From an uncultured Bacteroidales bacterium (GTDB lineage: Bacteria; Bacteroidota; Bacteroidia; Bacteroidales; UBA932): a stretch of 64,000 nucleotides of DNA. The position numbers and the translations under genes are program-made. Shown one piece after another: positions 1-64,000 of this stretch. The stretch lies in assembly GCA_944322715.1 (NCBI GenBank), contig CALUPT010000009.1:56671-120670 (forward strand), written 5' to 3'. Under the pieces are notes generated by a model. It worked only from the letters and a program-made list of their open reading frames with translations. It was not told where the DNA came from and ran no database searches. The first letter of the stretch is position 1, and each line of letters starts with the position of its first letter.

Positions 1-509
1 TCTGCAGGGTCGAACTTCTGTACAGATACGGAGGAGTGTGGTTAGATGCGACAGACTTCGTGACATCACCGGTACCTCAATGGATAATGGATGAGGATTT
101 CTTCATCTACCTCAGCGGAGACACTCTCAAAGGCTCGTATTCATTTGTGCAGAACTGTTTTTTCAGATCCCGGAAAGGGAGTTATCTCATCAAGACATGG
201 CGGGCCGCCATCATGGCATACTGGACTTCCGAAAACTGCGCAATAGACTACTTCGTCCATCAGTTGCTTTTCAAGCTGACCGTAATGAACAACCCTTTGG
301 CAAAGCGATACTTCGACAGAATGCCGCATCTGATCCAGGATCCCACACATAACCTCTGGTGGAAATACAGGGACATGCCGTTCGACAGGACGACCTTTGA
401 AAAAGAGACTTCCGGCTCCTTTTTCCAGAAGACTGAATACAAGTCAGAAGCTGCAATGCATCCCGTACCGGGCAGTTTCTCGGATATAATGCAGAACATG
501 TACAAATGA
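1..509 (+). CDS. capsular polysaccharide synthesis glycosyltransferase (Caps_synth-like), 5' end outside window
   Basis: Frame is open to the window edge. Upstream of the listed Met it reads RVELLYRYGGVWLDATDF, the family signature. Stop overlaps the next start (ATGA 506-509). Confidence 0.7.
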   Translation, partial: CRVELLYRYGGVWLDATDFVTSPVPQWIMDEDFFIYLSGDTLKGSYSFVQNCFFRSRKGSYLIKTWRAAIMAYWTSENCAIDYFVHQLLFKLTVMNNPLAKRYFDRMPHLIQDPTHNLWWKYRDMPFDRTTFEKETSGSFFQKTEYKSEAAMHPVPGSFSDIMQNMYK

Positions 510-1372
510 AGTGCACGAAAAGACTTTTCCTTTTTGCAGGATACGACAGTCAGGGTATTGTCGGTCCATCTTTGGAATATTATGTGCAGGCACTTGCCAG
601 ATACGGGGATATTGTGCTGACAATGGACACCGACTGCCAGCCGGGGATGCTCGACAGGCTGTCGGGGAAAGTTTTGCACGCACACGCGGAAAGGCATGGA
701 GAATATGACTTCGGGTCATACAAGCGTTCCTATATGTGGATATCCGGACACACGGGGCTGTCCGGATATGATGTCTGTTATCTCGTCAACGACTCCGTAT
801 TCGGTCCTCTTGCCGATATCGGACCATATCTCGAAAAGATGGAGTCCCTCGGCACGGATGCTTTCGGCCTGGTCCTGAATCCCCACCGGAGGCACCCTCA
901 TCTGCAGTCATGGTTCATAGGAATGCACAGGAAAGTGTTCCTGTCCGACATGTTCTGCAGGTTCATCTCCGGTGTGACTGCCCAGAAAGACAAAAATGCC
1001 GTATGCGACCTTTACGAAACGGGGCTGACAAATCTGTTCGATTCGGAAGGATTCAGTTATGATGCGCTGTTCCGTGTCAAAGGGAAGAAAATATACAATG
1101 CCGTCGAGACGCTATGCAGGCTCGGACTGCCTTTCATCAAGAAATCAGCGTTCACAAGGCACGGAGGCTCGCTCGGCAGACAGATAAGGCATATTCTGGA
1201 AAATACCGAAGACAAGGCTCTGACATCGGCCGTAATATCCGATATCGACCGGCTCTACGGTCCGGGCTACTGGTCCCGGCTGACCTCCTGCTCCAGGACA
1301 GGAGTCTGCCTCAGATATTTCCGGTATATGATCAATAAACTTTTCCCGAAAAAATCAGTTTTGTTCCGGTAA
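506..1372 (+). CDS. rhamnan synthesis protein F (RgpF)-like glycosyltransferase
   Basis: 288-aa ORF. Motifs FAGYD...YVxALxxxGDIVLxMD...YLVNDSVFGP...QSWF are typical of RgpF-family proteins. Translationally coupled to the upstream gene. Confidence 0.65.
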   Translation: MKCTKRLFLFAGYDSQGIVGPSLEYYVQALARYGDIVLTMDTDCQPGMLDRLSGKVLHAHAERHGEYDFGSYKRSYMWISGHTGLSGYDVCYLVNDSVFGPLADIGPYLEKMESLGTDAFGLVLNPHRRHPHLQSWFIGMHRKVFLSDMFCRFISGVTAQKDKNAVCDLYETGLTNLFDSEGFSYDALFRVKGKKIYNAVETLCRLGLPFIKKSAFTRHGGSLGRQIRHILENTEDKALTSAVISDIDRLYGPGYWSRLTSCSRTGVCLRYFRYMINKLFPKKSVLFR

Positions 1373-1574
1373 TAAATACTCAAAAAAGCATCTCTAAAAA
1401 AGAAAAACAGTAAAAAAGAGAAAAATCTTTCCTCACTTCGTATAAACCTGTTGCCGGGGTCTTGACCGGTATAGTCTGTCCCGATATTTTAGCGGGAAAT
1501 ATCCTGGCCGTCATCCTTCCTCCAGCCGTTTCGGCAGGAATTATTGCGGGCAGGAATAAAAACAGTATTGATAT

Positions 1575-2513
1575 ATGGAGAGAGAGAATGACAACAGGAC
1601 GTCCGCACAAAGGTATGTGGACATCCTGACAGAAGCCGGCTTCAAGGCCGTCTTCGGGGTGGAGAAGAACAAGGACGTACTCATCGGTCTGCTGAACGTG
1701 GTACTTCCGGCTCACCGCAGGGTCACTGACCTCGCATATTCGACGACGGAGGTGCCGGGGTTCACGATGTCGAACAAGAGCGTGAGGCTTGACCTCAGGT
1801 GCACGGGCGAGGACGGGACCAGGTTCATCGTCGAGATGCAGTGCTACCGCCAGCTGAATTTCTTCAGGAGATGCGTGGAGTATGCCGCCAAGGTCTATGA
1901 CTCCGGTTCAGAACGCGGGGACGCTCACGGATACGACATTCCCCCGGTGTATTTTGTCGGCCTGCTGAACAGCGGCGTGCCGAAGTTCGACAGGAGCGAC
2001 AGCGCTGTCTGGAGGGACAGGTATGTCTCGGAATATACATTCCGCGAAAAGGAGAGCCACGAGGTGGTGGATGAGACGATTTTTCTTATCTTTGCCGAAC
2101 TGGACCGCTTCGACAAGAAGCTGGAGGAGTGCGGGAGCATGGCGGACAAGTGGTTCTATTCGCTGAAGCATGTCGGGAGGATGGAGAGGCTGCCGGAGGA
2201 GTTGAAGGTGAAGGTGTTCGAGAGGCTGTTCGAGGCGTGCGAGATAGCGAGGTTCACCCCGGAGGAGAAACTGAAATACGAACACGATATGATGACCGAA
2301 CGTGACTATACGGATATCCTTGATACCTGCAGGGCAGAGGCTTTGGCTGAAGGCGAAGCTATAGGGCTTGCCGAGGGCGAAGCGAAAGGCGAAACAAAAG
2401 GTAAGACCGAGGGAAAAATGGAAGTCGCCCGGGCCATGAAAGCGAAAGGTCTCGGGATGGCTCTGATATCGGAATTGACCGGACTTTCAGAGGAGGAGAT
2501 CATGAAATCTTGA
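1575..2513 (+). CDS. Rpn family recombination-promoting nuclease / PD-(D/E)XK putative transposase
   Basis: N-terminus RYVDILTEAGFKAVFG...NKDVLIGLLNVVLP and a C-terminal (A/G)EGEAxG repeat followed by GLSEEEI are hallmarks of the Bacteroidales PDDEXK_2/Rpn family. Confidence 0.8.
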   Translation: MERENDNRTSAQRYVDILTEAGFKAVFGVEKNKDVLIGLLNVVLPAHRRVTDLAYSTTEVPGFTMSNKSVRLDLRCTGEDGTRFIVEMQCYRQLNFFRRCVEYAAKVYDSGSERGDAHGYDIPPVYFVGLLNSGVPKFDRSDSAVWRDRYVSEYTFREKESHEVVDETIFLIFAELDRFDKKLEECGSMADKWFYSLKHVGRMERLPEELKVKVFERLFEACEIARFTPEEKLKYEHDMMTERDYTDILDTCRAEALAEGEAIGLAEGEAKGETKGKTEGKMEVARAMKAKGLGMALISELTGLSEEEIMKS

Positions 2514-2550
2514 AAGCCTGACGGACAATTCCAACTTACATAAACTATAA

Positions 2551-2611
2551 GTTTATCCGCAAAATACCTCTTGATATGACAGCAGATGGGGGTAATTTTG
2601 CGGATAAGCAT
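2551..2611. repeat. inverted repeat/hairpin (GTTTATCCGCAAAATACC ... GGTAATTTTGCGGATAAGC); its right arm is the left member of a 16-bp long-range inverted pair
   Basis: Read directly. Arms at 2551-2568 and 2591-2609 are complementary apart from one extra A. 2596-2611 (TTTTGCGGATAAGCAT) is the exact reverse complement of 11764-11779. May also act as a bidirectional terminator. Confidence 0.8.
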
Positions 2612-2732
2612 TTATGTCTATGTAAAACAAGGAAGTGTTTTCGCTTATAGAATCGATCGGAATCGGAATAGCAAATCTATCACCTGACCGGCTCAAGGAT
2701 ATGGTTGAAAAGTATTTCAGGATTTAATTGTG

Positions 2733-3692
2733 TCAAACCAATAGTTTTGCAACAACTGAAGTATAGTGTTGGCTTAAATATTTTGCATACTTATTTATAT
2801 TCGGAGCGACGGATAAGCTTTCATCCATTGCTCTCGTAAAACTATCATAATCGGTAACTCTTTTTGTCATATTACCCAATTCAAAATAATCAGTATCTGC
2901 GTTATCTTCAAAACGTGATATGATATTACAACCCGATGACAATTCCTCAAGGAAACGTGGCGTCACTTGATTAAAACCATTTGTTCTTTTTTCGCCTCCA
3001 TCCATTCCCGGAGTAGAATAAAAAGCCACCTTACTCTTTTTCAACAAAGAAAAATAATCTTCCCTCGTTATGATATTTCCTACATATTCACCCGTATTCG
3101 TATAATACGGGAAATTACCATTTGATATTTCCTTTCTATATACATATTTCAAAGGATGATTTTTGGCATATTCTTCCAAATATTTCAGCAATATTGAATT
3201 TTGCCTTCCAACCAACACTAAATCATATTCTTTTTTAAATTCGGCGTCCGTATCTAATTTATATTTGTCCGGTAACGTAAGCGGCATATGAGAAACTTCA
3301 CGTGCAGGAGTATTAGCCATTAGAAACTCATATACTTCACGGCTTGATACATATAATCTTTCAACATTCGAATATGCCTTATAAAAGGCGGACAATTGTT
3401 CACGCTTTAGATAAAAATCTACAATGCACACTTTATGATTCTTTGCATTCATAAAATTGTTTCTTGTCCTTGCAGATATATCAAAATGGAAACACTTGCT
3501 ATTCCAGGTAAATATTTTGTTAGGGCTCAATCCTATTTTATCAATAAAACCAAACCCTCTTTTCCTTTTAATATTTTTATATAATTTTGCCCCGGGAATA
3601 TTTTTCAAAAGTTCGTCTTCCCATTCATAGAGTAAATCAAATGATGGCCAGTGTTCATAAGACCTTTCCGATATTATTAAAAAATTATCCAT
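2733..3692 (-). CDS. hypothetical protein in polysaccharide cassette (possible glycosyltransferase-like)
   Basis: 319-aa ORF with AT-rich codon usage matching its neighbours. Start overlaps the stop of the upstream gene. No motif I can name with certainty. Confidence 0.45.
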   Translation of the reverse strand: MDNFLIISERSYEHWPSFDLLYEWEDELLKNIPGAKLYKNIKRKRGFGFIDKIGLSPNKIFTWNSKCFHFDISARTRNNFMNAKNHKVCIVDFYLKREQLSAFYKAYSNVERLYVSSREVYEFLMANTPAREVSHMPLTLPDKYKLDTDAEFKKEYDLVLVGRQNSILLKYLEEYAKNHPLKYVYRKEISNGNFPYYTNTGEYVGNIITREDYFSLLKKSKVAFYSTPGMDGGEKRTNGFNQVTPRFLEELSSGCNIISRFEDNADTDYFELGNMTKRVTDYDSFTRAMDESLSVAPNINKYAKYLSQHYTSVVAKLLV

Positions 3693-4938
3693 TATGACAA
3701 TATTTTCTCATTCATTAAATCCATTGAAGCCCCTATAGCAACATCCATATTATAATACTCCCATTCGGCAAATCTACCCAACAGATAAAAACCTAATGGT
3801 TCAAGTATATTTTTCAATTCTTTAATCATACCACGGGTATCGGCTTTCTGTATCGGATATGTATATTTTTCATAATTGTGAATAATATATCTGGGATTAT
3901 AAGGCATTCGGGACAGATTTTCAAGAATCTCATCCTTAGAAATATAATCCGTGAATTCCACTGTTCCCGTCATAATGCCGGACGAATTGTTGCTATTTGA
4001 GAAATTCCCTGTACAGATTATTCTATGTGCATCATACTTCTTATCAGGCAAATACATCCAACTAAATGGGTTCTTATCTATTTTACAAAAAACGGAAGTA
4101 GTACCATGACTTTCCAATTCATCTATAGATTTTATAAAGCCGTACAGGTTCGTTGCACCGGCCAATAAAGATGGAAGATATTTAATGTTACCGCTAAAAA
4201 TGACTCTGTCAAATTCCATTCCTTCCACAAGCCACTTGCTTTCACACCTAGTTATTCTGAAAATTTCTTTATTGTAGATTATTTTCAATCCTGCAGACAA
4301 TCTGTCAGCCAGAAACTGCGACCCTCCTTTTATCGGATAATAAAACGAACTATGCACAAATTGACACTCCTCAATATGGTTCATATTATTGAATATCATT
4401 TCTTCAACTGTAGGCATAGGTAATTTGCCAGACAACCAAGAAAGAGGAACTTGAGTCAGATCACGTCGCCAAACCTTATAATTATATGGTTGAAAATATA
4501 GATTGTACAAAGTTTTACCAAACCTTTGGAGTAAGAACTCATCAAAATTTTGAGGTTTTATCTTCCCCCCCTAGCAATTTTAAGCAAATCGGCAATGAAT
4601 TTTTTCTGAATATGATCCTCAAAGCAATACATATGATTTTCAATAGGATACGGAACATTGTCCATTCCTTCAAACACAACAGAAGAATTCCTGGAAGCTT
4701 TTATAAATTCTTTCTCAACGTTAAAATGCTTCCAAAACCATTCTAATACATCTTCTCGTTTTGTATTGAAAACATGTCCCCCTGTTCTGTGAAACAGACA
4801 TCCTTTGATAATATCACATTTCATCATGCCACCCGGACGAGAATCTTTTTCAAACACAATGACATCGTTACCTGCATCTTTAAGCATATTGGCAATCGCC
4901 AATCCTGACATTCCTGCACCAATTACTGCAATATTCAT
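3692..4938 (-). pseudogene. FAD/NAD(P)-binding oxidoreductase (UDP-galactopyranose mutase / amine-oxidase-like), split by a frameshift in a G7 tract
   Basis: N-terminal ORF (4558-4938) starts MNIAVIGAGMSGLAIA (GxGxxG Rossmann motif). The second frame is open from 4570 and reads GGKIKPQNFDEFLLQRFGKTLYNLYFQPYNYKVW. The frames meet in C7/G7 at 4565-4571, and one extra G gives a single ~415-aa protein. Confidence 0.75.
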
Positions 4939-5008
4939 TTCTCCTTGTTCTTATGCGTTATTTCATATCTTTTATGTCCACTAAAATCAAGAAAACATAT
5001 AATGATTT

Positions 5009-6310
5009 TCACATTATATTTGCCGTGAATTTGTCATAAAAATCGGCTCGGATTTTCATCATCGCTTCAGGATTATAGTATTTCCTAACTTTAATTACTG
5101 CATTTTCAGACAGGCTCTTCTGCAATACGGTATCTGAAGACAGCATAACCATGGCTTTCCCGAACTCCTGCGGAGAATCTGCTATGATACAGTCAATTCC
5201 GTTGGTAAAATCTTGCCCTTCAACACCTTTACTTGTCGTAATGAACGGCGAACTGCTCCATACTGCATCAAGAATCTTCATTCTCATTCCACTTCCTATG
5301 CGTATCGGAACAATCGTTATTTTCCCATTGAGGAAAGTGTGTAGATCCTCAACAAATCCCATAAATTCCACTTCTTTATTATGCTTGTGTATTGTCCGTT
5401 TCGCTTTACGACTCCAGTTGCCTATTATATATATTTTGAAATCAGACAAATTTTCCTTGAGTACAGGCAATATGCATTCACAGAACCAGTTTACACCATC
5501 GTAGTTAGGAAAATGGTCCGACCCTCCGACAAATACAAATTCAGGTGTGCAAGTCTTGAACGGGACAAGTCTGTCCATTTTTATGACAGCTGGAGATACA
5601 TATATCTTCTCTTCGGGAATATATTTTGAAAGGATATTTTTGTCAGTTGCAGTAAGAGTGATTATGTAATCATATCTGCTCAACATGGAAATTTCTTTGT
5701 CTTTTGCCTGCTGATAGCGAGCAATGTCCATTAATGTCGGAGATTGAAGCATTGCCAGTTCATTCCCTCTGCGGATATAGTCTATTTCATGCTGCACGTA
5801 GACTTTTACAGCATTTTCAGGTAAGAAATAGCACATATCCAGCAATTCTCTGAACTCCGTCTGTATAATATCAAAGCCGCTCTCGGCAACATTATGGACG
5901 AACTCACAATATCCGGGATCCAGTTCTGAAGGACGCAGATTGATAAGTGTCCTTATGCGTAGCATCTTGTCGACATTGGGCCTTGAAGGCCAGTATTTAA
6001 AGAAAATTCGATTGTATTTTCTTGTAAATGAAGAGGAAAGACAGTGAAGCACGTGTGCCCTTAATGGCAACCACGATTTGCGTTTTCCTTCTTTTTTCGA
6101 GTATATGAAAAAACCGACATCCGGCCATACCCGTTTCAGAGCATCTATATCTTTCTGATGTCCTGCACGTATTAGTATGGACACCGAATGTATTTTCCTT
6201 AAATAATCTATCATGGAAAATACAGCCTGATTCCCTCCGCTATTTAAAGGGTATGGAATAAAAGGAGATATGAACAATATTTTCTTTACAAAATTTTGCA
6301 TTCTATTCAA
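5009..6310 (-). CDS. glycosyltransferase, GT-B fold (family 4/1-like)
   Basis: 433 aa. N-terminus KILFISPFIPYPLNSGGNQ and C-terminal GFVEDL...PIRIGSGMRMKILDA resemble GT4 enzymes. Confidence 0.7.
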   Translation of the reverse strand: MNRMQNFVKKILFISPFIPYPLNSGGNQAVFSMIDYLRKIHSVSILIRAGHQKDIDALKRVWPDVGFFIYSKKEGKRKSWLPLRAHVLHCLSSSFTRKYNRIFFKYWPSRPNVDKMLRIRTLINLRPSELDPGYCEFVHNVAESGFDIIQTEFRELLDMCYFLPENAVKVYVQHEIDYIRRGNELAMLQSPTLMDIARYQQAKDKEISMLSRYDYIITLTATDKNILSKYIPEEKIYVSPAVIKMDRLVPFKTCTPEFVFVGGSDHFPNYDGVNWFCECILPVLKENLSDFKIYIIGNWSRKAKRTIHKHNKEVEFMGFVEDLHTFLNGKITIVPIRIGSGMRMKILDAVWSSSPFITTSKGVEGQDFTNGIDCIIADSPQEFGKAMVMLSSDTVLQKSLSENAVIKVRKYYNPEAMMKIRADFYDKFTANIM

Positions 6311-6327
6311 TTATTTGAACACTTGCC

Positions 6328-7248
6328 TTATATTGCTTTATGCCGATGAAATCTTAAATATTTAAAAAATAATTTAACGCTATATCTCGGCGTGATACAA
6401 TATATTGATTTACAAAGACTGAAAAGGTCTTTATTCGAATAATTCCACTGCAACGTTTCTCGTAATAAACATCTTATATATCTATATAATGACTGTTTAA
6501 AATATCGATCTTTCCTATAGGAATAATTTTCGCGTAACCAGCGGATGAACATTAAAGTAGCTGTTACTTTCTCTTTATTATATGATTTATCATTAGATAT
6601 GTTGACACCTTCTGCATTTCTCCATAATACAGGATATCCGTGTATTGCAATCGCGCCATCTGCCTCTTGGGCCATTTTGAAAAATGTGGCATCATCCGAA
6701 CACCATGCTAATGGAAAATGAACAAATCCTTTGACCTTATGGTATAGATTTGCACTGAAAATGAATTCACATGCAGCGGAGTTCATTTTACCGAATAACT
6801 TATCACATAGCATTTCTTCCGCTGTAACAGTGTCTTTAAGGCATGAATTTGTTGATATCAATTCATTGCGTTCGGATACAACCGCCAACTGTATCCGAAA
6901 AAATTCCTTTTGCGGGTATTTGGATAAAGTATCATAAAATCTTGACACTATATCAAAAGGCATGATATCATCATCGGAAAAGAAAAAAATATACGGTTCG
7001 AGCGCCATATCAATACAGCGTTCCCAATGCGACAAAAGGTCTTTTGAACCAAGATTTTCCGGGAATTTCTTATAGACAATATCTATTACATCTTCATATT
7101 CCCTCACTACAGAATATATGTCATCCGGAGAATTATCATCTCCAATATATAATGTAAAATCTTTACAAGACTGTCTCGCTATAGAATCAAGTGTTTGAGA
7201 CAGAAAGCGAATTTTGAATGCAGGTATTACAATAGCCAACTTATTCAT
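6328..7248 (-). CDS. glycosyltransferase family 2
   Basis: LAIVIPAFKIRFLSQTLDSIARQSCKDFTLYIGDDNSPDD is the GT-A N-terminal motif with a DxD-type acidic patch. Confidence 0.8.
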   Translation of the reverse strand: MNKLAIVIPAFKIRFLSQTLDSIARQSCKDFTLYIGDDNSPDDIYSVVREYEDVIDIVYKKFPENLGSKDLLSHWERCIDMALEPYIFFFSDDDIMPFDIVSRFYDTLSKYPQKEFFRIQLAVVSERNELISTNSCLKDTVTAEEMLCDKLFGKMNSAACEFIFSANLYHKVKGFVHFPLAWCSDDATFFKMAQEADGAIAIHGYPVLWRNAEGVNISNDKSYNKEKVTATLMFIRWLRENYSYRKDRYFKQSLYRYIRCLLRETLQWNYSNKDLFSLCKSIYCITPRYSVKLFFKYLRFHRHKAI

Positions 7249-7261
7249 TGGGTCAAGTCAT

Positions 7262-7297
7262 GTTTTCCGGCAAAAATAATTATTTTTGCCGGAAAAC
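7262..7297. promoter_or_regulatory. perfect 36-bp palindrome carrying two back-to-back TAnnTTTG -7 boxes (candidate bidirectional promoter/operator)
   Basis: GTTTTCCGGCAAAAATAA|TTATTTTTGCCGGAAAAC, read directly. TATTTTTG lies at 7281-7288 on the + strand and is mirrored at 7271-7278 on the - strand. It sits between divergent starts 7248 (-) and 7305 (+). Confidence 0.5.
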
Positions 7298-7304
7298 ATA
7301 CAAC

Positions 7305-8342
7305 ATGAGTTCAGTAAGCATAATTATTCCGGTCCATAATACAGCCGCATATTTAGAAACATGTATTGATTCTGTTCTTAACCAGACGTTAAAGGACATA
7401 GAAATCATACTTGTAGAAAACGGATCATCCGACAATTCTTATCGGATATGTCTGGATTTAGCCTTTAAAGATTCCCGCATAAAAGTGTTGCAGATTGATG
7501 TTGCCGATCTTTCCACTGCAAGGAACCGAGGAATAGAAATGGCTACATCCGAATATATCGGATTTGTGGACAGTGATGATTATATTGATCCGGATATGTA
7601 CTCAACAATGTATGACTGTGCAACAAAATATAATGCAGATATAGTATGCTGTAATTTTATGTATGTCTTTCCTGATGGAAGGAAATTGCAAAACTTCGCA
7701 GACACAGGAAATATACGTCTCATTTCACCGAAAGAAATGATAGTCTCTATTTTTCAGGAACGGATAAGTTCTTCATCTTGGAGTAAAATATATAAAAAGG
7801 ATATTTTCTCAAAATGGACTTTCCCTGAAGGATATACGTTTGAAGACCACCGTTTAATATATAAAATCATTGCGGACTGCAATATCTGTGTTTATATAGA
7901 TAAGTCATTGTATTACTACCTGCAGAGAGAAGACAGCATTGTCCACGATCTGACATTCAAACGGAGATACCATTATTTCCTCGCAGATTATGAAAGAATT
8001 CTCTTTGCACAGAATTACCCTGAATTTTCAGACACAGAAAAAGCGAGAATAATAAAAAAACAGTTCGATATATGTTTCAATAATCATTTTGGAGGATTTA
8101 TGACTGTTCCTGGTGCACCGGAACAGACTCAAATGATCAATGACATGAAACATAAGTTGCTATCATTTCTTAAAAGTGGATATATTTCCCGACATGACAG
8201 GAGAGCTCTTTATACTATAAAATATCTGTGGTATATATACGATTGGACACATTTTTTGAAATTCCGTAGGCGACGTGCAAGGAAGACAAGGTTAAAGTCT
8301 ATCCAATCCGGAAAACCAGGAATGCACATATTCAATGGATAA
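7305..8342 (+). CDS. glycosyltransferase family 2
   Basis: MSSVSIIIPVHNTAAYLETCIDSVLNQTLKDIEIILVENGSSDNS...GFVDSDD is a classic GT2 pattern. I prefer the Met at 7305 because the track start at 7248 would read through the promoter palindrome. Confidence 0.8.
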   Translation: MSSVSIIIPVHNTAAYLETCIDSVLNQTLKDIEIILVENGSSDNSYRICLDLAFKDSRIKVLQIDVADLSTARNRGIEMATSEYIGFVDSDDYIDPDMYSTMYDCATKYNADIVCCNFMYVFPDGRKLQNFADTGNIRLISPKEMIVSIFQERISSSSWSKIYKKDIFSKWTFPEGYTFEDHRLIYKIIADCNICVYIDKSLYYYLQREDSIVHDLTFKRRYHYFLADYERILFAQNYPEFSDTEKARIIKKQFDICFNNHFGGFMTVPGAPEQTQMINDMKHKLLSFLKSGYISRHDRRALYTIKYLWYIYDWTHFLKFRRRRARKTRLKSIQSGKPGMHIFNG

Positions 8343-9371
8343 TTGCCTCGATATTTCTATTGAGGATTCTTTCATTTTGTCCAGAACTGTACCTTGCATT
8401 TTTGACATAGCATGAATTGCCGACACAAAAGATTCTACCGTGTTTTCACAGAAAATACAATTATTATTTGTACAGTAGTCTCTGATAGACCCTACATCAC
8501 TGGCAATTATCGCTAATCCCATTGACATGGATGTGGTAATCACATTACTTCCTACCGTATCGTCCATAATATTTAAAGAAATATCAGAATCTTGCATTAA
8601 TCCTCTTAAAATATCTTCTGGGACAAATCCGACAGCCCTGACATTGTCATATTTTTGAAATTCAGGATCCAGTTTCCTCTTTCCATGACATATTATGAAA
8701 TCAACATCATGACATTGCTTAATGATATCTGTCAATATGGAATAATTTCTCTGCATATTCCCCATGGAAATAACAACAGGTTTGTCTGATTTATGCGCCG
8801 AGTTTGTTCTTCCATAATATGATGAATCGACATAATGTTTGCCTGTATCTATTTTTAAGGACTTGATCTCAAATGAAGAGAAGAATGAAGATGCAGACGA
8901 TCCTAAAGTAAGCAAAACGTCAATGTCCCGTACACTGTTTTTTATAAAATTTTCATAATCATCACAATATGACTTATACCATGATGGAGTAAGATGCGCC
9001 ATCGCATATATTTTTAACATTGGCACATGCTGACGAATATAATTCGCCAATATATTTTGTGGCACATGCGGAACAAGATATTCTAACAAAAATATTTCGT
9101 CCTCTTGTCTGAGTATTTTGGAAAGCGATTTTGCAATATGATAATAATGCCTCTTGAATAATACATTAGGCTTGAAGATATGGATTTTCTCTAGAAGTTT
9201 ACAAATTTTAGCATTATTTGATATTTTAAATTGCGATGGAGGCGGGATGGCAATCATTTTATATTGGTCAGCATATGCAGAAACAAGCATATCACACATG
9301 TGCTTCATCCCTGCATGATTTCCTTCGGTATTTTCCCATTCCTGAACAATAAGATATTTCATAGAATTCAA
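8292..9371 (-). CDS. glycosyltransferase, GT-B-like
   Basis: 359 aa. The C-terminal half (RAVGFVPEDILRGLMQDSDISLN...GSNVITTSMSMGLAIIASD) resembles the GT1/GT4 nucleotide-sugar binding region. Confidence 0.55.
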   Translation of the reverse strand: MNSMKYLIVQEWENTEGNHAGMKHMCDMLVSAYADQYKMIAIPPPSQFKISNNAKICKLLEKIHIFKPNVLFKRHYYHIAKSLSKILRQEDEIFLLEYLVPHVPQNILANYIRQHVPMLKIYAMAHLTPSWYKSYCDDYENFIKNSVRDIDVLLTLGSSASSFFSSFEIKSLKIDTGKHYVDSSYYGRTNSAHKSDKPVVISMGNMQRNYSILTDIIKQCHDVDFIICHGKRKLDPEFQKYDNVRAVGFVPEDILRGLMQDSDISLNIMDDTVGSNVITTSMSMGLAIIASDVGSIRDYCTNNNCIFCENTVESFVSAIHAMSKMQGTVLDKMKESSIEISRQLSIEYVHSWFSGLDRL

Positions 9372-9393
9372 TCTTTGATATTTGCAACAACTG

Positions 9394-10185
9394 CTATTTC
9401 CTTTTGATTGTAAGCATAATCCAATATTTCTCAGGGTGATTGAAAATGCTGTGTTTAAATGATATTACCTTTTTTGCACCTGTATTTCCAATCATGGCTC
9501 CTCCTGCCGTTGTTGTATATATCCCGGAATATTTGCCTTCCAAATATGATTTGGATGAATAAAATCTGTCAGTCAATTTCCCGTGTGACCAATGCCTGCA
9601 TTTCATAGGAAGTACTTTGGAAACTATGCCGTATTTTTCGAAAGAATTTATGCAGAAGTCTTCAACGTAAAGATCGAAAGAAAAGGAAGGATCAAAGCGT
9701 AGCGAATATTTTCCGATAAGGGTTGAATGGACTATAAGACACTGACAATCAAAAGTATCTACTATCCCTTTTTTCAATAAACCTTTTTCTTTTTTTATAT
9801 TTTCCCCATTCCTGTCCGATTGCCAGCATTCCCCGACGGAGTATCTGTAGATTTTCTTTTCAGTCACTATTGACTTAGCACCGATTGGCCCGTATAAATT
9901 ACCTGTAGACAGATTGTTGAGTTTTGACGCAATGGATTCCTTCGCTTCCCAGTCTTCATGACAGAATACAAACCATGCCGGCTCGGCGAAATCATATCCA
10001 TCGAGAAAAAAATTATAGCGGGATGCTATCCCGATATTCTCGCTCCTGTTGTCAAAAGCAACAAAATCCGCCCCGGAATTATAAACGTTTTTCCGGACCA
10101 GCCTGTCATACATTTTAAAATCCCGGACTACGGATATAAATATTATTTTCGGCAGTTTATAATCACTGTTGCGTGTCTCGCTCAT
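9394..10185 (-). CDS. hypothetical protein, glycosyltransferase-like
   Basis: 263-aa ORF, first gene of a two-gene minus-strand unit in the AT-rich cassette. IIFISVVRD...FDN...HEDWE is weakly GT-A-like. Confidence 0.4.
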   Translation of the reverse strand: MSETRNSDYKLPKIIFISVVRDFKMYDRLVRKNVYNSGADFVAFDNRSENIGIASRYNFFLDGYDFAEPAWFVFCHEDWEAKESIASKLNNLSTGNLYGPIGAKSIVTEKKIYRYSVGECWQSDRNGENIKKEKGLLKKGIVDTFDCQCLIVHSTLIGKYSLRFDPSFSFDLYVEDFCINSFEKYGIVSKVLPMKCRHWSHGKLTDRFYSSKSYLEGKYSGIYTTTAGGAMIGNTGAKKVISFKHSIFNHPEKYWIMLTIKRK

Positions 10186-10212
10186 TTAATGTTGCTTGAG
10201 TTCTATTGTTTT

Positions 10213-10839
10213 TCAAAAATAACGATTAATTCTTGTATCACAAAAATAAACAGAAAAGCCGAGATCGGTAAAGTCAGTCGAAGCCACATATAAATCGAAA
10301 AGGTCACGTCCTTTCTTACGTTGGTACAAGGCACGGAACTTCGTTCCCAAAAGTTCGTTCAGCTGATATGTCGTTATTTCGCACCTACCGGAAAACCAAG
10401 TGTTTTCCATTTCAAACGGGATTTTCACCAACCCTAACTCATTAAAATGCTCGAAGCAGTTTATCTCTATCTTCAGTCTCAATGGAACGGTAGGAGGAAT
10501 TTCCGATTCCATGCGGAACAACATTGTATTGTTATAGCGTTTTTGTTTCGTTACCCGCTCCGGCATAAAGGCCAAGACCTCGCCAAGTCGGAACAGAATC
10601 GGTTTGATTGGTCCTGGATTGATTTGCACCAAGTCTATATCCTCACTGTATCTCGGTTGGGGGGAAAGGTATAGTTTATGAAGGGCAGTACCTCCGCGAA
10701 AAGCAAGTTGAGAGGCAAGAAACTCATCGCTGAAAATAGCGACCAATGCACGTGAAATAACCAGGTCTTGTTCCACCTGTGCATTGTCGCTCCAAGGAAC
10801 TTGCCTGTTCCATTGGGCTATGGACGCTCTGTTTATCAT
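10213..10839 (-). CDS. nucleotidyltransferase AbiEii/AbiGii toxin family protein, probably 3'-truncated
   Basis: IAQWN...VEQDLVISRALVAIF...LAFRGGTALHKLYL...RYSEDIDLV is the AbiEii NTase motif. Only 208 aa. The last ~24 codons are AT-rich junction sequence. Confidence 0.75.
   Translation of the reverse strand: MINRASIAQWNRQVPWSDNAQVEQDLVISRALVAIFSDEFLASQLAFRGGTALHKLYLSPQPRYSEDIDLVQINPGPIKPILFRLGEVLAFMPERVTKQKRYNNTMLFRMESEIPPTVPLRLKIEINCFEHFNELGLVKIPFEMENTWFSGRCEITTYQLNELLGTKFRALYQRKKGRDLFDLYVASTDFTDLGFSVYFCDTRINRYF
10214..10248 (-). promoter_or_regulatory. two TATTTTTG -7 boxes upstream of the 9394-10185 gene
   Basis: The + strand has CAAAAATA at 10214-10221 and 10241-10248 (minus strand TATTTTTG). 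The proximal box is ~29 nt from the ATG at 10185. Both lie inside the AT-rich tail of the abiEii ORF. Confidence 0.4.
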
Positions 10840-11639
10840 ATTTCGTCAATTTCTATATTTAGATTTACATTTATTTTCCAACGGCTGTTTTTGCCAGCAG
10901 AATTACCCGTATGGCGGGTACTTAACGGGACATACCGGAATCGCTTGGAATAGGTTGTCAATTCCTTATAAAGTATATCGGCAACTTCCTGCTGCTGTAA
11001 TACTTCCTCCAATATATACCCCAAACGTTGTATGGTAGCAAGCGTAGTATAATTGAAAAGCGATTGCGCCGCATTTGTGAATTCTGTTTGCTCCGATAAT
11101 TCTTCCAGAACAGTCGCAACACGGGAGAGTCCTCCGACATATTGTTCATATTGTACGAGGTCGAGAGCCGTCAATTCGGCATTGGAGTAACGGATAATCC
11201 CGGTTTCCGAATTTTTCGTCAGCAGGAAACCAGCCGGTATCTCCTTACGATATGACCATGACAACAGGTTGTTCTTTGCAACGGACACCGAAGCCTTCGG
11301 AAATATAGTAGTTACTGAAAACTTCTGCGGTCGTTGATGCGCTGCGCCCAATAGTTCTGCCGCACTGAGCAGACTTATATAGTAGGGCTTATTCAGACAA
11401 CTCATCAGTTGGTCTATATAATAAAGAGGCGGGACTGTTCCCTTTGCTGCATATTGAGGTGGAATAACCACATAAAAGCCACGATATACCGGCACGATGA
11501 TTTTTTGTGCCGATAGACGGAACAATTCGTTTTTGACGACCTGTTCCGAGAAATCAGGAAACCTCTTCCGCACATCCTCAAAAGCAAAGGTGGGCAGTCC
11601 GTTGATTTCTCTATCCCGTATCCATTCTCTAACTGTCAT
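10836..11639 (-). CDS. type IV toxin-antitoxin system AbiEi family antitoxin
   Basis: 267 aa. N-terminal wHTH-like region (FAFEDVRKRFPDFSEQVVKNELFRLSAQKIIVPVYRGFYVVIP). Overlaps the toxin start by 4 nt. Confidence 0.8.
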   Translation of the reverse strand: MTVREWIRDREINGLPTFAFEDVRKRFPDFSEQVVKNELFRLSAQKIIVPVYRGFYVVIPPQYAAKGTVPPLYYIDQLMSCLNKPYYISLLSAAELLGAAHQRPQKFSVTTIFPKASVSVAKNNLLSWSYRKEIPAGFLLTKNSETGIIRYSNAELTALDLVQYEQYVGGLSRVATVLEELSEQTEFTNAAQSLFNYTTLATIQRLGYILEEVLQQQEVADILYKELTTYSKRFRYVPLSTRHTGNSAGKNSRWKINVNLNIEIDEI

Positions 11640-11652
11640 GTGCGCTGTTTTA

Positions 11653-11687
11653 GTGCAAAGGTAATCAAAATCCGATTACCTTTGCAC
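11653..11687. promoter_or_regulatory. 14-bp-arm perfect inverted repeat overlapping the abiEi -7 box (candidate AbiEi operator)
   Basis: GTGCAAAGGTAATC-aaaatcc-GATTACCTTTGCAC, read directly. The minus-strand TACCTTTG (11656-11663) lies 16 nt upstream of the ATG at 11639. Confidence 0.5.
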
Positions 11688-11763
11688 CATTTTGGCGCAT
11701 TATCTACATTGCAAACTTATTTCTGCTGCAACAGATGCGCCAGTGCCGGGTCAATTCTCTATG

Positions 11764-11779
11764 ATGCTTATCCGCAAAA
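11764..11779. repeat. right member of the 16-bp long-range inverted pair (ATGCTTATCCGCAAAA)
   Basis: Exact reverse complement of 2596-2611. Followed by a degenerate partner, TTTGCAGGA, at 11794-11802. Confidence 0.8.
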
Positions 11780-11875
11780 AAATATCCTTAATGTTTGCAG
11801 GACCGAGACCCGGGAGGGCCTTGCCGAAGGCAAGGGATCGTTTATTTATGGGGGAAAAGACCTCCGCTGCAGGAA

Positions 11876-12817
11876 TTACCGGGAGAGCATACCAGGGATT
11901 GAGCTGATATTGTCCGCAATCATCTGCACAAGGCGCTGGCGGGCTTCGGTGCTTGCCCATCCTATATGGGGCGTGAGTATCAGCCGGTCCAGGTTGCGGA
12001 CATTCATAAGAGGGTTATCAGACGGAAGCGGTTCGGCAGTGAATACATCCACACCTGCACCGGCTATCCGGCCCTCATCGATCACCTTTGCCAGAGCGGC
12101 TTCATCCACTATTCCGCCGCGGCCCATATTGACAATATATGCGGATGGCTTCATCATGCGAAGCTCCGTCTCCCCTATCAGTCCGGCAGTTCTCTGATTG
12201 TAAGGGGCATGGATGGAAATTATGTCGGATTCCGACATGAGGGTGTCGAGACTTACGCTCGGATAGTCTTTGGAATGTGATGTGCCGGATGTCGAGAAAT
12301 AGGATACGGCCATGCCGAATGCTTCCCCGACCATCGCTACCCTGCCGCCGATATTGCCAAGACCTATTATGCCGAGTCTTTTGCCCCGGAGTTCGAAGAA
12401 CATCCTGTCCACATTGGTGAACAGTCCGCTGCAGGAATATTCGCCCGACTTCACAAAGTCATCAAAATACCTGCATTTCCCGACAAGGGAAAGTATCATC
12501 ATGAATGTCATCTGCACTACGGAGTCGGTGGAATACCCGACCGCATTACGGACAGGGATACCCTTTGATGCCGCATACTCCAGATCGATATTGTTGACCC
12601 CGGTAGCCGCCTCGCAGATGAGACGGAGAGATGGGGCTGCATCAATCAGTTCCTTGTCCACAAGTATCTTGTTGATGATCAGAATCTCGGCATCTTTCAC
12701 CCTTTCAAGGGACTCTTCCCTCGATGATGTCTGATAACACTCCAGTTCCCCGAGTGCAGATATCGGGGCAAATGAGACATCTCCCATTGTGGCCGCATCC
12801 AGAAATACGATCTTCAT
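11876..12817 (-). CDS. D-isomer-specific 2-hydroxyacid dehydrogenase (glycerate dehydrogenase-like)
   Basis: 313 aa. GIIGLGNIGGRVA NAD-binding motif and the catalytic-region pattern NMGRGGIVDE...TPHIGWAS. Confidence 0.85.
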   Translation of the reverse strand: MKIVFLDAATMGDVSFAPISALGELECYQTSSREESLERVKDAEILIINKILVDKELIDAAPSLRLICEAATGVNNIDLEYAASKGIPVRNAVGYSTDSVVQMTFMMILSLVGKCRYFDDFVKSGEYSCSGLFTNVDRMFFELRGKRLGIIGLGNIGGRVAMVGEAFGMAVSYFSTSGTSHSKDYPSVSLDTLMSESDIISIHAPYNQRTAGLIGETELRMMKPSAYIVNMGRGGIVDEAALAKVIDEGRIAGAGVDVFTAEPLPSDNPLMNVRNLDRLILTPHIGWASTEARQRLVQMIADNISSIPGMLSR

Positions 12818-12925
12818 CCCTGTCAGTCATTTTGATGCCGCCATGACAGTCCGGACCGGAATGGATTTCCACTTCCAGTCCCGTTTCCATAGCCATGACA
12901 GCATCCTGATAAAACAATCAGTCAC

Positions 12926-12958
12926 AAAAAAGGGGATGACATTTGCTCCGTCATCCCC
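12926..12958 (-). terminator. rho-independent terminator downstream of tRNA-Leu
   Basis: The minus strand reads GGGGATGAC-ggagcaaat-GTCATCCCC followed by TTTTTT. Confidence 0.7.
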
Positions 12959-12961
12959 CGG

Positions 12962-13045
12962 TGCGCAGGATCAGAGTCGAACTGACATGCCATTTCTGGC
13001 ACTACCTCCTGAGAGTAGCGCGTCTACCAATTTCGCCACCTGCGC
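12962..13045 (-). tRNA. tRNA-Leu (anticodon CAG)
   Basis: Hand-folded cloverleaf: acceptor GCGCAGG/CCTGCGC, anticodon stem CTACT/GGTAG with loop CTCAGGA, long variable arm TGCCAGAAATGGCAT, T arm GTCAG-TTCGACT-CTGAT, discriminator A. CCA is not fully encoded. Confidence 0.9.
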
Positions 13046-13059
13046 CTCAAAAGTGACTG

Positions 13060-13067
13060 CAAAGATA
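13060..13067 (-). promoter_or_regulatory. TATCTTTG -7 box upstream of tRNA-Leu
   Basis: The + strand CAAAGATA lies ~15 nt upstream of the mature tRNA 5' end. Matches the Bacteroides TAnnTTTG consensus. Confidence 0.35.
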
Positions 13068-13169
13068 AGAAAGATTTTTCAGATAGCAACTTTTACAATG
13101 AAAATATCTGCAAAATATCTGTCGAAATGTATAAATGCTGAAATTCATCGCAGGGTATCATCCTGAATA

Positions 13170-13976
13170 TCAAATCTCTACATTGATGTCGAATGTCGTT
13201 TCCCAGTCATTGATGACAAGTGTCACATCCGCCTTCGCATAGTCTATCTTGATATCCACATCTTCAAGACTGTCTGTCCCCCAGTCATACCCGCTCTCTA
13301 TGATGTATTCCCCCACGGCGAATTCTCTCAGAACGCCATCTCCATCTGAAATTACAAGTCTCAACGAACTGTCCACCTGTCTCGGAATCCTCACGCTGCA
13401 GCAGCCTTTTTCATCAATTCCGGGCACAACTCTGAAATTTCCCGGAACAGGAGCGCCATCCTTTCCATATCCGCATACATTCCCCTCGATGGCAATACTG
13501 AAATCCGCAGGTACATCCGCCACCATTTCGACAGACAGCACGCAGTAATTCTTGTACAGTACAACAGGTACCGTGACCGTTTCCGCAGCAGTATCCACAT
13601 ACGCGGAAAACATGTTTACGGGCGGGCACTCTTCTCCGTCAGGTATGTGCAGCCCCGCCCAGTCCGAAACCAGCATACCGGACAGGTCATCATACCCTGA
13701 CTCGACGGAACAGACATTGACCCATATACCATTTTTCGGCACTTCAACACGGTACGGCTCCCCATACCTTCCATTGTCGAGGACATATCTGTGAAGAAAG
13801 CCGTCCGCAGACAGAAGACTCAGAAAAGAAGAATCCGACCTGTCTGTATCTACCCTGCTGAAATCAAGCATCAAGACACAGGGACACCCGCTCCTGTCCT
13901 CTTTCACAGAACACCCCATGGATGTGGCAATGACAACTAATCCGAACAACACGACGGACGACAATCTTCCAGACAT
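13170..13976 (-). CDS. FimB/Mfa2 family fimbrial (type V pilus anchor/terminator) lipoprotein
   Basis: Preferred start is MSGRLSSVVLFGLVVIATSMGCS (lipobox), then EDRSGCPCVLMLDF, typical of the Mfa2/FimB N-terminus. Last gene of the operon. Confidence 0.6.
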   Translation of the reverse strand: MSGRLSSVVLFGLVVIATSMGCSVKEDRSGCPCVLMLDFSRVDTDRSDSSFLSLLSADGFLHRYVLDNGRYGEPYRVEVPKNGIWVNVCSVESGYDDLSGMLVSDWAGLHIPDGEECPPVNMFSAYVDTAAETVTVPVVLYKNYCVLSVEMVADVPADFSIAIEGNVCGYGKDGAPVPGNFRVVPGIDEKGCCSVRIPRQVDSSLRLVISDGDGVLREFAVGEYIIESGYDWGTDSLEDVDIKIDYAKADVTLVINDWETTFDINVEI

Positions 13977-13989
13977 GACATTATATGAT

Positions 13990-14979
13990 TTATATTTCAA
14001 CTGACTGTGATATCCCAGGTTCCCAGTCGGAAACGGATATCGTAAACTCCGCATCCTGCGTGGTCACAGGCCAGTCGGCAAACCGGGAACCCAGCCTCGT
14101 GATCCTCAACTCCGATATCTCGTATTTGTGGTTGCTTTCTATCCCTTTGATGGAAATCGGATACCAGTACACCCTGCTGTCCATCTCCATTTCCACGACC
14201 AGCCTCGTATATCTCGGACACCACTCGGTCTCGATGCTGTCAGTCTCGGTAGGGTTAGGATAGCAGTACAGATAATGCGGCTGTTCGTATGAAGTCCCGT
14301 ACTCAATCACCGTATTGATATTAGGATCAATGACAAGATAGTTCATTTCAGCATGATATGTCCTCTGGTTATACCATAATGCCGGTGCTCCCTGCCCATC
14401 ATATCTGACATCAGCCGCCACATTCGCGAGGAATACACTCACCAGCTTGAATTCCTTTTCCCTGTACTGTTCCAGAGCAAGTGCATTGGTAATCTTATGG
14501 ATACTTATCCTCGCCGCAAGACGCTTCACCTCGACTTCTATATCGGTGGCACCCACTACGGTCTCCACTTTTGACCCGTACATGACGAAGTGGCCTTTCA
14601 TGTTTTCATCAAGGCGGGATACGGACTCATCCAGCATCTCCTTGTCTGTTATCCCGGTAATCTGAGGCGCATTCACAACGGCGACTACGCGCTTAAGGCC
14701 CGCCGTACATTTTATGGTCAGGGATGCAGCATCCTCCGTCATTGCCCATGAATCCAGCATTCCATCCTGCCGGAAGACAAAGACCTGCAGAGAGTTCACA
14801 TTGTCTTCTCCCTCGGAGGTGATATACTTTGTCTTTGCTACCGGGACCGAGACATTGATCTCCACCTCCTCACCTTTTCCGGCCACCACCGGCGGCTCAT
14901 TCACTGCAATCTGCTCCTTGCTGCAGGAGACGCTGCACACTGCTGCAATGAAAACTGCAGCGAAAAAACTTCTTTTCAT
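13990..14979 (-). CDS. fimbrillin (FimA/Mfa1-like type V pilin) lipoprotein
   Basis: MKRSFFAAVFIAAVCSVSCS lipoprotein signal. SLQVFVFRQDG...RVVAVVNAP pattern is typical of Bacteroidales fimbrillins. Sits in the expected position between the accessory genes and the Mfa2-like gene. Confidence 0.6.
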   Translation of the reverse strand: MKRSFFAAVFIAAVCSVSCSKEQIAVNEPPVVAGKGEEVEINVSVPVAKTKYITSEGEDNVNSLQVFVFRQDGMLDSWAMTEDAASLTIKCTAGLKRVVAVVNAPQITGITDKEMLDESVSRLDENMKGHFVMYGSKVETVVGATDIEVEVKRLAARISIHKITNALALEQYREKEFKLVSVFLANVAADVRYDGQGAPALWYNQRTYHAEMNYLVIDPNINTVIEYGTSYEQPHYLYCYPNPTETDSIETEWCPRYTRLVVEMEMDSRVYWYPISIKGIESNHKYEISELRITRLGSRFADWPVTTQDAEFTISVSDWEPGISQSVEI

Positions 14980-15010
14980 AAAAAACGCACATTAAATATT
15001 AATACTATGT

Positions 15011-16903
15011 TCATTTCGGCATATTTCCGATGATTTCGGAGAGTTCCGGATCGAGATTCGCCCTGAACACCATCGACGGATCCTGTCCAATGCTCCGGAG
15101 ATATGCCTTTCCGGCATCTTTCAGCCTTCCCATGCGGGAAAGGGCTATGGCCATGAGATACTCTGTCTTTGCCGTCGGAGGAGACACCGCCTCCAAATCC
15201 CTGATAGCCGAATGGTTGTAACCGGCTGAAAGATAGGCAAGAGCGGTATTGTAGTCATGATACGGCCTCAACAATTCCACAGCCTTCTTATAGTCAAGGT
15301 CTTTCAATGCCTGTACTCCCCGAGCATATACCGTGTCTATCACTGTCGTATGGACCGTATCCCTGTCCATCCCCTTCCTGTGGAGGTAAAAATCGAACCT
15401 GACGCTCCGGAGTCTGGGATATATCTTCTCCCGGAGATACCGGTATTCAGGCATGGCGGCAAGAAGCCCGGCTTCCGCAATATCCTTGTCATCATGGTCT
15501 GCCGCCTCAAGTATCCTGTCCTTGGCAGACCGGGACAGAGTGGTATCGCTGTCCACCAGGCGGCGGAACTGATCCCAGTTCTCAGGAATGCATCCTGTCC
15601 GGAGTTTCTTTCTGCTGTCACTGTCGAGCATTGTCCCCACGAAGTCTTTCATGGTCTCGGCCCTGGCAAGAGAGAGTCCGGCATTATAGGCGTATGTCCC
15701 TTCCGGAGAACAGGATGCCGTGACGGTCAGGGAATCAAGTTCGAACTCCGTCCTCGCGACGATCCCTTCCACACATTCCCTGATTCTCGACAGTTCGGCC
15801 ACATTGCCGGGAAGCAGAGAGTCCAGATCCGCCTTGCCCTGCGCAAAGTCTATGAATGCATGGGTGTTGTCATAGACCCTCCTTTCCACCACCTTCATCA
15901 CATACCTTGGCGTCATGTCCGCAAGGGAAGAGAGAGAACTTACATAAAAGACTATGTCTTCCGGACGTTCGACGGTGCATATCGCCTCTCCATCCTCATA
16001 CAGACTGCCATCAAGAGAGACTTCTATCTTCCTCAGCCCGGGTCTGCTGTCCACAAGCTGCACATACCTGTATGTCATGTCGCCATCCGCACCGGCAATG
16101 ACAGTATCGAGCCTCGGTCCTGAAGAGACAAGCGGATCCTTGACGTATTTTCTGAACATGCGGTCCCTGTCCGCCTTGCGTCTTTCGTTCCTGTTGTAGA
16201 GATGATGCCTGGTATAATGCTCCAACGCCTCTTTCCGGCTCACTCCGAAGACATTTTCCGCTACGGGCTCCGGGACGAACGACGAATCGGTCCTCATGGC
16301 GTATGTTTCAGGGAAATGTCTCCGTATGAATATCTCCAGCTGTCCGATCCGGACAAAATCAGAACTGTCGCCTATAATGGACCTAAGGAAACGTTCGTAC
16401 CTCCTGTATCCGCGCATCTGTTCATCCCTGTATTTCTGTCCCGTAATGCATACGGGATCAAGACGCGTACTGTCCCCGAGCATTTTCATGAGCGGAAGCA
16501 GTTCAAGTTTCCAGGAAGATGACAGCAGCCCGGACGGAACCGTTATGTCGAACTCCAGGCTGATCCTGCCGAAGCGTTCCGCCACATTCCTGAAACGGGC
16601 CACTACCCTGGATTCCGCAATGACATCGGTAGCCACCATCTCGCCCGTCTTCTCATCCTTGATTGCATTCATTATCAACGGCCCATCCGACATGTCCCCG
16701 GACAGCGAGTCCACCTTGATTTCCCTCATCATCTTCTCCTTCTCTTTCTCGAAATCCTTATCGGATGGTATGGACAGGTCCGGACGCATCCTGCCGAGCC
16801 TGATCTCCGACAGCCTCCTTTCCGATGCACATGAAACCGCAAGCAGCATAATGAAGGAAAGCCATGCGTACCAGGCCATGCCGTATAGCTTTTCAGAAAA
16901 CAT
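15011..16903 (-). CDS. pilus-locus accessory lipoprotein (DUF3868-like N-terminal part, OmpA-like segment, C-terminal TPR-like part)
   Basis: 630 aa. LLAVSC lipobox. ASCSPEGTYAYNAGLSLARAETMKDF resembles the OmpA-C peptidoglycan-binding motif. Follows a DUF3575 gene, as DUF3868 proteins usually do. Confidence 0.45.
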   Translation of the reverse strand: MFSEKLYGMAWYAWLSFIMLLAVSCASERRLSEIRLGRMRPDLSIPSDKDFEKEKEKMMREIKVDSLSGDMSDGPLIMNAIKDEKTGEMVATDVIAESRVVARFRNVAERFGRISLEFDITVPSGLLSSSWKLELLPLMKMLGDSTRLDPVCITGQKYRDEQMRGYRRYERFLRSIIGDSSDFVRIGQLEIFIRRHFPETYAMRTDSSFVPEPVAENVFGVSRKEALEHYTRHHLYNRNERRKADRDRMFRKYVKDPLVSSGPRLDTVIAGADGDMTYRYVQLVDSRPGLRKIEVSLDGSLYEDGEAICTVERPEDIVFYVSSLSSLADMTPRYVMKVVERRVYDNTHAFIDFAQGKADLDSLLPGNVAELSRIRECVEGIVARTEFELDSLTVTASCSPEGTYAYNAGLSLARAETMKDFVGTMLDSDSRKKLRTGCIPENWDQFRRLVDSDTTLSRSAKDRILEAADHDDKDIAEAGLLAAMPEYRYLREKIYPRLRSVRFDFYLHRKGMDRDTVHTTVIDTVYARGVQALKDLDYKKAVELLRPYHDYNTALAYLSAGYNHSAIRDLEAVSPPTAKTEYLMAIALSRMGRLKDAGKAYLRSIGQDPSMVFRANLDPELSEIIGNMPK

Positions 16904-17447
16904 AAGATATACCTATTATGACATTGTCAGGAAGTATAAAGCCCTTTATCCCCCTGTCGAGCGTCAGTCCGCAGGCCGGGCACGAATACCTCGCGTATTC
17001 CTTCACCCCAGACCAGAAGCCGAGACCGAAATCGAGATTGATACGGGGATGAACCATATAGGTGTATCCTGCCGACAGCCCGGCTCCCCACCTGTCTCCC
17101 TCCTCTGTCTCAGGAGACACTATTCCGCCCATGCTGTATTCCTGATACTGCAATTTCGCCGCTATCCACCACCCGGAATATATATGCCATGGCCAGTACC
17201 TGGTCCCGAGACTATAGGACTGCTGCCTGTTCTGCATCTGCCGCCCGTTTCCGTGGAACGTGAACGGATTGTATCTCGCTCCGGCCGTAAGGCTCCAATG
17301 CCTGTGAGGCGCATACGACACTTCCACATTCATTGTCCCGAAATTGAGATAGCCTGCCATATTGGTCGACACGGAATACTTCTGTCCATGGGCGGTGAAC
17401 GCCAGAAGGCTGAACACGAGTACACCTATATGTTTCATTATATTCAT
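16893..17447 (-). CDS. DUF3575 domain outer-membrane beta-barrel protein
   Basis: 184 aa. Signal peptide, then alternating beta-strand pattern (NMAGYLNFGTMNVEVSYAPHRHWSLTAGARYNPF...). Ends in aromatic ...GISYVF. Confidence 0.65.
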   Translation of the reverse strand: MNIMKHIGVLVFSLLAFTAHGQKYSVSTNMAGYLNFGTMNVEVSYAPHRHWSLTAGARYNPFTFHGNGRQMQNRQQSYSLGTRYWPWHIYSGWWIAAKLQYQEYSMGGIVSPETEEGDRWGAGLSAGYTYMVHPRINLDFGLGFWSGVKEYARYSCPACGLTLDRGIKGFILPDNVIIGISYVF

Positions 17448-17454
17448 GCCCGTA

Positions 17455-19032
17455 CTACCTGTATCTGTTGAATACCTGCTCTATCATGATCTGTCTGTCA
17501 GGATACAGCTGTACCAGTTTTTCACGCAGTTTCTGCTTGTCCGTCACATCGCTCTGAAGAGCGGCCAGCAGCTGTGCCCTCGTCAGTCCCCTGTCTTCCA
17601 GATAGCGGAAAATCTGAGGATAGAACCATGATGATGTACCGTATGCCGGGACCTGTCCGCCGTATCTCTCCTTGTGCATCATGCTCTCTACATAGTATGC
17701 CCACATCTCGCCCACTTCGCAATGACCTGCATACTCTCCATCTCCGACCCCGTATGTCTCACCGCCGGTCTCAATGAAGGACTGGAGTATATAGCGGATA
17801 TAATTGTTCCAGTACCCTGTCCCGACCTGAGCGAAATGGCTGGAATGCGCAAGCTCGTGCACCGTACTGTCATACAGTTCCGCATAGCTGTCATGGTTCT
17901 GGGTTCCGATGGTTATGTCAGGGGCGAAGAACTTTATCAGGAGAGAGAACACTCCGAGGAAAGACTTGACAAGGGCATTGTCCACTATCGCTCCGTGGTG
18001 TATCATCACTGCGCTGCTTGCGGAAAGCGACTTGAAAAGCCATATCCTGAGGTCTCCCGGAGGAGCAGGCAGATTCATGTCGTCCGGAGAGCATCTGGAG
18101 ATATAGTCGTAGGCCGCATTGCTCACAACGGAACGCCTGTACAGCATGTCATCGCAAGCCCGGGAGACGGTGTAGTTTATTCCCTGGGCCGGACCTTTCC
18201 CGAGAGTGGAGACCGATGCAGGGACCAGGACAAGGTTGAAGCCGATGGAAAAGCCTGCCGCGTTCTTAAACACAAGCCTGTATCTCAACTTGGCCGAATA
18301 TCTCTTCGGTATAGTGTAGTATCCATCCCTGTCGGTATATGTGGACGAAAACTTGATGAATGTATTGCAAGAGACCCTGACCCCGGCAAGGCCGAACGGC
18401 TGTCCTCCGTTCGCATTTTCATCCACAATGGTTATCCTGCCTGTCGGATTGTATTTCGTAGCCTTGGTGAGGGCCGTCTCATCCAGCATGTCTTCATTCC
18501 CGGTAAGCCGGTAGGACTCCTTTTCCACCTCTTCCCAGTCTATGTCCGTCATGGCCTTGGTGGTCTCGCTGTTGTCGGCGAGGAAACATTCGTCAATTAT
18601 CTCGTATCTGATGCCATCCGGAAAGTCGAAATCCTTGTCCACTACAGCATATTGCCACGTGATGTTGTCTTCCCCTACGGAAGGGTCATGATAATAGTCC
18701 CCTTCCGCGACAATCTCATAATCCATCGGATGGTCGAGCATCTCCACGCCCATGTCCTCGAGCAGGTCGAACTCTTCCTGGTCGGCCGGCAGGAATCTCA
18801 CATACAGGTCCGTAGTCTGCACTATGTCCCTGGACTTTGTAGGATATACGGCAGAGAAGGCCGCTCTCGCATTCTCAGTCGTATAAGGATTGTCAAGACG
18901 GCTGCCCAGGACTATCATTCCGTGCTGCAGTCCGTCATCATGAAGGAAGCCGTCACTCCCGATATGCGTCCCCCCTTTGTCGCAGGACATCACAAGCAAC
19001 GCCGCTGCGAAGATTCCGATAAACTTTCTCAT
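17455..19032 (-). CDS. HExxH (zinc-metalloprotease-like) lipoprotein, first gene of the pilus operon
   Basis: LLVMSC lipobox. VHELAHSSHF motif with downstream acidic residues (GEMWAYYVE). Internal carboxypeptidase-regulatory-like beta segment (GRITIVDENANGGQPFGLAGVRVS...TDRDGYYTI). Confidence 0.55.
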   Translation of the reverse strand: MRKFIGIFAAALLVMSCDKGGTHIGSDGFLHDDGLQHGMIVLGSRLDNPYTTENARAAFSAVYPTKSRDIVQTTDLYVRFLPADQEEFDLLEDMGVEMLDHPMDYEIVAEGDYYHDPSVGEDNITWQYAVVDKDFDFPDGIRYEIIDECFLADNSETTKAMTDIDWEEVEKESYRLTGNEDMLDETALTKATKYNPTGRITIVDENANGGQPFGLAGVRVSCNTFIKFSSTYTDRDGYYTIPKRYSAKLRYRLVFKNAAGFSIGFNLVLVPASVSTLGKGPAQGINYTVSRACDDMLYRRSVVSNAAYDYISRCSPDDMNLPAPPGDLRIWLFKSLSASSAVMIHHGAIVDNALVKSFLGVFSLLIKFFAPDITIGTQNHDSYAELYDSTVHELAHSSHFAQVGTGYWNNYIRYILQSFIETGGETYGVGDGEYAGHCEVGEMWAYYVESMMHKERYGGQVPAYGTSSWFYPQIFRYLEDRGLTRAQLLAALQSDVTDKQKLREKLVQLYPDRQIMIEQVFNRYR

Positions 19033-19057
19033 GCTCCATATTTTTTGGTTACGGGGA

Positions 19058-19065
19058 CAAAAGTA
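19058..19065 (-). promoter_or_regulatory. TACTTTTG -7 box of the pilus operon
   Basis: The + strand CAAAAGTA lies 26 nt upstream of the ATG at 19032. Confidence 0.4.
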
Positions 19066-19193
19066 CCGGGATCTATCCGTGTTATGAAAAAAGAAACGTT
19101 TAAGTGAGAATATATGTCATACAGCCCGTCAGGATACGCCTTTTCCCGAACGGGAGAAAGGATTTCCGCACGAAATCCCCTTGCACGGGACAC

Positions 19194-19226
19194 GAAAAGC
19201 CCGCCGCATGATTCTCCGCGGCGGGC
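19194..19226 (-). terminator. rho-independent terminator after deoC
   Basis: The minus strand reads GCCCGCCGC-ggagaatcat-GCGGCGGGC followed by TTTTCG. Confidence 0.65.
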
Positions 19227-19257
19227 CTCAGTCATTATCCGTGTTTTATTTTTGTTG

Positions 19258-20151
19258 TCAGAACCAGTTGACCGTCTTCTGCGCGACTTCAGACAGAAGA
19301 CCGTTTGCAAGCCTGCTGACACCGAGGCGGAACAGGGATTTGTCAAGCCAGCCGCTGCCGAGAACCGCGGAAACTATGGAATAGTACGATATGGCATCCA
19401 TTGCGGTGGATATTCCGCCTGCAGGCTTGAAGCCCACCTTTCTGCCGGTGGCCTCGTGGTATTTCCGGATGCACTCGCACATCGTATATGCCGCGGCCGG
19501 AGTCGCGTTCACATCCACCTTACCGGTGGAAGTCTTTATGAAATCCGCACCCGATTCCATTGCAAGGAATGATGCCTCGGCTATAGCCTCGGCAGAGCCG
19601 AGAAGCCCGGTCTCGAGTATCACCTTGAGGATGACCTTCCTGCCGCAGGATGCCGCGACCCTGTCCACGGCGTTCCTGACAGCCACTATCTCCGCCGCCG
19701 CAGAATCATAGTCCCCATCCAAGAATGCATTGAGGGCCAGCACTATGTCGACTTCATCCGCACCGTTTTCCACGGCAAGTCCACACTCCCTCACCTTAAC
19801 CTCGAGATAGCTCTGCGATGAAGGAAAACATCCCGCGACAACCGTCACATGCACGTCCTCCGATTTTCTTGTCTGCCTGACGATTCCCGCAAAATTGGGA
19901 TATACGCACACTGAGGCGGGAAGAGGCCAGTCCGGATAGGTCAAGGGAAAATCATTCACTTTCCTGACCAGTCTCTCTATGGATGCAGGCGTATCATTGG
20001 TCCTGAGCGAAGTCAGGTCCATTACGGAAAAACAATCCTTCAGAACCTTTTCAGACCTGACCGTCTCAAGATTCCCGGCTATCCTGGATATGTCGCTGTC
20101 CATCCTTTCCCTGTCAGGGACATACCCGTATTTTTTCATCAGATCAACCAT
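19258..20151 (-). CDS. deoC: deoxyribose-phosphate aldolase
   Basis: DLTSL...VCVYP...GADEVDIV...KVILETGLL...GADFIKTSTGK, with the Schiff-base lysine in context. I chose the start at MVDLMKKYG so the gene does not overlap the upstream one. Confidence 0.85.
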   Translation of the reverse strand: MVDLMKKYGYVPDRERMDSDISRIAGNLETVRSEKVLKDCFSVMDLTSLRTNDTPASIERLVRKVNDFPLTYPDWPLPASVCVYPNFAGIVRQTRKSEDVHVTVVAGCFPSSQSYLEVKVRECGLAVENGADEVDIVLALNAFLDGDYDSAAAEIVAVRNAVDRVAASCGRKVILKVILETGLLGSAEAIAEASFLAMESGADFIKTSTGKVDVNATPAAAYTMCECIRKYHEATGRKVGFKPAGGISTAMDAISYYSIVSAVLGSGWLDKSLFRLGVSRLANGLLSEVAQKTVNWF

Positions 20152-20179
20152 ATCAATTAGTTTTATGAAAATCAGTAAA

Positions 20180-20941
20180 TCAGCCTCTGATCTGCACATG
20201 GTACCCCTCATCCACAAGAGGTTTCACCATACCGGACATCTGCTCCACGGTAAACTTCTCCAGCCCCTTCATGGGAGTCTCCCGGTCAAGGGTATATACC
20301 ATGATTTCCCTCGGTCCCAATTCCCTTACCGCATCCATCCATGCATTGAGATTCGCCGGGTCAGACGAATCATAACCGGGTGCCTTGAGAAACATCGTCT
20401 GGAGAATGAAATCCCCTTCGAACTTCTTCAGATGCCCAATCACTTCATGGACAGAATATTTCCCTGCCGGTCCGTTGACTGCCGCGACACCCGCATCGGT
20501 CGGGGCATCCAGCTTCAGGACAGGATTGTCGACTTTCTTCAGGGACAGCAGGATCTCCTCCCTCCCGAGCATGGTCGCATTGGAAAGTACGGAAACCCTG
20601 GCTTCCGGACACAGCCTGTCGCGCAAAGCAATCACGGTGTCGATAATTGAAGGAAAATCGGGATTGAGGGTAGGTTCCCCGTTTCCGGAAAATGTAATGG
20701 AATCAATGTGCGTCCCCTGCTCACGGCATTGCAGGAGCCTTGACTCCAGCGCTTTCCCGACATCGGCCGCCACAGGCATGACAGGATGGCGCACTACCCC
20801 ATCCCTGTTCCATCCGCACTCGCAATATATGCAGTCGAAATTGCAGAGCTTGCCGTCATGCGGGAGCAGGTTTATCCCCAAGGATGAACCGAGTCTCCTG
20901 CTATGTATGGGACCGAAAACTATATCATCAAAATGCAGCAT
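20180..20941 (-). CDS. radical SAM protein
   Basis: CNFDCIYC (CxxxCxxC) cluster motif near the N-terminus. 253 aa. Confidence 0.8.
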   Translation of the reverse strand: MLHFDDIVFGPIHSRRLGSSLGINLLPHDGKLCNFDCIYCECGWNRDGVVRHPVMPVAADVGKALESRLLQCREQGTHIDSITFSGNGEPTLNPDFPSIIDTVIALRDRLCPEARVSVLSNATMLGREEILLSLKKVDNPVLKLDAPTDAGVAAVNGPAGKYSVHEVIGHLKKFEGDFILQTMFLKAPGYDSSDPANLNAWMDAVRELGPREIMVYTLDRETPMKGLEKFTVEQMSGMVKPLVDEGYHVQIRG

Positions 20942-20969
20942 GACATGCAGTCGAAATCATAATGCCAGG

Positions 20970-22157
20970 TTACATCAGCCTTACCGACCGGCTGGCTCCG
21001 GTCAGCCTTCCGGACGCATCCACATCGGATATGCCCACTATGCCCGGGCATCTGCCCGGAAGCAGTGTCCCCAACTTCGCTTCCTTCCCGAGGAAACGGG
21101 CGCCGTTGAGGCATGCCCATGCCAGAATCTCGCCGGCGGGGACATCGGGGAAATTCTCCTGCAGACAGTATATCTCCCTGACCATGTCAAGGTCATCATT
21201 GCTTGACAGGGAATCCGTGCCTATGCAGATGTCGAGACCGAGTTTCCTCATAAGGGAGACAGGAGGCAGAGCATTGTGTATGAAAATGTTGGAAAGAGGG
21301 CACACTGCCCAGAAAGCATTGTGCAGCACTTCCAGCGCCGCCTTTGCAGCCTCTTCCGTAAGGCAGACATTATGGACAAGGAGGACATGTTCGTCAAACG
21401 GGGCGGCATGCACTGCAAGAAGCCTGTCCATGAAATACATGAGGGATGGCCGGCCCGTCACCGGAGGAGTGCTCATCCCCGCCCTGCGCCTGTTTTCAGC
21501 CAGTTCCCCCGTCCCGGCCGCAATCATTTCCTCTTCCTGCGGACTCTCCTGGGAATGATACGAAAGATAGCCTGTGGAAAGGCCTTCCGCTGCAGATGCC
21601 GTCACGAGCTGGGGACTCATGGTATAGCAGGCATGAGGGGTAATCGAAGCATCCAAGCCGTATTCCACGGCTTCCCGTCTGAGATTCCGGGCGTTTTCAA
21701 TCACATTCGCGCAATCCTCCGGCTCGGTGCCGAATACCTCTATGAAAGTCCTCGTGTACATCGGAGACACTGACTTCACTGCAAGACTGTCATTGCAGTT
21801 CGATATGTCGGCCATGGCGGAGACCCCCGATTTCCACATCCTGTCCATTTCTTCTGACAGCATCCTTATCCTGTCTTCCCGGGACGAACTGTCACGCAGC
21901 GCATTGATCTGGTCTATGAATCCGGCCATCCCGGAACCTTTCCTGAACTTTCCCTTGAGATGCGACAGTTCTATATGACAATGGGCATTGACAAATCCCG
22001 GAGTGACAGCCCCATTCCAGAAGTAGGGTTCGGATGCAATGTCTTCACTCTTCCCTATCCTGATGACGGTGCCATCATCCTCCACCTCGACAAAACCGTT
22101 TTCCACAGGATCACGGCCATCAAGCACATACAAATATTTTGCAGCAATCCTTCTCAT
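20970..22157 (-). CDS. amidohydrolase family protein (chlorohydrolase/deaminase-like)
   Basis: GFVNAHCHIELSHL metal-binding HxH motif. Start at MRRIAAKYLYV (22157) overlaps the upstream stop (ATGA). Confidence 0.75.
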   Translation of the reverse strand: MRRIAAKYLYVLDGRDPVENGFVEVEDDGTVIRIGKSEDIASEPYFWNGAVTPGFVNAHCHIELSHLKGKFRKGSGMAGFIDQINALRDSSSREDRIRMLSEEMDRMWKSGVSAMADISNCNDSLAVKSVSPMYTRTFIEVFGTEPEDCANVIENARNLRREAVEYGLDASITPHACYTMSPQLVTASAAEGLSTGYLSYHSQESPQEEEMIAAGTGELAENRRRAGMSTPPVTGRPSLMYFMDRLLAVHAAPFDEHVLLVHNVCLTEEAAKAALEVLHNAFWAVCPLSNIFIHNALPPVSLMRKLGLDICIGTDSLSSNDDLDMVREIYCLQENFPDVPAGEILAWACLNGARFLGKEAKLGTLLPGRCPGIVGISDVDASGRLTGASRSVRLM

Positions 22158-22771
22158 CGCATTTCCCGTATATCCTCCTTTCCATCCACGGCAGCAACGC
22201 TGTCTGCCGGGACAGCAATACTGTCCGCGGCTACGGTCATGACAGGGCCGAAAAATGCCGTATCGAGCCATGTCCTCGCATCGAAATACTGTGGTCCTCC
22301 GGCGGAATCGATATAGAATCCCAATGAATCCTCACGAAAGACAGATGGGCTGCCGACACCTGTCATATAGAACACCTTCTCGGGACGGTATTTCTCCAGG
22401 AGGGTCAGGGCCTCTTCTATCGGAGCCAGAGCCGCTTTCCGCCTTTTAAGATCAGCTATCTCCTCTTCGAGGATAATGGATGTCTCGCGGAGAATCTTCG
22501 CAAACCTGTCCGCATCCCGGATATAATACTCCATGCTCGCCATGTAGTCGGCCGATGTATAGCCGTATTTCTCGAAGATAGGCTCATAGACATAACTCGT
22601 GTCGGCCATGGACCTTGCCTTCCTGTCCTGACCTATGCGCTGGTCAGCCACAAACATTTCCGCATATATCCTCGAAAGCTTGTCCCTCGGTATGACCCTG
22701 CCCTCTTCTGAAGAGCAGGACCACAGAAGGACAGCCGCCGCCAGCGCCGCATATAATGGTGACAGACGCAT
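22154..22771 (-). CDS. DUF4296 domain lipoprotein
   Basis: MRLSPLYAALAAAVLLWSCS lipobox, then IPRDKLSRIYAEMFVADQ, typical of DUF4296. Confidence 0.6.
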   Translation of the reverse strand: MRLSPLYAALAAAVLLWSCSSEEGRVIPRDKLSRIYAEMFVADQRIGQDRKARSMADTSYVYEPIFEKYGYTSADYMASMEYYIRDADRFAKILRETSIILEEEIADLKRRKAALAPIEEALTLLEKYRPEKVFYMTGVGSPSVFREDSLGFYIDSAGGPQYFDARTWLDTAFFGPVMTVAADSIAVPADSVAAVDGKEDIREMR

Positions 22772-22772
22772 G

Positions 22773-25244
22773 TTATCTGAGGGAAGCGCCGAATTCGGAA
22801 GAAAACGCAGACATGAGCTTCCCGATGAACCTGTCCACATCCGCATCCGTCAGGGTCTTGTCCATATCCTGAAGCACAAGGCTCAAAGCATACTGCTTCT
22901 TGCCTGCCGGGATCCTGTCCCCTCTGTAGACATCGAAAAGGTTCAGATGCCTCAGGAGCTTCTTTCCGGTCCTGAACGCAGTCTTGCGCAAAGCGGAATA
23001 GGAGACTCCCTCATCCAAAAGAAGTGCGAGATCCCTCCTTACTTCAGGGAATCTCGGGAGCTCCCTGTACTGTATCCTGTCTCTCTTTACAAGGGTGAAG
23101 AGTGCATCCCAACTGATCTCGGCGGCAAAGACTGGCTGACGGATGCCGAACTGCTTAAGCCGCGCCGGAGCTATCGTACCCATCACCGCAAGAGTCTCTC
23201 CGCTTCCCGGGAGCCTGTACACCAGCCCCTCGGAAAAAATGTCGCCTGGAGCCGCATCGTATTCCATATTGTAGAGGTCCGCCCCGAAACGCCTGAGCAG
23301 AAGTTCAAGATAACCTTTCAGCTGGAAATAGTCGCTCTTCCCGGCATCCGCCCTCCAGACCTTTTCCGGTGCGCCTGTCATGAACATTGCATAGCATGAA
23401 TGCTCATCGTAGGAATCCACCGTGGACCCATCCATGCCCGGTTTCAGGGAATATACGGATCCGTACTCGAAAGTCCGCAGCCCCGTCATCTGCCGGTTGA
23501 TGTTGTATGCTATCACCTCCAGTCCGCCAAGAAGCAGGGTCTGCCTCATGACATTCAGATCTGAACTCAGAGGATTCAGTATCCTGACGCATTTCTCTTC
23601 AGGGAATGTCTTGAGATGGGAATAGTATCCGGACTTCGTGAGGGAATTGTTCATCGTCTCCACAAAGCCGTTCGCCGCAAGGAAATCCGATATCGTGTTC
23701 CTCACCTTCTCCGGCTCCGGACTTGCAGACGCGTTCACCGACATCCTCACGCCGGCAGGAAGCTCGATATTGTTGTACCCGTATATCCTCAGTATCTCCT
23801 CCACGACATCGCACTCCCTGTAGACATCCACCATATAGGACGGGACAGCGACCCTGGCCCCTCCCGGTCTCTTCTCAAGGAAGTCGTATGCCAGATATGT
23901 CAGGATATTCTCTATGGTTTCATGTCCTATCTTCTTGCCGATGAAAGTCTCTATCCTGTCATAGTCCAGATCCACGGTCTTCTTTTCGAATTTTCTCGCC
24001 ATGGCTTTCTGCACCTTGCCCACCACATGTCCTCCGGCAAGTCCGCAGATGAGCAGGGCGGCACGTTTTCCGGCCCATTCGGTGACAAGAGGATCCGCAC
24101 CTCTCTCATATCTGAAGGAAGCATCCGTCTTCAGTCCGTGTCTCTTGGAACTCATCCTGATGGACACCGGATCGAAATATGCGCTCTCGAGGAACACGGT
24201 ATCCGTAGTCTCCACCGTTCCGGACTCCTCTCCGCCGAACACTCCTGCAAGACACATGGGCTTCACGGTATCCGCTATCATGAGATCCTCCGCCGAAAGG
24301 GTGCGCTCCACTCCATCAAGAGTGACGAACTTCTCTCCTTCGGCAGCCCTGCGGACCACGACCTTCCTCCCCGCTATCTTCGATGCATCGAACGCGTGGA
24401 GCGGCTGGCCGATCTCCATAAGCACGAAATTGGTTATGTCGACCACATTGTTGATAGGACGGAGCCCGACAGCCCTGAGCCGCTTCTGCATCCAGTCCGG
24501 AGATGGTCCCACCTTGACGCCTGCTATCGTCGTGCCGGTATATTCCGGCGCTCCATCCGGAGCCTGCACATCGACAGGAATCGCCCCATCCGTTTCCGAA
24601 GCATCGGAACACAGGCCCTCGGGGCCTTCCGCAAAGACGGACACATCCGGGATATTGAGGCGGCAAGGAATATCGTTCAGTTTCAGCCATGCATACAGGT
24701 CGCGGGCAACACCTATGTGTGATGCCGCATCCACCCTGTTTGCCGTCAGGCCGATCTCTATGACAGTATCGGATTCGAGATGAAGATAATCCTTTGCAGG
24801 AGTACCCACGACCGCATCCGGTTCGAGCACCATGATACCGTCATGCGATGTACCTATACCGAGTTCATCCTCGGCGCATATCATACCGAATGAGTCCACA
24901 CCCCTGATCCTCGACTTCTTGATCTTGAAATCCTCTCCGAGGACAGTACCCACCGTAGCAAGCAGGACCTTCTGTCCGACCGCAACGTTAGGGGCGCCGC
25001 ACACTACCTGCAACAGTTCCGGAGCTCCGGTATTTACCTTCGTAATATGGAGGTGATCCGAATCGGGATGATCGGTACATTCCACGACCTCCGCCACAAT
25101 CACACCCTCGAGACCTCCCGGAATCTCCTCGACGGTCTCTATGGAATCGACCTCAAGACCTATGGAAGTCAATGCATCAGCCACCTGCTGCGGCGTAAGG
25201 CCGCACTCGATATAATCCTTCAGCCAGTTATAGGAAATCTTCAT
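22773..25244 (-). CDS. pheT: phenylalanine--tRNA ligase subunit beta
   Basis: MKISYNWLKDYI... N-terminus with tRNA-binding, B3/4, B5 and FDX-ACB regions recognisable. 823 aa. Confidence 0.95.
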   Translation of the reverse strand: MKISYNWLKDYIECGLTPQQVADALTSIGLEVDSIETVEEIPGGLEGVIVAEVVECTDHPDSDHLHITKVNTGAPELLQVVCGAPNVAVGQKVLLATVGTVLGEDFKIKKSRIRGVDSFGMICAEDELGIGTSHDGIMVLEPDAVVGTPAKDYLHLESDTVIEIGLTANRVDAASHIGVARDLYAWLKLNDIPCRLNIPDVSVFAEGPEGLCSDASETDGAIPVDVQAPDGAPEYTGTTIAGVKVGPSPDWMQKRLRAVGLRPINNVVDITNFVLMEIGQPLHAFDASKIAGRKVVVRRAAEGEKFVTLDGVERTLSAEDLMIADTVKPMCLAGVFGGEESGTVETTDTVFLESAYFDPVSIRMSSKRHGLKTDASFRYERGADPLVTEWAGKRAALLICGLAGGHVVGKVQKAMARKFEKKTVDLDYDRIETFIGKKIGHETIENILTYLAYDFLEKRPGGARVAVPSYMVDVYRECDVVEEILRIYGYNNIELPAGVRMSVNASASPEPEKVRNTISDFLAANGFVETMNNSLTKSGYYSHLKTFPEEKCVRILNPLSSDLNVMRQTLLLGGLEVIAYNINRQMTGLRTFEYGSVYSLKPGMDGSTVDSYDEHSCYAMFMTGAPEKVWRADAGKSDYFQLKGYLELLLRRFGADLYNMEYDAAPGDIFSEGLVYRLPGSGETLAVMGTIAPARLKQFGIRQPVFAAEISWDALFTLVKRDRIQYRELPRFPEVRRDLALLLDEGVSYSALRKTAFRTGKKLLRHLNLFDVYRGDRIPAGKKQYALSLVLQDMDKTLTDADVDRFIGKLMSAFSSEFGASLR

Positions 25245-25315
25245 ATCTCTTGTCTTTTATTGCCAATACATGTCATAATACGGCGAAACGGCAATTGCCT
25301 GCGCCGCAACGGCGA

Positions 25316-25323
25316 CAAAGATA
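25316..25323 (-). promoter_or_regulatory. TATCTTTG -7 box upstream of pheT
   Basis: The + strand CAAAGATA lies 72 nt upstream of the ATG at 25244. Confidence 0.3.
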
Positions 25324-25437
25324 CTAATTTATTGTCACATTTCCACCGGAATACCGGTGTTTTGCCTCAGGGCCGGCCGTAACAGGAAATCCATGCCGCC
25401 GGCAGCCGCAGAATAAGGAAACCCATACGGCACAATA

Positions 25438-25468
25438 ATGAAAGCCGGACAGGAAATCCCTGCCCGGC
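25438..25468 (-). terminator. hairpin terminator after the CarboxypepD_reg gene
   Basis: The minus strand reads GCCGGGCAGG-gattt-CCTGTCCGGC followed by TTTCATTATT. Confidence 0.5.
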
Positions 25469-25491
25469 AGACACAATCTCATGATAAAAGG

Positions 25492-26164
25492 CTATCTTGT
25501 CAACCCGAGGACAAACTGATACCTTACGATATAACCTCCGGAACCAGAAGGAGGGCTATCCGCGAATGCATAGAAACCAAAACCGGTTACAGGATCTTCA
25601 GCGGCTGTCCATACACCGTTGTCTACAGCCTCCAGCTCCGGCGAGTCATCAGACATGTTGAATATAAGGTCAAGGCCATATCCCTCTGTCCAGGAATAGG
25701 TTCCTCCGCTTGTCCGCGCGCACACACAGACATATTTCGCCCCACTCATGCCTACATACTGGAATACCATTGTCAACTTGCCTGCCTCCTCGTCATAACC
25801 CAGTTCTATGTCGTATTCCAGACCGGACATTATATATCCTGTCCCATCCTCATTCTCCGAAAGGGTGACATCCTTCTCTATGACCGTACCTCCATCAGAT
25901 GTGCTGTACCGGAACTTCCACAAGCTTATAACCCAGATACGAAATGATAAGTTGCCCCCCCTGAGGAGCCTTCAAAGAGAAATTTCCGTCGACATCAGTA
26001 ATGACACCGACATTGTCAGCACCTTCCAGCAAAATTGCTGCACCGATGGCCGGTTCGCCATTATCGTCAACGACACGGCCCCGCACTTCAATCTCCTGCT
26101 GCTGCGCAGAAAGACAGACAGCAGAGAATGTGCAGAAAAACAGCAAGAAAATTTTTCTGACCAT
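25492..26164 (-). pseudogene. secreted carboxypeptidase-regulatory-like domain protein, apparently frameshifted
   Basis: ORF 25895-26164 has a signal peptide and a CarboxypepD_reg motif (VRGRVVDDNGEPAIGAAILLEG...GNFSLKAPQGGQLIISYLGYKLVEVPV), then stops. A second frame continues SDGGTVIEKDVTLSENE... to 25492 without a credible start of its own. Confidence 0.5.
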
Positions 26165-26280
26165 AGGCTGGTTGAATTAATTGTTAATAATATATAATAA
26201 TGTCGTCCTGTGTCTATCAGAATAGCTTTCCGGAGGATAAAATTAGAAATTGGGAATCAGAAAAACAAGCAGAAAATACA

Positions 26281-26319
26281 AAAAAAATGCGCCCTGTTAC
26301 AGTATAGAGCGCATTTTTT
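26281..26319. terminator. bidirectional A/T-flanked hairpin after ftsY
   Basis: AAAAAAATGCGC-16 nt-GCGCATTTTTT, read directly. Confidence 0.5.
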
Positions 26320-26386
26320 AAATATGACTTTCAATATGTAACCTTATTGCGGTATCCCGTTAAAATCCGGAACCGGTCCATCCGGG

Positions 26387-27316
26387 CTATTTCCCGAAAT
26401 CCTCTTCGGAGAAAAGGGAATCTACGAATTCCTTCTTGTTGAAGACCTTGAGGTCATCCACCCCTTCACCTACACCTATGAACCTGACAGGAATCCTGAA
26501 CTGGTCGACTATCCCGATGACGACACCGCCCTTGGCCGAGCCATCCAGCTTGGTGACCGCCAAAGCCGTGACATCCGTCGCCTTAGAGAACTCCTTCGCC
26601 TGCTGGAAGGCATTCTGCCCGGTGGACCCATCCAGAACGAGCAGCACTTCATGCGGCGCATCCGGGATTACCTTGCGCATCACATTGCGTATCTTTGTCA
26701 GTTCGTTCATGAGGTCGACCCTGTTGTGCAGGCGCCCCGCAGTATCTACAAGCACCACATCCGCATCCTTGGCCACCGCCGAACTCACGGTATCGAACGC
26801 TACAGAAGCGGGATCCGCCCCCATCTGCTGCTTGACTATGTCGGCTCCTGTCCTCTCAGCCCAGATCGTAAGCTGGTCCACGGCAGCAGCCCTGAAAGTG
26901 TCGGCGGCTCCGAGCACGACCTTCTTTCCCTGCGCCCTCAGCATGGCCGCCAGTTTGCCTATGGTAGTGGTCTTGCCCACACCGTTCACCCCGACCACCA
27001 TGATGACATAAGGACGGCGGGAGAAATCGAAAGGCTTCGCCTCATCTCCATCCCCGACGTTGAGCAGGGAGGCGATCTCTTCCCTGAGCATTCCTGTCAG
27101 TTCCGCCAAAGAGACATACCTGTCCCTTTCCACCCTGTCCTGCAGGGCATCAACAATCCTGAGGGTGGTATCCACCCCCATGTCGGACTCTATCAAAGCC
27201 TCCTCGATATTGTCAAGAAGGTCGTCATCGACTTTTGACTTGCCGACCACGACCCTCGACAGACGTTCGAAGAAACTTCGTTTCGTCTTCGCTATTCCTT
27301 TATCAAATATACCCAA
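26387..27316 (-). CDS. ftsY: signal recognition particle-docking protein FtsY
   Basis: GVNGVGKTTTIGKLA, DTAGR and TKLDG GTPase motifs. Confidence 0.95.
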   Translation of the reverse strand: MGIFDKGIAKTKRSFFERLSRVVVGKSKVDDDLLDNIEEALIESDMGVDTTLRIVDALQDRVERDRYVSLAELTGMLREEIASLLNVGDGDEAKPFDFSRRPYVIMVVGVNGVGKTTTIGKLAAMLRAQGKKVVLGAADTFRAAAVDQLTIWAERTGADIVKQQMGADPASVAFDTVSSAVAKDADVVLVDTAGRLHNRVDLMNELTKIRNVMRKVIPDAPHEVLLVLDGSTGQNAFQQAKEFSKATDVTALAVTKLDGSAKGGVVIGIVDQFRIPVRFIGVGEGVDDLKVFNKKEFVDSLFSEEDFGK

Positions 27317-27320
27317 GGAA

Positions 27321-27479
27321 CTATTTCTTTGCGAAGAAATCCTTCACCTTGTCTGCCTCGACAAGCTGCTCGTTGAATACATACGCACCGGTCTTGGGAG
27401 ACTTGTCCATACGGATGCACTTCACCATACTCTTTGCACCAGACTTGGCGCTGAAGGTTGCGACTGCTTTCTTTGCCAT
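27321..27479 (-). CDS. DUF4295 family small protein (52 aa; below the ORF-track cutoff)
   Basis: Hand translation: MAKKAVATFSAKSGAKSMVKCIRMDKSPKTGAYVFNEQLVEADKVKDFFAKK*. Occupies the conserved position between rpmG and ftsY in Bacteroidota. Confidence 0.8.
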   Translation of the reverse strand: MAKKAVATFSAKSGAKSMVKCIRMDKSPKTGAYVFNEQLVEADKVKDFFAKK

Positions 27480-27491
27480 AATTCAATTCCT

Positions 27492-27680
27492 TTATTTGAT
27501 CTCACGATGAACAGTCACTCTCTTGAGGTACGGATTGTACTTCTTGCGCTCCAGTCGTTCAGTCGTGTTCTTCTTGTTCTTGGTTGTAATGTATCTTGAA
27601 ATACCTGGTACACCGCTCTCTCTCTGCTCGGTGCACTCGAGGATGACCTGCACCCTGTTACCTTTTGCTTTCTTTGCCAT
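27492..27680 (-). CDS. rpmG: 50S ribosomal protein L33
   Basis: [18 protein letters not shown]...[23 protein letters not shown]. Confidence 0.95.
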
Positions 27681-27692
27681 GATGATGAAAAA

Positions 27693-27935
27693 TTAAACAA
27701 GGTTAACGTATCCTTTCCTCTGGGCCTCCCTGACAGCGGCATCGAGACCGTTCTTCTCAATGGTCTTCATTCCCTTGCAGGATACCTTCAATGTAATGAA
27801 CCTCTGCTCTGCCTCCGACCAGAACTTCTTGGTCTTGAGGTTCAGGGCGAAAATGCGCTTTGTACGTCTCTTGGAATGGGAGACATTGTTTCCCACCATT
27901 CTCTTCCTACCTGTTATTTGACAAACCTTTGCCAT
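27693..27935 (-). CDS. rpmB: 50S ribosomal protein L28
   Basis: MAKVCQITGRKRMVGNNVSHSKRRTKR. Confidence 0.95.
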   Translation of the reverse strand: MAKVCQITGRKRMVGNNVSHSKRRTKRIFALNLKTKKFWSEAEQRFITLKVSCKGMKTIEKNGLDAAVREAQRKGYVNLV

Positions 27936-28010
27936 TGTATATACTTTTTAATTATTTCAAAATAAGCGGGCTGCAAATATCGCGTAAATATTTCTAAAAA
28001 ACAAAACAAA

Positions 28011-29360
28011 CTACACGAATTTGAAAATCCTCTTCCATCTGATGTTTGCGGGGAAGTGTCTGTTTCGGTCGACCGAGAACCATATCACCGACGGTTTGCC
28101 GACTATATGGTCTTCCGGGACGAAACCCCAATACCTGGAGTCAAGCGAATTGTGCCTGTTGTCCCCCATCATGAAATAATAGTCCTGCCTGAAGGTGTAT
28201 TCCGTCGCTGCCTGCCCGTTGATCAGGATACCGCCATCTTCCCCGACTTCAAGGTCGTTATGCTCGTAATCCCTTATGATCCTCTCATACAGAGGAAGAT
28301 TGTCAACGGTAAGCGTGACCGTCTCTCCCTTTGCAGGAATCCATATCGGACCGTAGCTGTCCCTCGTCCATCTGAACTTCTCCGAAAACGGGAAAATCGT
28401 CAGATAGGAATCAGGATAGTCGGGCGGATAGACATCTATGTTCTCCTCCACCGACACGACATTGGAGAATCCCCTGACGGTCTCCAGCATCCGGGCCGTG
28501 AGAGGCATTGCCGGATAGCCGGGCATCTCGGGATTGTACCAGAGCTCGCCGGTATTGATTCCCAACCGGTCCAGATTCTTGGAATTTATCCTCTGGCCGT
28601 TGGTGATCACGGTATAGCTGCTCTGCACCCCATCCCACACTTCCTGAGGCTGTCCGTTGATATGGACCCTGCCTCCGATTATAGCGAGGGTGTCGCCGGC
28701 GACTGCGACGCATCTCTTTACATAATGGTCCTTCTTGTCCATCGGGCGGACCTTCACCGGTCCGTAGTTGAGTATCGTGTTTTCCCTTCCGCTGATCCTG
28801 CACTGCATATAGTAGTCATCGGCAGGAGCCTTGGTCAGGACCGTATCCCCGTTGGGGAATCCGAACACGACATAGTCCCCGCGTTCCACATGTCCGAAAC
28901 CTTTCAGCCGCCTGTACCTGTTCTGGATGAGGGTGGAGTACGACTCTCCTCCTCCCGGCAGGACATTGTGGGTAAAGGGTATCGTCAGAGGGGTCTGCGG
29001 AACCCTCGGACCGTAGGCCAGCTTGCTGACGAAGAGATGGTCACCGGTAAGCAGCGAACTTTCCATCGATGATGAAGGAATCTTGAATGCCTGGAAAAAG
29101 AAGATGTTGATGAAAGTCACCACCACGACCGCGAAAATAATGGCATCCACCCAGTCCAGAATGACATTTCTTTTCTCCCCCTCCTTGTACTCCTTCTTCC
29201 AGAACATCCACTTCACCTTGCGGGTGATGTGATGGTCGAAGATGACTGCAAGTCCGAGGAGCCACCACCAGTTTCCGAGCCAGATGACCCACAGCAGGTA
29301 AAGCAAGGCCCAGAAACTGAACCTCACCCATCTGTTATGGTATAATTCCTTCAGGCTCAT
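28011..29360 (-). CDS. lepB: signal peptidase I
   Basis: PSSSMESSLLTGDHLFVSK (catalytic Ser box) and GDNRHNSLDSRYWGFV (box E). Confidence 0.9.
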   Translation of the reverse strand: MSLKELYHNRWVRFSFWALLYLLWVIWLGNWWWLLGLAVIFDHHITRKVKWMFWKKEYKEGEKRNVILDWVDAIIFAVVVVTFINIFFFQAFKIPSSSMESSLLTGDHLFVSKLAYGPRVPQTPLTIPFTHNVLPGGGESYSTLIQNRYRRLKGFGHVERGDYVVFGFPNGDTVLTKAPADDYYMQCRISGRENTILNYGPVKVRPMDKKDHYVKRCVAVAGDTLAIIGGRVHINGQPQEVWDGVQSSYTVITNGQRINSKNLDRLGINTGELWYNPEMPGYPAMPLTARMLETVRGFSNVVSVEENIDVYPPDYPDSYLTIFPFSEKFRWTRDSYGPIWIPAKGETVTLTVDNLPLYERIIRDYEHNDLEVGEDGGILINGQAATEYTFRQDYYFMMGDNRHNSLDSRYWGFVPEDHIVGKPSVIWFSVDRNRHFPANIRWKRIFKFV

Positions 29361-29370
29361 CGGCAGACGA

Positions 29371-29715
29371 CTATTTCACAGAATTGACGATAGCCTCGAA
29401 TGCTGCCGGATTGTTCATCGCGAGGTCTGCGAGCACCTTGCGGTTGAGACCGATATTGTTCTTGGCAACCCTGCCCATGAACTGTGAATAGGTCATGCCG
29501 TACTGGCGTGCTGCAGCATTGATACGCTGTATCCAAAGTGCGCGGAATGTACGCTTCTTGGCTTTACGGTCACGGTAGGCGTAGGTAAGACCTTTCTCGT
29601 AGGTGTTCTTTGCTACCGTCCAAACATTTCTTCTTGCAAGGAAATAACCACGGGTCCTTTTGAGGATCTTCTTGCGGCGTGCCCTTGAGGCAACTGAATT
29701 AACCGATCTTGGCAT
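29371..29715 (-). CDS. rplT: 50S ribosomal protein L20
   Basis: [24 protein letters not shown]... Confidence 0.95.
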
Positions 29716-29800
29716 AAATTTAACTGTTTGCTGGAGGCAGTGTCCATTGAGGAACTTCCGACTGCTTGTCCAAATTCAACTTTAAAAACTTCGTAACGAC

Positions 29801-29995
29801 TTAGATAGCAAGCAAATTCCTGACTCTCTTGACATCAGCCTTGTCCACAAGCCCGATGTGGGTCAGATTCCTTTTCTGCTTCTTGGTCTTCTTTGTGAGG
29901 ATATGGCTCTTGTAAGCATGTTTCCTCTTGATTTTTCCCGTTCCGGTAAGCTTGAAACGCTTTTTCGAACCGGAGTTGGTCTTCATTTTAGACAT
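29801..29995 (-). CDS. rpmI: 50S ribosomal protein L35
   Basis: [36 protein letters not shown]. Confidence 0.95.
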
Positions 29996-30046
29996 AGTTA
30001 AATCTTTTAACTGTTAATAAATATAGGTATCCGTAATCACGACGGA

Positions 30047-30652
30047 TCATTTTTTCTTCGCTATCGGCGCTATCATCATTATCATCCTCTTGCCCTCGAG
30101 CTTAGGCATCTGCTCCGCCCTGCCGTAATCCTCCAGCTCGACCGCAAACCTGAGAAGGAGCTTCTCCCCCTGCTCGGAATAGAGGATCGAACGCCCCTTG
30201 AAGAAGACCGAAGCCTTCACCTTCGAGCCTTCCTGCAGGAATTCCATGGCATGTTTCAGCTTGAACTGGAAATCATGCTCATCGGTATTCGGCCCGAAAC
30301 GTATCTCCTTGATGACGATCTTCGCCGAATTGGACTTCATCTCCTTGGCCTTCTTCTTCTGCTGGTACAGATATTTCTGGTAGTCGATGATCCTGCATAC
30401 CGGAGGGTCAGCCTTGGCCGTTATCTCCACAAGATCAAGACCGAGTTCGTCTGCCAGTTTCATGGCCTGCGAAACAGGATAGATACCCTGCTCCGGAATG
30501 TTGTCCCCCACAAGACGGACCTGGGATGCAGTGATTTCCCTGTTGATTCTCAATCCGCCCTCATCTTTCTTCTTCTGAATCGGACGACCGCCCTGCTGAT
30601 TTGGTCTCGGACCGTTGAAGCGAGGGCCGGATGGTTTGAATGGTGCTGCGAT
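30047..30652 (-). CDS. infC: translation initiation factor IF-3 (start uncertain: track TTG at 30553, or non-canonical ATC at 30652)
   Basis: [17 protein letters not shown]...DLVEI...[15 protein letters not shown]. The frame stays open for 111 nt upstream of 30553 with no ATG, GTG or TTG. That stretch encodes a Gly/Pro/Lys-rich extension. Confidence 0.85.
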
Positions 30653-30701
30653 AACGCTGTCCTCCTAAGTTTTAAGTTTGTTGTTCCTGTATTGTGCAAG
30701 G

Positions 30702-32660
30702 TCACGAAAGCTGCTCCGCAACCTCTTTGTTTATCCTGTCAATAAAATTCTCCAACGGCATCGTCCCTTCATCCTGACCGCCCTGACGCCTTACGGAGAC
30801 CGTACCTTCCGTCATCTCCTTCTCTCCGACTATCACGATGTAAGGCACCCTCTTGAGTTCGTTTTCCCTTATCCTCTTGCCTATGGTCTCGTTACGGTCG
30901 TCAATGGAGGCGCGAATATCGGAATTATTCATCAAATCGCAAACTTTTTTTGCATAATCCGCAAATTTTTCACTTACAGGCAGTACCATGACCTGATCCG
31001 GAGTCAGCCACAGAGGAAGCCTGCCTCCCGTGTGCTCCAGAAGCACGGCGACAAACCTTTCGAGAGAGCCGAACGGCGCCCTGTGGATCATCACCGGACG
31101 ATGCTTCTGTCCATCGCTTCCCGTATATTCGAGTTCGAACCTCTCCGGCAGGTTGTAGTCCACCTGGATTGTTCCGAGCTGCCATTTCCTGCCGATGGCA
31201 TCCTTGACCATGAAGTCGAGCTTCGGCCCGTAGAAGGCGGCCTCGCCATACTCGACGACCGTCTTGAGGCCCTTCTCCGCAGCGGCATCTATGATGGCCT
31301 GCTCCGCCTTGGCCCAGTTCTCATCCGAACCGATATACTTTTCCCTGTGCACAGGGTCACGGAGGGATACCTGAGCGATATATTCACTGAAATTCAAGGT
31401 CTTGAACACATAGAGTATGATATCGATTACCTTGCAGAACTCCTCTTTCAGCTGGTCCGGACGGCAGAAGAGATGGGCATCATCCTGGGTGAAGCAGCGC
31501 ACCCTCGTCAGGCCGTGCAGCTCCCCGCTCTGCTCATAACGGTAGACGGTACCGAACTCCGCGAACCTCAAGGGCAGATCCTTGTAGGACCTCGGCTTCG
31601 AACGGTATATCTCGCAGTGGTGAGGGCAGTTCATCGGCTTGAGCAGATATTCCTCGCCCTCCTGCGGGGTATGTATCGGCTGGAACGAATCCTTGCCGTA
31701 TTTTGCATAGTGTCCGGAAGTCACATACAGATCCTTGTTCCCTATGTGAGGGGTTATCACGGGCAGATAGCCGTATGATTTCTGCACCTTCTTCAGGAAA
31801 TTCTCCAGCCTTTCCCTCAGGGCTGCACCCTTCGGAAGCCACAATGGGAGACCCTGTCCGACCCTCTGGGAGAACGTGAACAGTTCCATCTCCTTGCCGA
31901 GTTTGCGGTGGTCGCGTTTCTTCGCCTCTTCCATCAGTTTGAGATACTCATCGAGCATGGACTTCTTTGGGAAGGTTATGCCGTAGATACGTGTCAGCAT
32001 CTGACGCTTCTCATCCCCTCTCCAGTATGCACCGGCGATGGAGGTCAGCTTCACTGCCTTGATCACGGACGTATCGCGGAGGTGCGGCCCGCGGCACAGG
32101 TCGGTGAAATGTCCGTTGGTATAGAACGTTATGGTACCATCCTGAAGTTCGCCGATCAGTTCGCACTTGTATTCATCCCCTTTCTCGCTGAATGTCTTCA
32201 TCGCCTCGTCCTTGGACACCTCCCTGCGGACAAAATGCTCGTTCTTGCGGGCAAGCTCCATCATCTTGTCCTCCACTGCCTTGAGGTCGGCTTCCGTAAT
32301 CTGTTTCCCGCCGAAGTCAACATCGTAATAGAACCCGTTCTCGATTGCCGGGCCTATGCCGAACTTCACTCCAGGATAGAGAGCCTCGAGAGCCTCCGCC
32401 ATAAGGTGTGAGGAAGAATGCCAGAACACCTTCTTCGCTTCGTCATCCTCCCATTTGTGCAGACGTATGGAAGCATCCTCATTGATGGGACGGTCGAGGT
32501 CATATATCGTACCCTTTCCTGTCGGATCGTCCTTTGTAACGACTGTCGCCGCAAGCACTTCGGATGCAAGTCTCGGACTGATGCCCCTGGCAATCTCGTA
32601 TGCGGTAACGCCTTTTTCATAAGGCTTTACACTGCCATCAGGAAACGTAATGTCTATCAT
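30702..32660 (-). CDS. thrS: threonine--tRNA ligase
   Basis: [19 protein letters not shown] (TGS domain), the class II core and the anticodon-binding domain. Start at the Met at 32660. Confidence 0.95.
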
Positions 32661-32687
32661 AACTCGTACATTTAGTAAACCAGCCTG

Positions 32688-32715
32688 CAAAGGTAGGAAA
32701 ATTTTTCTATCTTTG
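32688..32715. promoter_or_regulatory. divergent -7 boxes: TACCTTTG (minus, thrS) and TATCTTTG (plus, DUF4199 gene)
   Basis: The + strand has CAAAGGTA at 32688-32695 and TATCTTTG at 32708-32715, each 21-28 nt from its ATG. Confidence 0.45.
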
Positions 32716-32735
32716 CAGGGTTAAAACCTATAAAT

Positions 32736-33311
32736 ATGGATGAAAAATTGACGAGAGGGATATTGTGGAACAGGGCTGCGGCCGCAGGTATCGCATTGGG
32801 AGCAGTATCATCAGCCTATCTGTTCATTACGCAGTATCTTTCCGGTATAGGGACATCCATCTGGATTTCGGGGCTGAACCTTGTCCTCTGGGGCGTGAAG
32901 CTGCTGCTGTGCGTATGGCTGATGATGCATTTCATGAAAAGCTTCGCCTCCGCCTACGAGGAGGCCGACAACCGCGACACATTCCGTTTCGGAATGATAA
33001 CCGCCCTGTGTTCCGCACTGATATATGCGGCTGTCACTCTTGCCAACGTGCTGGTCATCAACCCGGACCTTATCCACCAACAGATCGAGGCGGCCCTGAA
33101 AATCTACGGCTCATCCCTCGACAGCAATTCACTCAACGCCCTCGACACTGTGGAAAGCATAATGCCCCAGGTGATGTTCTTCTCCAATCTGGTCTACTGC
33201 TTTCTCTACGGCACGGTCCTGTCCGCGGTACTTTCACGCAACATACCGCCCCGGGACCCGTTCGCAAGGGAGCGGGCCGCCGGTGATGCCGGCAGGGAGA
33301 ATGCCGGATGA
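32736..33311 (+). CDS. DUF4199-like multi-pass membrane protein
   Basis: 191 aa with 4-5 predicted TM segments. Sits upstream of, and is coupled to, a GT2 gene, as is common in Bacteroidota. Confidence 0.5.
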   Translation: MDEKLTRGILWNRAAAAGIALGAVSSAYLFITQYLSGIGTSIWISGLNLVLWGVKLLLCVWLMMHFMKSFASAYEEADNRDTFRFGMITALCSALIYAAVTLANVLVINPDLIHQQIEAALKIYGSSLDSNSLNALDTVESIMPQVMFFSNLVYCFLYGTVLSAVLSRNIPPRDPFARERAAGDAGRENAG

Positions 33312-34336
33312 AAAGAACCGGGAACATGCCGGAGCGGGACCCGGGACAGCAGAAACGACTATCTATGGCACAGGAATCATATATCAAGGACATCTCGGTA
33401 ATATTGTCCATATACAACGAGAACGAATCCCTGCCGGAACTTGTGGAGAGGATCCGGAAAGTGATGGCGGACAACGGTTTCAGTTATGAGCTGATCATGG
33501 TGGATGATGGCAGCAGGGACGGATCGTGGGATACGGTACGCCGGCTCGCCGGGGGACACGATGACATAAGGGGCATATCCTTCAGACGCAACTACGGAAA
33601 GTCCGCCGCACTCTACTGCGGATTCCGGGCTGCGGAAGGCCGGGTCGTGGTCACTATGGATGCCGACCTGCAGGACTCGCCGGAGGAAATCCCGGAAATG
33701 TACAGGATGATTGCCGAAGACGGATACGACATAGTCTCAGGCTGGAAACGGCACAGGAAAGACAACGCCCTGACCAAGAACCTGCCATCGAAACTGTACA
33801 ATGCGACGGCAAGAAAAATAACCGGCATACGCCTGCATGACATGAACTGCGGGCTCAAGGCCTACCGCAACGAGGTTGTCAAGAACATAGAGGTGTACGG
33901 CGAGATGCACCGGTACATACCGTATCTTGCAAAGAATGCGGGATTCGACAGAATCACCGAAAAGCCGGTCCATCACCAGAAAAGGAAATACGGGAAGAGC
34001 AAGTTCGGAGTGGAGAGGTTCGTGAACGGATTCCTCGACCTGCTGTCCCTGTGGTTCCTCAGCACTTTCGGGAAGAAGCCGATGCATTTCTTCGGATTCA
34101 CCGGCCTGCTCACTTTCCTTGTCGGAGGCATACTTGCCGTGTGGATAATCATAGAGAAACTGCTGCAGCAGTCACACGGACTCCCGTACAGGGCCGTAAC
34201 CGACCAGCCGCTCTTCTATCTCGCCCTTGTCGCCCTTGTCATAGGCGTGCTTCTGTTCCTTGCCGGCTTCCTCGGGGAAATGATTTCCCGCAACAGCCCG
34301 GAACGCAACCATTATAATATAAGGGAGACGTTCTGA
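33308..34336 (+). CDS. glycosyltransferase family 2 (polyprenyl-phosphate sugar transferase-like, C-terminal TM helices)
   Basis: ISVILSIYNENESLPEL...IMVDDGSRDGS...VTMDADLQD. The ATGA overlap at 33308 suggests coupling. The Met at 33365 is an alternative start. Confidence 0.8.
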   Translation: MKRTGNMPERDPGQQKRLSMAQESYIKDISVILSIYNENESLPELVERIRKVMADNGFSYELIMVDDGSRDGSWDTVRRLAGGHDDIRGISFRRNYGKSAALYCGFRAAEGRVVVTMDADLQDSPEEIPEMYRMIAEDGYDIVSGWKRHRKDNALTKNLPSKLYNATARKITGIRLHDMNCGLKAYRNEVVKNIEVYGEMHRYIPYLAKNAGFDRITEKPVHHQKRKYGKSKFGVERFVNGFLDLLSLWFLSTFGKKPMHFFGFTGLLTFLVGGILAVWIIIEKLLQQSHGLPYRAVTDQPLFYLALVALVIGVLLFLAGFLGEMISRNSPERNHYNIRETF

Positions 34337-34448
34337 CCGGAAGCGGACCTCACCGCCGCAAGGCCTTGCAGCAAAGAGTGTCCAGACACAGCCGCAATCC
34401 GTAACAAAAATTTAACAATAATGTAATAGACTGCCAACATACCGATGA

Positions 34449-34456
34449 TATTTTTG
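34449..34456 (+). promoter_or_regulatory. TATTTTTG -7 box upstream of the phosphate transporter gene
   Basis: Lies 22 nt upstream of the ATG at 34478. Confidence 0.4.
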
Positions 34457-34477
34457 CAGTCCAGTAATATATTGTTT

Positions 34478-36718
34478 ATGGATTACGTATATCTCGGTTT
34501 TGTAATCTTCCTGTTCATTCTGGCAATTTCTGACCTGTGGGTAGGAGTGAGCAACGATGCGGTGAACTTTCTCAATTCCGCAATCGGATCAAAGGCGGCA
34601 AGGTTCCGCACAATCATTATCGTAGCGGCAATAGGTGTTTTCTGCGGTGCAGTAATGAGCAACGGCATGATGGATATAGCCCGTCACGGCATATTCAGGC
34701 CCGAGCAGTTCTGTTTCCAGGAACTCATGGTAATCTTCCTGGCCGTGATGGTGACAGACATCATACTGCTGGATGTGTTCAACTCCCTCGGGCTTCCGAC
34801 CTCGACGACCGTATCGATGGTGTTCGAGCTTCTCGGAGCCACGTTCGCAATGGCAATGCTCAAAATGGCCGCTGCGGATGACGGAATGGGATTCGCCGAC
34901 TACATGAACACGGAAAAGGCGCTCTCGGTGATAATGGCAATCTTCGTGTCTGTCGCGATAGCGTTCGTCTTCGGTTTCCTGATACAGTATATCACGCGTA
35001 TCCTGTTCACTTTCAACTTCAGGAAGAACCTCACTTGGAAAATCGGCATCTTCGGAGGCATAGCCCTCACCGCGATAGTATATTTCATGCTCATCAAAGG
35101 AGTGAAGGACCTCTCGTTCATGACGGCGGAGGCAAAGGCGTGGGTGAACGACAACACCTGGATGCTGCTCCTGATCTGTTTCATAGGTTTCACCATACTG
35201 ATGCAGGTGCTGCATTTCTGCAAGGTGAACGTATTCAAGGTCATAGTGCTTGTCGGCACATTCTCCCTTGCCACCGCCTTTGCGGGGAACGACCTGGTGA
35301 ACTTCATCGGAGTCCCTCTTGCAGGATATTCATCATACACAGACTACATGGCTGCCGGAGGCGGAGACCCTGCCGGGCACATGATGGGAGCGCTCAACGA
35401 GCCGGCATCCACTCCTGTGATATTCCTTTTCTGCGCCGGCATCGTAATGGTCATAGCCCTGGCCACATCGAAAAAGGCGCACAATGTGACAAAGACCGAG
35501 ATAGGCCTTTCGCGACAGGATGAAGGGGACGAGATGTTCGGCTCATCCAAGGTGGCGAGAAGCCTTGTGAGATGGAGCAACATGACAGCAGAGAAAGTGG
35601 TCGCGGTAACTCCTGCCAAAGTAAGGAACTGGATCGACAAGAGATTCGATGAGACCATGATATGCAAGGAGGACGGGGCGGCCTACGACCTCGTGAGGGC
35701 ATCCGTCAACCTGATGGTGGCATCGATGCTGATCGCGCTCGGGACCTCGCTGAAACTCCCTCTCTCCACAACATACGTGACATTCATGGTAGCCATGTCC
35801 ACATCTCTCGCAGACAGGGCCTGGAGCAGGGAGAGCGCAGTGTTCCGCGTGACCGGAATGCTCTCCGTAATCGGAGGCTGGTTCGTCACTGCGGGAGTCG
35901 CATTTGCCGGCGCGTTCATACTTGCCCTGCTGATGCACTTCGGAGGCACGGTCCTGACTGTCATTCTGGTGGTTGCCGGTCTTGCGGCCCTGATCCACAG
36001 CAACGTGACCTACAAGGCCAAGGATGACGGCAACGGCAGCGACAAGGCATTTGCAGCCATTGTGACCTGCAAGGACAGCAAAAGCGTATGGGGACTGTTC
36101 AGCAAATATGTGGCAGCCCACGAAGCCGATTTCCTGAAAAGGCTTGCAAGCAGATACGTCAGGATCACCAACGGGCTGTTCAGCGAGAACATCAAGACTC
36201 TCCGCAGGACAACGGATGAGCTCAGGAAAGAAAAGACCACGCTCAAGAACCTCCGGAGAAAAGAGACGATATGCCTCAGACGGGTGGACACAGAGACAGC
36301 AATGACCAAGAGTGCATGGTTCCACATGATATTCAACAACATGGAACAAATGTACTACTCGCTCAGGAGAATCTGCGAACCTGCATACGAACATGTGGAC
36401 AACCACTTCTCCCCTATCCCGCAGAACTATGTGGATGAATTCTGCAAGAGCAGGGACAAGCTCAGCGAAGTTATAGAAGGAATGGCCACGGCCTGCGAGG
36501 AAGGCAGGTTCGATGACCTGAGGAACTACGACTATACTCTTCCGGCCCTCCAGACCGAATTTTCCGACCTGAGGAAGGCGCTGATGGAGGACATCCAGAA
36601 GAAGAACCTCAATCTTACCGTGGCATACCTGTACCTCAACCTGATACAGGAGTCCGAGCAGCTCGCGATCGAGTTGACCCAAATGTCGAGGGCTGCCCGG
36701 AAGTTCCAGTTGGGATAA
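34478..36718 (+). CDS. inorganic phosphate transporter (PiT/PHO4 family) with C-terminal PhoU-like cytoplasmic domain
   Basis: GVSNDAVNFLNSAIGS and FAGNDLVNFIGVPLAG are the duplicated PHO4 signatures. The helical C-terminal ~230 aa follow. Confidence 0.85.
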   Translation: MDYVYLGFVIFLFILAISDLWVGVSNDAVNFLNSAIGSKAARFRTIIIVAAIGVFCGAVMSNGMMDIARHGIFRPEQFCFQELMVIFLAVMVTDIILLDVFNSLGLPTSTTVSMVFELLGATFAMAMLKMAAADDGMGFADYMNTEKALSVIMAIFVSVAIAFVFGFLIQYITRILFTFNFRKNLTWKIGIFGGIALTAIVYFMLIKGVKDLSFMTAEAKAWVNDNTWMLLLICFIGFTILMQVLHFCKVNVFKVIVLVGTFSLATAFAGNDLVNFIGVPLAGYSSYTDYMAAGGGDPAGHMMGALNEPASTPVIFLFCAGIVMVIALATSKKAHNVTKTEIGLSRQDEGDEMFGSSKVARSLVRWSNMTAEKVVAVTPAKVRNWIDKRFDETMICKEDGAAYDLVRASVNLMVASMLIALGTSLKLPLSTTYVTFMVAMSTSLADRAWSRESAVFRVTGMLSVIGGWFVTAGVAFAGAFILALLMHFGGTVLTVILVVAGLAALIHSNVTYKAKDDGNGSDKAFAAIVTCKDSKSVWGLFSKYVAAHEADFLKRLASRYVRITNGLFSENIKTLRRTTDELRKEKTTLKNLRRKETICLRRVDTETAMTKSAWFHMIFNNMEQMYYSLRRICEPAYEHVDNHFSPIPQNYVDEFCKSRDKLSEVIEGMATACEEGRFDDLRNYDYTLPALQTEFSDLRKALMEDIQKKNLNLTVAYLYLNLIQESEQLAIELTQMSRAARKFQLG

Positions 36719-36756
36719 AACAGATAAGTATCAAACAGTCAATTACATAAACTGAT

Positions 36757-36794
36757 GGATACGCGGCACCTCGGCAAGCAGGTACCGCGTATCC
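36757..36794 (+). terminator. hairpin terminator after the transporter gene
   Basis: GGATACGCGG-18 nt-CCGCGTATCC followed by GTTTAA. Confidence 0.5.
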
Positions 36795-36925
36795 GTTTAA
36801 GACATGCCACTATCCGCACGGTGAAACCCATCGTGGGAGACAGTTGAAAATTCCTTATTTTTGATTATTTTTGTGTTTTGCGCCCGATTTACTGCCGCGC
36901 CGGACATGGAAAACATTATAACGAC

Positions 36926-38347
36926 ATGAAACACAGACTGATTGCGACAATCGCCATTGCAGCCATGCCTGCGGCGGGATATTGGGCATCCGCCCAGGAG
37001 TATGTATCGCAGAGACCTGCAGAGCAGGACAGGCTTTTCCGCTCGGAAGCCGTGGAGGACAAGATCATCGAAGTGCAGGGGCTGCTCACCAATCCGAAAC
37101 TGGCATGGATGTTCGCCAACTGCTTCCCGAATACCCTGGACACCACCGTACATTTCAGAGAAAACGAGGATGGAAGTCCGGACACCTTTGTCTATACCGG
37201 AGACATCCATGCAATGTGGCTCAGGGATTCAGGGGCACAGGTGTGGCCGTATGTCCAGCTGGCGAATGAAGATGAACACCTGCGCGAGATGATAGCAGGA
37301 GTGATCACCAGACAGTTCAAGCTGATCAACATAGACCCTTACGCAAACGCATTCAACGATGGTCCTACGGGAGGGGAATGGATGTCCGACATCACGGAGA
37401 TGAACCCGAACGTGCACGAAAGGAAATGGGAAATAGACTCCCACTGCTACCCTATCCGTCTCGCCTACCGGTACTGGAAGACCACGGGGGATGAATCCGT
37501 CTTCGGAGATGACTGGCTCGCTGCCATCCGCAACACCCTCAAGACATTCAAGGAGCAGCAGCGCAAGGATGGTCCCGGTCCGTATTCGTTCATGAGAAAG
37601 ACCGAAAGGCAGCTGGACACCAAATGCTGCAGCGGATACGGCAACCCTGTCAACCCGGTAGGCCTGATAGTCTCATCCTTCCGTCCGTCGGATGATGCGA
37701 CGACATTCGATTTCCTGGTGCCTTCCAATTTCTTCGCAGTGACATCCCTGCGCAAGGCAGCGGAGATCCTCGACAGTGTCAACCGTGAGAAGGAGCTCGC
37801 GGCAGAATGCAGGGCGCTTGCAGATGAGGTCGAAAAGGCTCTGAAGAAACACGCCATTGTCAAGCACCCGAAATACGGGAAGATATACGCATTCGAGGTG
37901 GACGGGTTCGGCAATGCCTACCTTATGGATGATTCCAACGCGCCGAGCCTGCTGTCCATGGCATATCTCGGGGATGTGGATGTGAATGATCCTATATACC
38001 GGAACACCAGACGTTTCGTCTGGAGCGAGGACAATCCTTATTTCTTCAAAGGCACGGCAGGAGAAGGTATCGGCGGACCGCATATCGGATATGACATGAT
38101 ATGGCCGATGAGCATCATGATGAAGGCCTTCACCTCGCAGGATGATGCCGAAATCAAATGGTGCATCGAGACCCTTATGACAACCGATGCAGGGACCGGC
38201 TTCATGCACGAGTCTTTCCACAAGGACAATCCGGAGAAGTTCACCCGCGCCTGGTTCGCCTGGCAGAACACACTTTTCGGGGAGCTCATCCTCGAACTCA
38301 TCGATGAAGGCAGACTCGACCTGCTCAACAGCATAGACATAAAATAG
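36926..38347 (+). CDS. glycoside hydrolase family 125 (exo-alpha-1,6-mannosidase-like)
   Basis: TGDIHAMWLRDSGAQVWPY and the DUF1237/GH125 pattern. Start at MKHRLIATIAIAAM (signal peptide). Confidence 0.8.
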   Translation: MKHRLIATIAIAAMPAAGYWASAQEYVSQRPAEQDRLFRSEAVEDKIIEVQGLLTNPKLAWMFANCFPNTLDTTVHFRENEDGSPDTFVYTGDIHAMWLRDSGAQVWPYVQLANEDEHLREMIAGVITRQFKLINIDPYANAFNDGPTGGEWMSDITEMNPNVHERKWEIDSHCYPIRLAYRYWKTTGDESVFGDDWLAAIRNTLKTFKEQQRKDGPGPYSFMRKTERQLDTKCCSGYGNPVNPVGLIVSSFRPSDDATTFDFLVPSNFFAVTSLRKAAEILDSVNREKELAAECRALADEVEKALKKHAIVKHPKYGKIYAFEVDGFGNAYLMDDSNAPSLLSMAYLGDVDVNDPIYRNTRRFVWSEDNPYFFKGTAGEGIGGPHIGYDMIWPMSIMMKAFTSQDDAEIKWCIETLMTTDAGTGFMHESFHKDNPEKFTRAWFAWQNTLFGELILELIDEGRLDLLNSIDIK

Positions 38348-38407
38348 AGCCCGGACGTACTGACAGAATCCGGAAACCATAGAATAACAGTAAAACATTC
38401 ATTCGAC

Positions 38408-40240
38408 ATGACATCAGGAAAAATCCTATCCATCGCAGCCGGCATCTTGGCCGGGATGACAGCCTTTCTTCAGGGCGGCAGTATCTCCGCGGCAGACCTG
38501 CCGCGTCCGGAATACCCGAGACCTCAGTTCGAAAGGTCCGAATGGGTCAACCTCAACGGACAGTGGAGCTATACATTCGATTTCGCACGCTCAGGAATGG
38601 ACAGGGAGCTGTTCCGAAGCGAAGGCTTCGACGGGCAGATAACCGTACCGTTCGCACCCCAGAGCGAACTTTCAGGAGTCGGATTCACCGACTTCATCCC
38701 TGAAATGTGGTACCAGCGCAGGCTCGAAATCCCTGCGGACTGGGATGGGAAAAGGATTCTGCTGCATTTCGGAGCGGTGGACTACATTGCTTCGATATAC
38801 ATTGACGGAAAGATTGCCGGCAGGCACTGGGGAGGCTCATCCTCCTTTACCATCGACATTACCCGGCTGGTCAGTGCAGGAAAGACCCACAACATGGTAA
38901 TCCGTGTGGAGGATGACGAACGGTCGGGAGAATATGCAAAGGGGAAACAGTGCGGAAGATACGCATCGTTCGGATGCGAATACACCCGTACCACCGGCAT
39001 CTGGCAGACAGTCTGGATGGAAGCAGTCCACAAGGACGGACTGAAGGATGTCTACGTAATCCCTGACCTGGACCAGAGCAGGTTTGTATTCAGACCTGAA
39101 TACCATGCAGTGCAGCAGGGGCAGAAACTCCGCATCCGCATCCTGGACAACGGAAAGACAGTCAGCGAGAAGACCATACCGGCCACGGCACAGAGCCAGG
39201 CAGAACTCACCGTGAAGAAAGTGAAGACATGGTCTCCGGAAGACCCTTTCCTCTACGACATCGAATACGATGTGCTCTCCGCTGAAGGAAAGGTCATCGA
39301 CCACGTCAAGGCGTATGCCGGGATGAGGAAGATACAGGTTATCGGCAACAGGCTCTATCTCAACGATGAACCGGTGTATCTCCGCCTCGTCCTCGACCAG
39401 GGATTCTATCCTGACGGGATATGGACGGCACCGACCGATGAAGCCCTGAAACGCGACATAGAGCTTTCCATGGCAGCCGGATTCAACGGAGCAAGGCTTC
39501 ATCAGAAGATATTCGAGCCGCGTTTCCACTACTGGGCAGACAGGCTCGGCTACCTGACCTGGGGCGAGTCCGCCAGCTGGGGAGCCAACATCAACCGCAT
39601 CGGGAGTGCGCGCAATTTCCTGACGGAATGGGAGGAAGCCGTAGTGAGAGACAGGAACCATCCGTCCATCATCATGTGGACACCTTTCAACGAGACCTGG
39701 GAGCACCCTGACAACAGGGAGGCCGCACGCGAGGCCTGCCGTTTCGTGTCGGACATCTATGACCTCACCAAGGACCTGGATTACAGGCCGTGCCACGATG
39801 TAAGCGGCAACTATCATGTCAAGACAGATATCTTCTCGGTGCACCAGTACGAACAGGATCCGGCGAAATTCACTGCCTGGATCGCTCCAGTGGATGGCAA
39901 GGTAAGGCAGCACGACCTCGAGAACCGTGAAGTGGAATATGACGGCCAGCCTTATCTGGTGGATGAATACGGCGGCATCAAGTGGGTCGTAGGGCAGGAG
40001 TTCTCCGAAATATCATGGGGCTACGGAAACGCGCCGAAGACAATAGAGGAGGTCTACGAAAGGATGGAAGCCCTCACGGATGCCATCCTCGGTTTCGACC
40101 ATATCTGCGGCTACTGCTACACCCAGCTCACTGATGTCGAACAGGAGCAGAACGGCATCTACAACTATGACCGCACCGAGAAGTTCGACATGGAGCGTAT
40201 CCGCGCCATTTTCTCCAAAGTCCCGGAAGGATTCAGATAA
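38408..40240 (+). CDS. glycoside hydrolase family 2
   Basis: PRPEYPRPQFER...LHFGAVDY...VYIDG sugar-binding N-terminal domain. NHPSIIMW...FNETWE in the TIM-barrel acid/base region. Confidence 0.8.
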   Translation: MTSGKILSIAAGILAGMTAFLQGGSISAADLPRPEYPRPQFERSEWVNLNGQWSYTFDFARSGMDRELFRSEGFDGQITVPFAPQSELSGVGFTDFIPEMWYQRRLEIPADWDGKRILLHFGAVDYIASIYIDGKIAGRHWGGSSSFTIDITRLVSAGKTHNMVIRVEDDERSGEYAKGKQCGRYASFGCEYTRTTGIWQTVWMEAVHKDGLKDVYVIPDLDQSRFVFRPEYHAVQQGQKLRIRILDNGKTVSEKTIPATAQSQAELTVKKVKTWSPEDPFLYDIEYDVLSAEGKVIDHVKAYAGMRKIQVIGNRLYLNDEPVYLRLVLDQGFYPDGIWTAPTDEALKRDIELSMAAGFNGARLHQKIFEPRFHYWADRLGYLTWGESASWGANINRIGSARNFLTEWEEAVVRDRNHPSIIMWTPFNETWEHPDNREAAREACRFVSDIYDLTKDLDYRPCHDVSGNYHVKTDIFSVHQYEQDPAKFTAWIAPVDGKVRQHDLENREVEYDGQPYLVDEYGGIKWVVGQEFSEISWGYGNAPKTIEEVYERMEALTDAILGFDHICGYCYTQLTDVEQEQNGIYNYDRTEKFDMERIRAIFSKVPEGFR

Positions 40241-40262
40241 AAGCCATATACAGATGACTCTT

Positions 40263-40298
40263 CAGCCCGGCCCCTTAAGAGGTCGGGCTGATTTTTTT
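40263..40298 (+). terminator. rho-independent terminator after the GH2 gene
   Basis: CAGCCCGGCC-ccttaaga-GGTCGGGCTG followed by ATTTTTTT. Confidence 0.75.
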
Positions 40299-40329
40299 AT
40301 AAATTAATACTTTTTTAACCGAAGTCGTA

Positions 40330-40337
40330 TATCTTTG
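40330..40337 (+). promoter_or_regulatory. TATCTTTG -7 box upstream of the ECF sigma gene
   Basis: Matches TAnnTTTG. Lies 58 nt upstream of the TTG at 40395. Confidence 0.4.
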
Positions 40338-40394
40338 CATAAACGAGAAAGCCGGCGGACTCTGACGAGTCCGCTGACAAAAAACAACCGGGCT

Positions 40395-40939
40395 TTGAAG
40401 AAAGACTATCAGACAGACCGTATCGCAAACGGTGATGAAGCTGCATTCAGGCAGTTCATCATTACCAATACCCCCCCTGCCACGCCTATGCATATCGCAT
40501 TCTGAAAAGGAAAGAACTGGCAGAAGATGCTGTCAGTGAAGTCTTTGTATCTGTCTGGGAAGCGCGCAGACATCTTCCGGACATAGAAAACATCAACGCC
40601 TGGCTCCACAGGCTCACACTCAACAAATCCATCTCCCTGCTGCGGAAAGAATCCAGATGGGTCTCAGGCTCGGGAAAAATCACCGACCTGGAACTCAATA
40701 TCGCAGACCCCGGCCCCGAATCGGAATACGACCGGGAAACAATCTACAGACTCAACAAGGCCATCGGTGAACTTCCGCCCAAATGCCGGCATGTACTCTA
40801 TCTTGCCAAAATCGAGAAGATGCCATACAGGGAAATCGCGCATATCCTCGGGATATCAGTCAAGACAGTCAGCAACCATATCACATACGCCATGAAACGG
40901 CTGACCGCAATATTGAAGATTTTTCTGTTTTTCATATAG
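40395..40939 (+). pseudogene. ECF-type RNA polymerase sigma-70 factor, frameshifted in a C7 tract
   Basis: Frame A (TTG at 40395) reads MKKDYQTDRIANGDEAAFRQFIITNTPP... and stops at 40503. Frame B reads ...YAYRILKRKELAEDAVSEVFVSVWEARRHL...MPYREIAHILGISVKTVSNHITYAMKRL and ends at 40939. The junction is C7 at 40471-40477. Not in the ORF track as a single ORF. Confidence 0.8.
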
Positions 40940-40985
40940 GGATTTTCAGGCGCTGCTGCGACATACAGATAAAGACACTCCGATT

Positions 40986-41849
40986 ATGGGAAAGGATGAA
41001 AACAGAATAGACGAATTGCTGGAGCTGACCGGGCAGCCGCCGGCGCCCGACATCGATGCGATAGTAAGAAAGACTTTCAGACGCATAGCCGTCAGAAAGA
41101 GAAGCAGGATCATCATCTCCACGGTTTCCGCCGTCATTTCCGCAGCAGCAGTGATCCTCCTCGCGGTTTTCCTGCATCCCTACGGCAGCTCCATGATACC
41201 GGGTGTGCCGGCAAAAAATCTGAACACATTCGACACTCCGGCCGGAGCCATCGCGACCCTTCATCTTCCGGACGGGTCGCTGCTCAAGGTCAACGCAGAC
41301 TCAAAAGTCATCTATCCCGACTCTTTCAGGGGAAAGGAACGCAGGATATTCGTGGACGGCGAGGTCTATCTGGATGTCGCACACGACCGGAACCGGCCTT
41401 TCATTGTCTGCACCGACGGATTCGATGTCAAGGTACACGGGACGAAATTCAACGTATGCACGACCGGTGATGGCAACGGGAATGTCGTACTGGCCGAAGG
41501 GTCGGTGGAAGTGTCTGTGCCGGGAGGCAGCGGGATAATGCTTTCCCCGGGACAGATGGCCTCAATGGCAGAGGGACTTATCTCGGTTTCCGAGGTCCGC
41601 GCCGAAGACCATATATGCTGGGCGGAAGGATACATCAACCTTTACGGCGAGACCATCGACAAGGTTGCCGCCATGCTTTCCGGACACTACGGCATCCCGG
41701 TCAGCTGCAGCGACACCACATCCCGCCTGTATGGCAAATTGGAGTTCAAGGACAGCATAGAGGATGTGCTGAAGAACATCGCCAGGCTTGCCAGAGTCAA
41801 CATCTCATACTCTTCATCAGAGGGTTACATCATAACGGGGGCAGATTGA
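40986..41849 (+). CDS. FecR family anti-sigma factor
   Basis: Single TM segment (IIISTVSAVISAAAVILLAVFL). FecR domain (LHLPDGSLLKVNADSKVIYP...RIFVDGEVYLDVAHD...PFIV). Confidence 0.85.
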   Translation: MGKDENRIDELLELTGQPPAPDIDAIVRKTFRRIAVRKRSRIIISTVSAVISAAAVILLAVFLHPYGSSMIPGVPAKNLNTFDTPAGAIATLHLPDGSLLKVNADSKVIYPDSFRGKERRIFVDGEVYLDVAHDRNRPFIVCTDGFDVKVHGTKFNVCTTGDGNGNVVLAEGSVEVSVPGGSGIMLSPGQMASMAEGLISVSEVRAEDHICWAEGYINLYGETIDKVAAMLSGHYGIPVSCSDTTSRLYGKLEFKDSIEDVLKNIARLARVNISYSSSEGYIITGAD

Positions 41850-41884
41850 CCCTTATTTTCACATAACACCTAACAACTAAATTC

Positions 41885-44800
41885 ATGTACAGATTTCATC
41901 GAACCGCCGATTCGATAAGGGGACTTATCGCATTGGTCACAGGATTGTTGTTCCTGTCCGGACCTGCTGTCAGCGCAAGAGTGGCAGTGAAATGGGACAG
42001 CAGACAGGATCTGTTTTCGGTACGTGCCCAGGACGAGACCATCGGGAACGTCTTCGAGTACATCGAAAAGAACAGCAGCTACATCTTCATCTATGAAGAG
42101 ACTGTCGAATCCAGACTGTCCGCAAGCGTGGATGTCCGCCTTGAAGGCCAGGACATCGAATCCATCCTACAGGCATTGTGTTCGCAGGCAAGGCTGGAAT
42201 ATCTGATTTCGGGAAGACAGATCGCCGTATGGCCTGAAGGCGGCACTGCTCCGGACATTTCCGACAAAGACATCACCGCCACAGGCAAAGTGACCGACAT
42301 CAACGGAGAACCGCTCATCGGGGCATCCGTATTCATCAAGGGGACCGATACAGGAGTCGTGACAGACCTGGACGGGAGATATACCATTTCCCTCAAGGCC
42401 GGGAACATGCTGACGATATCCTATATCGGATACCAGGCAAAAGAAATCATGGCTGTCGGGGACAGGGAACAGGTCACGGTCCTCACGCCGGACTCCCGTC
42501 TGCTCGAGGAATCAGTGGTGGTAGGATACGGTGTACAGAAAAAGATCAACCTCACCGGAGCGGTGGATGTGGTGGACAGCGAGGAGCTTGTCGGACGCTC
42601 GGCATCCAACACCTCTTCCCTGCTCGTGGGCATCGTACCTAACCTCAACGTAACCCAGAGCAACGGACGTCCGGGCCAGGGGGCAAGCCTCAATATCAGG
42701 GGTGTCAACTCCATAAGCAGCAGCGCAGGACCGCTCGTGCTGGTGGACGGCATCGAAGCAAACATAGACAATGTCAACCCTAACGACATCGAGTCCATAA
42801 GCGTGCTGAAAGATGCCTCCGCAGCTGCAGTGTACGGAGCCCGTGCCGCATACGGAGTGATACTCATCACCACCAAGTCCGGCGGCGACGGCAAGGCCCA
42901 CGTCTCGTACAACGGCCGTTTCAGTTTCAGTACACCTACTACATCCACGGACTTCGAGACAAGAGGCTACTACTCGGCCTCCATCGTAGACATGTTCTTC
43001 TCCACATACCAGGGGTCGCAATATACCAACTACAATGATATCGACTACTACGAACTGTGGATCAGGCGCAACGACAAGGTCGAGAATCCCGAGCGTCCGT
43101 GGGTGGTGGAAGAGAACGGGCAGTACAAATACTACGGCAACTTCGACTGGTACAATTATTTCTTCGACAACACGAGACCTACCTGGGAACACGATCTCAG
43201 CGTGTATGGAGGAAACGACAAGATCAGCTACCGCATATCGGGCGGACTGTACGACGGCAAGGGAGTGCTGAAGCAGGGCTCTGGAGACGACTACAAGAGA
43301 TGGAACTTCCGCTCCAAGGTTTCGGCGCAGATAACCCCGTGGCTGAAAATCAGCAACAACACCTCTTTCCAGTACAACAAATATACATTCAATTCTCCCG
43401 GTGCCGTAGCAGGCCTGTTCTCCAGCGCCTCGGTTCACGCACTGGCATCCATAATGCCGTATCATCCGGATGGCACCGCCTCCTGGAGGGTTCCGACTGC
43501 CATTGCATCCAACTATATCCCTGCAAACGGGGCCCACACGGTCGTCCAGTATGACAAGACCTTCAACCAGGATTCAGACAATGTGTTCGGAACGATTTTC
43601 GAGGCCGTGATAACACCTGTGGACCATTTCACCATCACGGCGAACTATTCATACAGCCAGTCGGAGCACAAGGCCATTAACAGGACCGTACAGGTTCCGT
43701 ATTCCGAGGTTCCAGGTGTAGTGGAATGGAGGACAGACCTTACCGACAAGCTGTACGAGAACCGCGACAAAAACGAATACCAGGCAGCCAACGCATACGC
43801 CAACTACGACAACACCTTCTCCGGCCACCATATCGGGGTCACCGCCGGTGTCAACTACGAGACAAGATACTACTTCGATCTGACCGCGGAACGCTCGAAC
43901 CTTATCTCCCAGGATATGAATGACTTCAACCTGGCAAAAGGAGAGGAGATGAACATAAGCGGAGGAAAGAACAGATATGCGCTTTTCGGAGTGTTCTACC
44001 GTGTCAACTATGACTACAAGGAACGCTACCTGTTCGAGGCCAGCGGCCGCTATGACGGCAGTTCGCGTTTCGCTCCGGGACACCGCTTCGGTTTCTTCCC
44101 TTCATTCTCCGCAGGCTGGAGGATCGACCAGGAGAAATTCTTCACTCCTGCAAGAAAATACATAAGCAATATGAAACTCCGGCTCTCCTACGGTATGCTC
44201 GGCAACCAGCAGGTGGGATACTACGACTATATCCAGACCATAGATTCAGGATCATCCATCAGCTATGCTTTCGGCGACACCAACCGCGCCACAGGAGCCA
44301 CGGTATCCGCCCCTAATGCATCAGACCTGACCTGGGAGACGGTCACCAACATGAATGCCGGTATAGACCTCGGTTTCTTCAACAACAGGCTCAGCCTCTC
44401 CGCCGATGCCTACATAAGGGACACGAAGGGTATGCTGATGGCATCCCAGGATCTCCCGAGCGTCTACGGAGCATCCTCCCCTAAATCCAATGCGGCAAGC
44501 CTGAGGACCAAGGGATGGGAGATAATGCTCTCATGGAAGGACAACCTGATGCTGGCCGGACGCCCGTTCAACTACTATGTATCCGCCACCCTGGCCGACT
44601 ACATCTCGCATGTGACATACTACAACAATGACAACAAGACCATAGGCACTCCATACACCGGGCAGAGGCTCGGAGAAATGTGGGGCTATGTAGTGGACGG
44701 ATATTTCCTGACCGATGAGGAAGCGGCGAACTATCCTGTAGACCAGTCGTATGTCAACAACATGATCAATATCTGCGCAAAGGATCCGGGGCTGCACGCA

Positions 44801-45442
44801 GGAGACCTCAAGTTCGTGGATATGGACGGAGATGGGAAGATAAACCCTACGTTGAGCGCGAACGACATCAATGACCAGGTCGTAATAGGAAACTCACTTC
44901 CACGGTACACGTATTCCCTGAGCTTCGGAGGCACCTGGATGGGATTCGACCTTTCGGTAATGTTCCAGGGCGTAGGCTACCAGAACTGGTATCCTGCAGG
45001 AGAGACAGGCATGTTCTGGGGACCGTACACCCGTCCTTACCAGTCGTTCATTCCTACAGACTTCATGTCCAACGTATGGTCTGAAAGCAATCCTGATGCA
45101 TATTTCCCTCGTCCGAGAGGATATGTGGCCCTTGCAGGAGACGGAGGCTCGCGCGAGCTTACCGTTGTCAACACGAAATATCTTCAGAATGTAGGATACC
45201 TCAGACTCAAGAGTCTCGTGTTCGGATACTCCCTCCCTCAGAAATGGATGGACAAGATCAAGATGGAAAAGATCCGTGTCTATTTCAGCGGAGAGAATCT
45301 TTTCACCGTATCGCCTCTCAAGAGCAAATATGTAGATCCTACCCTTGCCGGAAGTGCCAATTCGTGGAGCAACGGTAACACCAACGTCAACGGATATCCT
45401 CTCAACAGGACATTCTCTTTCGGTGTAGACATAACTTTCTAA
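41885..45442 (+). CDS. SusC/RagA family TonB-linked outer membrane protein with N-terminal STN signalling domain
   Basis: STN segment (VRAQDETIGNVFEYIEKNSSYIFIY), CarboxypepD_reg (TGKVTDINGEPLIGASVFIKGTDTGVVTDLDGRYTI), TonB-box/plug region and a 22-strand-size barrel. 1185 aa. Confidence 0.95.
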   Translation: MYRFHRTADSIRGLIALVTGLLFLSGPAVSARVAVKWDSRQDLFSVRAQDETIGNVFEYIEKNSSYIFIYEETVESRLSASVDVRLEGQDIESILQALCSQARLEYLISGRQIAVWPEGGTAPDISDKDITATGKVTDINGEPLIGASVFIKGTDTGVVTDLDGRYTISLKAGNMLTISYIGYQAKEIMAVGDREQVTVLTPDSRLLEESVVVGYGVQKKINLTGAVDVVDSEELVGRSASNTSSLLVGIVPNLNVTQSNGRPGQGASLNIRGVNSISSSAGPLVLVDGIEANIDNVNPNDIESISVLKDASAAAVYGARAAYGVILITTKSGGDGKAHVSYNGRFSFSTPTTSTDFETRGYYSASIVDMFFSTYQGSQYTNYNDIDYYELWIRRNDKVENPERPWVVEENGQYKYYGNFDWYNYFFDNTRPTWEHDLSVYGGNDKISYRISGGLYDGKGVLKQGSGDDYKRWNFRSKVSAQITPWLKISNNTSFQYNKYTFNSPGAVAGLFSSASVHALASIMPYHPDGTASWRVPTAIASNYIPANGAHTVVQYDKTFNQDSDNVFGTIFEAVITPVDHFTITANYSYSQSEHKAINRTVQVPYSEVPGVVEWRTDLTDKLYENRDKNEYQAANAYANYDNTFSGHHIGVTAGVNYETRYYFDLTAERSNLISQDMNDFNLAKGEEMNISGGKNRYALFGVFYRVNYDYKERYLFEASGRYDGSSRFAPGHRFGFFPSFSAGWRIDQEKFFTPARKYISNMKLRLSYGMLGNQQVGYYDYIQTIDSGSSISYAFGDTNRATGATVSAPNASDLTWETVTNMNAGIDLGFFNNRLSLSADAYIRDTKGMLMASQDLPSVYGASSPKSNAASLRTKGWEIMLSWKDNLMLAGRPFNYYVSATLADYISHVTYYNNDNKTIGTPYTGQRLGEMWGYVVDGYFLTDEEAANYPVDQSYVNNMINICAKDPGLHAGDLKFVDMDGDGKINPTLSANDINDQVVIGNSLPRYTYSLSFGGTWMGFDLSVMFQGVGYQNWYPAGETGMFWGPYTRPYQSFIPTDFMSNVWSESNPDAYFPRPRGYVALAGDGGSRELTVVNTKYLQNVGYLRLKSLVFGYSLPQKWMDKIKMEKIRVYFSGENLFTVSPLKSKYVDPTLAGSANSWSNGNTNVNGYPLNRTFSFGVDITF

Positions 45443-45454
45443 AGGACTATCTCA

Positions 45455-47239
45455 ATGAAAACGAAAATATACAGAATACTTCTGGCCCTGCCGGTACTGG
45501 CTATGATGACAGCCTGTGAAGGGATGCTGAACCTGACACCTGAAGACAGGGTGACTCCAGCCACATTCTTCAACACGGAGAGCAACCTGGAGCTGTTCAC
45601 CAACAACTTCTACCCTTCCGTACTGCCAGGAGGGTCCATCTATGAAGACGAGGCCGATGGCATCATCAACCCTATCCTCGATGAAGCCATCAGCGGACAG
45701 AGGATAATCCCGGAGACATCCAGCGGAGTCGATGGATGGGGATGGGATGTCCTCCGACAGATAAACTACTATCTCGAAAACTCCCACATGTGTGAAGATA
45801 CGGAAGCACGCAACCATTATGATGGTGTCGCCAGATTCTTCCGCGCGTATTTCTACTTCTACAAAGTGAGAAGGTTCGGGGATGTGCCGTGGTATGACCA
45901 CGTGATCGGGTCCGCCGACAGGGAAGATCTCGACAAGCCGCGCGATTCCCGTGAACTCGTAATGCAGAACATAATCGCCGACCTCGACTGGGCTGCAGAC
46001 AATCTGAGACGACAGAAGGATGTCTACAGAGTCACCCGCTGGACCGCACTTGCGCTCAAGTCCCGCGTCTGCCTGTTCGAAGGCACCTTCCGTAAATACC
46101 ACGGACTCGGGGACTGGGAGAAATATCTCGAGGAATGCGAGAAGGCATCCGATCTGTTCATGACTGAAAGCGGATATACCCTGTACAACGAAGGAAGCAC
46201 ACCTTACAAGGACCTGTTCACATCGATGGAAGCCATTCCGGAAGAAATCATAATGGCAAGGGACTACAGCCAGAGCCTCAGTCTGACGCACGGCGTCCAG
46301 AACTATGAGATATCATCGGGTTCAGGATGCGCAGGAGTGACAAGACGTATAGTAGGAGCCTACCTTATGAGCAACGGAGAAAGGTTCTCCGACCAGGAAG
46401 GATATGAGAAAATGACATTCCTTGATGAAGTGAAGGACCGCGATCCCCGTCTCGCGCAGACATTCCGCACCCCGGGGTACACAATCGACGGAGTCTCCGC
46501 CCCGCCTGACCTGAGAATCGCCAAGCTCGGCTACCAGCCTATGAAATACTATATTTCAAAACAGTGGGACAATTCCTCCTGCGTCGATCTCCCTCTGTTC
46601 CGCACGGCTGAAGTCTATCTCAATTTCGCTGAAGCCAAGGCAGAACTCGGGACACTGACCCAGGAAGACCTCGACAGGTCAGTCAACCTTATCCGCAACC
46701 GCGCGGACATGCCGGATCTGAACAAGGATGAAGCCAATGCCGACCCGGATGAGTGGCTGGAGTCAGAGCAGTGGGGATATCCCAATGTGGACAAGGGAGC
46801 CAACAAGGGCGTAATCCTCGAAATCCGCAGGGAGCGTACTGTCGAACTGTTCATGGAAGGGTTCCGCTATTACGATATGATGAGGTGGAAGGAAGGTAAG
46901 GTATTCGAAAAACCTTTCCTCGGGATGTATATCCCTGCTCCGGGAAATTATGACCTTGACGGAGACGGCACCCCGGATGTCTACATATATGATGACAACA
47001 CACAGGAAGCTCCCGATGCCGCTGTTTCCGTCCAGCTGAAACTCGGGGAACGGATCTACCTGTACGACCCGGAGACCGGGCAGGTCGGCAACAAGGGATA
47101 CCTGACCATCCACCAGGATCTCGTGCGCCACTGGAACGAAGACAGGGACTACCTCTACCCTATCCCGACAAAGGACAGGATACTGACAAACGGAGCCCTC
47201 TCGCAGAACCCTGGCTGGGATGATGGCCTCCCGTTCTAG
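45455..47239 (+). CDS. RagB/SusD family nutrient-uptake outer membrane lipoprotein
   Basis: LAMMTAC lipobox. SusD-like TPR core (FRAYFYFYKVRRFGDVPWY, RTAEVYLNFAEAKAELG). Confidence 0.9.
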   Translation: MKTKIYRILLALPVLAMMTACEGMLNLTPEDRVTPATFFNTESNLELFTNNFYPSVLPGGSIYEDEADGIINPILDEAISGQRIIPETSSGVDGWGWDVLRQINYYLENSHMCEDTEARNHYDGVARFFRAYFYFYKVRRFGDVPWYDHVIGSADREDLDKPRDSRELVMQNIIADLDWAADNLRRQKDVYRVTRWTALALKSRVCLFEGTFRKYHGLGDWEKYLEECEKASDLFMTESGYTLYNEGSTPYKDLFTSMEAIPEEIIMARDYSQSLSLTHGVQNYEISSGSGCAGVTRRIVGAYLMSNGERFSDQEGYEKMTFLDEVKDRDPRLAQTFRTPGYTIDGVSAPPDLRIAKLGYQPMKYYISKQWDNSSCVDLPLFRTAEVYLNFAEAKAELGTLTQEDLDRSVNLIRNRADMPDLNKDEANADPDEWLESEQWGYPNVDKGANKGVILEIRRERTVELFMEGFRYYDMMRWKEGKVFEKPFLGMYIPAPGNYDLDGDGTPDVYIYDDNTQEAPDAAVSVQLKLGERIYLYDPETGQVGNKGYLTIHQDLVRHWNEDRDYLYPIPTKDRILTNGALSQNPGWDDGLPF

Positions 47240-47244
47240 ATCAC

Positions 47245-47307
47245 TGTCATCCTGAGCGAAGCCCAAGAAACATTAAAAGTGTCATCCTGAGCGCAGCGAA
47301 GGATCTG
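47245..47307 (+). repeat. two tandem copies of a REP-like element (TGTCATCCTGAGCGnAGC...)
   Basis: 47245-47262 is TGTCATCCTGAGCGAAGC (truncated copy). 47280-47307 is TGTCATCCTGAGCGCAGCGAAGGATCTG. Both lie just after the susD stop. Confidence 0.8.
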
Positions 47308-47341
47308 AAACACAAGAACAAACAAAATAAAAAACAACATT

Positions 47342-49231
47342 ATGAACAACAACATAATCAGAATCTGTCTGGCCGCTGCCCTGCCCGCAATGCTATGGTC
47401 CTGCAGCGAGAAGATGGACAACTCCGACTTCAGCGACGTGCTGGGAAAGGACTACAACCAGGAGATACTCTGGAATGTAGACTCCCTCGCATTCCGCAGA
47501 GCCGGCTGGAGCACAACAGATGCAAGCTATGGAGCGGAGATACGCCAGGCACAGATAAAAATGCTTGGAGGCACACAGAGCGTCTCCTATATAACCTATC
47601 CATCGAATATATTCATCACCAGAATAGCGGCTGCAGACAACGGTGTCGCAAACACGAGCGAGATAGCCACCGGGAGCAAGGCGGTATTCGCAATCAACGG
47701 CGGCCCGTGCGATGCCTCCGGTGCCACATCATTCGTAATGATAGGCAACAAGGTCATCAGTGAAGACTCCGGAAGCAGTTCCGGAGCCGGAGCCCTGGCC
47801 ATCAACGAGACTCTGGACGGAAGCACCATCGGCATTGTCTCCAATGCCAGCAGTTCAGCTCTCCAGACAGACTATACCTCCGCGCTGATTGCCGGACCTG
47901 TCCTTGTCGCAGGCGGCAAGGAGCAGACATTTGCCGATACGGAAGAGAACAACACCCGTCAGGCCCGTTCCATCATAGGCACGGATGACAAAGGCAACTA
48001 TTTCATGGCCGTCATTGACGGAGGCGTGACCGGACAGGCAGATGGAGCTACAATGGCAGAGGCTGCATTCATTGCCCGCATCATCGGCATGCAGGATGCC
48101 GTGTGTCTCTCCGGCGGGAATGCCTCGACTCTCTGGTCCGGCACGGACGGGGTGGTCAGCCATCCTTCCGGAAACGGCAGCTATGACAACGCGGGAGAAA
48201 CCGAAGTCGCCAACATAGTCTACGTCGAGCTCAACACCCCGTTTGCCGGCGGCGACGGTACAAAGAACGACCCGTACCAGATAGGTACTTCACGGCATAT
48301 CCAGAATATGTCCTCGGCCCTTGAAGAAGGAACTGCAGTCTACTTCGAACTTATCGATGACATCGATATGGAAGGCATCGACTGGATACCTCTTAACTAC
48401 GCCGACCCGTATATGAAGATTGTCCATCTGGACGGCAACGGACATACGATACATAACTTCTTCAGCTCATACGCATCATACCCGAGCTTCTTCGGGGTGC
48501 TGTACGGTGAATGCCGCGACATCAGGTTCCTCAATGCGAAGATTGATGCGACACAGTCTACTGCGGCCGGTATAATCGGCGGTTATCTCGGGACCACCGG
48601 CAAACCGGGACTGCTTGAAAATGCATATATAAACGGAACTGTGGCCGCAGGAACGGAAAACAACTTCGGAGGTATAGCGGGAAATCTGCGCCAGGGAACC
48701 ATCCGTAATTGCCATGCAGATGTAGAAGTCTCCTGCAGTAAGGACATCAATGCGACATGGAATAATGGTTTGGGAGGAATTGCCGGCCGGGTGTATGACA
48801 ATGCCATCATAGAAAACTGCTTTGTCACAGGCAAGATACTTGGAGACAACACCTACAATGTCGGAGGCGTAGCAGGACATTCTGAAGACTGGACCACAAA
48901 CCGGACAGTCCGGAACAACATATCATGGGTATCTGAACTGAACGGCCGCGCTGCAGTAGGAAATATATTCGGACGCTGGCGTGCAACTGAAAACAGCGTA
49001 ATTGAAAACAACTACAGAAACCCTGCATGCCAACTGACGACATACGCTAATGACGGGACTGTATCCGAAGGTATCTATAACGAGGGCAATACCAGCGACT
49101 TCGCTGATTGCGGCACACCTACGGACAACCCGTGCGAAACTGCCACAACTCTCGGCTGGGATACGGATATCTGGGATCTTACCGGAGCGACTCCTCAGCT
49201 GAAACTGTTCATAGACAGTGATGGTGAATAA
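47342..49231 (+). CDS. phosphodiester glycosidase (NAGPA/DUF2233) domain lipoprotein fused to a GLUG-motif beta-helix domain
   Basis: LWSCS lipobox. AINGG...ARSIIGTDDKGNYFMAVIDG...CLSGGNASTLW matches the phosphodiester glycosidase pattern. The C-terminal half has repeated GGIAG/GGVAG (GLUG) units. Confidence 0.7.
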   Translation: MNNNIIRICLAAALPAMLWSCSEKMDNSDFSDVLGKDYNQEILWNVDSLAFRRAGWSTTDASYGAEIRQAQIKMLGGTQSVSYITYPSNIFITRIAAADNGVANTSEIATGSKAVFAINGGPCDASGATSFVMIGNKVISEDSGSSSGAGALAINETLDGSTIGIVSNASSSALQTDYTSALIAGPVLVAGGKEQTFADTEENNTRQARSIIGTDDKGNYFMAVIDGGVTGQADGATMAEAAFIARIIGMQDAVCLSGGNASTLWSGTDGVVSHPSGNGSYDNAGETEVANIVYVELNTPFAGGDGTKNDPYQIGTSRHIQNMSSALEEGTAVYFELIDDIDMEGIDWIPLNYADPYMKIVHLDGNGHTIHNFFSSYASYPSFFGVLYGECRDIRFLNAKIDATQSTAAGIIGGYLGTTGKPGLLENAYINGTVAAGTENNFGGIAGNLRQGTIRNCHADVEVSCSKDINATWNNGLGGIAGRVYDNAIIENCFVTGKILGDNTYNVGGVAGHSEDWTTNRTVRNNISWVSELNGRAAVGNIFGRWRATENSVIENNYRNPACQLTTYANDGTVSEGIYNEGNTSDFADCGTPTDNPCETATTLGWDTDIWDLTGATPQLKLFIDSDGE

Positions 49232-49251
49232 CTGAAATTATCCGTGAGCGC

Positions 49252-49287
49252 GTGCCGCTGCCGGCTTTACCGGAAGATCAGCGGCAC
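49252..49287 (+). terminator. intergenic nested hairpin between the two phosphodiester glycosidase genes
   Basis: GTGCCGCTG-(CCGGctttaCCGG)gaagat-CAGCGGCAC. No T-run follows, so it may act as an attenuator or RNA-processing site. Confidence 0.35.
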
Positions 49288-49315
49288 CGCTCCCTGGTGA
49301 ATAAACATTATAAAA

Positions 49316-50353
49316 ATGAAAAGAGAAAAAAGATTCATTGCTCTTGCAGGGACGGCACTCATTCTCGCCATCTCCTGCGGAAACGCCTACAAGATCGACA
49401 TTCCTCACTACGACTACGGGCAGAAGGAAGAAGAGGAAATCTCTCTGCCGGTCACCCCGGATCCAGATGCGCCCAAGGTGCAGACGCTCAAGGACCCGAC
49501 CGGGAAATGGCGTACGGAAAAACTCGACAACGGACTTGTCCTCTATACTTTCAGGGGATATGATGATGTCAGCGCTGCCAACCAGATCGTGAACGTGCTG
49601 GAAGTCAACCTCAGCGATCCGAGGTATTCGATAAAGTTTGCGTATGCGGACAAGGGAGAGATCAACTCGAACATGGTGAAGAACGAGCCGGCAGCCATAG
49701 CCGGGATCAACGGAGGATACGAACAGGAAGCGATTTACATAAAGATAAACAATGCTATCATCTCTCAAGTATCCCTCCAGCCCGGACATCTCCGCTACTG
49801 GAAGCACGAGGCCTGCATCTTCTCCGAAGGTGACAGGACAGTCGGCATCCTGTATGGAGGCAAGGACGGCGAGAAAGCCATCGAGGCCTACAACAGTCTC
49901 GAGGCTTCCAACATTATCGCAAGCGCGCCCATGCTGATCAATGACTACGACCCGATAGGGGAAGACTTCATCGGAGGGACGTTTACCGACGAGCAGCTGA
50001 ACCAGTTCGACTATGAGGACTACCGCCGCCATCAGGGCGTACGCCATCCCCGTACCGTATATGCCCTCACTGAAGACAACGACCTGCTGCTGATAGCCAT
50101 CGACGGCAGATGGAGCGGTACGGCTGAAGGTATGAACGCCGCAGAAGTGACCCGGTTCATCTCCAGGTATTTCAACCCGCAATGGGCCATCAATATGGAT
50201 GGAGGAGGCTCCACGACTCTGACTGTCAAGGGACTCGGCCATCCGGAGACCAATGTGGTCAACTATCCTACTGATGGAGGCACACACGACCACACCGGGG
50301 AAAGGAGTGTCTCTACACACATCCTCGTCCTTTACGATGAAGATGCCGAATGA
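49316..50353 (+). CDS. phosphodiester glycosidase (NAGPA/DUF2233) family lipoprotein
   Basis: LAISCG lipobox. AGINGGY...HPRTVYALTEDNDLLLIAIDGR...AINMDGGGSTTL. Confidence 0.8.
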   Translation: MKREKRFIALAGTALILAISCGNAYKIDIPHYDYGQKEEEEISLPVTPDPDAPKVQTLKDPTGKWRTEKLDNGLVLYTFRGYDDVSAANQIVNVLEVNLSDPRYSIKFAYADKGEINSNMVKNEPAAIAGINGGYEQEAIYIKINNAIISQVSLQPGHLRYWKHEACIFSEGDRTVGILYGGKDGEKAIEAYNSLEASNIIASAPMLINDYDPIGEDFIGGTFTDEQLNQFDYEDYRRHQGVRHPRTVYALTEDNDLLLIAIDGRWSGTAEGMNAAEVTRFISRYFNPQWAINMDGGGSTTLTVKGLGHPETNVVNYPTDGGTHDHTGERSVSTHILVLYDEDAE

Positions 50354-50393
50354 CCTGTACGATACAGTCATGACCTTATGAAATATCCAGCAA

Positions 50394-50424
50394 GAGGCCG
50401 GTGTCCGTTTCAGACATCGGCCTC
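50394..50424 (+). terminator. 12-bp-stem hairpin after the second phosphodiester glycosidase gene
   Basis: GAGGCCGGTGTC-cgtttca-GACATCGGCCTC (one G.U pair). No T-run follows. Confidence 0.45.
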
Positions 50425-50693
50425 TGTCATCCTGCACCGTTCCATTGTCATCCTGAACAGAACCGTCCCTTTGTCTTCCTGAACAAGCCGTCTCCTTTGT
50501 CATCCTGAACGGAGCCGTCAGGCGGAGTGAAGGATCTGAAGCACCAGCAGGGCCTTAGTATGGCTTCCGTACCAGATTCTTCGCTACCGCTCAGAATGAC
50601 AATGTACTATCACTCAGAAGGACAGTGCAGAAAAGGCTCAGAAGGACAGGTAGGGTGCTCGGAATGACTATGCAGAAATGGCTCGGAATGACA
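50425..50693. repeat. mirror array of REP-like half-units: 4 forward TGTC(A/T)TCCTG(A/C)AC units, a central inverted pair of full elements, and 5 reverse CTC(A/G)GAA(T/G)GACA units
   Basis: Forward units start at 50425, 50446, 50472 and 50498. The full forward copy is 50498-50538 and the full reverse copy is 50573-50601. Reverse units are at 50590, 50613, 50637, 50658 and 50682. The array lies between convergent genes. Confidence 0.8.
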
Positions 50694-50758
50694 GATAAGC
50701 AGCATTCAGAAAGGCTATAAAAGCAGTCAACAGAAGATGGACAAGAGATGGCCGCGGA

Positions 50759-51295
50759 TCAGCGGGGGACGAGAGGACAGAAGTGCCAGAGGACAATACC
50801 AATGGAGACTGATACATTGAGTGAATGTTTGGAACCGAACTGCGGAATCTCTATCGACAGGTCGGACGCATCCACCACATCCTGTGATACCCCCGCGACC
50901 TCGTTCCCGAAGACAAGGGCATATCTTGCTCCTGGCTCCGGTCTGAAATCCTGCAGCATGACAGAATTTTCTGTCTGCTCCACACTTATTATGGCATAGC
51001 CTTCCTCCCTGAGCCGTGCGACAGCTTCCCCTGTCTCCGAAAAATGCTCCCAGGCCACACTGTTCTCCGCCCCAAGGGCAGACTTGTGTATTTCAGCGGA
51101 TGGAGGCACTGCGCAGATACCGCACAGATACACCCTGTCGGCCTTGAAAGAATCTGCGCTGCGGAACGCCGAACCCACATTGTGAGCACTCCTGATATTG
51201 TCCAGGACGACAACCACGCCGGAATCCGGCAGGGTACGGTATTCCTCGGAACTTACACGGCCGAGTTCGATGTTTAGAAGCTTGCGGTTGTGCAT
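50759..51295 (-). CDS. TrmH/SpoU family RNA 2'-O-methyltransferase
   Basis: VVLDNIRSAHNVGSAFRSAD, LVFGNEVAGV and IPQFGSKHSLNVSVSIGIVLW are SpoU motifs 1-3. Confidence 0.85.
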   Translation of the reverse strand: MHNRKLLNIELGRVSSEEYRTLPDSGVVVVLDNIRSAHNVGSAFRSADSFKADRVYLCGICAVPPSAEIHKSALGAENSVAWEHFSETGEAVARLREEGYAIISVEQTENSVMLQDFRPEPGARYALVFGNEVAGVSQDVVDASDLSIEIPQFGSKHSLNVSVSIGIVLWHFCPLVPR

Positions 51296-51325
51296 CTGGT
51301 GAATTTTTCACAAAAGTTTTCAACA

Positions 51326-51361
51326 CAAAGGTAGTAAAAATAAAAAATAGGGTTACTTTTG
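51326..51361. promoter_or_regulatory. divergent -7 boxes: TACCTTTG (minus, trmH) and TACTTTTG (plus, glyA)
   Basis: The + strand has CAAAGGTA at 51326-51333 and TACTTTTG at 51354-51361. They lie 31 nt and 25 nt from the respective ATGs. Confidence 0.45.
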
Positions 51362-51385
51362 TACCTGACTTAAAACGGACATACA

Positions 51386-52714
51386 ATGAAACAGGATCTA
51401 CAGATTTTCAGTCTGATCAGGAAAGAGGAGGAAAGACAGTCATCCGGTCTGGAACTTATAGCATCCGAGAACTATGTGAGCCAGCAGGTGCTTGCAGCTC
51501 TCGGTTCGGTATGCACCAACAAATATGCTGAAGGCTACCCGGGTGCAAGATATTACGGAGGCTGCGAGATTGTCGACCAGATTGAACAGCTGGCGATAGA
51601 CAGGCTGTGCGAACTTTTCGAAGCCGAATATGCCAATGTACAGCCCCATTCGGGAGCGCAGGCCAATATGGCCGTATTGATGGCATGTCTGAAACCGGGA
51701 GACACATTTATGGGACTCGACCTCTCGCACGGTGGGCATCTCACTCACGGTTCACCGGTCAACATGTCCGGAATCCTGTACCATGCCGTCGCATACGGGC
51801 TTGACGAACAGACCGGTCTCATAGACTACGACAGAATGGAAGAGACAGCCCTGAAGACAAGGCCGAAACTCATAATAGGGGGTGCATCCGCATACTCACG
51901 CGAATGGGACTATGCAAGGATGAGGGAGATAGCGGACAAAGTCGGAGCCATCTTTATGGTGGACATGGCCCATACTGCCGGACTCATAGCCGCAGGACTG
52001 CTCAGCAACCCTGTCAAATATGCCCATATCGTGACATCCACCACACACAAGACCCTGAGAGGTCCGCGCGGGGGTGTCATCCTCATGGGCAAGGACTTCG
52101 ACAATCCGTGGGGACTCACCACGCCTAAGGGTGTCGTGAAGAAGATGTCGCAGATACTCAATTCCAGCGTGTTCCCGGGAGTGCAGGGCGGACCGCTCGA
52201 GCACTGCATCGCCGCAAAGGCAGTCGCATTCTACGAGGCTCTGCAGCCGGAATTCAAGGAATACCAGAAACAGGTGGTGTCCAACGCTGCCACAATGGCA
52301 GAGGCCTTCAAGAACAAGGGTTACAAGATCGTATCCGGAGGAACAGACAACCACCTCATGCTGATAGACCTCAGGAGCAAATTCCCTGATCTGTCCGGCA
52401 AGGTGGCGGAAAAGGAACTCGGCAAGGCAGACATCACGGTAAACAAGAACATGGTGCCTTTCGATTCCCGTACACCGTTCCAGACATCAGGAATCAGGGT
52501 CGGGACTCCCGCCGTGACTTCCAGGGGATTCGTGGAGAAGGATATGGAGACCATTGTCGAATGGATAGACACCATCCTCGCGAATGCCGCAGCCCATCTC
52601 GACCTGATTGCAGGCAAGACTGAAGATGGGAAAGAGGAATATGAGACTGTGCTGTCCGGCATCAAGAAACAGGTAAGGCAGCGCACATCAGGAATGCCGC
52701 TCAACCGCTACTGA
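51386..52714 (+). CDS. glyA: serine hydroxymethyltransferase
   Basis: [11 protein letters not shown]...[13 protein letters not shown]...[14 protein letters not shown] (PLP-binding lysine). Confidence 0.95.
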
Positions 52715-52750
52715 TACGGAAGACTATACAGAAAACTTAAATACGAATCT

Positions 52751-52796
52751 TTTTTATACAGATAGAGACCAGCCGTGAAGGTCGGTCTCTATTTTC
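52751..52796. terminator. bidirectional terminator between glyA and the Bat operon end
   Basis: The stem AGAGACC-13 nt-GGTCTCT is flanked by TTTTTATA on the left and ATTTTCATTA on the right. Confidence 0.55.
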
Positions 52797-52797
52797 A

Positions 52798-55446
52798 TTA
52801 TATGATCTCCATATCGGCTGAAAGCATCCAGCCCTGACGGCCATCCGCAAGACTGATGTTGCGCCAGTCTCCGACTTCATCCAGGATAGTGACCTTTGTC
52901 CCTTCATGAAGGATGAACAGGTCCGTGGAAGTCTCCGAAGATGGGGAACTCTTGACGGAGGACACAGGTCGCATGACTATAGCACTGTCAGCCCTCTGGT
53001 AGTCGGACTTCTGCCAAAGGGAAAACCACAGGCACATACCGGCGAAAAGGATAAAGACTATGGCAGAGAAGAATCCCGTCCTGCGTGCCGCTACCCTTCC
53101 TGACAGAAGATACAGCAGAAGCATCGCAAGGAAAACCGCGAAGCAGAAGATGCTGAGACCTGCCCACGAATCAGAATCGAGCACATAGCAGACATCCCTC
53201 GCCCAGCTCTTCAGAAGAAACTCCGGCACCACATCTATCCTGTCCTGTATCAGCTCGGAGGTTATTCCGAGATTGTATCTCGCATCGGAACAGGATGGAT
53301 CGAGCTTGAGGGCTCTTTCATAATAGAGAATGGCGCGAGGATAATCCTCAAGCTTGAAATATGCATCTCCTATATTGCAGTACAGCGGAGCCGACTCGAG
53401 CCCGGCAGCTGATATGGATGAATACCCCTGGAGAGCCATATCCCACTGCCCGGCAGAGTATGCTTCTGTAGCCTTGTTCCACAAGGAGTCTATATACTGT
53501 GTCTCTGCGGATTCCGCAGGCATCTGGACTGCAAGCAGGGCCGCTGCTGCAAGAGCGGCACCTGCAGCCTTGCCTTTACCGGAAGGCCGTCTTGTATCGG
53601 ATGTCTTTTTCTTCATATCGGATTCGATTGATGATATGACCTTCACTGCATTCTGATAATGGGCTTCCATCGCATCGTGGCCTGCATCAGGAGAATACCT
53701 TGCGAACTCACACGCATCTATAAGTCCGACGAATTCCCCTGCAAGGTCCTCTGATATTCCGTTCTCCGCGAGCTGCTGGGCCACCGTGTCCTTTGAGAAG
53801 TCCGCGACCGCAATGTTCAACTTGTCAGATATGTACCCGACAAGAGCCTTGTGAAGTTCCTCGTAAAAGGCCGTGTACAGATTCTGCTTCAGGAATTCTC
53901 CGGCCTGGCGAAGTCTCCTGACAGCCATCTTGCTTGCCTTCCTTGTCCTAGTGCCTGCCACATCGGCCCTGCGGGCAGCCATCTTCCTGAACGCGAGCCA
54001 CAGGATGAAAGCCAGGAGAGCAAGTCCTGCCAGCAACATCCAGTATCCGGTCGAGAACACGAAGAACCGGCCTTTCGATGACATCGATGGCATCTTGGTA
54101 GTGATGAACCTTATATCTTCATTGAGACTCTTGACCCCGCTTCTGTTCACGCCCTGTACAGCTGTCCCGGGCTGTGCCGCCGGATCATCCTTGCCCTTGT
54201 CCACGTGGTATCTGACGGGTTGCGTACTCAATGTCACGTACCTGCCGGCATTTATGTCATAGTAGCTGTATCTGATGGCAGGAATCTCGAAATCACCGTG
54301 GCTTCTCGGGATAAAAGGATATTCATATATCTTGCTCCCCGATGTGCCGCCCGTACCTTTGTCCGTCCTCTCTGACACCTTTGTGTCATAGACTTCCATA
54401 TCAGGAGGGAAAGACACCTCAGGAGCCTCCAGAAGCGATATGTTGCCTTTGCCCTTGACAGTGATGACAAGAGACGCGGCCTCATGCGTCATAAGAGAAT
54501 CCTTGCTCAGGGATGCCGAGATGCTGAACTTCCCGACTCCACCGCCGAATGTGGCAGGGGCACCAGCCGGAAGAGGAGAGACATTGATTGTATAAGGGTC
54601 TGTCATCACCCGTTTGCGTATTGTCCTCTGGTTCTCGAAGAAACTGTCGAATATGCTTGCCCCTCCTGTCGGAGCCACACGGACATTCACGACACATACG
54701 AGCTCGGCCGGATCGATGGTGATCGAACCTGCCTGCTGGGGAATGAGCACATATTTCCTGAGGACTGCTGAATAGTATATGTTCCCATCCACATTCTCCC
54801 TCTGGAACTCGATATTTGTAGGAGCCTCCACTTCCTGGCTCCAGAAACCGTTGAAAGCAGGGAAACGGGCATCTTCAAACCCTGCAATATTCACTCTCTG
54901 GTAAAGTTTAAGGGTAGCCTCGATCGGCTCTCCCACCACCGCGCTCTTCCTGCTGAAGGTAAACCGCATGAAAAGGTCATCATCCCCTATCGCTCCGACA
55001 GAAGAGGGGGCCGATGACTGGACTCCGCCCTGATTTCCCCTTCCAGACGAAGATGAGCCGCTGTTGGCGACCACCTCGACCGTAGCAGTGCCGGATGTAA
55101 TCTGTTTCCCGCCCTTGAGTCTGGCCGTAGCAGCCGGAATGGTGAACTTTCCGGTCTTCTTGGGCATCAATATATAGGTGTAGGTGAACTGGGATGACCT
55201 CGTAGTCTTGCCGTTGATTATCTGCACGCTTGTAGAGCGGCCCTGCTGAGGTCCCCAGACAAGCTGGAAATCATCACCCTGACTCCAGCTGAAATCCTTG
55301 GGGTTCTCATCCCCTTCAACTATGAAAGTGACATTGAACTGCTCATCAGCCGCCACCACGTTCGGGACATCGACCCTCATTGTGGTCTGTGCGGTAAGCA
55401 TTAGAGCCTGTAAGGCTATGGATATTGTCAGAAATAATTTTTTCAT
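52798..55446 (-). CDS. BatD-like protein fused to TPR + SH3 (BatE-like) C-terminal region
   Basis: N-terminus: signal peptide plus VDVPNVVAADEQFNVTFIVEG...KTGKFTIPAATARL (BatD). Then TM segments, TPR (AILYYERALKLDPSCSDARYNLG), and a terminal SH3b-like segment (RPVSSVKSSPS...ILHEGTKVTILDEVGDWRNISLADGRQGWM). Confidence 0.75.
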   Translation of the reverse strand: MKKLFLTISIALQALMLTAQTTMRVDVPNVVAADEQFNVTFIVEGDENPKDFSWSQGDDFQLVWGPQQGRSTSVQIINGKTTRSSQFTYTYILMPKKTGKFTIPAATARLKGGKQITSGTATVEVVANSGSSSSGRGNQGGVQSSAPSSVGAIGDDDLFMRFTFSRKSAVVGEPIEATLKLYQRVNIAGFEDARFPAFNGFWSQEVEAPTNIEFQRENVDGNIYYSAVLRKYVLIPQQAGSITIDPAELVCVVNVRVAPTGGASIFDSFFENQRTIRKRVMTDPYTINVSPLPAGAPATFGGGVGKFSISASLSKDSLMTHEAASLVITVKGKGNISLLEAPEVSFPPDMEVYDTKVSERTDKGTGGTSGSKIYEYPFIPRSHGDFEIPAIRYSYYDINAGRYVTLSTQPVRYHVDKGKDDPAAQPGTAVQGVNRSGVKSLNEDIRFITTKMPSMSSKGRFFVFSTGYWMLLAGLALLAFILWLAFRKMAARRADVAGTRTRKASKMAVRRLRQAGEFLKQNLYTAFYEELHKALVGYISDKLNIAVADFSKDTVAQQLAENGISEDLAGEFVGLIDACEFARYSPDAGHDAMEAHYQNAVKVISSIESDMKKKTSDTRRPSGKGKAAGAALAAAALLAVQMPAESAETQYIDSLWNKATEAYSAGQWDMALQGYSSISAAGLESAPLYCNIGDAYFKLEDYPRAILYYERALKLDPSCSDARYNLGITSELIQDRIDVVPEFLLKSWARDVCYVLDSDSWAGLSIFCFAVFLAMLLLYLLSGRVAARRTGFFSAIVFILFAGMCLWFSLWQKSDYQRADSAIVMRPVSSVKSSPSSETSTDLFILHEGTKVTILDEVGDWRNISLADGRQGWMLSADMEII

Positions 55447-55457
55447 CTGTCCGATTT

Positions 55458-56240
55458 TTACCAATTCTTCTCTTTCTGCCTTGATTTCAGCAAGGCGGCC
55501 TTCTCCTTGTTGACCTTCTCCTGGGTCTCCTTCTCCTTTGCCTGTATCGCCTTCAGCATCTGCTGGGCTGCCTGGGGCGTTATCTTAGGCTGTGCGCCCT
55601 GACTGCCCTGCCCCTGATCCTGATTCCGGTCCTGGTTCTGATCCTGATTCTGGTCCTGATTCTGATTCTGGTCCTGATTCTGATCCTGGTTCTGGTTCTG
55701 GTTCTGATTCTGATCCTGGTTTTGGTCCTGATTCTGGTTCTGGTCCTGATTCTGGTTCTGATCCTGATTGTCCTGACCTCCGCCACCGTTCTGCTGGTCC
55801 TTCAGCTTTCCTTTGGCATAGACATAGTTTTCCTTTGCATCCATATCCCCGGGATTCCTCAACAAGGATTGGGTATAGGCATCGACAGCCGCCTGCCAGT
55901 CCTCCATCTCTGCTGCGGCATTACCGAGATTGTAGTAATAGTCGGCCCCGTACTGCGATGCCGGCGCAACATCCTTCAGCGTCTCATAACTTTTCCGCGC
56001 CTGCTGCACATCACCGTTGCGGTACAGCGTATTTCCCAGGTTATATCTCGCTGCAAAAGAGGTGGAATCCTTGACCAGCGCCCTCCTGTAGTCTATCTCG
56101 GCCTCGCTGTAGCTCTCCTTTCTGAAATCCCGGTTGCCTTTGCGTACCTCCCTGCGGTCTGTCTGTGCGCTCATTACAGCCCCCGAAAGCACAAGGGCCA
56201 CCGTCCACAGGAAAATATTTCTGACCATTCCCATACGCAT
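55458..56240 (-). CDS. BatC-like TPR protein with Gln/Asn/Asp-rich repeat tract
   Basis: Start at MRMGMVRN (ATG at 56240, abutting the batB stop). TPR (ARYNLGNTLYRNGDVQQARKSYE), then (QN/QD)n, then a Lys-rich tail. Confidence 0.75.
   Translation of the reverse strand: MRMGMVRNIFLWTVALVLSGAVMSAQTDRREVRKGNRDFRKESYSEAEIDYRRALVKDSTSFAARYNLGNTLYRNGDVQQARKSYETLKDVAPASQYGADYYYNLGNAAAEMEDWQAAVDAYTQSLLRNPGDMDAKENYVYAKGKLKDQQNGGGGQDNQDQNQNQDQNQNQDQNQDQNQNQNQNQDQNQDQNQNQDQNQDQNQDRNQDQGQGSQGAQPKITPQAAQQMLKAIQAKEKETQEKVNKEKAALLKSRQKEKNW
55615..55770. repeat. 26 in-phase hexanucleotide units (CTGRTY on + strand) inside batC
   Basis: Counted by hand. 24 of 26 units fit CTG(A/G)T(C/T). They encode alternating Q-(N/D) on the minus strand. 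Confidence 0.85.
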
Positions 56241-56241
56241 A

Positions 56242-57243
56242 TCAGTTGAAAAGTCTTCTCTTCGCCCGCCTGTTACCGACAAGCATCTCTATCACAAGGA
56301 ATACCAATGCTATGGCGAAGAAATACATATACTGTTCATCAAATTCCTCGAAGACGACAGAGCTGAATGCCTCCTCATCCATCTTCTTGATATTGTCTAC
56401 AATCGGGTTGAGACCGAACTCGCTGTTCTCCGCCCGCACATAGATCCCTCCTCCTGCGGCCGCTATGTCACGGAGCATCTGCTCATCCAGCTTCGTCACC
56501 ACTATGTTGCCATCCTTGTCCTTGAGCAGCTCGCCATCCACCGGTATCGGCTCGCCCTGTGTAGAACCAACCCCGACAGTGAATACCCTTATGCCCATTT
56601 CGGCAGCCTGCTTTGCCGCCGCCACCGGGTCATCCTCGTGGTTCTCCCCATCGGTTATGACTATGATCGCCCGGCTCTTCTCGCTCTGCACGCTGAAACT
56701 CCTTATCGCGGTATTGATCGCATCCCCTATGGCAGTACCCTGTACAGGGACTGACTCTGTGGAGATAGAGCCGAGGAACATCTTGGCCGACACATAATCC
56801 GTAGTTATCGGGAGCTGGACAAAGGAATTGCCTGCAAAGACAATAAGTCCGATACGGTCGTCCCTCAGCCTGTCCACCAGTTTAGATATGGCCAGCTTGG
56901 CCCTCTCCAGACGGTTAGGGGAATAATCCTCCGCCAGCATAGAGTTGGACACATCAAGCGCAAGCATGATCTCGACCCCCTTGGTCTGATGCTCCTTGAG
57001 CTTGGCACCTATCTGCGGCCTTGAAAGCCCTATCGTGAAAAAGAAGAATGCAACCGCAAAGAGAGTCACTTTCACCCAGCCCTTCGATGCCGAACGGGAC
57101 GGCATTATCTCCTTCACCAGCGTCTCGTCTCCGAACCGTCTTATCCTGCGCCTCCTGAACCTCAGCATAACCGCATAGAACACAAAGAACAGCGGTATAA
57201 GCAGAAGCAGAAGAAGATATTGTGCCTGTGCAAAATTCACCAT
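56242..57243 (-). CDS. VWA domain-containing protein (BatB-like)
   Basis: N-terminal TM segments, then LALDVSNSML...DRIGLIVFAG (MIDAS DxSxS), then a C-terminal TM segment. Confidence 0.85.
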   Translation of the reverse strand: MVNFAQAQYLLLLLLIPLFFVFYAVMLRFRRRRIRRFGDETLVKEIMPSRSASKGWVKVTLFAVAFFFFTIGLSRPQIGAKLKEHQTKGVEIMLALDVSNSMLAEDYSPNRLERAKLAISKLVDRLRDDRIGLIVFAGNSFVQLPITTDYVSAKMFLGSISTESVPVQGTAIGDAINTAIRSFSVQSEKSRAIIVITDGENHEDDPVAAAKQAAEMGIRVFTVGVGSTQGEPIPVDGELLKDKDGNIVVTKLDEQMLRDIAAAGGGIYVRAENSEFGLNPIVDNIKKMDEEAFSSVVFEEFDEQYMYFFAIALVFLVIEMLVGNRRAKRRLFN

Positions 57244-57255
57244 AATTATCTCGTT

Positions 57256-58248
57256 TTAAGGCAGTCTTCTGATAACAAACAGTTTCAGCACCAGCTCCAG
57301 CAGAAGGGCGACAAGAGCCACAAACGCATAGCCCGGAAACAGTTCCTTGTACACCGGGAAGCTGTCCACTGTAATGCGGGCCTTCTCCATCTGGTTGATC
57401 TCGTTATAAATCTCCATAAGCTTGGTGTTGTCCGTCGCCCTGAAATACCGTCCTCCGGTAGAAGACGCTATTTCGGACAGCAGATCCTCATCTATCTCCA
57501 CCTGGACCTTCTGGATGTCCACTCCCCACGGGGTCATCACAGGATAAGGTGCCATCCCGTTAGCCCCGACACCGATCGTATATACCCTGATACCGTAGGT
57601 CCTGGCAATCTCGGCAGCCATCTGTGGGGTTATCTCCCCCCTGTTGTTCACGCCATCAGTCAGGAGAATGATCACGCGGCTCTTCGCATCCGAATCCTTC
57701 ATCCTCGCGACTGCAGTCGCCAGACCGTTGCCAATAGCGGTGCCATCCTCGATAAGGTCTGTGCTTATCTCCTTCATAAGGTTAATGAGGGTCGCACGGT
57801 CGGTTGTCAGAGGACACTGCGTATAGCTCTCCCCTGCAAAGACCACAATGCCCATCCTGTCATACGGACGCTGGGAGATGAACTCTATCGCGATGTCCTT
57901 GGCCGCGCTTATCCTGTCCGGAGTGAAGTCCCTTGCAAGCATACTGGTGGACACATCCATCGCCAGCATTATGTCGATTCCCTCCGTATCCACCCTGTCC
58001 ATCTGCTCCGATGACCTCGGACGCGCTATTGCGATGATGATCATCACAAGGGCGAGCGTCCTGAGCAGGAACGGGAAATGCCTGATGACATTCATCAGCC
58101 CCCTCCCGGTACGCATCCATGGGACAATGGTGGACACCCTCAAATGGGGATTTCTCTCCCTGAACTCCAGATACAGATAATGCAATACCAGCAGCGCCGG
58201 TATCACTTCCAGCCACAAAAGTCTTGGATATTCGAAAAACATGGTCAA
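57256..58248 (-). CDS. VWA domain-containing protein (BatA-like)
   Basis: LAMDVSTSMLA...DRMGIVVFAG...IILLTDGVNN. Confidence 0.85.
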   Translation of the reverse strand: MTMFFEYPRLLWLEVIPALLVLHYLYLEFRERNPHLRVSTIVPWMRTGRGLMNVIRHFPFLLRTLALVMIIIAIARPRSSEQMDRVDTEGIDIMLAMDVSTSMLARDFTPDRISAAKDIAIEFISQRPYDRMGIVVFAGESYTQCPLTTDRATLINLMKEISTDLIEDGTAIGNGLATAVARMKDSDAKSRVIILLTDGVNNRGEITPQMAAEIARTYGIRVYTIGVGANGMAPYPVMTPWGVDIQKVQVEIDEDLLSEIASSTGGRYFRATDNTKLMEIYNEINQMEKARITVDSFPVYKELFPGYAFVALVALLLELVLKLFVIRRLP

Positions 58249-59408
58249 TTCTCCTTTTTGTCTGAAGCATTGGCTGCCTGTGACTCCTCTATGGCAGCGA
58301 CCGGGGCAGATCCTTCGCTCCGCTCAGGATGACAGGAAGAAGGATCCGGAGGGCAGGAAGAAGGGTCGGCGGCAGAAGAAGGGCCGGCGGAAGAAGAAGG
58401 GCCGGTGGCGGAAGGACCGGTGGCGGAAGGACCGGTGGCGGAAGGACCGGCGTCCGGGCCAGGGCTGTCCGCATTGATCTCTGCCTGGTATGTGGCAGTG
58501 ACAAAGCGCACGGCCAGCGGTACGGCAGACGCATTCTCGGTCTCCGTAGCCACATATTTGGCAAACTTCACATAGTCGGCCCTCTCGAACAGGGACCGGA
58601 GTTCCGCAAACAGGTCTGCAGGGACATCCGTCCCCTTGAGGTCATCGAATATCTCCTTTGTGGTCATCTCCATCGCGGATATGCCGTATCGCGCCACAAT
58701 ATACTCCCTCAGGGCATCCGTCACGCCCGAATAGAAGGCCTTCTGCTTTTCCGGGGCCCAGAGCCTGTCCCCGCGGAACGCATCCAGCTTGCGAAGGGCG
58801 ACTATATGTGCGGGATCGCGGCGGGTCTCCTCATATACCTTCTTTCTCCTGAACATCAGTATCAGGCATACGGTCAGGATAACGAGCACGGCCGCAAGCT
58901 GTCCGCCGAGGACATACGGCAGGACCTCGCCGAATGTCAGAGGGTAGCGTATCTGCCCCTTGATGTCATGTATCCTGAATGATGTGGTGTCTATCTGCAC
59001 GGGAGCGACATTCATGGTCAGGGAGTCGAATGTCAGGGTATCGACCGCTCCATCTGGAGCGTGCCTTTCCACCATGACGGGAGGAAGGGCATACCGGCCC
59101 TCATCGAACGAAGTGATCACGAAGCCCGCCCTTATGTCATAGAGCCTCGGAAGCCCTTTCTTCTGTTTCTTCACATCAAGGGTGTCTATCCTCCAGTCCG
59201 AAAGGACCATTACGCCGCCCTCCCCGGGGTTCTCCTGCCGTATTTCAGGGAAAAAGAGGCGCGTACCCTCCGGAACATCCTTGATCTCCACCCCGTACAG
59301 CATCTGGTCTGCAATCACGACAGTATCCCTGCCCTCCTGCAGAGGCGTGAGGAATGAGCCCTGCATCGGCACTACCGTCAAAAATATGGACAACAAGCAA
59401 GTGTTCAT
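58245..59408 (-). CDS. membrane protein with DUF4381-like region and a repeat-derived C-terminal tail
   Basis: TM segment LAAVLVILTVCLILMF, then RKLDAFRGDRLW...FYSGVTDALREYIVARYGISAMEMTTKEI...RADYVKFAKY (DUF4381-like). Sits between DUF58 and BatA as in other Bat operons. 4-nt overlap with the batA start. Confidence 0.6.
   Translation of the reverse strand: MNTCLLSIFLTVVPMQGSFLTPLQEGRDTVVIADQMLYGVEIKDVPEGTRLFFPEIRQENPGEGGVMVLSDWRIDTLDVKKQKKGLPRLYDIRAGFVITSFDEGRYALPPVMVERHAPDGAVDTLTFDSLTMNVAPVQIDTTSFRIHDIKGQIRYPLTFGEVLPYVLGGQLAAVLVILTVCLILMFRRKKVYEETRRDPAHIVALRKLDAFRGDRLWAPEKQKAFYSGVTDALREYIVARYGISAMEMTTKEIFDDLKGTDVPADLFAELRSLFERADYVKFAKYVATETENASAVPLAVRFVTATYQAEINADSPGPDAGPSATGPSATGPSATGPSSSAGPSSAADPSSCPPDPSSCHPERSEGSAPVAAIEESQAANASDKKEN
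58307..58334 (-). repeat. REP-like element copy inside the 3' end of a coding region
   Basis: The + strand reads CAGATCCTTCGCTCCGCTCAGGATGACA, which is the reverse complement of TGTCATCCTGAGCGGAGCGAAGGATCTG. It is translated as ...CHPERSEGSA... Confidence 0.8.
58402..58446. repeat. 3 x 15-nt perfect tandem repeat (CCGGTGGCGGAAGGA)
   Basis: Read directly. Encodes GPSAT x3 on the minus strand. Flanked by degenerate GAAGAAGGGCCGG units. Confidence 0.85.
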
Positions 59409-59411
59409 CTC

Positions 59412-60302
59412 CTATCTCCTTTGAAAGAATGTCATAAGACTCCTGACATAGTCGTCATCCGTGGATATGCTGACATTGTCCACGCTGTATTTCAGCAGCA
59501 TCCGCGACGTGCTCTCCTCCATACCAGCGAACCATTTGGAATAGGCCTGCCTCATCTTTCGGGAAGATGTGTTCACCCAGGCGCACCGTCCGGTCTCCGA
59601 ATCCTTCACATGCACCATCCCGACATCAGGTATGGTGCGCTCTCTCGGATCATACACCTCGATTACAGAGAGGTCGTGCCTGTTCACGGCCACCTTCAGG
59701 GCATCCTCGTATCTCGGTGTACCATCATTGTCCACATCCAACATGTCGGACAGGAGAAATGCCGTGCACCTTTTCTTGATGGCGTTGGTCAGATAACGCA
59801 GTGCCTCGCTGATGTCCGTCCCATCGGATGACGGCTGGAACTCTATGATCTCCCGTATGATATGAAGCAGATGGCTGCGGCCTTTTTTCGGAGGTATGAA
59901 CTTCTCCACCTTCTCGCTGAAGAAAAGGGCCCCCACCTTGTCATTGTTGATAATCGCCGAGAATGAAAGGACAGCGGCTATCTCCGCAATGAGGTCGCGC
60001 TTTATCTGCCCCGAAGTTCCGAAAAGCCGGGACCGGCTGGCATCTATCAGCAGCACGACCGTCAGCTCCCTCTCCTCCTCGAAGACCTTGACGTACGGTG
60101 CACGGAGCCTTGCGGTGACATTCCAGTCCATGTTGCGGACATCATCGCCGTACTGGTACTCCCTGACCTCGCTGAATGCCATACCGCGACCCTTGAAAGC
60201 AGAATGGTATTCGCCTGCAAATATCTGATGAGAGAGTGCCCTTGTCTTGATTTCAATCTTCCTGACCTTCCTGAGAAGGTCGTTTGCACTCATACTCTCC
60301 AT
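59412..60302 (-). CDS. DUF58 domain-containing protein
   Basis: FAGEYHSAFKGRGMAFSEVREYQYGDDVRNMDWNVTAR is the DUF58 signature. Confidence 0.85.
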   Translation of the reverse strand: MESMSANDLLRKVRKIEIKTRALSHQIFAGEYHSAFKGRGMAFSEVREYQYGDDVRNMDWNVTARLRAPYVKVFEEERELTVVLLIDASRSRLFGTSGQIKRDLIAEIAAVLSFSAIINNDKVGALFFSEKVEKFIPPKKGRSHLLHIIREIIEFQPSSDGTDISEALRYLTNAIKKRCTAFLLSDMLDVDNDGTPRYEDALKVAVNRHDLSVIEVYDPRERTIPDVGMVHVKDSETGRCAWVNTSSRKMRQAYSKWFAGMEESTSRMLLKYSVDNVSISTDDDYVRSLMTFFQRR

Positions 60303-61294
60303 TATGGAACCTCTACTGCGTTGATTATCTCGGATATTATGTTCTCCGTAGTGACATTCTCCGCCTCTGCCTCGTAAGTCAGGCCGATCCTGTGGCGGAG
60401 CACCTCGTTGCAGACAGCCCTCACATCCTCAGGAATCACATACCCCCTCCTCTTGATGAACGCATACGCCTTGGATGCCATCGAGAGCGAAATGCTGGCA
60501 CGCGGGGAGGCACCGTATGAAATGAGATTTGCGAGCCTGCCGAGATTATAATCCTCCGGAGTCCTTGTGGCATACACTATATCCACGATGTACCGCTCTA
60601 TCTTCTCGTCCATATAGACATCCCTCACCACAGAACGTGCACGGACTATGTCCTCCGGCTTCATCACCGGAGATGCCTTCGGGAATTCCCCGGAATTGTT
60701 CATCCTTATGATCAGTTTCTCCTCCTCCTTCTTCGGATATGTAACGACGACCTTGAGCATGAAACGGTCCACCTGGGCCTCCGGAAGAGGATAGGTACCC
60801 TCCTGCTCTATAGGGTTCTGGGTCGCCATCACAAGGAAAGGCTCCGGCAGCCTGAATGTCTGGTCGCCTATCGTGACCTGCCTCTCCTGCATCGCCTCGA
60901 GCAAGGCCGACTGCACCTTTGCAGGGGAACGGTTGATCTCATCCGCCAGCACGAAATTGGCGAAGACAGGCCCCTTGCGGATCTGGAACTGCTCGCTCTT
61001 CTGCGAATAGATCATCGTCCCTATCACATCCGCAGGCAGGAGGTCAGGAGTGAACTGTATCCTGCTGAACTTGGCGTCCACTGCAGACGCAAGCGTATTG
61101 ATGGCCAGGGTTTTCGCCAGTCCCGGAACACCTTCGAGCAGGATATGTCCGTTGGCGAGAAGCCCTATCAGCAGATTCTCCACAAGATGCTTCTGCCCCA
61201 CGATGACCTTGTTCATCTCCATTGTGAGGATGTCCACGAAAGAACTTTCGCGCTGAATGCGGTCATTCAATTCTTTAATGTTTACGCTCTCCAT
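60302..61294 (-). CDS. MoxR family AAA+ ATPase
   Basis: GHILLEGVPGLAKT (Walker A), FANFVLADEINR (Walker B), and the C-terminal AAA_lid region. Confidence 0.9.
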   Translation of the reverse strand: MESVNIKELNDRIQRESSFVDILTMEMNKVIVGQKHLVENLLIGLLANGHILLEGVPGLAKTLAINTLASAVDAKFSRIQFTPDLLPADVIGTMIYSQKSEQFQIRKGPVFANFVLADEINRSPAKVQSALLEAMQERQVTIGDQTFRLPEPFLVMATQNPIEQEGTYPLPEAQVDRFMLKVVVTYPKKEEEKLIIRMNNSGEFPKASPVMKPEDIVRARSVVRDVYMDEKIERYIVDIVYATRTPEDYNLGRLANLISYGASPRASISLSMASKAYAFIKRRGYVIPEDVRAVCNEVLRHRIGLTYEAEAENVTTENIISEIINAVEVP

Positions 61295-61305
61295 AAAAAG
61301 TCAAG

Positions 61306-61322
61306 TATTTTTGATAATTTTG
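61306..61322 (+). promoter_or_regulatory. two adjacent TAnnTTTG boxes (TATTTTTG, TAATTTTG) upstream of truA
   Basis: Located at 61306-61313 and 61315-61322, ~60 nt from the ATG at 61381. Confidence 0.3.
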
Positions 61323-61380
61323 CACTCAAAACAACGGAAGCCGGCCCGTTCCCGAGACAACTTCCAGCAAAACAGCAGCC

Positions 61381-62163
61381 ATGCGATACATGATCCGACT
61401 CTCATACAACGGCCTGACCCTCAGCGGCTGGCAAAGGCAGAACAACGCACCTTCCGTCCAGCAGGAACTTTCTCACGCCATATCCGTACTCCTCGGAAAC
61501 GAAACCGATGTGACAGGAGCGGGCCGCACGGATGCCAGAGTCAACGCAGTCAACTACATAGCCCATTTCGACACTTCCGGACTGATACCGTTTGACGCAA
61601 CCAATCTTATATACAAAATAAATGCCATCCTGCCGAAAAACATAACTGTACACGAAATATTGCCATGTCCGGATGACTTCCATGCCAGATTTTCCGCCAT
61701 ATCCCGTGAGTATCATTACTTTATTCATCTGCGCGAAGACCCTTTCATGGAAAGTTTCTCTTACCGCTGCCGCTACCCGCTGGACATGGAAAGGATGAAC
61801 TCCGCAGCCGCACATCTGCTCGGACGGCATGACTTCAGATGTTTCGAGAAGACCGGCAGCAGCAACAGGACATCCATCTGTACCGTCCTCGAAGCCCGGT
61901 GGGAGACCTACACGCCGCCCCACGTGTCCATCCTCGGATACCCATCCGCCCCTGGAGACTGCATCTTCTTCCGGATACGGGCGGACCGCTTCCTGCGCAA
62001 CATGGTCCGGGCCATCGTCGGCTCGCTTCTTGAGGTAGGGCGCGGAAGGCGCGGGACCGACTGGACGGCTTCTCTGATTGCCTCCGGGACACGGTCTGAT
62101 GCGGGGGAATCTGTGCCCGGACACGCACTTTTCCTTAACCGCGTGGAATATGACGGAATGTAA
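61381..62163 (+). CDS. truA: tRNA pseudouridine(38-40) synthase
   Basis: MRYMIRLSYNGLTLSGWQRQ...VTGAGRTDARVNA (catalytic Asp)...FLRNMVRAIVG. Confidence 0.9.
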   Translation: MRYMIRLSYNGLTLSGWQRQNNAPSVQQELSHAISVLLGNETDVTGAGRTDARVNAVNYIAHFDTSGLIPFDATNLIYKINAILPKNITVHEILPCPDDFHARFSAISREYHYFIHLREDPFMESFSYRCRYPLDMERMNSAAAHLLGRHDFRCFEKTGSSNRTSICTVLEARWETYTPPHVSILGYPSAPGDCIFFRIRADRFLRNMVRAIVGSLLEVGRGRRGTDWTASLIASGTRSDAGESVPGHALFLNRVEYDGM

Positions 62164-62172
62164 AAATTTTCT

Positions 62173-62180
62173 TATCTTTG
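62173..62180 (+). promoter_or_regulatory. TATCTTTG -7 box upstream of exbB
   Basis: Lies 46 nt upstream of the ATG at 62226. Confidence 0.4.
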
Positions 62181-62225
62181 CGGTCTTGATTTGATTACCA
62201 TTGATTTTAATTACTGTAGACAGAA

Positions 62226-62987
62226 ATGCTTACCACTCTTTTACAATCGGGCCTTGACCAGGCTGTGGAGACAGTCCCGCAGCCGCAGGAGATGACCATG
62301 TCGCTGTTCGACCTCTTCCTGAAAGGAGGAGCCCTTATGTGGGTCCTGCTGGCCCTGTCCATCATTGCCATCTATATCCTCGGCAAGAAATGGTGGATGA
62401 TTCGCAAGGCCGGGAAGATAGACGGCAATTTCATCAGAGAGATACGCAGTCTGATGCACGACGGGAAGACGAAGTCGGCCATCAGCCTCTGCAGCAGATA
62501 CGACTCGCCTGTGGCGCGTATGGTGGAGAAAGGAATCGAAAGGGCGGGAAGGCCCCTTCCTGACATCCAGACAGCCATAGAGAACACGGCGAACATCGAG
62601 GTCGCAAGGCTCGAGAAAGGGCTGCCGACACTGGCCACGATCGCGGGAGGCGCTCCGATGATCGGATTCCTCGGGACCGTGATGGGTATGGTCCAGGCGT
62701 TCTTCAATATGGCATCCGCAGGAAACAACATAGACATAACCCTGCTTTCCGGAGGTATCTATGTGGCGATGATAACCACTGTCGGAGGTCTGATTGTCGG
62801 CATCATCGCCTATTTCGGATACAACTACCTGACTTCACAGATATCCGACCTTGTGTTCAAGATGGAGAGCACGACGATAGATTTCATGGATCTCCTGAAC
62901 TCACAGCAGGAAAGCGTCCCTGCCGGCGGGTCTGCGGGAGAAGTCAATAATGCTGCAGGCAGGACGGCCACGGCAGACAAACAATAG
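62226..62987 (+). CDS. exbB: MotA/TolQ/ExbB proton channel family protein
   Basis: Three TM segments. LATIAGGAPMIGFLGTVMGM signature. Confidence 0.85.
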   Translation: MLTTLLQSGLDQAVETVPQPQEMTMSLFDLFLKGGALMWVLLALSIIAIYILGKKWWMIRKAGKIDGNFIREIRSLMHDGKTKSAISLCSRYDSPVARMVEKGIERAGRPLPDIQTAIENTANIEVARLEKGLPTLATIAGGAPMIGFLGTVMGMVQAFFNMASAGNNIDITLLSGGIYVAMITTVGGLIVGIIAYFGYNYLTSQISDLVFKMESTTIDFMDLLNSQQESVPAGGSAGEVNNAAGRTATADKQ

Positions 62988-62991
62988 GGAA

Positions 62992-63402
62992 ATGGCTATC
63001 AAGAGAACAACTAAGGTGGAGCCGAACTTCTCGATGTCGTCCATGACAGACATCGTGTTCCTTCTGCTGATATTCTTCCTTGTCACATCGACCCTGATCA
63101 ACCCCAACGCTCTGAAGCTGCTGCTTCCAAAGAGCACCGGGCAGGTGTCGGCCAAGGCGACTGTGAGCGTGTCCATCAAAGACCAGCACGACAACACTTA
63201 CACATACCATATCAACGGTGACCTGGAGCCTGTCAGGTTCGACCAGGTGGAGGATGCCCTTGTAAGCGAACTCCAGTCCGAGGAAGACCCGACATTCGTG
63301 ATATATGCAGATGAGACCGTACCCATCAAGGAAGTGGTGCAGGTAATGAACATAGCCAAGAGGAACCATTACAAGGTGATAATGGCAACTTCACCTGAAT
63401 AG
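62992..63402 (+). CDS. exbD: biopolymer transporter ExbD/TolR
   Basis: Start at MAIKRTTKVEPNFSMSSMTDIVFLLLIFFLVTS. ...ADETVPIKEVVQVMNIAK. Confidence 0.85.
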   Translation: MAIKRTTKVEPNFSMSSMTDIVFLLLIFFLVTSTLINPNALKLLLPKSTGQVSAKATVSVSIKDQHDNTYTYHINGDLEPVRFDQVEDALVSELQSEEDPTFVIYADETVPIKEVVQVMNIAKRNHYKVIMATSPE

Positions 63403-63418
63403 CAGTCCAGGCGCAGAC

Positions 63419-64000
63419 ATGGAACCGTACCGCAGAGAACAGGAGAGACAGGAGAAGAACTCCAGGATGACCGGCATCGTTCTGACAGCCGTCGTCCATC
63501 TGTGCATCATCGCGGTCGGGTTCGCCTGCGGGCTGAAATACATCTACCCTCCGCCAGAGGAGGAATCCATTCTTCTGGATTTCAGCGAAGATGTCCCGAC
63601 CCCGGTCATCCAGGAAATGTCAGGACAGGAGCCGAGGGCCGTGGAGCCGGATCCGGACAGGGAGGTTGAACTCGTACAGAGATCCGAAGGCCAGGTGACA
63701 GGGACAGAGGCGAATGCCGCCTTGGAGGCGACGACCGGGACAGATGGAGATGTGGAAGTGCCGGAACCTCCGCGCAAGAAAGAGATAAACAGGCGTGCGC
63801 TGTTCCACGCCGCAGACAACAGGGCACAGAAAGACACGCTTGCTCCGCAGACGGCCGCAGAGGTCACTGACAAGCTGAAGGCCGGACACGCATCCGGGAC
63901 TGCAGAGAATGGCAAGGAAATTGGAGAACCGAAGGCCCGGCTGAAAGGAAGGTCTCCAGTGAACGGCTATCTTCCGAAGCCGGCCTATCCTGTCCAGAAA
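63419..64000 (+). CDS. TonB-like energy transducer, 3' end outside window
   Basis: ATG at 63419. The frame is open to the window end, so it is absent from the ORF track. N-terminal TM segment (GIVLTAVVHLCIIAVGF), then a Pro/Glu-rich spacer. Follows exbB-exbD. Confidence 0.6.
   Translation, partial: MEPYRREQERQEKNSRMTGIVLTAVVHLCIIAVGFACGLKYIYPPPEEESILLDFSEDVPTPVIQEMSGQEPRAVEPDPDREVELVQRSEGQVTGTEANAALEATTGTDGDVEVPEPPRKKEINRRALFHAADNRAQKDTLAPQTAAEVTDKLKAGHASGTAENGKEIGEPKARLKGRSPVNGYLPKPAYPVQK

Follow-up and report, generated by a model that had tools for sequence, protein, structure and literature searches.

The Correia elements of Neisseria are small palindromic repeats of the MITE type. RAYTs are HUH/Y1 enzymes with REPs on both sides, and REPs number in the hundreds; known invertons usually span a few hundred bp, flank promoters and need a dedicated recombinase. 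MITEs have been reported in Porphyromonas gingivalis genomes (PMC2575886, PMC5771137). The Rpn (YhgA-like) recombination-promoting nucleases are the RpnL-RpnS intragenic toxin-antitoxin defence genes (PMC5350276, PMC10400941); rpn defence genes are multi-copy and horizontally spread, are described as not autonomously mobile, and duplicate by a route that is an open question (PMC10400941).

We analysed a 64-kb window, the whole stretch of DNA considered here, from a Candidatus Cryptobacteroides-like Bacteroidales genome (Table 1). The initial annotation of this window described a 16-mer, TTTTGCGGATAAGCAT, and its exact reverse complement on either side of a 9.2-kb block of sugar and AbiE genes. 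It proposed that the pair represents the terminal repeats or scars of a mobilised island, recombination sites for inverting the block, or two copies of a dispersed terminator hairpin. The two 16-mers were indeed found as described, 9.15 kb apart, as was a third copy of their core (2549-2564, minus strand, two mismatches to the 16-mer). Within the 64-kb window there are three occurrences of the 12-nt core TTATCCGCAAAA, all at these sites. We conclude that the 16-mers are probably homologous, each being a terminus of a small palindromic repeat, MITE-like and specific to this lineage, and not a functional end of the 9.2-kb block. The finding is thus mostly ordinary, with a discrete rpn unit carrying a MITE-like cap as a modestly interesting by-product. 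The tempting reading of an island or switch bounded by inverted repeats is set aside; what looks like an island border can be the end of a dispersed repeat.

Table 1 Features of the window discussed in the text
Feature	Position	Strand	Remarks
Multi-copy rpn unit	1371-2611	+	leader of ~200 nt, rpn gene and 3′ mini-palindrome; 1,241 nt
rpn gene	1575-2513	+	Rpn family PD-(D/E)XK nuclease, RpnL type; C-terminal tract of 4-amino-acid repeats
Palindromic mini-repeat	2549-2611		63 nt; putative internally deleted MITE-like copy; arms 2549-2570 and 2589-2611
Left 16-mer	2596-2611	+	outermost 16 nt of both mini-repeat and rpn unit
Glycosyltransferase cassette	2733-10185	-	low GC (33-39%); GT1 x2, GT2 x2 (one on +), split Glf-like gene, hypothetical ORFs
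AbiE cassette	10213-11751	-	truncated AbiEii 10213-10839, AbiEi 10836-11639, promoter/operator to ~11751; Pfam and PADLOC
Right 16-mer	11764-11779	-	probable orphan terminal fragment of the same repeat family; orientation ambiguous
Stem-loop CCTTGCC-GAA-GGCAAGG	11819-11835	+	GC-rich; followed by T-rich tract on + strand only; between 16-mer and dehydrogenase stop codon
D-2-hydroxyacid dehydrogenase gene	11876-12817	-	NF006263, 417 bits; first gene of conserved right flank

As the annotation itself had cautioned, the match alone is not significant: a 64-kb stretch should hold about 0.5 exact inverted 16-mers by chance, and the window contains other exact long-range matches (two inverted, of 16-17 nt, and one direct 17-mer) with no apparent meaning. 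The two inverted ones, taken as chance matches, are a point against our preferred view, in that they leave room for coincidence. Placement at the edges of the block, which had been expected to supply the missing significance, does not do so. Because bare 16-mer identity is not rare within the window, the significance of the pair comes solely from data outside it, that is, from the left copy being the exact terminus of a multi-copy unit and from the existence of a repeat family. The suggested coincidence of the repeats with the borders of foreign composition held on the left, where GC content falls from 54-57% to 33-36% at ~2500, but not on the right: GC content is back to 44-45% by ~10,500, which leaves the right repeat ~1.3 kb past the low-GC limit, beside the outer end of the AbiE cassette.

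A multi-copy rpn unit with a palindromic 3′ end

A comparison of window positions 1200-3000 with paralogous loci by blastn revealed that the rpn gene is part of a longer unit, 90.6-93.9% identical over 1255-1270 nt among five unrelated contexts (at least five: L103/104, L105/106, L107-110, L132-137 and the window). Homology begins at ~1370-1371 and in each context stops at 2611/2612, directly past ...TTTTGCGGATAAGCAT, with the flanks differing straight past ...GATAAGCAT in all of them. A TAAAATT-like sequence lies 3′ of the unit in three of the four other contexts and is replaced in the window. On its left side, the unit lacks any repeat-like end. Several contigs terminate at the unit, as expected for a repeat. 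The left 16-mer is thus part of the rpn unit and not of the 9.2-kb block.

The Rpn gene reported near the left end was confirmed, the hairpin starting ~35 nt downstream of its stop codon. The encoded protein has an Rpn-type nuclease domain, with profile matches above cut-off (PF12784, PDDEXK_2, E = 2e-45; TIGR01784, 101 bits against a cut-off of 52), and the hypervariable C-terminal tract of 4-amino-acid repeats by which the family is recognised (PMC10400941). In an alignment of 12 paralogues of 296-328 aa, length varies in steps of 4 aa within an (E/K)GxA tract; at the same locus, conspecific contigs encode proteins of 312 or 316 aa. The locus therefore resembles the Rpn family in combining an N-terminal PD-(D/E)XK domain (PF12784, TIGR01784) with a C-terminal HTH_Rpn_C region, in the variable repeat count between paralogues and strains, in the presence of multiple paralogues and in its AbiE defence pair nearby. 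Unlike known Rpn genes, this one belongs to a 1.24-kb unit with sharp boundaries and a MITE-like palindromic end, copies of which stand at unrelated loci.

Local pairing at the left end had been predicted, and the sequence at 2546-2614, folded as single-stranded DNA, forms a hairpin of -14.8 kcal/mol (z = -4.4) that none of 200 shuffles equalled (200 shuffles were used per site). Its two arms, AAGTTTATCCGCAAAATACCTC and GGGTAATTTTGCGGATAAGCAT, correspond to the terminal inverted repeats found on copies of 173-213 nt in L132. In an 87%-identical rpn paralogue (L121), homology extends to window position ~2521 only and is followed by a GC-rich stem-loop; because that stem-loop takes its place, the mini-palindrome is a separable module. 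A consensus scan for terminator-like sites found no intrinsic terminator at 2546-2614; the stem of the hairpin is long and AT-rich and its loop is ~18 nt, whereas such terminators combine a short GC-rich stem with a loop of 3-8 nt and a T tract. The hairpin may nevertheless contribute to ending transcription where rpn and the leading gene of the sugar cassette converge.

A MITE-like repeat family and the right 16-mer

The copies in L132 have terminal inverted repeats of ~22 nt, about ATGATTATCCGCAAAATACCCC ... GGGGTAATGAATGCGGATAGACAT. Two of these copies are long (173-213 nt; L132 4235-4407 and 6223-6435), palindromic and associated with target duplications, of 8 bp in one case (AAACATTA) and 7 bp in the other (TATTGTA), which lie 1-2 nt away from where the ends were assumed to be. 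Duplications of 7-8 bp at the long elements are a signature of transposition. The L103 unit has a partial copy 7 nt to its left and the L107 unit one 255 nt to its right, bringing the tally in the loci examined to two long, two partial and five mini copies (the last at rpn units), and one orphan. With its terminal inverted repeats, target-site duplications at the long copies and several dispersed non-coding copies, the family can be classed on sequence grounds as a putative lineage-specific MITE-like palindromic repeat, of which the window hairpin would be an internally deleted member.

The likeness to MITEs extends to the size of the non-coding elements (170-215 nt), their long internal self-complementarity, the location of several intergenic copies just past stop codons, and the occurrence of internally deleted and orphan derivatives. 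Unlike for MITEs, no autonomous partner, whether element or transposase gene, with matching ends was present in any locus examined, and the duplicated protein-coding unit, rpn, has acquired one internally deleted copy as a fixed 3′ end. The physical linkage of a nuclease gene to short palindromic repeats that are also found alone is reminiscent of REP/RAYT systems. However, the enzyme here is of the PD-(D/E)XK and not the HUH (Y1) type, the palindrome is on one side only, the 64-kb window holds just the mini-palindrome and the orphan 16-mer with no sign of high copy number, and the long copies have target duplications typical of DDE transposition.

The right 16-mer lies 12 nt outside the AbiE cassette, in the spacer below the conserved dehydrogenase gene. 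As part of a palindromic repeat, it can be read in either orientation: reverse-complemented, it matches the right arm of the unit at 16 of 16 positions, and read directly it has 18 identities in 21 alignment columns (one gap) with the left arm and flank. Against the unit end, both orientations scored higher than all 300 shuffles. Continuation of the similarity into 11780-11875 was marginal when one long copy was used (p ~0.013) and not significant with another, and the right site escaped both the repeat HMM and a 22-nt fuzzy scan that tolerated 6 errors at most. That the right site shares only 16 nt with the family, with a marginal extension, is a point against our preferred view. A degenerate partner, TTTGCAGGA, is present at 11794-11802 as annotated, but the fold is unremarkable (z = -1.1; 24 of 200 shuffles as good). 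The idea that both ends are copies of one palindromic element holds to the extent that they probably share a repeat-family terminus, although only the left site is a real hairpin. The proposal of two dispersed terminator hairpins comes closest among the original readings: the terminus is dispersed and MITE-like, but the right copy is an orphan fragment and the canonical terminator pattern is absent.

We suggest that the right 16-mer is the decayed remnant, or orphan end, of another copy that would once have stood downstream of the dehydrogenase gene. Both repeats would now be inert passengers and markers of a permissive intergenic zone, in which the rpn unit, the sugar genes and the AbiE cassette may have accumulated. 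The right 16-mer is identical to the arm of the adjacent unit and to that of L132, whereas three of the four other units differ at 1-2 positions (TTTTGTAGATAAGCAT, TTTTGCAGATAAGCAT, TTTTGCGGATAATCAT). Identity of the orphan with the arm of the adjacent unit hints that the two sites are specifically connected by their history, a connection that a model of passive relics leaves unexplained.

The left 16-mer could instead be the end of the rpn unit and the right one an unrelated intergenic sequence that matches it by chance. With three long-range exact inverted matches present where about half a match is expected, with similarity beyond 16-21 nt unconvincing, and with a local hairpin at the right site no better than shuffled sequence, coincidence has arguments in its favour. 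However, the match is in exact register with the repeat-family terminus (~10^-3 for a random pair, by our estimate), either orientation of the right site beats every shuffle against the unit end, and other family fragments lie near other rpn units, such that orphan copies are to be expected. We therefore consider a chance match unlikely.

The block between the 16-mers and its possible origins

The AbiE cassette encodes an AbiEi antitoxin and an AbiEii nucleotidyltransferase in one operon (Pfam, PADLOC), with AbiEii truncated to profile positions 1-188 of 260 and a conserved operator palindrome at 11653-11687. In a comparison with the AbiE locus of L124, an unrelated genome, the nucleotide sequence ceases to be homologous at window position ~11751. 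Stretches without recognisable cassette DNA measure 12 nt on the right (11752-11763) and 121 nt on the left (2612-2732). The block is a mosaic in which a low-GC glycosyltransferase cassette is joined to an AbiE cassette.

The block may have been inserted at a dyad formed by the 16-mers, which would once have been contiguous, either as a 32-bp perfect palindrome or as the abutted termini of two tandem copies downstream of rpn. Palindrome breakage or Rpn-promoted illegitimate recombination would perhaps have been the trigger. Consistent with such a junction, the two 16-mers are identical where most other units diverge, the block begins directly past the left terminus and ends directly before the right one, the TAAAATT-like sequence found 3′ of most other units is replaced here, and Rpn proteins promote RecA-independent recombination in E. 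coli (PMC5350276). On the other hand, no empty site was recovered, the 12-nt and 121-nt stretches separate the termini from recognisable cassette DNA, and a mosaic block implies several events. We judge this inferred history improbable.

More speculatively, the rpn unit might itself be mobile, or be mobilised in trans through its 3′ repeat end, with the Rpn nuclease acting on TTATCCGC palindromes and the MITE-like copies and orphans being non-autonomous derivatives or footprints. We regard this as quite doubtful. If true, it would amount to a REP/RAYT-like partnership on a different enzyme fold, and the 16-mers on either side of the 9.2-kb block would be the trace of an event in which Rpn promoted the uptake of foreign DNA into such a palindrome. 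Independent of that proposal, a bounded rpn unit with a transposon-type palindrome offers a concrete handle on how rpn genes move, for which one-ended or in-trans mobilisation via a MITE end is a candidate route; should the association hold genome-wide, it would be of interest for the mobility of defence systems.

Inverted repeats adjoining glycan-synthesis genes are also a feature of Bacteroidales invertible polysaccharide regions, and inversions at such loci, together with exact inverted repeats flanking the segment, are what would favour an active switch in which a recombinase flips the 9.15 kb between the 16-mers. However, a single orientation and the same neighbours were seen in each of the 23 contigs encoding the exact dehydrogenase and each of the 23 encoding the exact Rpn protein; these conspecific sets overlap and consist of assembled contigs, so a rare inversion may escape. 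Unlike for known invertons, the spacing is 9.15 kb, and no transposase, integrase or serine/tyrosine recombinase was encoded among the scanned ORFs (all non-nested ORFs of at least 60 aa in 1-16,900, and 10 larger ORFs beyond). The left repeat, moreover, lies within a dispersed unit and is thus not a locus-specific site. An inversion switch is accordingly very unlikely, and the annotated possibility of inversion sites is not supported.

Polarity bears on the remaining reading. Family members have ATG... at their outer left and ...CAT at their outer right end, and next to the block stand ...GCAT on the left side and ATGC... on the right. Both 16-mers therefore point outward, as the outer faces of two separate repeat copies; the block does not form the interior of a single copy but fills the space that separates the two. 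We also compared syntenic loci of relatives. Synteny was kept to the right of the dehydrogenase gene, in a conserved flank of fimbrial genes, tRNA-Leu(CAG) (12960-13045) and the dehydrogenase, and was already lost on its left; none of the proteins of the block or left flank occurred in these loci. Neither an empty site nor the block elsewhere with the same ends was found, the block being at one locus only in conspecific contigs.

A composite transposon or genomic island, in which a transposase would use the 16-mers as inverted ends to move the block, can point to identical inverted ends, foreign composition and a neighbouring gene of a 'putative transposase' family, but is extremely improbable given that the ends are outward relative to the family terminal inverted repeats, that the right element lacks a distal end, that the left 16-mer belongs to an independent multi-copy rpn unit and that rpn genes are reported not to be autonomously mobile (PMC10400941); the original suggestion of island termini or scars is likewise not supported. 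The AbiE part of the mosaic travels alone, the cassette occurring by itself in other genomes.

The left 16-mer and the rpn unit

The initial annotation described a block bracketed by a perfect inverted pair of 16-mers, and the pair is real: TTTTGCGGATAAGCAT at 2596-2611 and ATGCTTATCCGCAAAA at 11764-11779, both read on the + strand, are exact reverse complements. Its caveat that the bare pair carries no statistical weight also holds, since exact long-range 16-mers are not rare in the window; a scan for 16-17-nt matches recovered two further inverted pairs (2013-2029/27111-27127 and 939-954/59740-59755) and a direct exact 17-mer (32296-32312/55097-55113). These three matches have no obvious meaning and serve as an empirical background for the pair. 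Across all 64 kb of the window, the 12-nt core, TTATCCGCAAAA, has exactly three occurrences. A third copy had been described beside the left 16-mer and is indeed present, on the minus strand at 2549-2564, although it carries two mismatches. The hairpin formed by this left pair is strong (−14.8 kcal/mol, z = −4.4 by DNA folding; none of 200 shuffles as good). A degenerate partner of the right 16-mer likewise exists at 11794-11802, but the local fold there is at shuffle level (z = −1.1; 24 of 200 shuffles).

The Rpn protein encoded next to the left 16-mer has many homologues at 92-95% identity. We fetched four of them (P0002, P0004, P0011 and P0015), whose neighbourhoods are quite different. Nucleotide identity to the window (blastn) was 93.9% over 1266 nt in a SusC/SusD-GH123 polysaccharide utilisation locus (L103/104), 91.2% over 1270 nt in an alpha-2-macroglobulin/PBP region (L105/106), 91.2-91.4% over 1204-1255 nt in a Sel1-repeat region (L107-110), and 90.5-90.8% over 1225-1267 nt among large hypothetical genes (L132-137). 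The homology starts at window position ~1371, directly 3′ of the stop codon of the upstream gene, and ends at 2611/2612, the last base of the 16-mer, beyond which the flanks differ in every context (alignments A1 and A2). As is typical of repeats, several contigs end at the unit or close to it. Given that the homology ends at the last base of the 16-mer in all contexts, we conclude that the left 16-mer marks the end of a multi-copy rpn unit of 1,241 nt rather than an end of the sugar/AbiE block.

In one paralogue (L121; 87% protein identity), homology extends only to window position ~2521 and is followed by an ordinary GC-rich stem-loop in place of the palindrome, which argues that the palindrome is a separable module. 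Among the rpn paralogues, no substitution in the hairpin is compensated by one in the opposite arm; those in the right arm produce mismatches. An Rfam scan returned one tRNA only, and neither repeat matches an RNA family.

What characterises the toxin-antitoxin defence genes of the RpnL/RpnS type is a variable tract of 4-amino-acid repeats, the hypervariable RpnS-type repeat (PMC10400941). Like those genes, the window gene combines a nuclease domain with such a tract: the paralogues (P0001-P0033) are 296, 300, 308, 312, 316, 320, 324 or 328 aa long, in steps that are multiples of four residues and lie in an (E/K)GxA repeat tract, and even at the same locus a conspecific contig, L002, encodes 316 aa against 312 aa. 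We conclude that the gene encodes a bona fide member of the Rpn family. Rpn proteins have been reported to promote RecA-independent recombination (Kingston et al., PMC5350276). At the left end of the rpn unit, similarity to a terminal inverted repeat was not above that of shuffles, so that any movement of the unit would have to be one-ended, in trans or through Rpn-promoted recombination; that the unit moves in such a way is speculation, and we consider it improbable. A search of viral contigs with the Rpn protein gave no matches.

Separately, a ~110-nt sequence lies downstream of two rpn alleles in otherwise different loci (L111-L120, 3910-4010; L132, 11054-11200). Protein identity of these alleles to that of the window is 63% and 92%, and the shared sequence consists of a terminator-like stem, AAGAGGGCGGG...CCCTCTT, and TTTATTCGTACTCC...; the 63%-identical allele also has TTTGCGAATAAGC 17 nt past its stop codon. 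These shared sequences suggest that the 3′ ends of rpn genes are modular and recombining.

A palindromic repeat family and the right 16-mer

A mismatch-tolerant 16-mer search of the fetched loci revealed copies of the repeat away from rpn termini. Two long copies, in L132 at 4235-4407 (173 nt) and 6223-6435 (213 nt), are non-coding and strongly self-complementary, with ends ATGATTATCCGCAAAATACCCC ... GGGGTAATGAATGCGGATAGACAT and terminal inverted repeats of ~22 nt. Both lie directly past stop codons and are flanked by target direct repeats of 7-8 bp (AAACATTA and TATTGTA). Partial copies lie 7 nt left of the rpn unit in L103 (9664-9792) and 255 nt right of it in L107 (1583-1661), such that a copy is found within 300 nt of the unit in two of five unit contexts. 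The arms of the window hairpin, AAGTTTATCCGCAAAATACCTC and GGGTAATTTTGCGGATAAGCAT, match the ends of the long copies at ~18/22 and ~19/24 positions by eye, and the first nucleotides of its loop resemble the element interior. This likeness of arms and loop places the hairpin in a MITE-like family, as a member with an internal deletion. A fuzzy 22-nt scan of the window found only the two hairpin arms above background, and an HMM of the family detected no long copy in the window and no strong copy in 1.3 Mb of loci from other species.

The pattern TTATCCGCAAAA-N10-40-TTTTGCGGATAA gave 11 metagenome matches at nine distinct loci (GC 34-57%). None resembled the genes of the window or matched the repeat HMM, and we judged them to be unrelated hairpins or terminators. 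In viral contigs, TTATCCGCAAAATACC gave 33 matches, about chance level, several with identical flanks and none with the partner arm.

In reverse complement, the right 16-mer matches the right arm of the rpn unit at 16/16 positions; in the direct reading, it aligns to the left arm and its flank with 18 identities in 21 columns, one of which is a gap. None of 300 shuffles reached either score. Being palindromic, the repeat allows the right 16-mer to be read in either orientation. Beyond it similarity is marginal, with p ~0.013 against one long copy and no significance against another. It is not a mini-element carrying both unit ends, since the rest of the rpn unit has no similarity there. Nor does it belong to the AbiE cassette: clear nucleotide homology to L124 stops at ~11751, 12 nt before the 16-mer; upstream of this, similarity is marginal (14 of 500 shuffles equal), and in the other AbiEi homologues divergence begins even earlier. 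We read the right 16-mer as the orphan end of a repeat copy that has decayed in the spacer 3′ of the dehydrogenase gene. In a minority scenario, both 16-mers once adjoined as one 32-bp palindrome, and the block was then inserted into it; in its favour, the orphan is identical to the neighbouring unit's arm, although of the four other units three have 1-2 differences in this stretch and only that in L132 has none. A coincidental match is unlikely, given that an in-register match to the very terminus of the family is by our estimate a ~10^-3 event, and that orphan-like fragments occur near other rpn units.

Composition and history of the block

Gene content was assigned using Pfam, NCBIfam and PADLOC. 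The host is a member of the Bacteroidales related to Candidatus Cryptobacteroides; its dehydrogenase protein is 87% identical to that of the best species representative. Window positions 1-14,000 gave no match in the E. coli genome.

Features of the locus (window coordinates)
Feature	Position	Strand	Remarks
Capsule/rhamnan-type genes	1-1372	+	
Rpn-family PD-(D/E)XK gene	1575-2513	+	PF12784; TIGR01784 at 101 bits
Low-GC glycosyltransferase cassette	2733-10185	mostly -	
AbiEii	10213-10839	-	
AbiEi	10836-11639	-	
Inverted repeat upstream of AbiEi	11653-11687		GTGCAAAGGTAATC-N7-GATTACCTTTGCAC
D-2-hydroxyacid dehydrogenase	11876-12817	-	
tRNA-Leu(CAG)	12960-13045	-	
FimA-like fimbrial genes	beyond 13045	-	

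GC content drops from 54-57% to 33-36% at ~2500 but is back at 44-45% by ~10,500; thus, where the 16-mers had been proposed to bound a block of foreign composition, the right one marks the AbiE edge and not the compositional edge. In other genomes, the AbiE pair is found by itself, in neighbourhoods unrelated to this one. Together with the end of its homology at the right-hand border, this leads us to conclude that the block is a mosaic of at least two acquisitions.

Gene order and orientation were uniform, at 99-100% identity, in all 23 contigs read with the exact dehydrogenase and all 23 with the exact Rpn protein (the sets overlap). The fimbrial-tRNA-dehydrogenase side is frequently retained across 80 related species, and no block or left-flank protein was found in the dehydrogenase loci, nor any clean empty site; hence, synteny ends downstream of the dehydrogenase gene. 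A tRNA-linked island was rejected, as the tRNA-Leu sequence has no repeat of at least 11 nt in 1-12,950. One low-coverage metagenome contig (L004, ~4.5x) ends at window position 11762, having run 2 nt beyond the right 16-mer; a coverage break is the most likely cause, rather than a structural variant.

An apparent 424-nt insertion in the conspecific L003 and L005 proved to be a 424-bp deletion in the window's AbiEii, with a junction within 10274-10288. The window protein has 208 aa and covers only positions 1-188 of the 260-position PADLOC profile, whereas L003 and L005 encode the full 263-aa protein; the toxin gene is probably inactive in this strain. The perfect 14-nt inverted repeat, which stops 14 nt short of the AbiEi start codon on its upstream side, holds a Bacteroidetes -7-like TAccTTTG. 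In other assemblies, it is near-invariant upstream of the AbiEi homologues of five loci (alignment A5), and probably serves as the autoregulatory operator and promoter.

Geometry of the bracket

In the repeat family, the outermost left-hand bases are ATG... and the outermost right-hand bases ...CAT. At the block, the left border reads ...GCAT| and the right border |ATGC...; these are thus the outer faces of two separate copies. Since the ends face outward, they do not enclose the block as the ends of a transposon would. Together with this geometry, the mosaic content of the block, its single assembled orientation and the scanned ORFs, none of which is a recombinase gene, give no support to the proposals that the 16-mers are ends of a mobilised island or sites for inversion of the block. 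The 10 larger ORFs scanned in the remainder of the window have housekeeping or glycan-utilisation roles. The bracket, correct in its sequence facts, is a by-product of a dispersed palindromic repeat. Most likely, the intergenic zone between the glycan locus and the conserved dehydrogenase/tRNA flank collected insertions, which would include MITE-like repeats, the rpn unit, the low-GC sugar cassette and AbiE; the two 16-mers would be leftovers of the MITE-like repeats. In the literature searched, we found no description of a sharply bounded rpn unit with a transposon-type palindromic end. What is new here is limited to the repeat family and the discrete rpn unit in this uncultured Bacteroidales lineage.

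Three further observations concern the window at large. Two family-2 glycosyltransferase genes start divergently at a perfect 40-bp palindrome, ATGTTTTCCGGCAAAAATAAT|ATTATTTTTGCCGGAAAACAT (7260-7299), which includes the ATG of the + strand gene. Adjacent minus-strand ORFs at 3692-4510 and 4558-4938 match the C- and N-terminal parts, respectively, of a UDP-galactopyranose-mutase-like FAD enzyme, an apparent split (frameshift or pseudogene) that recurs in conspecific contigs. Finally, CTGATTCTGGTCCTGATT-like tandem repeats with an 18-nt period (55630-55760) lie within a minus-strand ORF and presumably encode a low-complexity peptide repeat.

Follow-up and report, generated by a model that had tools for sequence, protein, structure and literature searches.

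Does the HExxH lipoprotein that heads a pilus-type gene cluster in a 64,000-nt stretch of DNA (hereafter the window) from an uncultured Bacteroidales bacterium of the gut mature the pilin encoded in the same cluster? Gut and oral Bacteroidota adhere mainly by means of type V pili, whose assembly needs a protease: the pilins are exported as lipoproteins and polymerise after removal of an N-terminal strand, a step that is carried out by Arg-gingipains in Porphyromonas gingivalis. We know of no genus other than Porphyromonas in which the type V pilin protease has been identified experimentally. The original prediction took the window protein for a dedicated pilin-maturation protease, starting from the premise that for most Bacteroidales loci the enzyme of this step is not known. 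That premise was overstated, since a 2025 review names a surface clostripain as the enzyme that cleaves pilins in Bacteroides (PMC12632263); in addition, cleavage of a Bacteroides fragilis tip pilin at R43 has been measured (bioRxiv 10.1101/2024.11.15.621889). Here we ask what kind of protein the HExxH lipoprotein is, which genes it travels with, and which substrate these associations suggest.

Results

The gene begins with ATG and occupies positions 17455-19032 of the (-) strand, on which all features given below with positions are located. Its 525-residue product starts with MRKFIGIFAAALLVMSC, a sequence that contains a lipobox. Residues 1-17 (18982-19032) correspond to a signal peptide of the signal peptidase II type, and all 66 diverse relatives have the predicted lipidation site, Cys17, so that the ORF was rightly called a lipoprotein. 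In the full-length AlphaFold model (pLDDT 85.6, pTM 0.82) a low-confidence linker (residues 15-36) leads into an N-terminal alpha/beta domain with many invariant residues (37-190; 18463-18924; pLDDT mostly 80-95), which is followed by an inserted beta-sandwich (197-290; 18163-18444) and by a predicted zincin-like catalytic domain at the C terminus (291-525; 17458-18162). Together, the two non-catalytic domains of the model account for more than half of the protein. Foldseek matches the beta-sandwich to transthyretin-like folds and to SusC N-terminal extensions. The carboxypeptidase-regulatory-like beta domain that had been proposed thus has a counterpart in the model, but not in the Pfam scan of the window protein itself, which matched neither CarboxypepD_reg nor CarbopepD_reg_2; weak, sub-threshold matches to these two entries occur in 9/66 and 4/66 relatives, respectively. 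Many relatives carry K-(D/E)2 after the lipobox cysteine, as is fitting for the surface-export signal of Bacteroidota (PMC5080379), whereas the corresponding CDKGG of the window protein is a poor export signal and speaks against a surface location. The HExxH lipoprotein may nevertheless reside at the cell surface.

A conserved zinc-protease signature is found in the C-terminal domain. VHELAHSSHF spans residues 391-400, with HExxH at 392-396 (17845-17859), and the codons of HELAHSSH (17836-17859) read H392-E393-x-x-H396-x-S398-H399 on a helix formed by residues 383-403. A candidate third zinc ligand, suggested by conservation and by its position on a model helix (435-457), is E442 in a GEMW motif (17707-17709). 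At about 30% identity, H392, E393, H396, H399, D372 and E442 are each kept in 64-65 of 66 relatives (E442 in 64), and S398 and W444 are among the residues kept in 60-65. The order of secondary structure elements, with a helix at 295-313, strands at 329-333 and 373-376 and the helix at 383-403, also fits a zincin. Only 1.6% of shuffles of the protein sequence contain HExxH; judged from the alignment, family-wide conservation is the stronger evidence for a real motif, and the two together rule out a chance occurrence. The zinc-binding-type motif of the original prediction is hence well founded, and on this signature the protein probably binds zinc and acts as a peptidase.

Which zincin family it might belong to is less evident. 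The best PDB neighbour of the full-length model is aureolysin (Foldseek E 2e-3, probability 1.0, target TM 0.51). The catalytic domain alone is modelled with higher confidence (pLDDT 95, pTM 0.92), yet Foldseek finds no significant neighbour for it in PDB or BFVD; its best real-looking fold neighbour is thermolysin, a weak match (TMq 0.47, E 1.7), and weak BFVD matches, all with E above 0.2, include the metallopeptidase types M48, SprT, lethal factor and IrrE. Of the two folds for which a search had been suggested, a gluzincin is suggested by the weak aureolysin match, whereas a metzincin is contradicted by the motif HELAHSSHF, which has His rather than Gly at +3 after the second His and neither His nor Asp at +6. 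The aspzincins are set aside because GTxDxxYG does not occur in the sequence. Membership in M4 is likewise rejected, since hhalign of the catalytic-domain profile against thermolysin gives 5% probability over 22 columns that cover the HExxH stretch only, and the Glu motif is GEMW. Scans with Pfam, NCBIfam and PADLOC returned no match, neither the protein by itself nor a profile of 66 members retrieved anything relevant from PDB sequences, and no sequence link to a curated peptidase family was found through Pfam, NCBIfam or PDB. There is also no relative in IMG/VR contigs or INPHARED phages, on which ground we reject a phage origin. Pfam gives no match to the clan CD cysteine peptidases (C25/C11), and the conserved residues are of the zincin type; pilin maturation by this protein, if it takes place, would thus involve a different kind of enzyme than gingipain or clostripain. 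The family is large: it comprises 1,834 clusters at 50% identity, and close homologues number more than 2,100. We conclude that the HExxH lipoprotein is probably an outer-membrane lipoprotein of a large, unnamed family that appears gluzincin-like, a fold class that the structural models show only weakly. Whatever its relation to pili, a large family of zincin-like lipoproteins is hereby defined that has no relative in Pfam, NCBIfam or among solved structures.

The gene is the first of five in an operon. A -7 promoter box of the Bacteroidota type (consensus TAnnTTTG), TACTTTTG, lies 25 nt upstream of the ATG (19058-19065), and such a box is found 21-29 nt from the ATG in 21/71 distinct orthologous upstream regions (background 0.04 per 150 nt). 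Further upstream, the DeoC gene is followed by a GC hairpin with a T run. Downstream of the HExxH gene come an outer-membrane beta-barrel protein of the DUF3575 family (16893-17447; 184 aa; signal peptidase I-type signal; Pfam PF12099, E 2e-35), a 630-aa lipoprotein with a putative OmpA-like motif recognised in its sequence and a weak C-terminal TPR match (15011-16903), a type V stalk-type pilin (13990-14979; 329 aa; lipobox Cys19) and an Mfa2/FimB-like anchor-type lipoprotein that starts at an internal Met with CSVKEDRSGCPC (13170-13976). An intrinsic terminator-like hairpin of 11 pairs with a T run (12931-12959) ends the operon, so that one promoter box and one terminator bracket all five genes. 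When internal Met starts are used for the 630-aa and the anchor-like protein (p630 and p294), the genes are separated by 7, 13, 31 and 13 nt, and the longest ORFs of these two reach 11 and 65 nt into the preceding gene; junctions of 7 nt or with overlap suggest co-expression. The gap of 7 nt between the HExxH gene and the pilus genes was correctly noted before, but the gene across it encodes DUF3575 and the pilin follows two genes further on. PDB sequence searches with the 630-aa protein and the pilin came back empty. A Pfam scan of 20 other window proteins, which cover part of the 64 kb, contained no C11 or C25 peptidase.

The pilin matches Pfam P_gingi_FimA (E 5e-6; 27.2 bits against a cut-off of 21.4) and, below the NCBIfam cut-off, fim_Mfa1_fam (E 8e-9). 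It contains ...VSVPVAKTKYIT..., and at that position 25/25 distinct orthologues have a (T/S)-(K/R) pair, about 15 residues before the strand LQVFVF; the basic residue is Lys in 20 of them. This bears out the basic residues that had been noticed in the N-terminal region. In the window pilin the pair is T50-K51 (14827-14832), presumably at the canonical type V cleavage site, and cleavage may occur there. The pro-pilin stretch VSVPVAKTKYITSE offers a candidate substrate sequence for the HExxH lipoprotein. The anchor-like assignment comes from the orthologues, 2/14 of which match Pfam PF08842 Mfa2 (best E 9e-6); the anchor-like protein of the window itself has no Pfam match, and the N-terminal pattern read from the sequences is CSVKEDRxxCPC. 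Anchor subunits are not known to be cleaved in type V systems.

How far this arrangement is conserved was followed in 92 orthologous loci (41% identity or more), 48 of them long, which are metagenomic, partly redundant and drawn from one lineage. DUF3575 directly follows the HExxH gene in 89/92 loci, and this holds down to 41% identity. Among the 48 long loci, an Mfa2-like gene is present in 45, the gene for the 630-aa OmpA-like/TPR lipoprotein in 30, and the stalk pilin in 28, leaving 20 without it. Protease, DUF3575 and anchor-like gene remain together even in four loci whose neighbouring DeoC-PheT block is inverted (L065, L067, L077, L092). The HExxH gene is thus linked to DUF3575 and the anchor-like gene throughout this clade. 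Exceptions are L010 and L011, where an intact HExxH gene stands alone with no pilus-type gene nearby, L051, which has no DUF3575, and one other locus with DUF3575 only. The metagenome scan yielded close orthologues only (53% identity or more), and more distant contexts were obtained from 12 single-protein look-ups. The distant family members sampled in this way (28-37% identity) have neither DUF3575 nor pilin neighbours in 11/11 cases, and genes for small lipoproteins follow in all 11; such direct neighbours of distant relatives are 128-170 aa long and weakly related to each other. Distant relatives thus adjoin quite different genes, which weakens the case for a pilin-trimming role, and the recurring small-lipoprotein partner hints that in gut Bacteroidales these proteases are paired with an inhibitor or a substrate.

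Discussion

What might the HExxH lipoprotein act on? The reading that we favour, at a probability of about 0.4, is that a family of gluzincin-like envelope peptidases has in this clade become coupled to a DUF3575/type V pilus-like module and acts on a lipoprotein of that module. From the model and the conserved residues, we picture a zinc ion that is coordinated by two residues of the active-site helix, H392 and H396, and by E442 from a helix further along the chain, with E393 as the catalytic base and the strand that follows the invariant P371-D372 as the substrate-binding edge. In this clade, made up of Candidatus Cryptobacteroides and Bacteroidales related to it, the gene would have its own promoter and open the operon, tightly coupled to DUF3575, nearly always together with an Mfa2/FimB-like gene and often with the OmpA-like lipoprotein and the stalk pilin. 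The product would be an outer-membrane endopeptidase, and its substrate is most likely a lipoprotein of the same module. Cleavage of the pilin in the loop with the conserved T-K/R is the leading candidate reaction; this cut would remove the lipidated N-terminal strand and so enable the subunit to polymerise.

A bolder form of this proposal, which we regard as doubtful, holds that this lineage, within a family of lipoprotein zinc endopeptidases not recognised before, provides an operon-encoded pilin-maturation protease that takes the place of gingipain or clostripain and works in complex with the DUF3575 barrel. If it were true, a protease within the pilus operon would render the operon a self-contained assembly module that could be transferred to a tractable host, and it would offer an initial way into the function of DUF3575, an outer-membrane protein that is very common.

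A serious competitor is a zinc protease of the envelope, or a secreted one, whose substrates have nothing to do with pili; it might serve, for instance, in antagonism, in foraging for protein or in the shedding of lipoproteins. The position of its gene in front of DUF3575 would then be an operon arrangement peculiar to the lineage, and the pilins would be cut, as in other Bacteroidales, by a cysteine protease of clostripain or gingipain type. The constant small-lipoprotein partner in all distant loci sampled points in this direction, as do the intact motifs that persist in L010 and L011 away from pilus-type genes and the frequent absence of the stalk pilin. However, the association with DUF3575 and the Mfa2-like gene is seen in orthologues of as little as 41% identity and survives a rearrangement, and the tight junctions suggest that the genes are expressed together. 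The conserved basic residue of the pilin is also mostly Lys, whereas clostripain-type enzymes prefer Arg. Precedents from other Bacteroidota nevertheless lend weight to a protease without pilus substrates: the surface clostripain is held to cut Bacteroides pilins, fragipain cuts and frees many surface lipoproteins and has Fpn orthologues conserved in Bacteroidota (PMC12632263), and a pairing of protease and adjacent inhibitor lipoprotein is known from the potempins (PMC9890683).

The pilin-protease idea of the original prediction is refuted by none of these results and survives in part, inasmuch as a zincin-like lipoprotein does head a pilus-type operon, but nothing beyond synteny within one clade speaks for the word dedicated. 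In its strict version, the sole role of the protein would be to free the fimbrillin encoded in its operon from the N-terminal strand, which we consider unlikely. The protease and the pilin do share an operon, the former has a zincin signature and the latter a conserved basic site, and none of the 20 other window proteins scanned, which cover part of the 64 kb, is of C11 or C25 type. A sole role is hard to reconcile with the protease gene being kept in the 20 pilin-free long loci, with its solitary occurrence in two loci and with distant relatives that have no pilus context. Moreover, what is conserved is a core of protease, DUF3575 and anchor type, and the anchor is not known to be cleaved in such systems.

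We consider it very unlikely that the protein is a non-peptidase lipoprotein of zincin fold whose His/Glu site serves another hydrolysis or only the binding of a metal or ligand, perhaps in a structural role beside the DUF3575 barrel. In favour of this, no peptidase family or structure is matched significantly, the other two domains exceed half of the protein, and the extra invariant S398 and H399 produce a motif, HExxHxSH, that to our knowledge matches no family motif. Against it, about 97% of diverse relatives retain the complete HExxH...E set with its catalytic Glu, a protease of the thermolysin family is the best fold match of the full-length model, and several metallopeptidase types appear among the weak matches in the viral library.

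How does this compare with known systems? In thermolysin and aureolysin (MEROPS M4, gluzincins, clan MA), as in the model of the window protein, HExxH lies on the active-site helix of a two-lobed architecture, and a helix further downstream carries a conserved Glu. The spacing and motif of this Glu differ, being 46 residues after the second His and GEMW here, compared with 20 residues and NExxSD in thermolysin; the HExxH lipoprotein has in addition the invariant S398 and H399, the inserted beta-sandwich and the lipid anchor, and homology to M4 is not detectable by sequence in Pfam and PDB searches. With the Arg- and Lys-gingipains (C25) of Porphyromonas gingivalis it would share the proposed cut at a basic residue of a surface lipoprotein pilin that leads to strand exchange, and both would act at the outer membrane. 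Gingipains are cysteine peptidases that leave the cell through the type IX system, have their genes at a distance from fimbrial loci and act on many substrates, whereas the window protein is a zincin-like lipoprotein with a presumed protease activity, and its gene is part of the operon itself. Fragipain and doripain (C11) of Bacteroides and Phocaeicola resemble the proposed enzyme in being outer-surface proteases that cut and free surface lipoproteins, yet they are of another catalytic class and fold, are Arg-directed and are encoded outside pilus operons. Finally, the genes of the KLIKK peptidases of Tannerella forsythia adjoin those of the potempins, inhibitory outer-membrane lipoproteins of 98-132 aa (PMC9890683), much as distant relatives of the window protein directly adjoin small lipoproteins. 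Potempin genes lie upstream of the peptidase, whereas the small genes lie downstream in these distant relatives, and the clade of the window protein has DUF3575 in the very place that the small lipoprotein occupies in its distant relatives.

An HExxH lipoprotein gene heads a pilus-type operon

On the minus strand at window 17455-19032 lies a 525-aa ORF. Its signal peptidase II-type N-terminus, MRKFIGIFAAALLVMSC, has the lipobox cysteine at Cys17, and HELAHSSH occupies residues 392-399, checked codon by codon against window 17836-17859. The HExxH lipoprotein of the original prediction, including its short gap to the next gene, is borne out. Its GC3 of 0.65 (window G+C, 50%) is like that of its native neighbours. 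Behind it on the same strand follow a DUF3575 gene (16893-17447; Pfam E 2e-35), a gene for a 630-aa OmpA-like/TPR lipoprotein (15011-16903), one for a 329-aa lipoprotein pilin (13990-14979; above the cut-off for Pfam P_gingi_FimA, below it for the NCBIfam Mfa1 family) and an Mfa2-like lipoprotein gene with its most likely start at 13976 and an encoded N-terminus of CSVKEDRSGCPC. The gaps are 7, 13, 31 and 13 nt if internal Met starts are used for the 630-aa and Mfa2-like genes, whose longest ORFs would instead run 11 and 65 nt into the gene before them. A TAnnTTTG box (TACTTTTG) stands 25 nt 5' of the HExxH ATG, and of the 71 distinct regions upstream of orthologues, 21 have such a box 21-29 nt from the ATG (background 0.04 per 150 nt). 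The DeoC gene that comes before has a hairpin and T run behind it, and a strong hairpin resembling a terminator occupies 12959-12931; the five genes thus look like one transcription unit led by the HExxH gene.

Elsewhere in the window, a low-GC3 island at 2733-11639 (0.28-0.46, against 0.60-0.74 in most of the remainder) holds GT1 and GT2 glycosyltransferases and an AbiEii toxin/AbiEi antitoxin pair (10213-11639); this surface-polysaccharide segment was probably acquired horizontally. Two other regions hold ordinary Bacteroidales content: at 36926-47239 a SusC/SusD pair plus GH125 and GH2 genes, and further on a BatD-like/TPR protein (52798-55446) followed by several same-strand genes to 63402, as in an aerotolerance (Bat) operon.

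A new, probably zincin-like family

When this protein is shuffled, 1.6% of the resulting sequences contain HExxH, and the motif alone is therefore weak evidence; at the sequence level it is conservation that decisively indicates a meaningful motif. The family is large, with more than 2,100 homologues in a 90%-clustered collection and, by exhaustive HMMER search at 50% identity, 1,834 clusters, of which 276 fall below 1e-30. Among 66 aligned representatives (~30% identity to the query), Cys17 is invariant, H392, E393, H396, H399, D372, E442 and W444 are each kept in 64-65, and S398 in 60. The family is also new: the protein has no Pfam, NCBIfam or PADLOC match, a PDB profile search with the family returned nothing, and a scan of all 66 relatives gave CarboxypepD_reg, WLM and SprT-like matches that were all sub-threshold.

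The full-length AlphaFold2 model (50-sequence alignment; pLDDT 85.6, pTM 0.82) comprises a disordered linker (residues 15-36), an alpha/beta domain (37-190), a beta-sandwich (197-290) and a mainly helical domain (291-525) with HExxH on helix 383-403 and E442, a candidate zinc ligand, on helix 435-457. In the Foldseek comparison, proposed as a check for a metzincin/gluzincin fold, the top PDB match of the full-length model is the thermolysin-family protease aureolysin (E 2e-3, probability 1.0, TM 0.51 on target). The C-terminal domain modelled alone (pLDDT 95) has no significant neighbour (thermolysin, TMq 0.47, E 1.7). Matches of this domain in a viral structure library were all insignificant, several of them being zincins. 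The next PDB matches of the full-length model are sandwiches of transthyretin-like and SusC N-terminal-extension type, which explain the middle domain. The internal carboxypeptidase-regulatory-like beta domain originally proposed is seen as a sandwich in the model, and the CarboxypepD_reg matches, found in relatives, stay sub-threshold. We read the protein as belonging to a zincin-like family most like the gluzincins. M4 membership was rejected (hhalign to thermolysin, 22 columns at 5% probability, and no sequence match), as was a metzincin reading.

Linkage is tight within one lineage

Orthologues (at least 41% identity) occupy 104 loci: 19 from species-representative genomes, all uncultured Bacteroidales and several named Candidatus Cryptobacteroides, 80 from metagenomes, and others from look-ups, which include representatives at 41% identity and P0328, a homologue with the same gene order as the group. 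Of the 92 loci whose downstream sequence is long enough, 89 have DUF3575 directly 3' of the HExxH gene. In the 48 loci that extend 5 kb or more downstream, DUF3575 and the Mfa2-like gene each occur in 45, the 630-aa gene in 30 and the stalk pilin in 28; the full set is present in 28, only DUF3575 and the Mfa2-like gene in 14, DUF3575 alone in one and none in two. Minimal modules, one of HExxH gene and DUF3575 only (L107 7001-9149) and one that adds the Mfa2-like gene without stalk pilin or 630-aa gene (L012 8001-10854), suggest the protease-barrel pair as the conserved functional core. The HExxH gene usually follows PheT...DeoC; at four loci (L065, L067, L077, L092) this block is inverted and downstream while the HExxH-DUF3575-Mfa2-like trio is intact, which speaks for selection acting on the trio, beyond mere inheritance of gene order. 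At two further loci (L010, L011; ~50% identity), an intact gene with HExxH and GEMW has unrelated genes downstream.

The 11 distant loci (nine different proteins, 28-37% identity) all lack DUF3575, pilin and DeoC neighbours. Linkage to pilus-type genes thus marks a single lineage, and the family at large is not a pilus family. At each of the 11, the HExxH gene is followed by one or two small proteins of 128-170 aa (loci include L100 1835-2767, L101 2554-3063, L104 6249-7216, L105 8574-9050, L109 1922-2314, L112 8129-9088, L114 7865-8794, L115 6646-8028, L116 6663-7604). A lipobox is present in most of the nine small proteins that were read at sequence level; several are weakly linked to one another by BLAST, and the six scanned have no Pfam family. 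Two distant relatives have a small secreted Peptidase_S74-domain protein, an intramolecular chaperone of tail-fibre type, directly 5' (L101 115-738, repeated in L102; L114 5426-5971; 32% identity to each other). L105 (7001-10933) holds tandem HExxH paralogues of 527 and 511 aa with a small lipoprotein between them, for which viral collections yielded no relatives; this region, rich in short genes without annotation and with a DNA methylase-like gene, may be a mobile element.

What might the putative protease cut?

What stands of the proposed dedicated pilin-maturation protease is that a conserved zinc-protease-like lipoprotein comes first in an operon of type V pilus type, and that within its lineage its gene is closely tied to DUF3575 and an anchor-like gene. 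Three observations weaken "dedicated": the stalk pilin is often absent, some orthologues stand alone, and distant relatives have other partners. We tentatively favour, at a probability of roughly 0.4, a peptidase acting on some component of the DUF3575/pilus-like module. This reading includes the strict pilin-maturation role, which we consider unlikely; the idea draws on conserved gene order within an uncultured clade. That the protein has substrates unrelated to the module is a real possibility, in keeping with the stand-alone orthologues and set against the conserved trio. That it is not a peptidase at all is improbable beside the conserved motif residues and the aureolysin match.

All 25 distinct pilin orthologues carry a (T/S)-(K/R) pair after the first strand and ~15 residues before a conserved LQVFVF; Thr or Ser always precedes, with Lys as the basic residue in 20 and Arg in five. 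The pair (presumed cleavage residue, window 14827-14832, minus strand; orthologues in L001-L094) lies at the position cleaved in known type V pilins. Arg is the reported cleavage residue of Bacteroides and Porphyromonas pilins, whereas Lys prevails here, so this clade may use a pilin protease of different specificity. For a Bacteroides fragilis tip pilin, cleavage was measured at R43 (bioRxiv 10.1101/2024.11.15.621889). The Mfa2-like protein has an almost invariant start, CSVKEDRxxCPC, after its lipidation Cys (window 13925-13976; orthologues in L002-L098), far more conserved than its remainder and with E5, R7, C10 and P11 invariant in 14/14 aligned orthologues. Its K-E-D fits the Bacteroidota lipoprotein surface-export signal, K-(D/E)2 (PMC5080379), which is common to many HExxH-family members; the window protein itself has CDKGG, a poor fit.

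Comparison with known systems

Porphyromonas pilins are processed by gingipains. According to a 2025 review (PMC12632263), the surface clostripain cuts Bacteroides pilins, many surface lipoproteins are cleaved and released by fragipain, and Bacteroidota have conserved orthologues of Fpn; the question of the processing enzyme, assumed to be unsettled for most Bacteroidales, is therefore narrower than supposed. In published gene tables of Bacteroides thetaiotaomicron, DUF3575 and DUF3868 genes (BT4233-36) stand near BT4227, an Mfa1-type fimbrilin gene, and the block otherwise lists a response regulator (PMC10434189); this fits DUF3575 as a frequent neighbour of fimbrial genes. Among the distant relatives, the small protein may pair with the HExxH protein as its inhibitor, immunity protein or substrate, an arrangement that recalls the potempins, a Bacteroidota precedent in which a protease gene adjoins that of a small lipoprotein inhibitor (PMC9890683).

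Follow-up and report, generated by a model that had tools for sequence, protein, structure and literature searches.

The window, a stretch of 64,000 nt from contig CALUPT010000009.1 (GCA_944322715.1) of an uncultured gut Bacteroidales bacterium, in which all positions given here are counted on the plus strand, contains on that strand a frameshifted ECF sigma factor gene followed by genes for a FecR-type anti-sigma factor, a SusC transporter, a SusD lipoprotein, and two further lipoproteins of 629 and 345 aa (Table 1). The susC and susD genes are adjacent on the same strand with 12 bp between them, as in a PUL. Profile searches found no GH, PL, or CE domain in the operon and left a NAGPA-family protein as its sole enzyme candidate. 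GH76, GH92, GH38, and GH18, enzyme families of yeast-mannan and high-mannose N-glycan PULs, were not found inside the operon by these searches. An opposite-strand ORF of 421 aa (49238-50503) had no family matches and was rejected as a spurious gene.

Table 1 Features of the locus and of its upstream flank, in window positions
Feature	Position	Strand	Remarks
GH125	36878-38347	+	E 1e-175; upstream of the locus
GH2	38408-40240	+	Upstream of the locus
Intrinsic-terminator-like hairpin	40262..40291	+	11-bp stem, 8 G-C pairs, T7 tail; between the GH125/GH2 pair and the locus
ECF sigma-70 factor gene	40335..40939	+	Frameshifted in the window; C8 allele encodes 201 aa from a TTG start at 40335
Poly-C tract	40471..40477	+	C7 here (out of frame), C8 elsewhere (in frame); candidate on/off switch
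FecR-type anti-sigma factor	40986..41849	+	PF04773 E 1.5e-18, FecR_C E 2.4e-5; one transmembrane segment
SusC/RagA TonB-dependent transporter, 1185 aa	41885..45442	+	TIGR04056, 882 bits
SusD-family outer-membrane lipoprotein	45455..47239	+	PF07980 E 2e-43
629-aa lipoprotein, whole	47342..49231	+	PF09992/NAGPA 81.3 bits (gathering cut-off 25); lipobox Cys21
629-aa lipoprotein, N-terminal part	47342..48241	+	Signal peptide, lipobox Cys21, NAGPA-fold domain without catalytic residues
629-aa lipoprotein, C-terminal part (residues 301-629)	48242..49231	+	GLUG right-handed beta-helix
345-aa lipoprotein, predicted catalytic NAGPA-family enzyme	49316..50353	+	PF09992 74.2 bits (cut-off 25); lipobox Cys21

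The original prediction, made from the DNA alone, had named a FecR anti-sigma gene, a SusC with an STN signaling domain, and a SusD. The FecR protein, with matches to PF04773 and PF16344, and the SusD protein were both borne out. The SusC assignment also stood, whereas its STN domain remained sub-threshold when the N-terminus was scanned alone (PF07660, E 0.019, 15.2 bits against a cut-off of 28.4); SusC carries an N-terminal extension of ~130 aa ahead of its CarboxypepD_reg domain, with a weak STN/FecR_C-like match. Among solved structures SusD has no close relative and therefore gives no hint of the substrate.

Both terminal lipoproteins had been predicted to be phosphodiester glycosidases of the NAGPA type without a GH or PL domain. 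Profile searches confirmed the absence of these domains and kept both proteins in PF09992, above the gathering score, rather than moving them to another family; NCBIfam has no specific name for either. The catalytic motif is kept only in the 345-aa protein, however, and the prediction of two enzymes was not supported. In the 629-aa protein, SGGNA stands where the family has DGGGS and Thr occupies the position of the conserved Arg. In this protein and in eight of eight orthologues, the Asp is replaced by S/T/A/G and the Arg by T/A/S/K/Q, and deletions remove the WK and ED pairs in most cases, while the fold (TM 0.71 to 3ohg) and other residues are kept. Because this NAGPA fold without catalytic residues is fused to a GLUG beta-helix, the 629-aa lipoprotein is probably a non-catalytic binding protein and, if this is confirmed, would be an example of a pseudo-enzyme recruited for glycan binding.

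The GLUG helix at residues 301-629 was not part of the original prediction. These C-terminal 330 residues are homologous to BACOVA_03286 (PDB 3n6z, a 'putative IgA1 protease'; E 1e-34, 30% identity, TM 0.79) and to the N-terminal beta-helix domain of streptococcal IgA1 proteases; unlike IgA1 proteases, the 629-aa protein has no protease domain, and its helix is joined to the NAGPA-fold domain. Among relatives, GLUG is joined to active NAGPA, GH20, SGNH esterase, or DUF1735 modules, and this variety of partners in the sequences suggests a substrate-targeting role for the helix.

The 345-aa lipoprotein retains the motifs NMDGGGS, HQGxRxPR, and DGR, the YE and WK pairs, and R330, and D295-G-G-G-S299 and R330 are invariant across 32 homologues. 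For its AlphaFold model (pLDDT 87), the top 12 Foldseek matches comprised only 3ohg and catalytic domains of vertebrate NAGPA (probability 1.0, E about 1e-13). In HMM alignments to 6pki and 6u11, its DGGGS and R330 lie opposite the human DGGGS (D286-S290) and CPR Arg; these alignments, at only 17-18% identity, point to human E226 and R316 as the likely counterparts of E234 and R330. In human NAGPA, E226 and R316 take part in binding GlcNAc and phosphate, and the residues of the motif are indispensable (PMC13474241). From its family and conserved active-site residues, we infer that the 345-aa protein is the sole predicted catalytic enzyme of the locus. It shares PF09992 and the fold (TM up to 0.71) with vertebrate NAGPA, the uncovering enzyme, as well as the DGGGS loop and the likely equivalents of the two human residues, yet identity is only 16-18%. 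In contrast to vertebrate NAGPA, which belongs to a Golgi sorting pathway and has a propeptide, an EGF stalk, and a transmembrane anchor, it is a bacterial outer-membrane lipoprotein without these elements, encoded in a nutrient-uptake operon. The structural prototype of DUF2233, BACOVA_00430 of Bacteroides ovatus (PDB 3ohg), has the NAGPA fold in a bacterial protein (TM 0.65 to the 345-aa and 0.71 to the 629-aa protein), but sequence similarity is restricted to the C-terminal third (E 1e-4). It represents another subfamily, of ~285 aa, which is present as a third gene in three related loci (L036, L069, and L076).

The arrangement of sigma factor, anti-sigma factor, SusC, SusD, NAGPA, and GLUG recurs as a cassette in 28 loci (SusC 44-63% and SusD 47-58% identical) and is carried by Cryptobacteroides, Prevotella, Bacteroides, Sphingobacterium, Chitinophaga, and Pedobacter. 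In ten loci from Sphingobacterium, Chitinophaga, Pedobacter, and Bacteroides vicugnae, SusD is followed by a predicted catalytic NAGPA-GLUG fusion, which is the only enzyme in those loci except in B. vicugnae, where a second NAGPA protein is added; eight of the ten loci are followed by a gene on the opposite strand. No CAZyme recurs among 60 same-strand neighbors of cassette loci. GH92 is present in one related locus; GH78, GDPD, GH130, and GH31 occur no more than once or twice, in rumen loci, which is too few to name a substrate from them.

The link to phosphate comes from relatives that are 36-50% identical and not from the window's own locus, which has neither a phosphatase nor a sugar-phosphate transporter. 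In 28 proteins, a homologue of the catalytic domain is joined to a domain resembling histidine acid phosphatase (17 NAGPA-HisPhos and 11 HisPhos-NAGPA), and all 28 have the RHGxR and HD motifs. MFS transporters of the PgtP/UhpC/GlpT type, that is, of the sugar-phosphate:Pi antiporter type, lie beside relatives in nine loci. Other recurrent neighbors are EEP and purple-acid-type phosphoesterases, GH20 (9), and SGNH esterases (12), and some of the GH20 and SGNH proteins themselves carry a GLUG fusion. An independent SusR-regulated locus has the order SusC-SusD-DUF1735/GLUG-GLUG-NAGPA-His_Phos_2-NAGPA-Exo_endo_phos. The conserved cassette without a recurrent GH or PL, the histidine acid phosphatase fusions, and the neighboring antiporters and phosphoesterases thus strengthen the core of the original prediction, namely a SusC/SusD system for sugar-1-phosphate-linked glycans in which a phosphodiester glycosidase takes the place of CAZymes. 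We consider it fairly probable that the locus is a self-contained PUL for glycans joined through anomeric phosphodiester (glycosyl-1-phosphate) bonds.

An ECF sigma gene had also been predicted. The identity of the gene was upheld, but it is not an open frame: in the window the reading frame moves from frame 3 to frame 2 at the C7 run. With one C added, the product matches TIGR02985 end to end (residues 17-172, E 1.6e-34); read in the C7 frame, the sequence ahead of sigma region 4 offers no start codon for a protein of more than 38 aa. Metagenome contigs that are otherwise identical and have C8 encode the intact 201-aa sigma factor, so that the sigma gene of the trans-envelope signaling module is intact only in C8 alleles from other samples. 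C7 is found in the window and in contigs L001/L086, L002, and L087, and C8 in L004 and L088-L091. The locus in this genome could accordingly be read as a decaying, non-functional remnant with a pseudogene for its dedicated sigma factor, a reading to which the frameshift, the lack of a usable start, and the missing sigma gene call in about 14 of 23 contigs compared (it is present in 9) lend some support. We nevertheless regard it as very unlikely: the five genes that follow are all intact and show 100% identity between samples, tract length is the sole difference between the alleles over 3.86 kb, and both lengths occur in each of two independent sequencing projects. Since the alleles differ in the tract only and both occur in both projects, reversible slippage or error fits better than decay. 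A tract whose length varies among genomes that are otherwise identical, putting the gene in or out of frame, is what is expected of a phase-variable gene, and the prediction from the out-of-frame C7 allele is that the locus cannot be induced here and can be switched at the level of the population. The C7/C8 difference could also be a recurrent assembly error in contigs of low coverage (4-8x). Phase variation in Bacteroides is usually ascribed to invertible promoters, and a poly-C tract, if real, would be an uncommon way of turning a PUL on and off.

A rival reading makes the locus one unit with the upstream GH125 and GH2 genes, dedicated to a substrate class put forward by the original prediction: phosphorylated high-mannose N-glycans or the phosphomannan of yeast and other fungi. 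In this scheme, uncapping of Man-1-P-6-Man or GlcNAc-1-P-6-Man would be the task of the NAGPA enzyme, and trimming of alpha-1,6-mannose that of GH125; we think both the single unit and this division of labor unlikely. The pair itself and its separate termination were as predicted. It adjoins the locus on the same strand, and its GH125 matches the alpha-1,6-mannosidase BT3781, from a mannan locus of Bacteroides thetaiotaomicron, with 800 bits; moreover, DUF1735/BT_3987-like_N modules (PF08522), a common element of PULs, are among the fusion partners of GLUG, and the single GH92 mentioned above would suit a mannan substrate. Yet a strong terminator separates GH2 from the sigma gene, and the GH2 protein is closest to 7xyr and beta-galactofuranosidases, not to beta-mannosidases. 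GH125 and GH2 lie beside the cassette only in near-identical metagenome contigs (L001, L002, and L004), with GH2 also in L086-L091 and in the closest related genome (L007), and are absent from all other 78 related loci. The cassette is also common in soil Sphingobacterium, Chitinophaga, and Pedobacter, where it is found without mannan enzymes. Since a terminator intervenes and synteny is not conserved, we reject GH125 and GH2 as parts of the system; they are probably unrelated to the locus. It seems likewise improbable that this bacterial member of the NAGPA family works as an ordinary glycosidase, exo or endo, on a glycan that lacks phosphate, such as a polymer with alpha-HexNAc, its 'phosphodiester' label having merely been inherited from a single characterized eukaryotic member. 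Vertebrate NAGPA is the only characterized member and is distant in sequence; the literature searched reports no activity for any bacterial NAGPA-family protein, and GH20, GH3, and GH97 are found in some related loci. Bacterial DUF2233/NAGPA proteins have no known function or demonstrated substrate although a crystal structure has existed since 2010, and Das et al. reportedly found in 2013 that the B. ovatus protein is without uncovering activity. What argues for a phosphodiester substrate is the strict conservation of the phosphate-binding DGGGS loop and Arg, the repeated fusion to histidine acid phosphatase in both orders, and the position of relatives beside sugar-phosphate antiporters and phosphoesterases of three other kinds.

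In our model of a PUL for glycosyl-1-phosphate-linked glycans, the 629-aa lipoprotein, predicted to lie at the surface, would capture the glycan with its inactivated NAGPA fold and GLUG helix. To judge from its family and active-site residues, the 345-aa lipoprotein would then cut the sugar C1-O-P bond in the manner of the vertebrate uncovering enzyme, which would set free a reducing sugar and leave a fragment that ends in a phosphomonoester. SusC and SusD, as expected for their families, would import the fragments, and the architecture of the regulatory genes suggests that occupied SusC would signal through its N-terminal extension to FecR, so that the ECF sigma factor is released and the operon induced. 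As substrates, HexNAc-containing glycosyl-phosphate polymers from the cell walls or capsules of bacteria are the likeliest candidates; phosphoglycosylated glycoproteins and the phosphomannan of fungi may also qualify. Tentatively, these elements might be joined in a phylum-wide class of PULs for glycosyl-phosphate polymers, such as teichoic-acid-like polymers and capsular phosphoglycans of other microbes, in which a non-CAZy phosphodiester glycosidase is the depolymerase, its inactivated GLUG-fused copy is a surface glycan-binding protein, and expression is phase-varied by the poly-C tract in the ECF sigma gene.

The ECF-sigma/anti-sigma-regulated PULs of B. thetaiotaomicron, among them BT3983-3994 for high-mannose N-glycans, reportedly described by Martens et al. 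in 2008 and Cuskin et al. in 2015, have the same architecture of ECF sigma factor, FecR-type anti-sigma factor, N-terminally extended SusC, SusD, and lipoproteins at the surface, some of them non-catalytic binding proteins. Those PULs encode CAZymes (GH18 and GH92), whereas the window locus encodes none and, unlike them, has a variable homopolymer tract in its sigma gene. The GH92 enzyme CcMan5 uncaps mannosyl-phosphate, and BT2630 and BT3783 are phosphatases of mannan PULs; the conceptual two-step logic is the same, the glycosyl-phosphate diester being broken before the phosphomonoester is removed, but the enzyme families are unrelated, the pairing considered here being NAGPA with histidine acid phosphatase, which are fused to each other in relatives.

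Full-text literature searches returned no paper on NAGPA-containing PULs. Our analysis defines a compact and conserved genetic context for bacterial DUF2233/NAGPA proteins, singles out the predicted catalytic copy, and names cultured carriers, Sphingobacterium species and B. vicugnae, for induction tests. If confirmed, the model would add phosphodiester-bridged glycans (teichoic-acid-like polymers, capsules, and phosphomannans) to the nutrient repertoire of Bacteroidota and would bring a new class of enzymes into PUL prediction, whose schemes now key on CAZymes; the related clusters across the phylum point to unstudied feeding on phosphate-bridged sugars. Finally, we note that a homologue in B. 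cellulolyticus sits at the end of a cluster for capsule/LPS biosynthesis, and thus the NAGPA family is not purely catabolic.

Of the two NAGPA-family (PF09992) lipoproteins at the 3' end of the locus, only the 345-aa one looks catalytic, as judged from its residues and its structural model. Both score above the Pfam gathering cut-off for NAGPA and, as in the original prediction, neither has a GH or PL domain in a Pfam profile search; the predicted pair of phosphodiester glycosidases thus stands at the level of family, but the catalytic residues are lost in the 629-aa protein. In human NAGPA, the DGGGS loop (D286–S290) is invariant and essential, activity requires R316, and GlcNAc is held by E226 and T227 and phosphate by T260 and R316 (PMC13474241). 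The 345-aa protein contains NMDGGGS, and D295-G-G-G-S299, R330, E136, W162-K163, E234, H239-Q-G-x-R243-x-P-R246, and D263-G-R265 are invariant in 32 homologues. In a profile alignment to zebrafish and Xenopus NAGPA, DGGGS pairs with DGGGS, R330 with the CPR-motif Arg, and E234 falls in the Glu-Thr region. The top structural matches to the model (pLDDT 87) are all NAGPA catalytic domains or the Bacteroides ovatus DUF2233 structure 3ohg (E ~1e-13).

The N-terminal domain of the 629-aa protein has the NAGPA fold (TM 0.71 to 3ohg). In the window and 8/8 orthologues, the catalytic Asp is replaced by S/T/A/G in a GGNA or GGDA loop, the catalytic Arg by T/A/S/K/Q, and deletions have removed most of the WK and ED pairs. 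Because other residues, W44, R53, W56, Y86, and R206 among them, are invariant in 23 orthologues of this domain, it is maintained, though probably in a role other than that of an enzyme. Residues 301–629 form a GLUG beta-helix that matches 3n6z, a B. ovatus 'putative IgA1 protease' (E 1e-34, TM 0.79), and is also similar to the N-terminal domain of streptococcal IgA1 proteases.

Genes and features of the locus (window coordinates)
Feature	Position	Strand	Remarks
GH125	36878-38347	+	PF06824, E 1e-175; 800 bits to BT3781
GH2	38408-40240	+	
Terminator-like hairpin	40262-40291	+	11-bp stem, 8 G-C pairs, T7 tail
ECF sigma gene, out of frame in window	40335-40939	+	
FecR anti-sigma	40986-41849	+	
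SusC, 1185 aa	41885-45442	+	TIGR04056, 882 bits
SusD	45455-47239	+	
629-aa lipoprotein	47342-49231	+	
345-aa lipoprotein	49316-50353	+	

A convergent SpoU methylase and glyA follow the 345-aa gene, placing the end of the operon at ~50353; family searches gave no match for a 421-aa opposite-strand ORF (49238-50503). Ranked by identity of the 345-aa protein, the genomes of an uncultured Bacteroidales MAG (92%) and Candidatus Cryptobacteroides intestinavium (90%) are nearest.

With each species represented by one genome, >520 relatives of the 345-aa protein turned up, and the best 79 loci were analysed. In 28 of these 79, identity is ≥44% for SusC (reaching 63% once the two nearest relatives are set aside, against ~27% for non-orthologous SusC of this set) and 47–58% for SusD, and NAGPA and GLUG proteins are present, usually with ECF sigma and FecR genes in front. 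In Sphingobacterium (six species), Chitinophaga, Pedobacter, and Bacteroides vicugnae, SusD is followed by a ~680-aa catalytic NAGPA-GLUG fusion, which is the only enzyme except in B. vicugnae, where there is a second NAGPA protein; the next gene is on the opposite strand in 8/10 fusion-type loci. Cryptobacteroides, Prevotella, and relatives have the order seen in the window, i.e. a degenerate NAGPA-GLUG protein and then a separate catalytic NAGPA. Both GLUG-bearing forms share a conserved N-terminal 'DNSxFSD' leader, and we infer from these sequences that an active fusion, once duplicated, gave rise to the 629-aa protein. Among 60 same-strand neighbours of cassette loci, a Pfam census found no recurrent CAZyme; the sole recurrent family was calcineurin-like phosphoesterase, seen twice.

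The GH125/GH2 pair lies upstream behind a hairpin, as predicted, but is not part of the conserved cassette: across the 79 loci, and leaving aside near-identical metagenome contigs, its homologues sit beside the cassette in the closest related genome alone. For the GH2, the best match is PDB 7xyr (labelled beta-glucuronidase; 670 bits), followed by beta-D-galactofuranosidases (9j6n, 284 bits), and beta-mannosidases are not close; together with GH125, these affinities might point to fungal galactomannan. Directly upstream of GH125 is a 757-aa PHO4-family phosphate transporter (34445-36718) with a Pfam match in two stretches.

Rumen Bacteroidales yield 28 full-length homologues (~720 aa; e.g. L044:9935-12124 and L052:8687-10843 among loci L031-L085) in which a ~390-aa partner is fused to the catalytic NAGPA domain; the partner shares 30% identity (E 3e-36) with a His_Phos_2-matching protein that stands alone in related loci. 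The order is NAGPA-HisPhos in 17 and HisPhos-NAGPA in 11, and every copy has RHGxR and HD signatures and an intact DGGGS. The best 79 loci also include GLUG (in 45 loci), histidine phosphatase (33), SGNH esterase (12), GH20 (9), PgtP/UhpC/GlpT-type MFS transporter (9), EEP (4), and purple-acid-type phosphoesterase (4). GLUG is fused also to SGNH, GH20, and DUF1735 modules, which argues for a portable, putatively substrate-targeting domain. The same enzyme set stands under a SusR-type regulator in L092:3085-19027, a locus of separate metagenomic origin (SusC-SusD-DUF1735/GLUG-GLUG-NAGPA-His_Phos_2-NAGPA-Exo_endo_phos). Given these fusions, transporters, phosphoesterases, and the latter locus, the most economical reading is that the product is a phosphomonoester and hence the substrate a glycosyl-phosphate diester. 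The predicted system for sugar-1-phosphate-linked glycans thereby gains ground from phosphatases, phosphoesterases, and transporters, but not from GH125/GH2, and we hold this reading of the locus to be somewhat favoured.

As to the polymer, our tentative preference is for glycosyl-phosphate polymers of microbial cell walls or capsules, because carriers of the cassette are soil, rumen, gut, and oral Bacteroidota, GH20 and O-acyl esterases accompany it, and it occasionally has GH78 rhamnosidases (2) or a GDPD diesterase (1) nearby. Fungal phosphomannan or phosphoglycosylated eukaryotic glycoproteins are possible substrates, and host Man-6-P-GlcNAc glycans less likely ones. In Bacteroides cellulolyticus (L011:1-14470), a homologue with 51% identity to the catalytic protein is the last gene of a capsule/LPS biosynthesis cluster (DegT aminotransferase, Polysacc_synt_2, GT2) and not part of a PUL, suggesting that polymers made by the cell itself may be processed by some members of the family. 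The architecture is ordinary for an ECF-sigma-regulated PUL, but the enzyme content is non-CAZy (NAGPA only), a pseudo-enzyme is fused to a beta-helix, relatives of the enzyme are fused to phosphatases, and the regulator carries a variable poly-C tract. We found no description of a PUL of this kind in the literature searched.

The predicted ECF sigma gene is present in sequence but out of frame: across 40330-40940 the window has no ORF >75 aa, and three-frame translation divides the factor between frames 3 and 2. Adding one C to a C7 run (40471-40477) restores a protein matching TIGR02985, the Bacteroides-type ECF sigma model (residues 17-172, E 1.6e-34). Among metagenome contigs with identical downstream proteins, L001/L086, L002, and L087 share C7 with the window and lack a sigma gene call; L004 and L088-L091 have C8 and a 201-aa sigma. 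With just 38 codons remaining from the first start codon in its frame, the C7 allele should be null. A recurrent assembly error could produce this difference at coverage of 4-8x; both sequencing projects contain both alleles, over 3.86 kb 7/9 sequences differ from one another in tract length alone, and at this site a relative whose sigma is 80% identical carries C6, in frame. We read the tract as hypermutable and as a possible phase switch of the PUL regulator. Grouping of similar places gave ~14 contigs without the sigma call and 9 with it. The C7 contig L087 diverges sharply inside susC (L087:3600-3864; 18 SNPs in 250 bp) and is identical upstream, which suggests recombination or a strain-mixture chimera.

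Elsewhere in the window, GC content falls to 35-39% (vs ~52%) across an island at 2000-11640. The island, which bears a PD-(D/E)XK transposase-like gene, glycosyltransferases of GT4 and GT2, and an AbiEii/AbiEi toxin-antitoxin pair, was probably gained by horizontal transfer as a surface-polysaccharide segment. Downstream of the locus, on the minus strand, is a bat 'aerotolerance' operon (BatD/TPR/VWA/DUF58/MoxR-type; 52798-61294), the gene order of which is kept in the nearest relatives.
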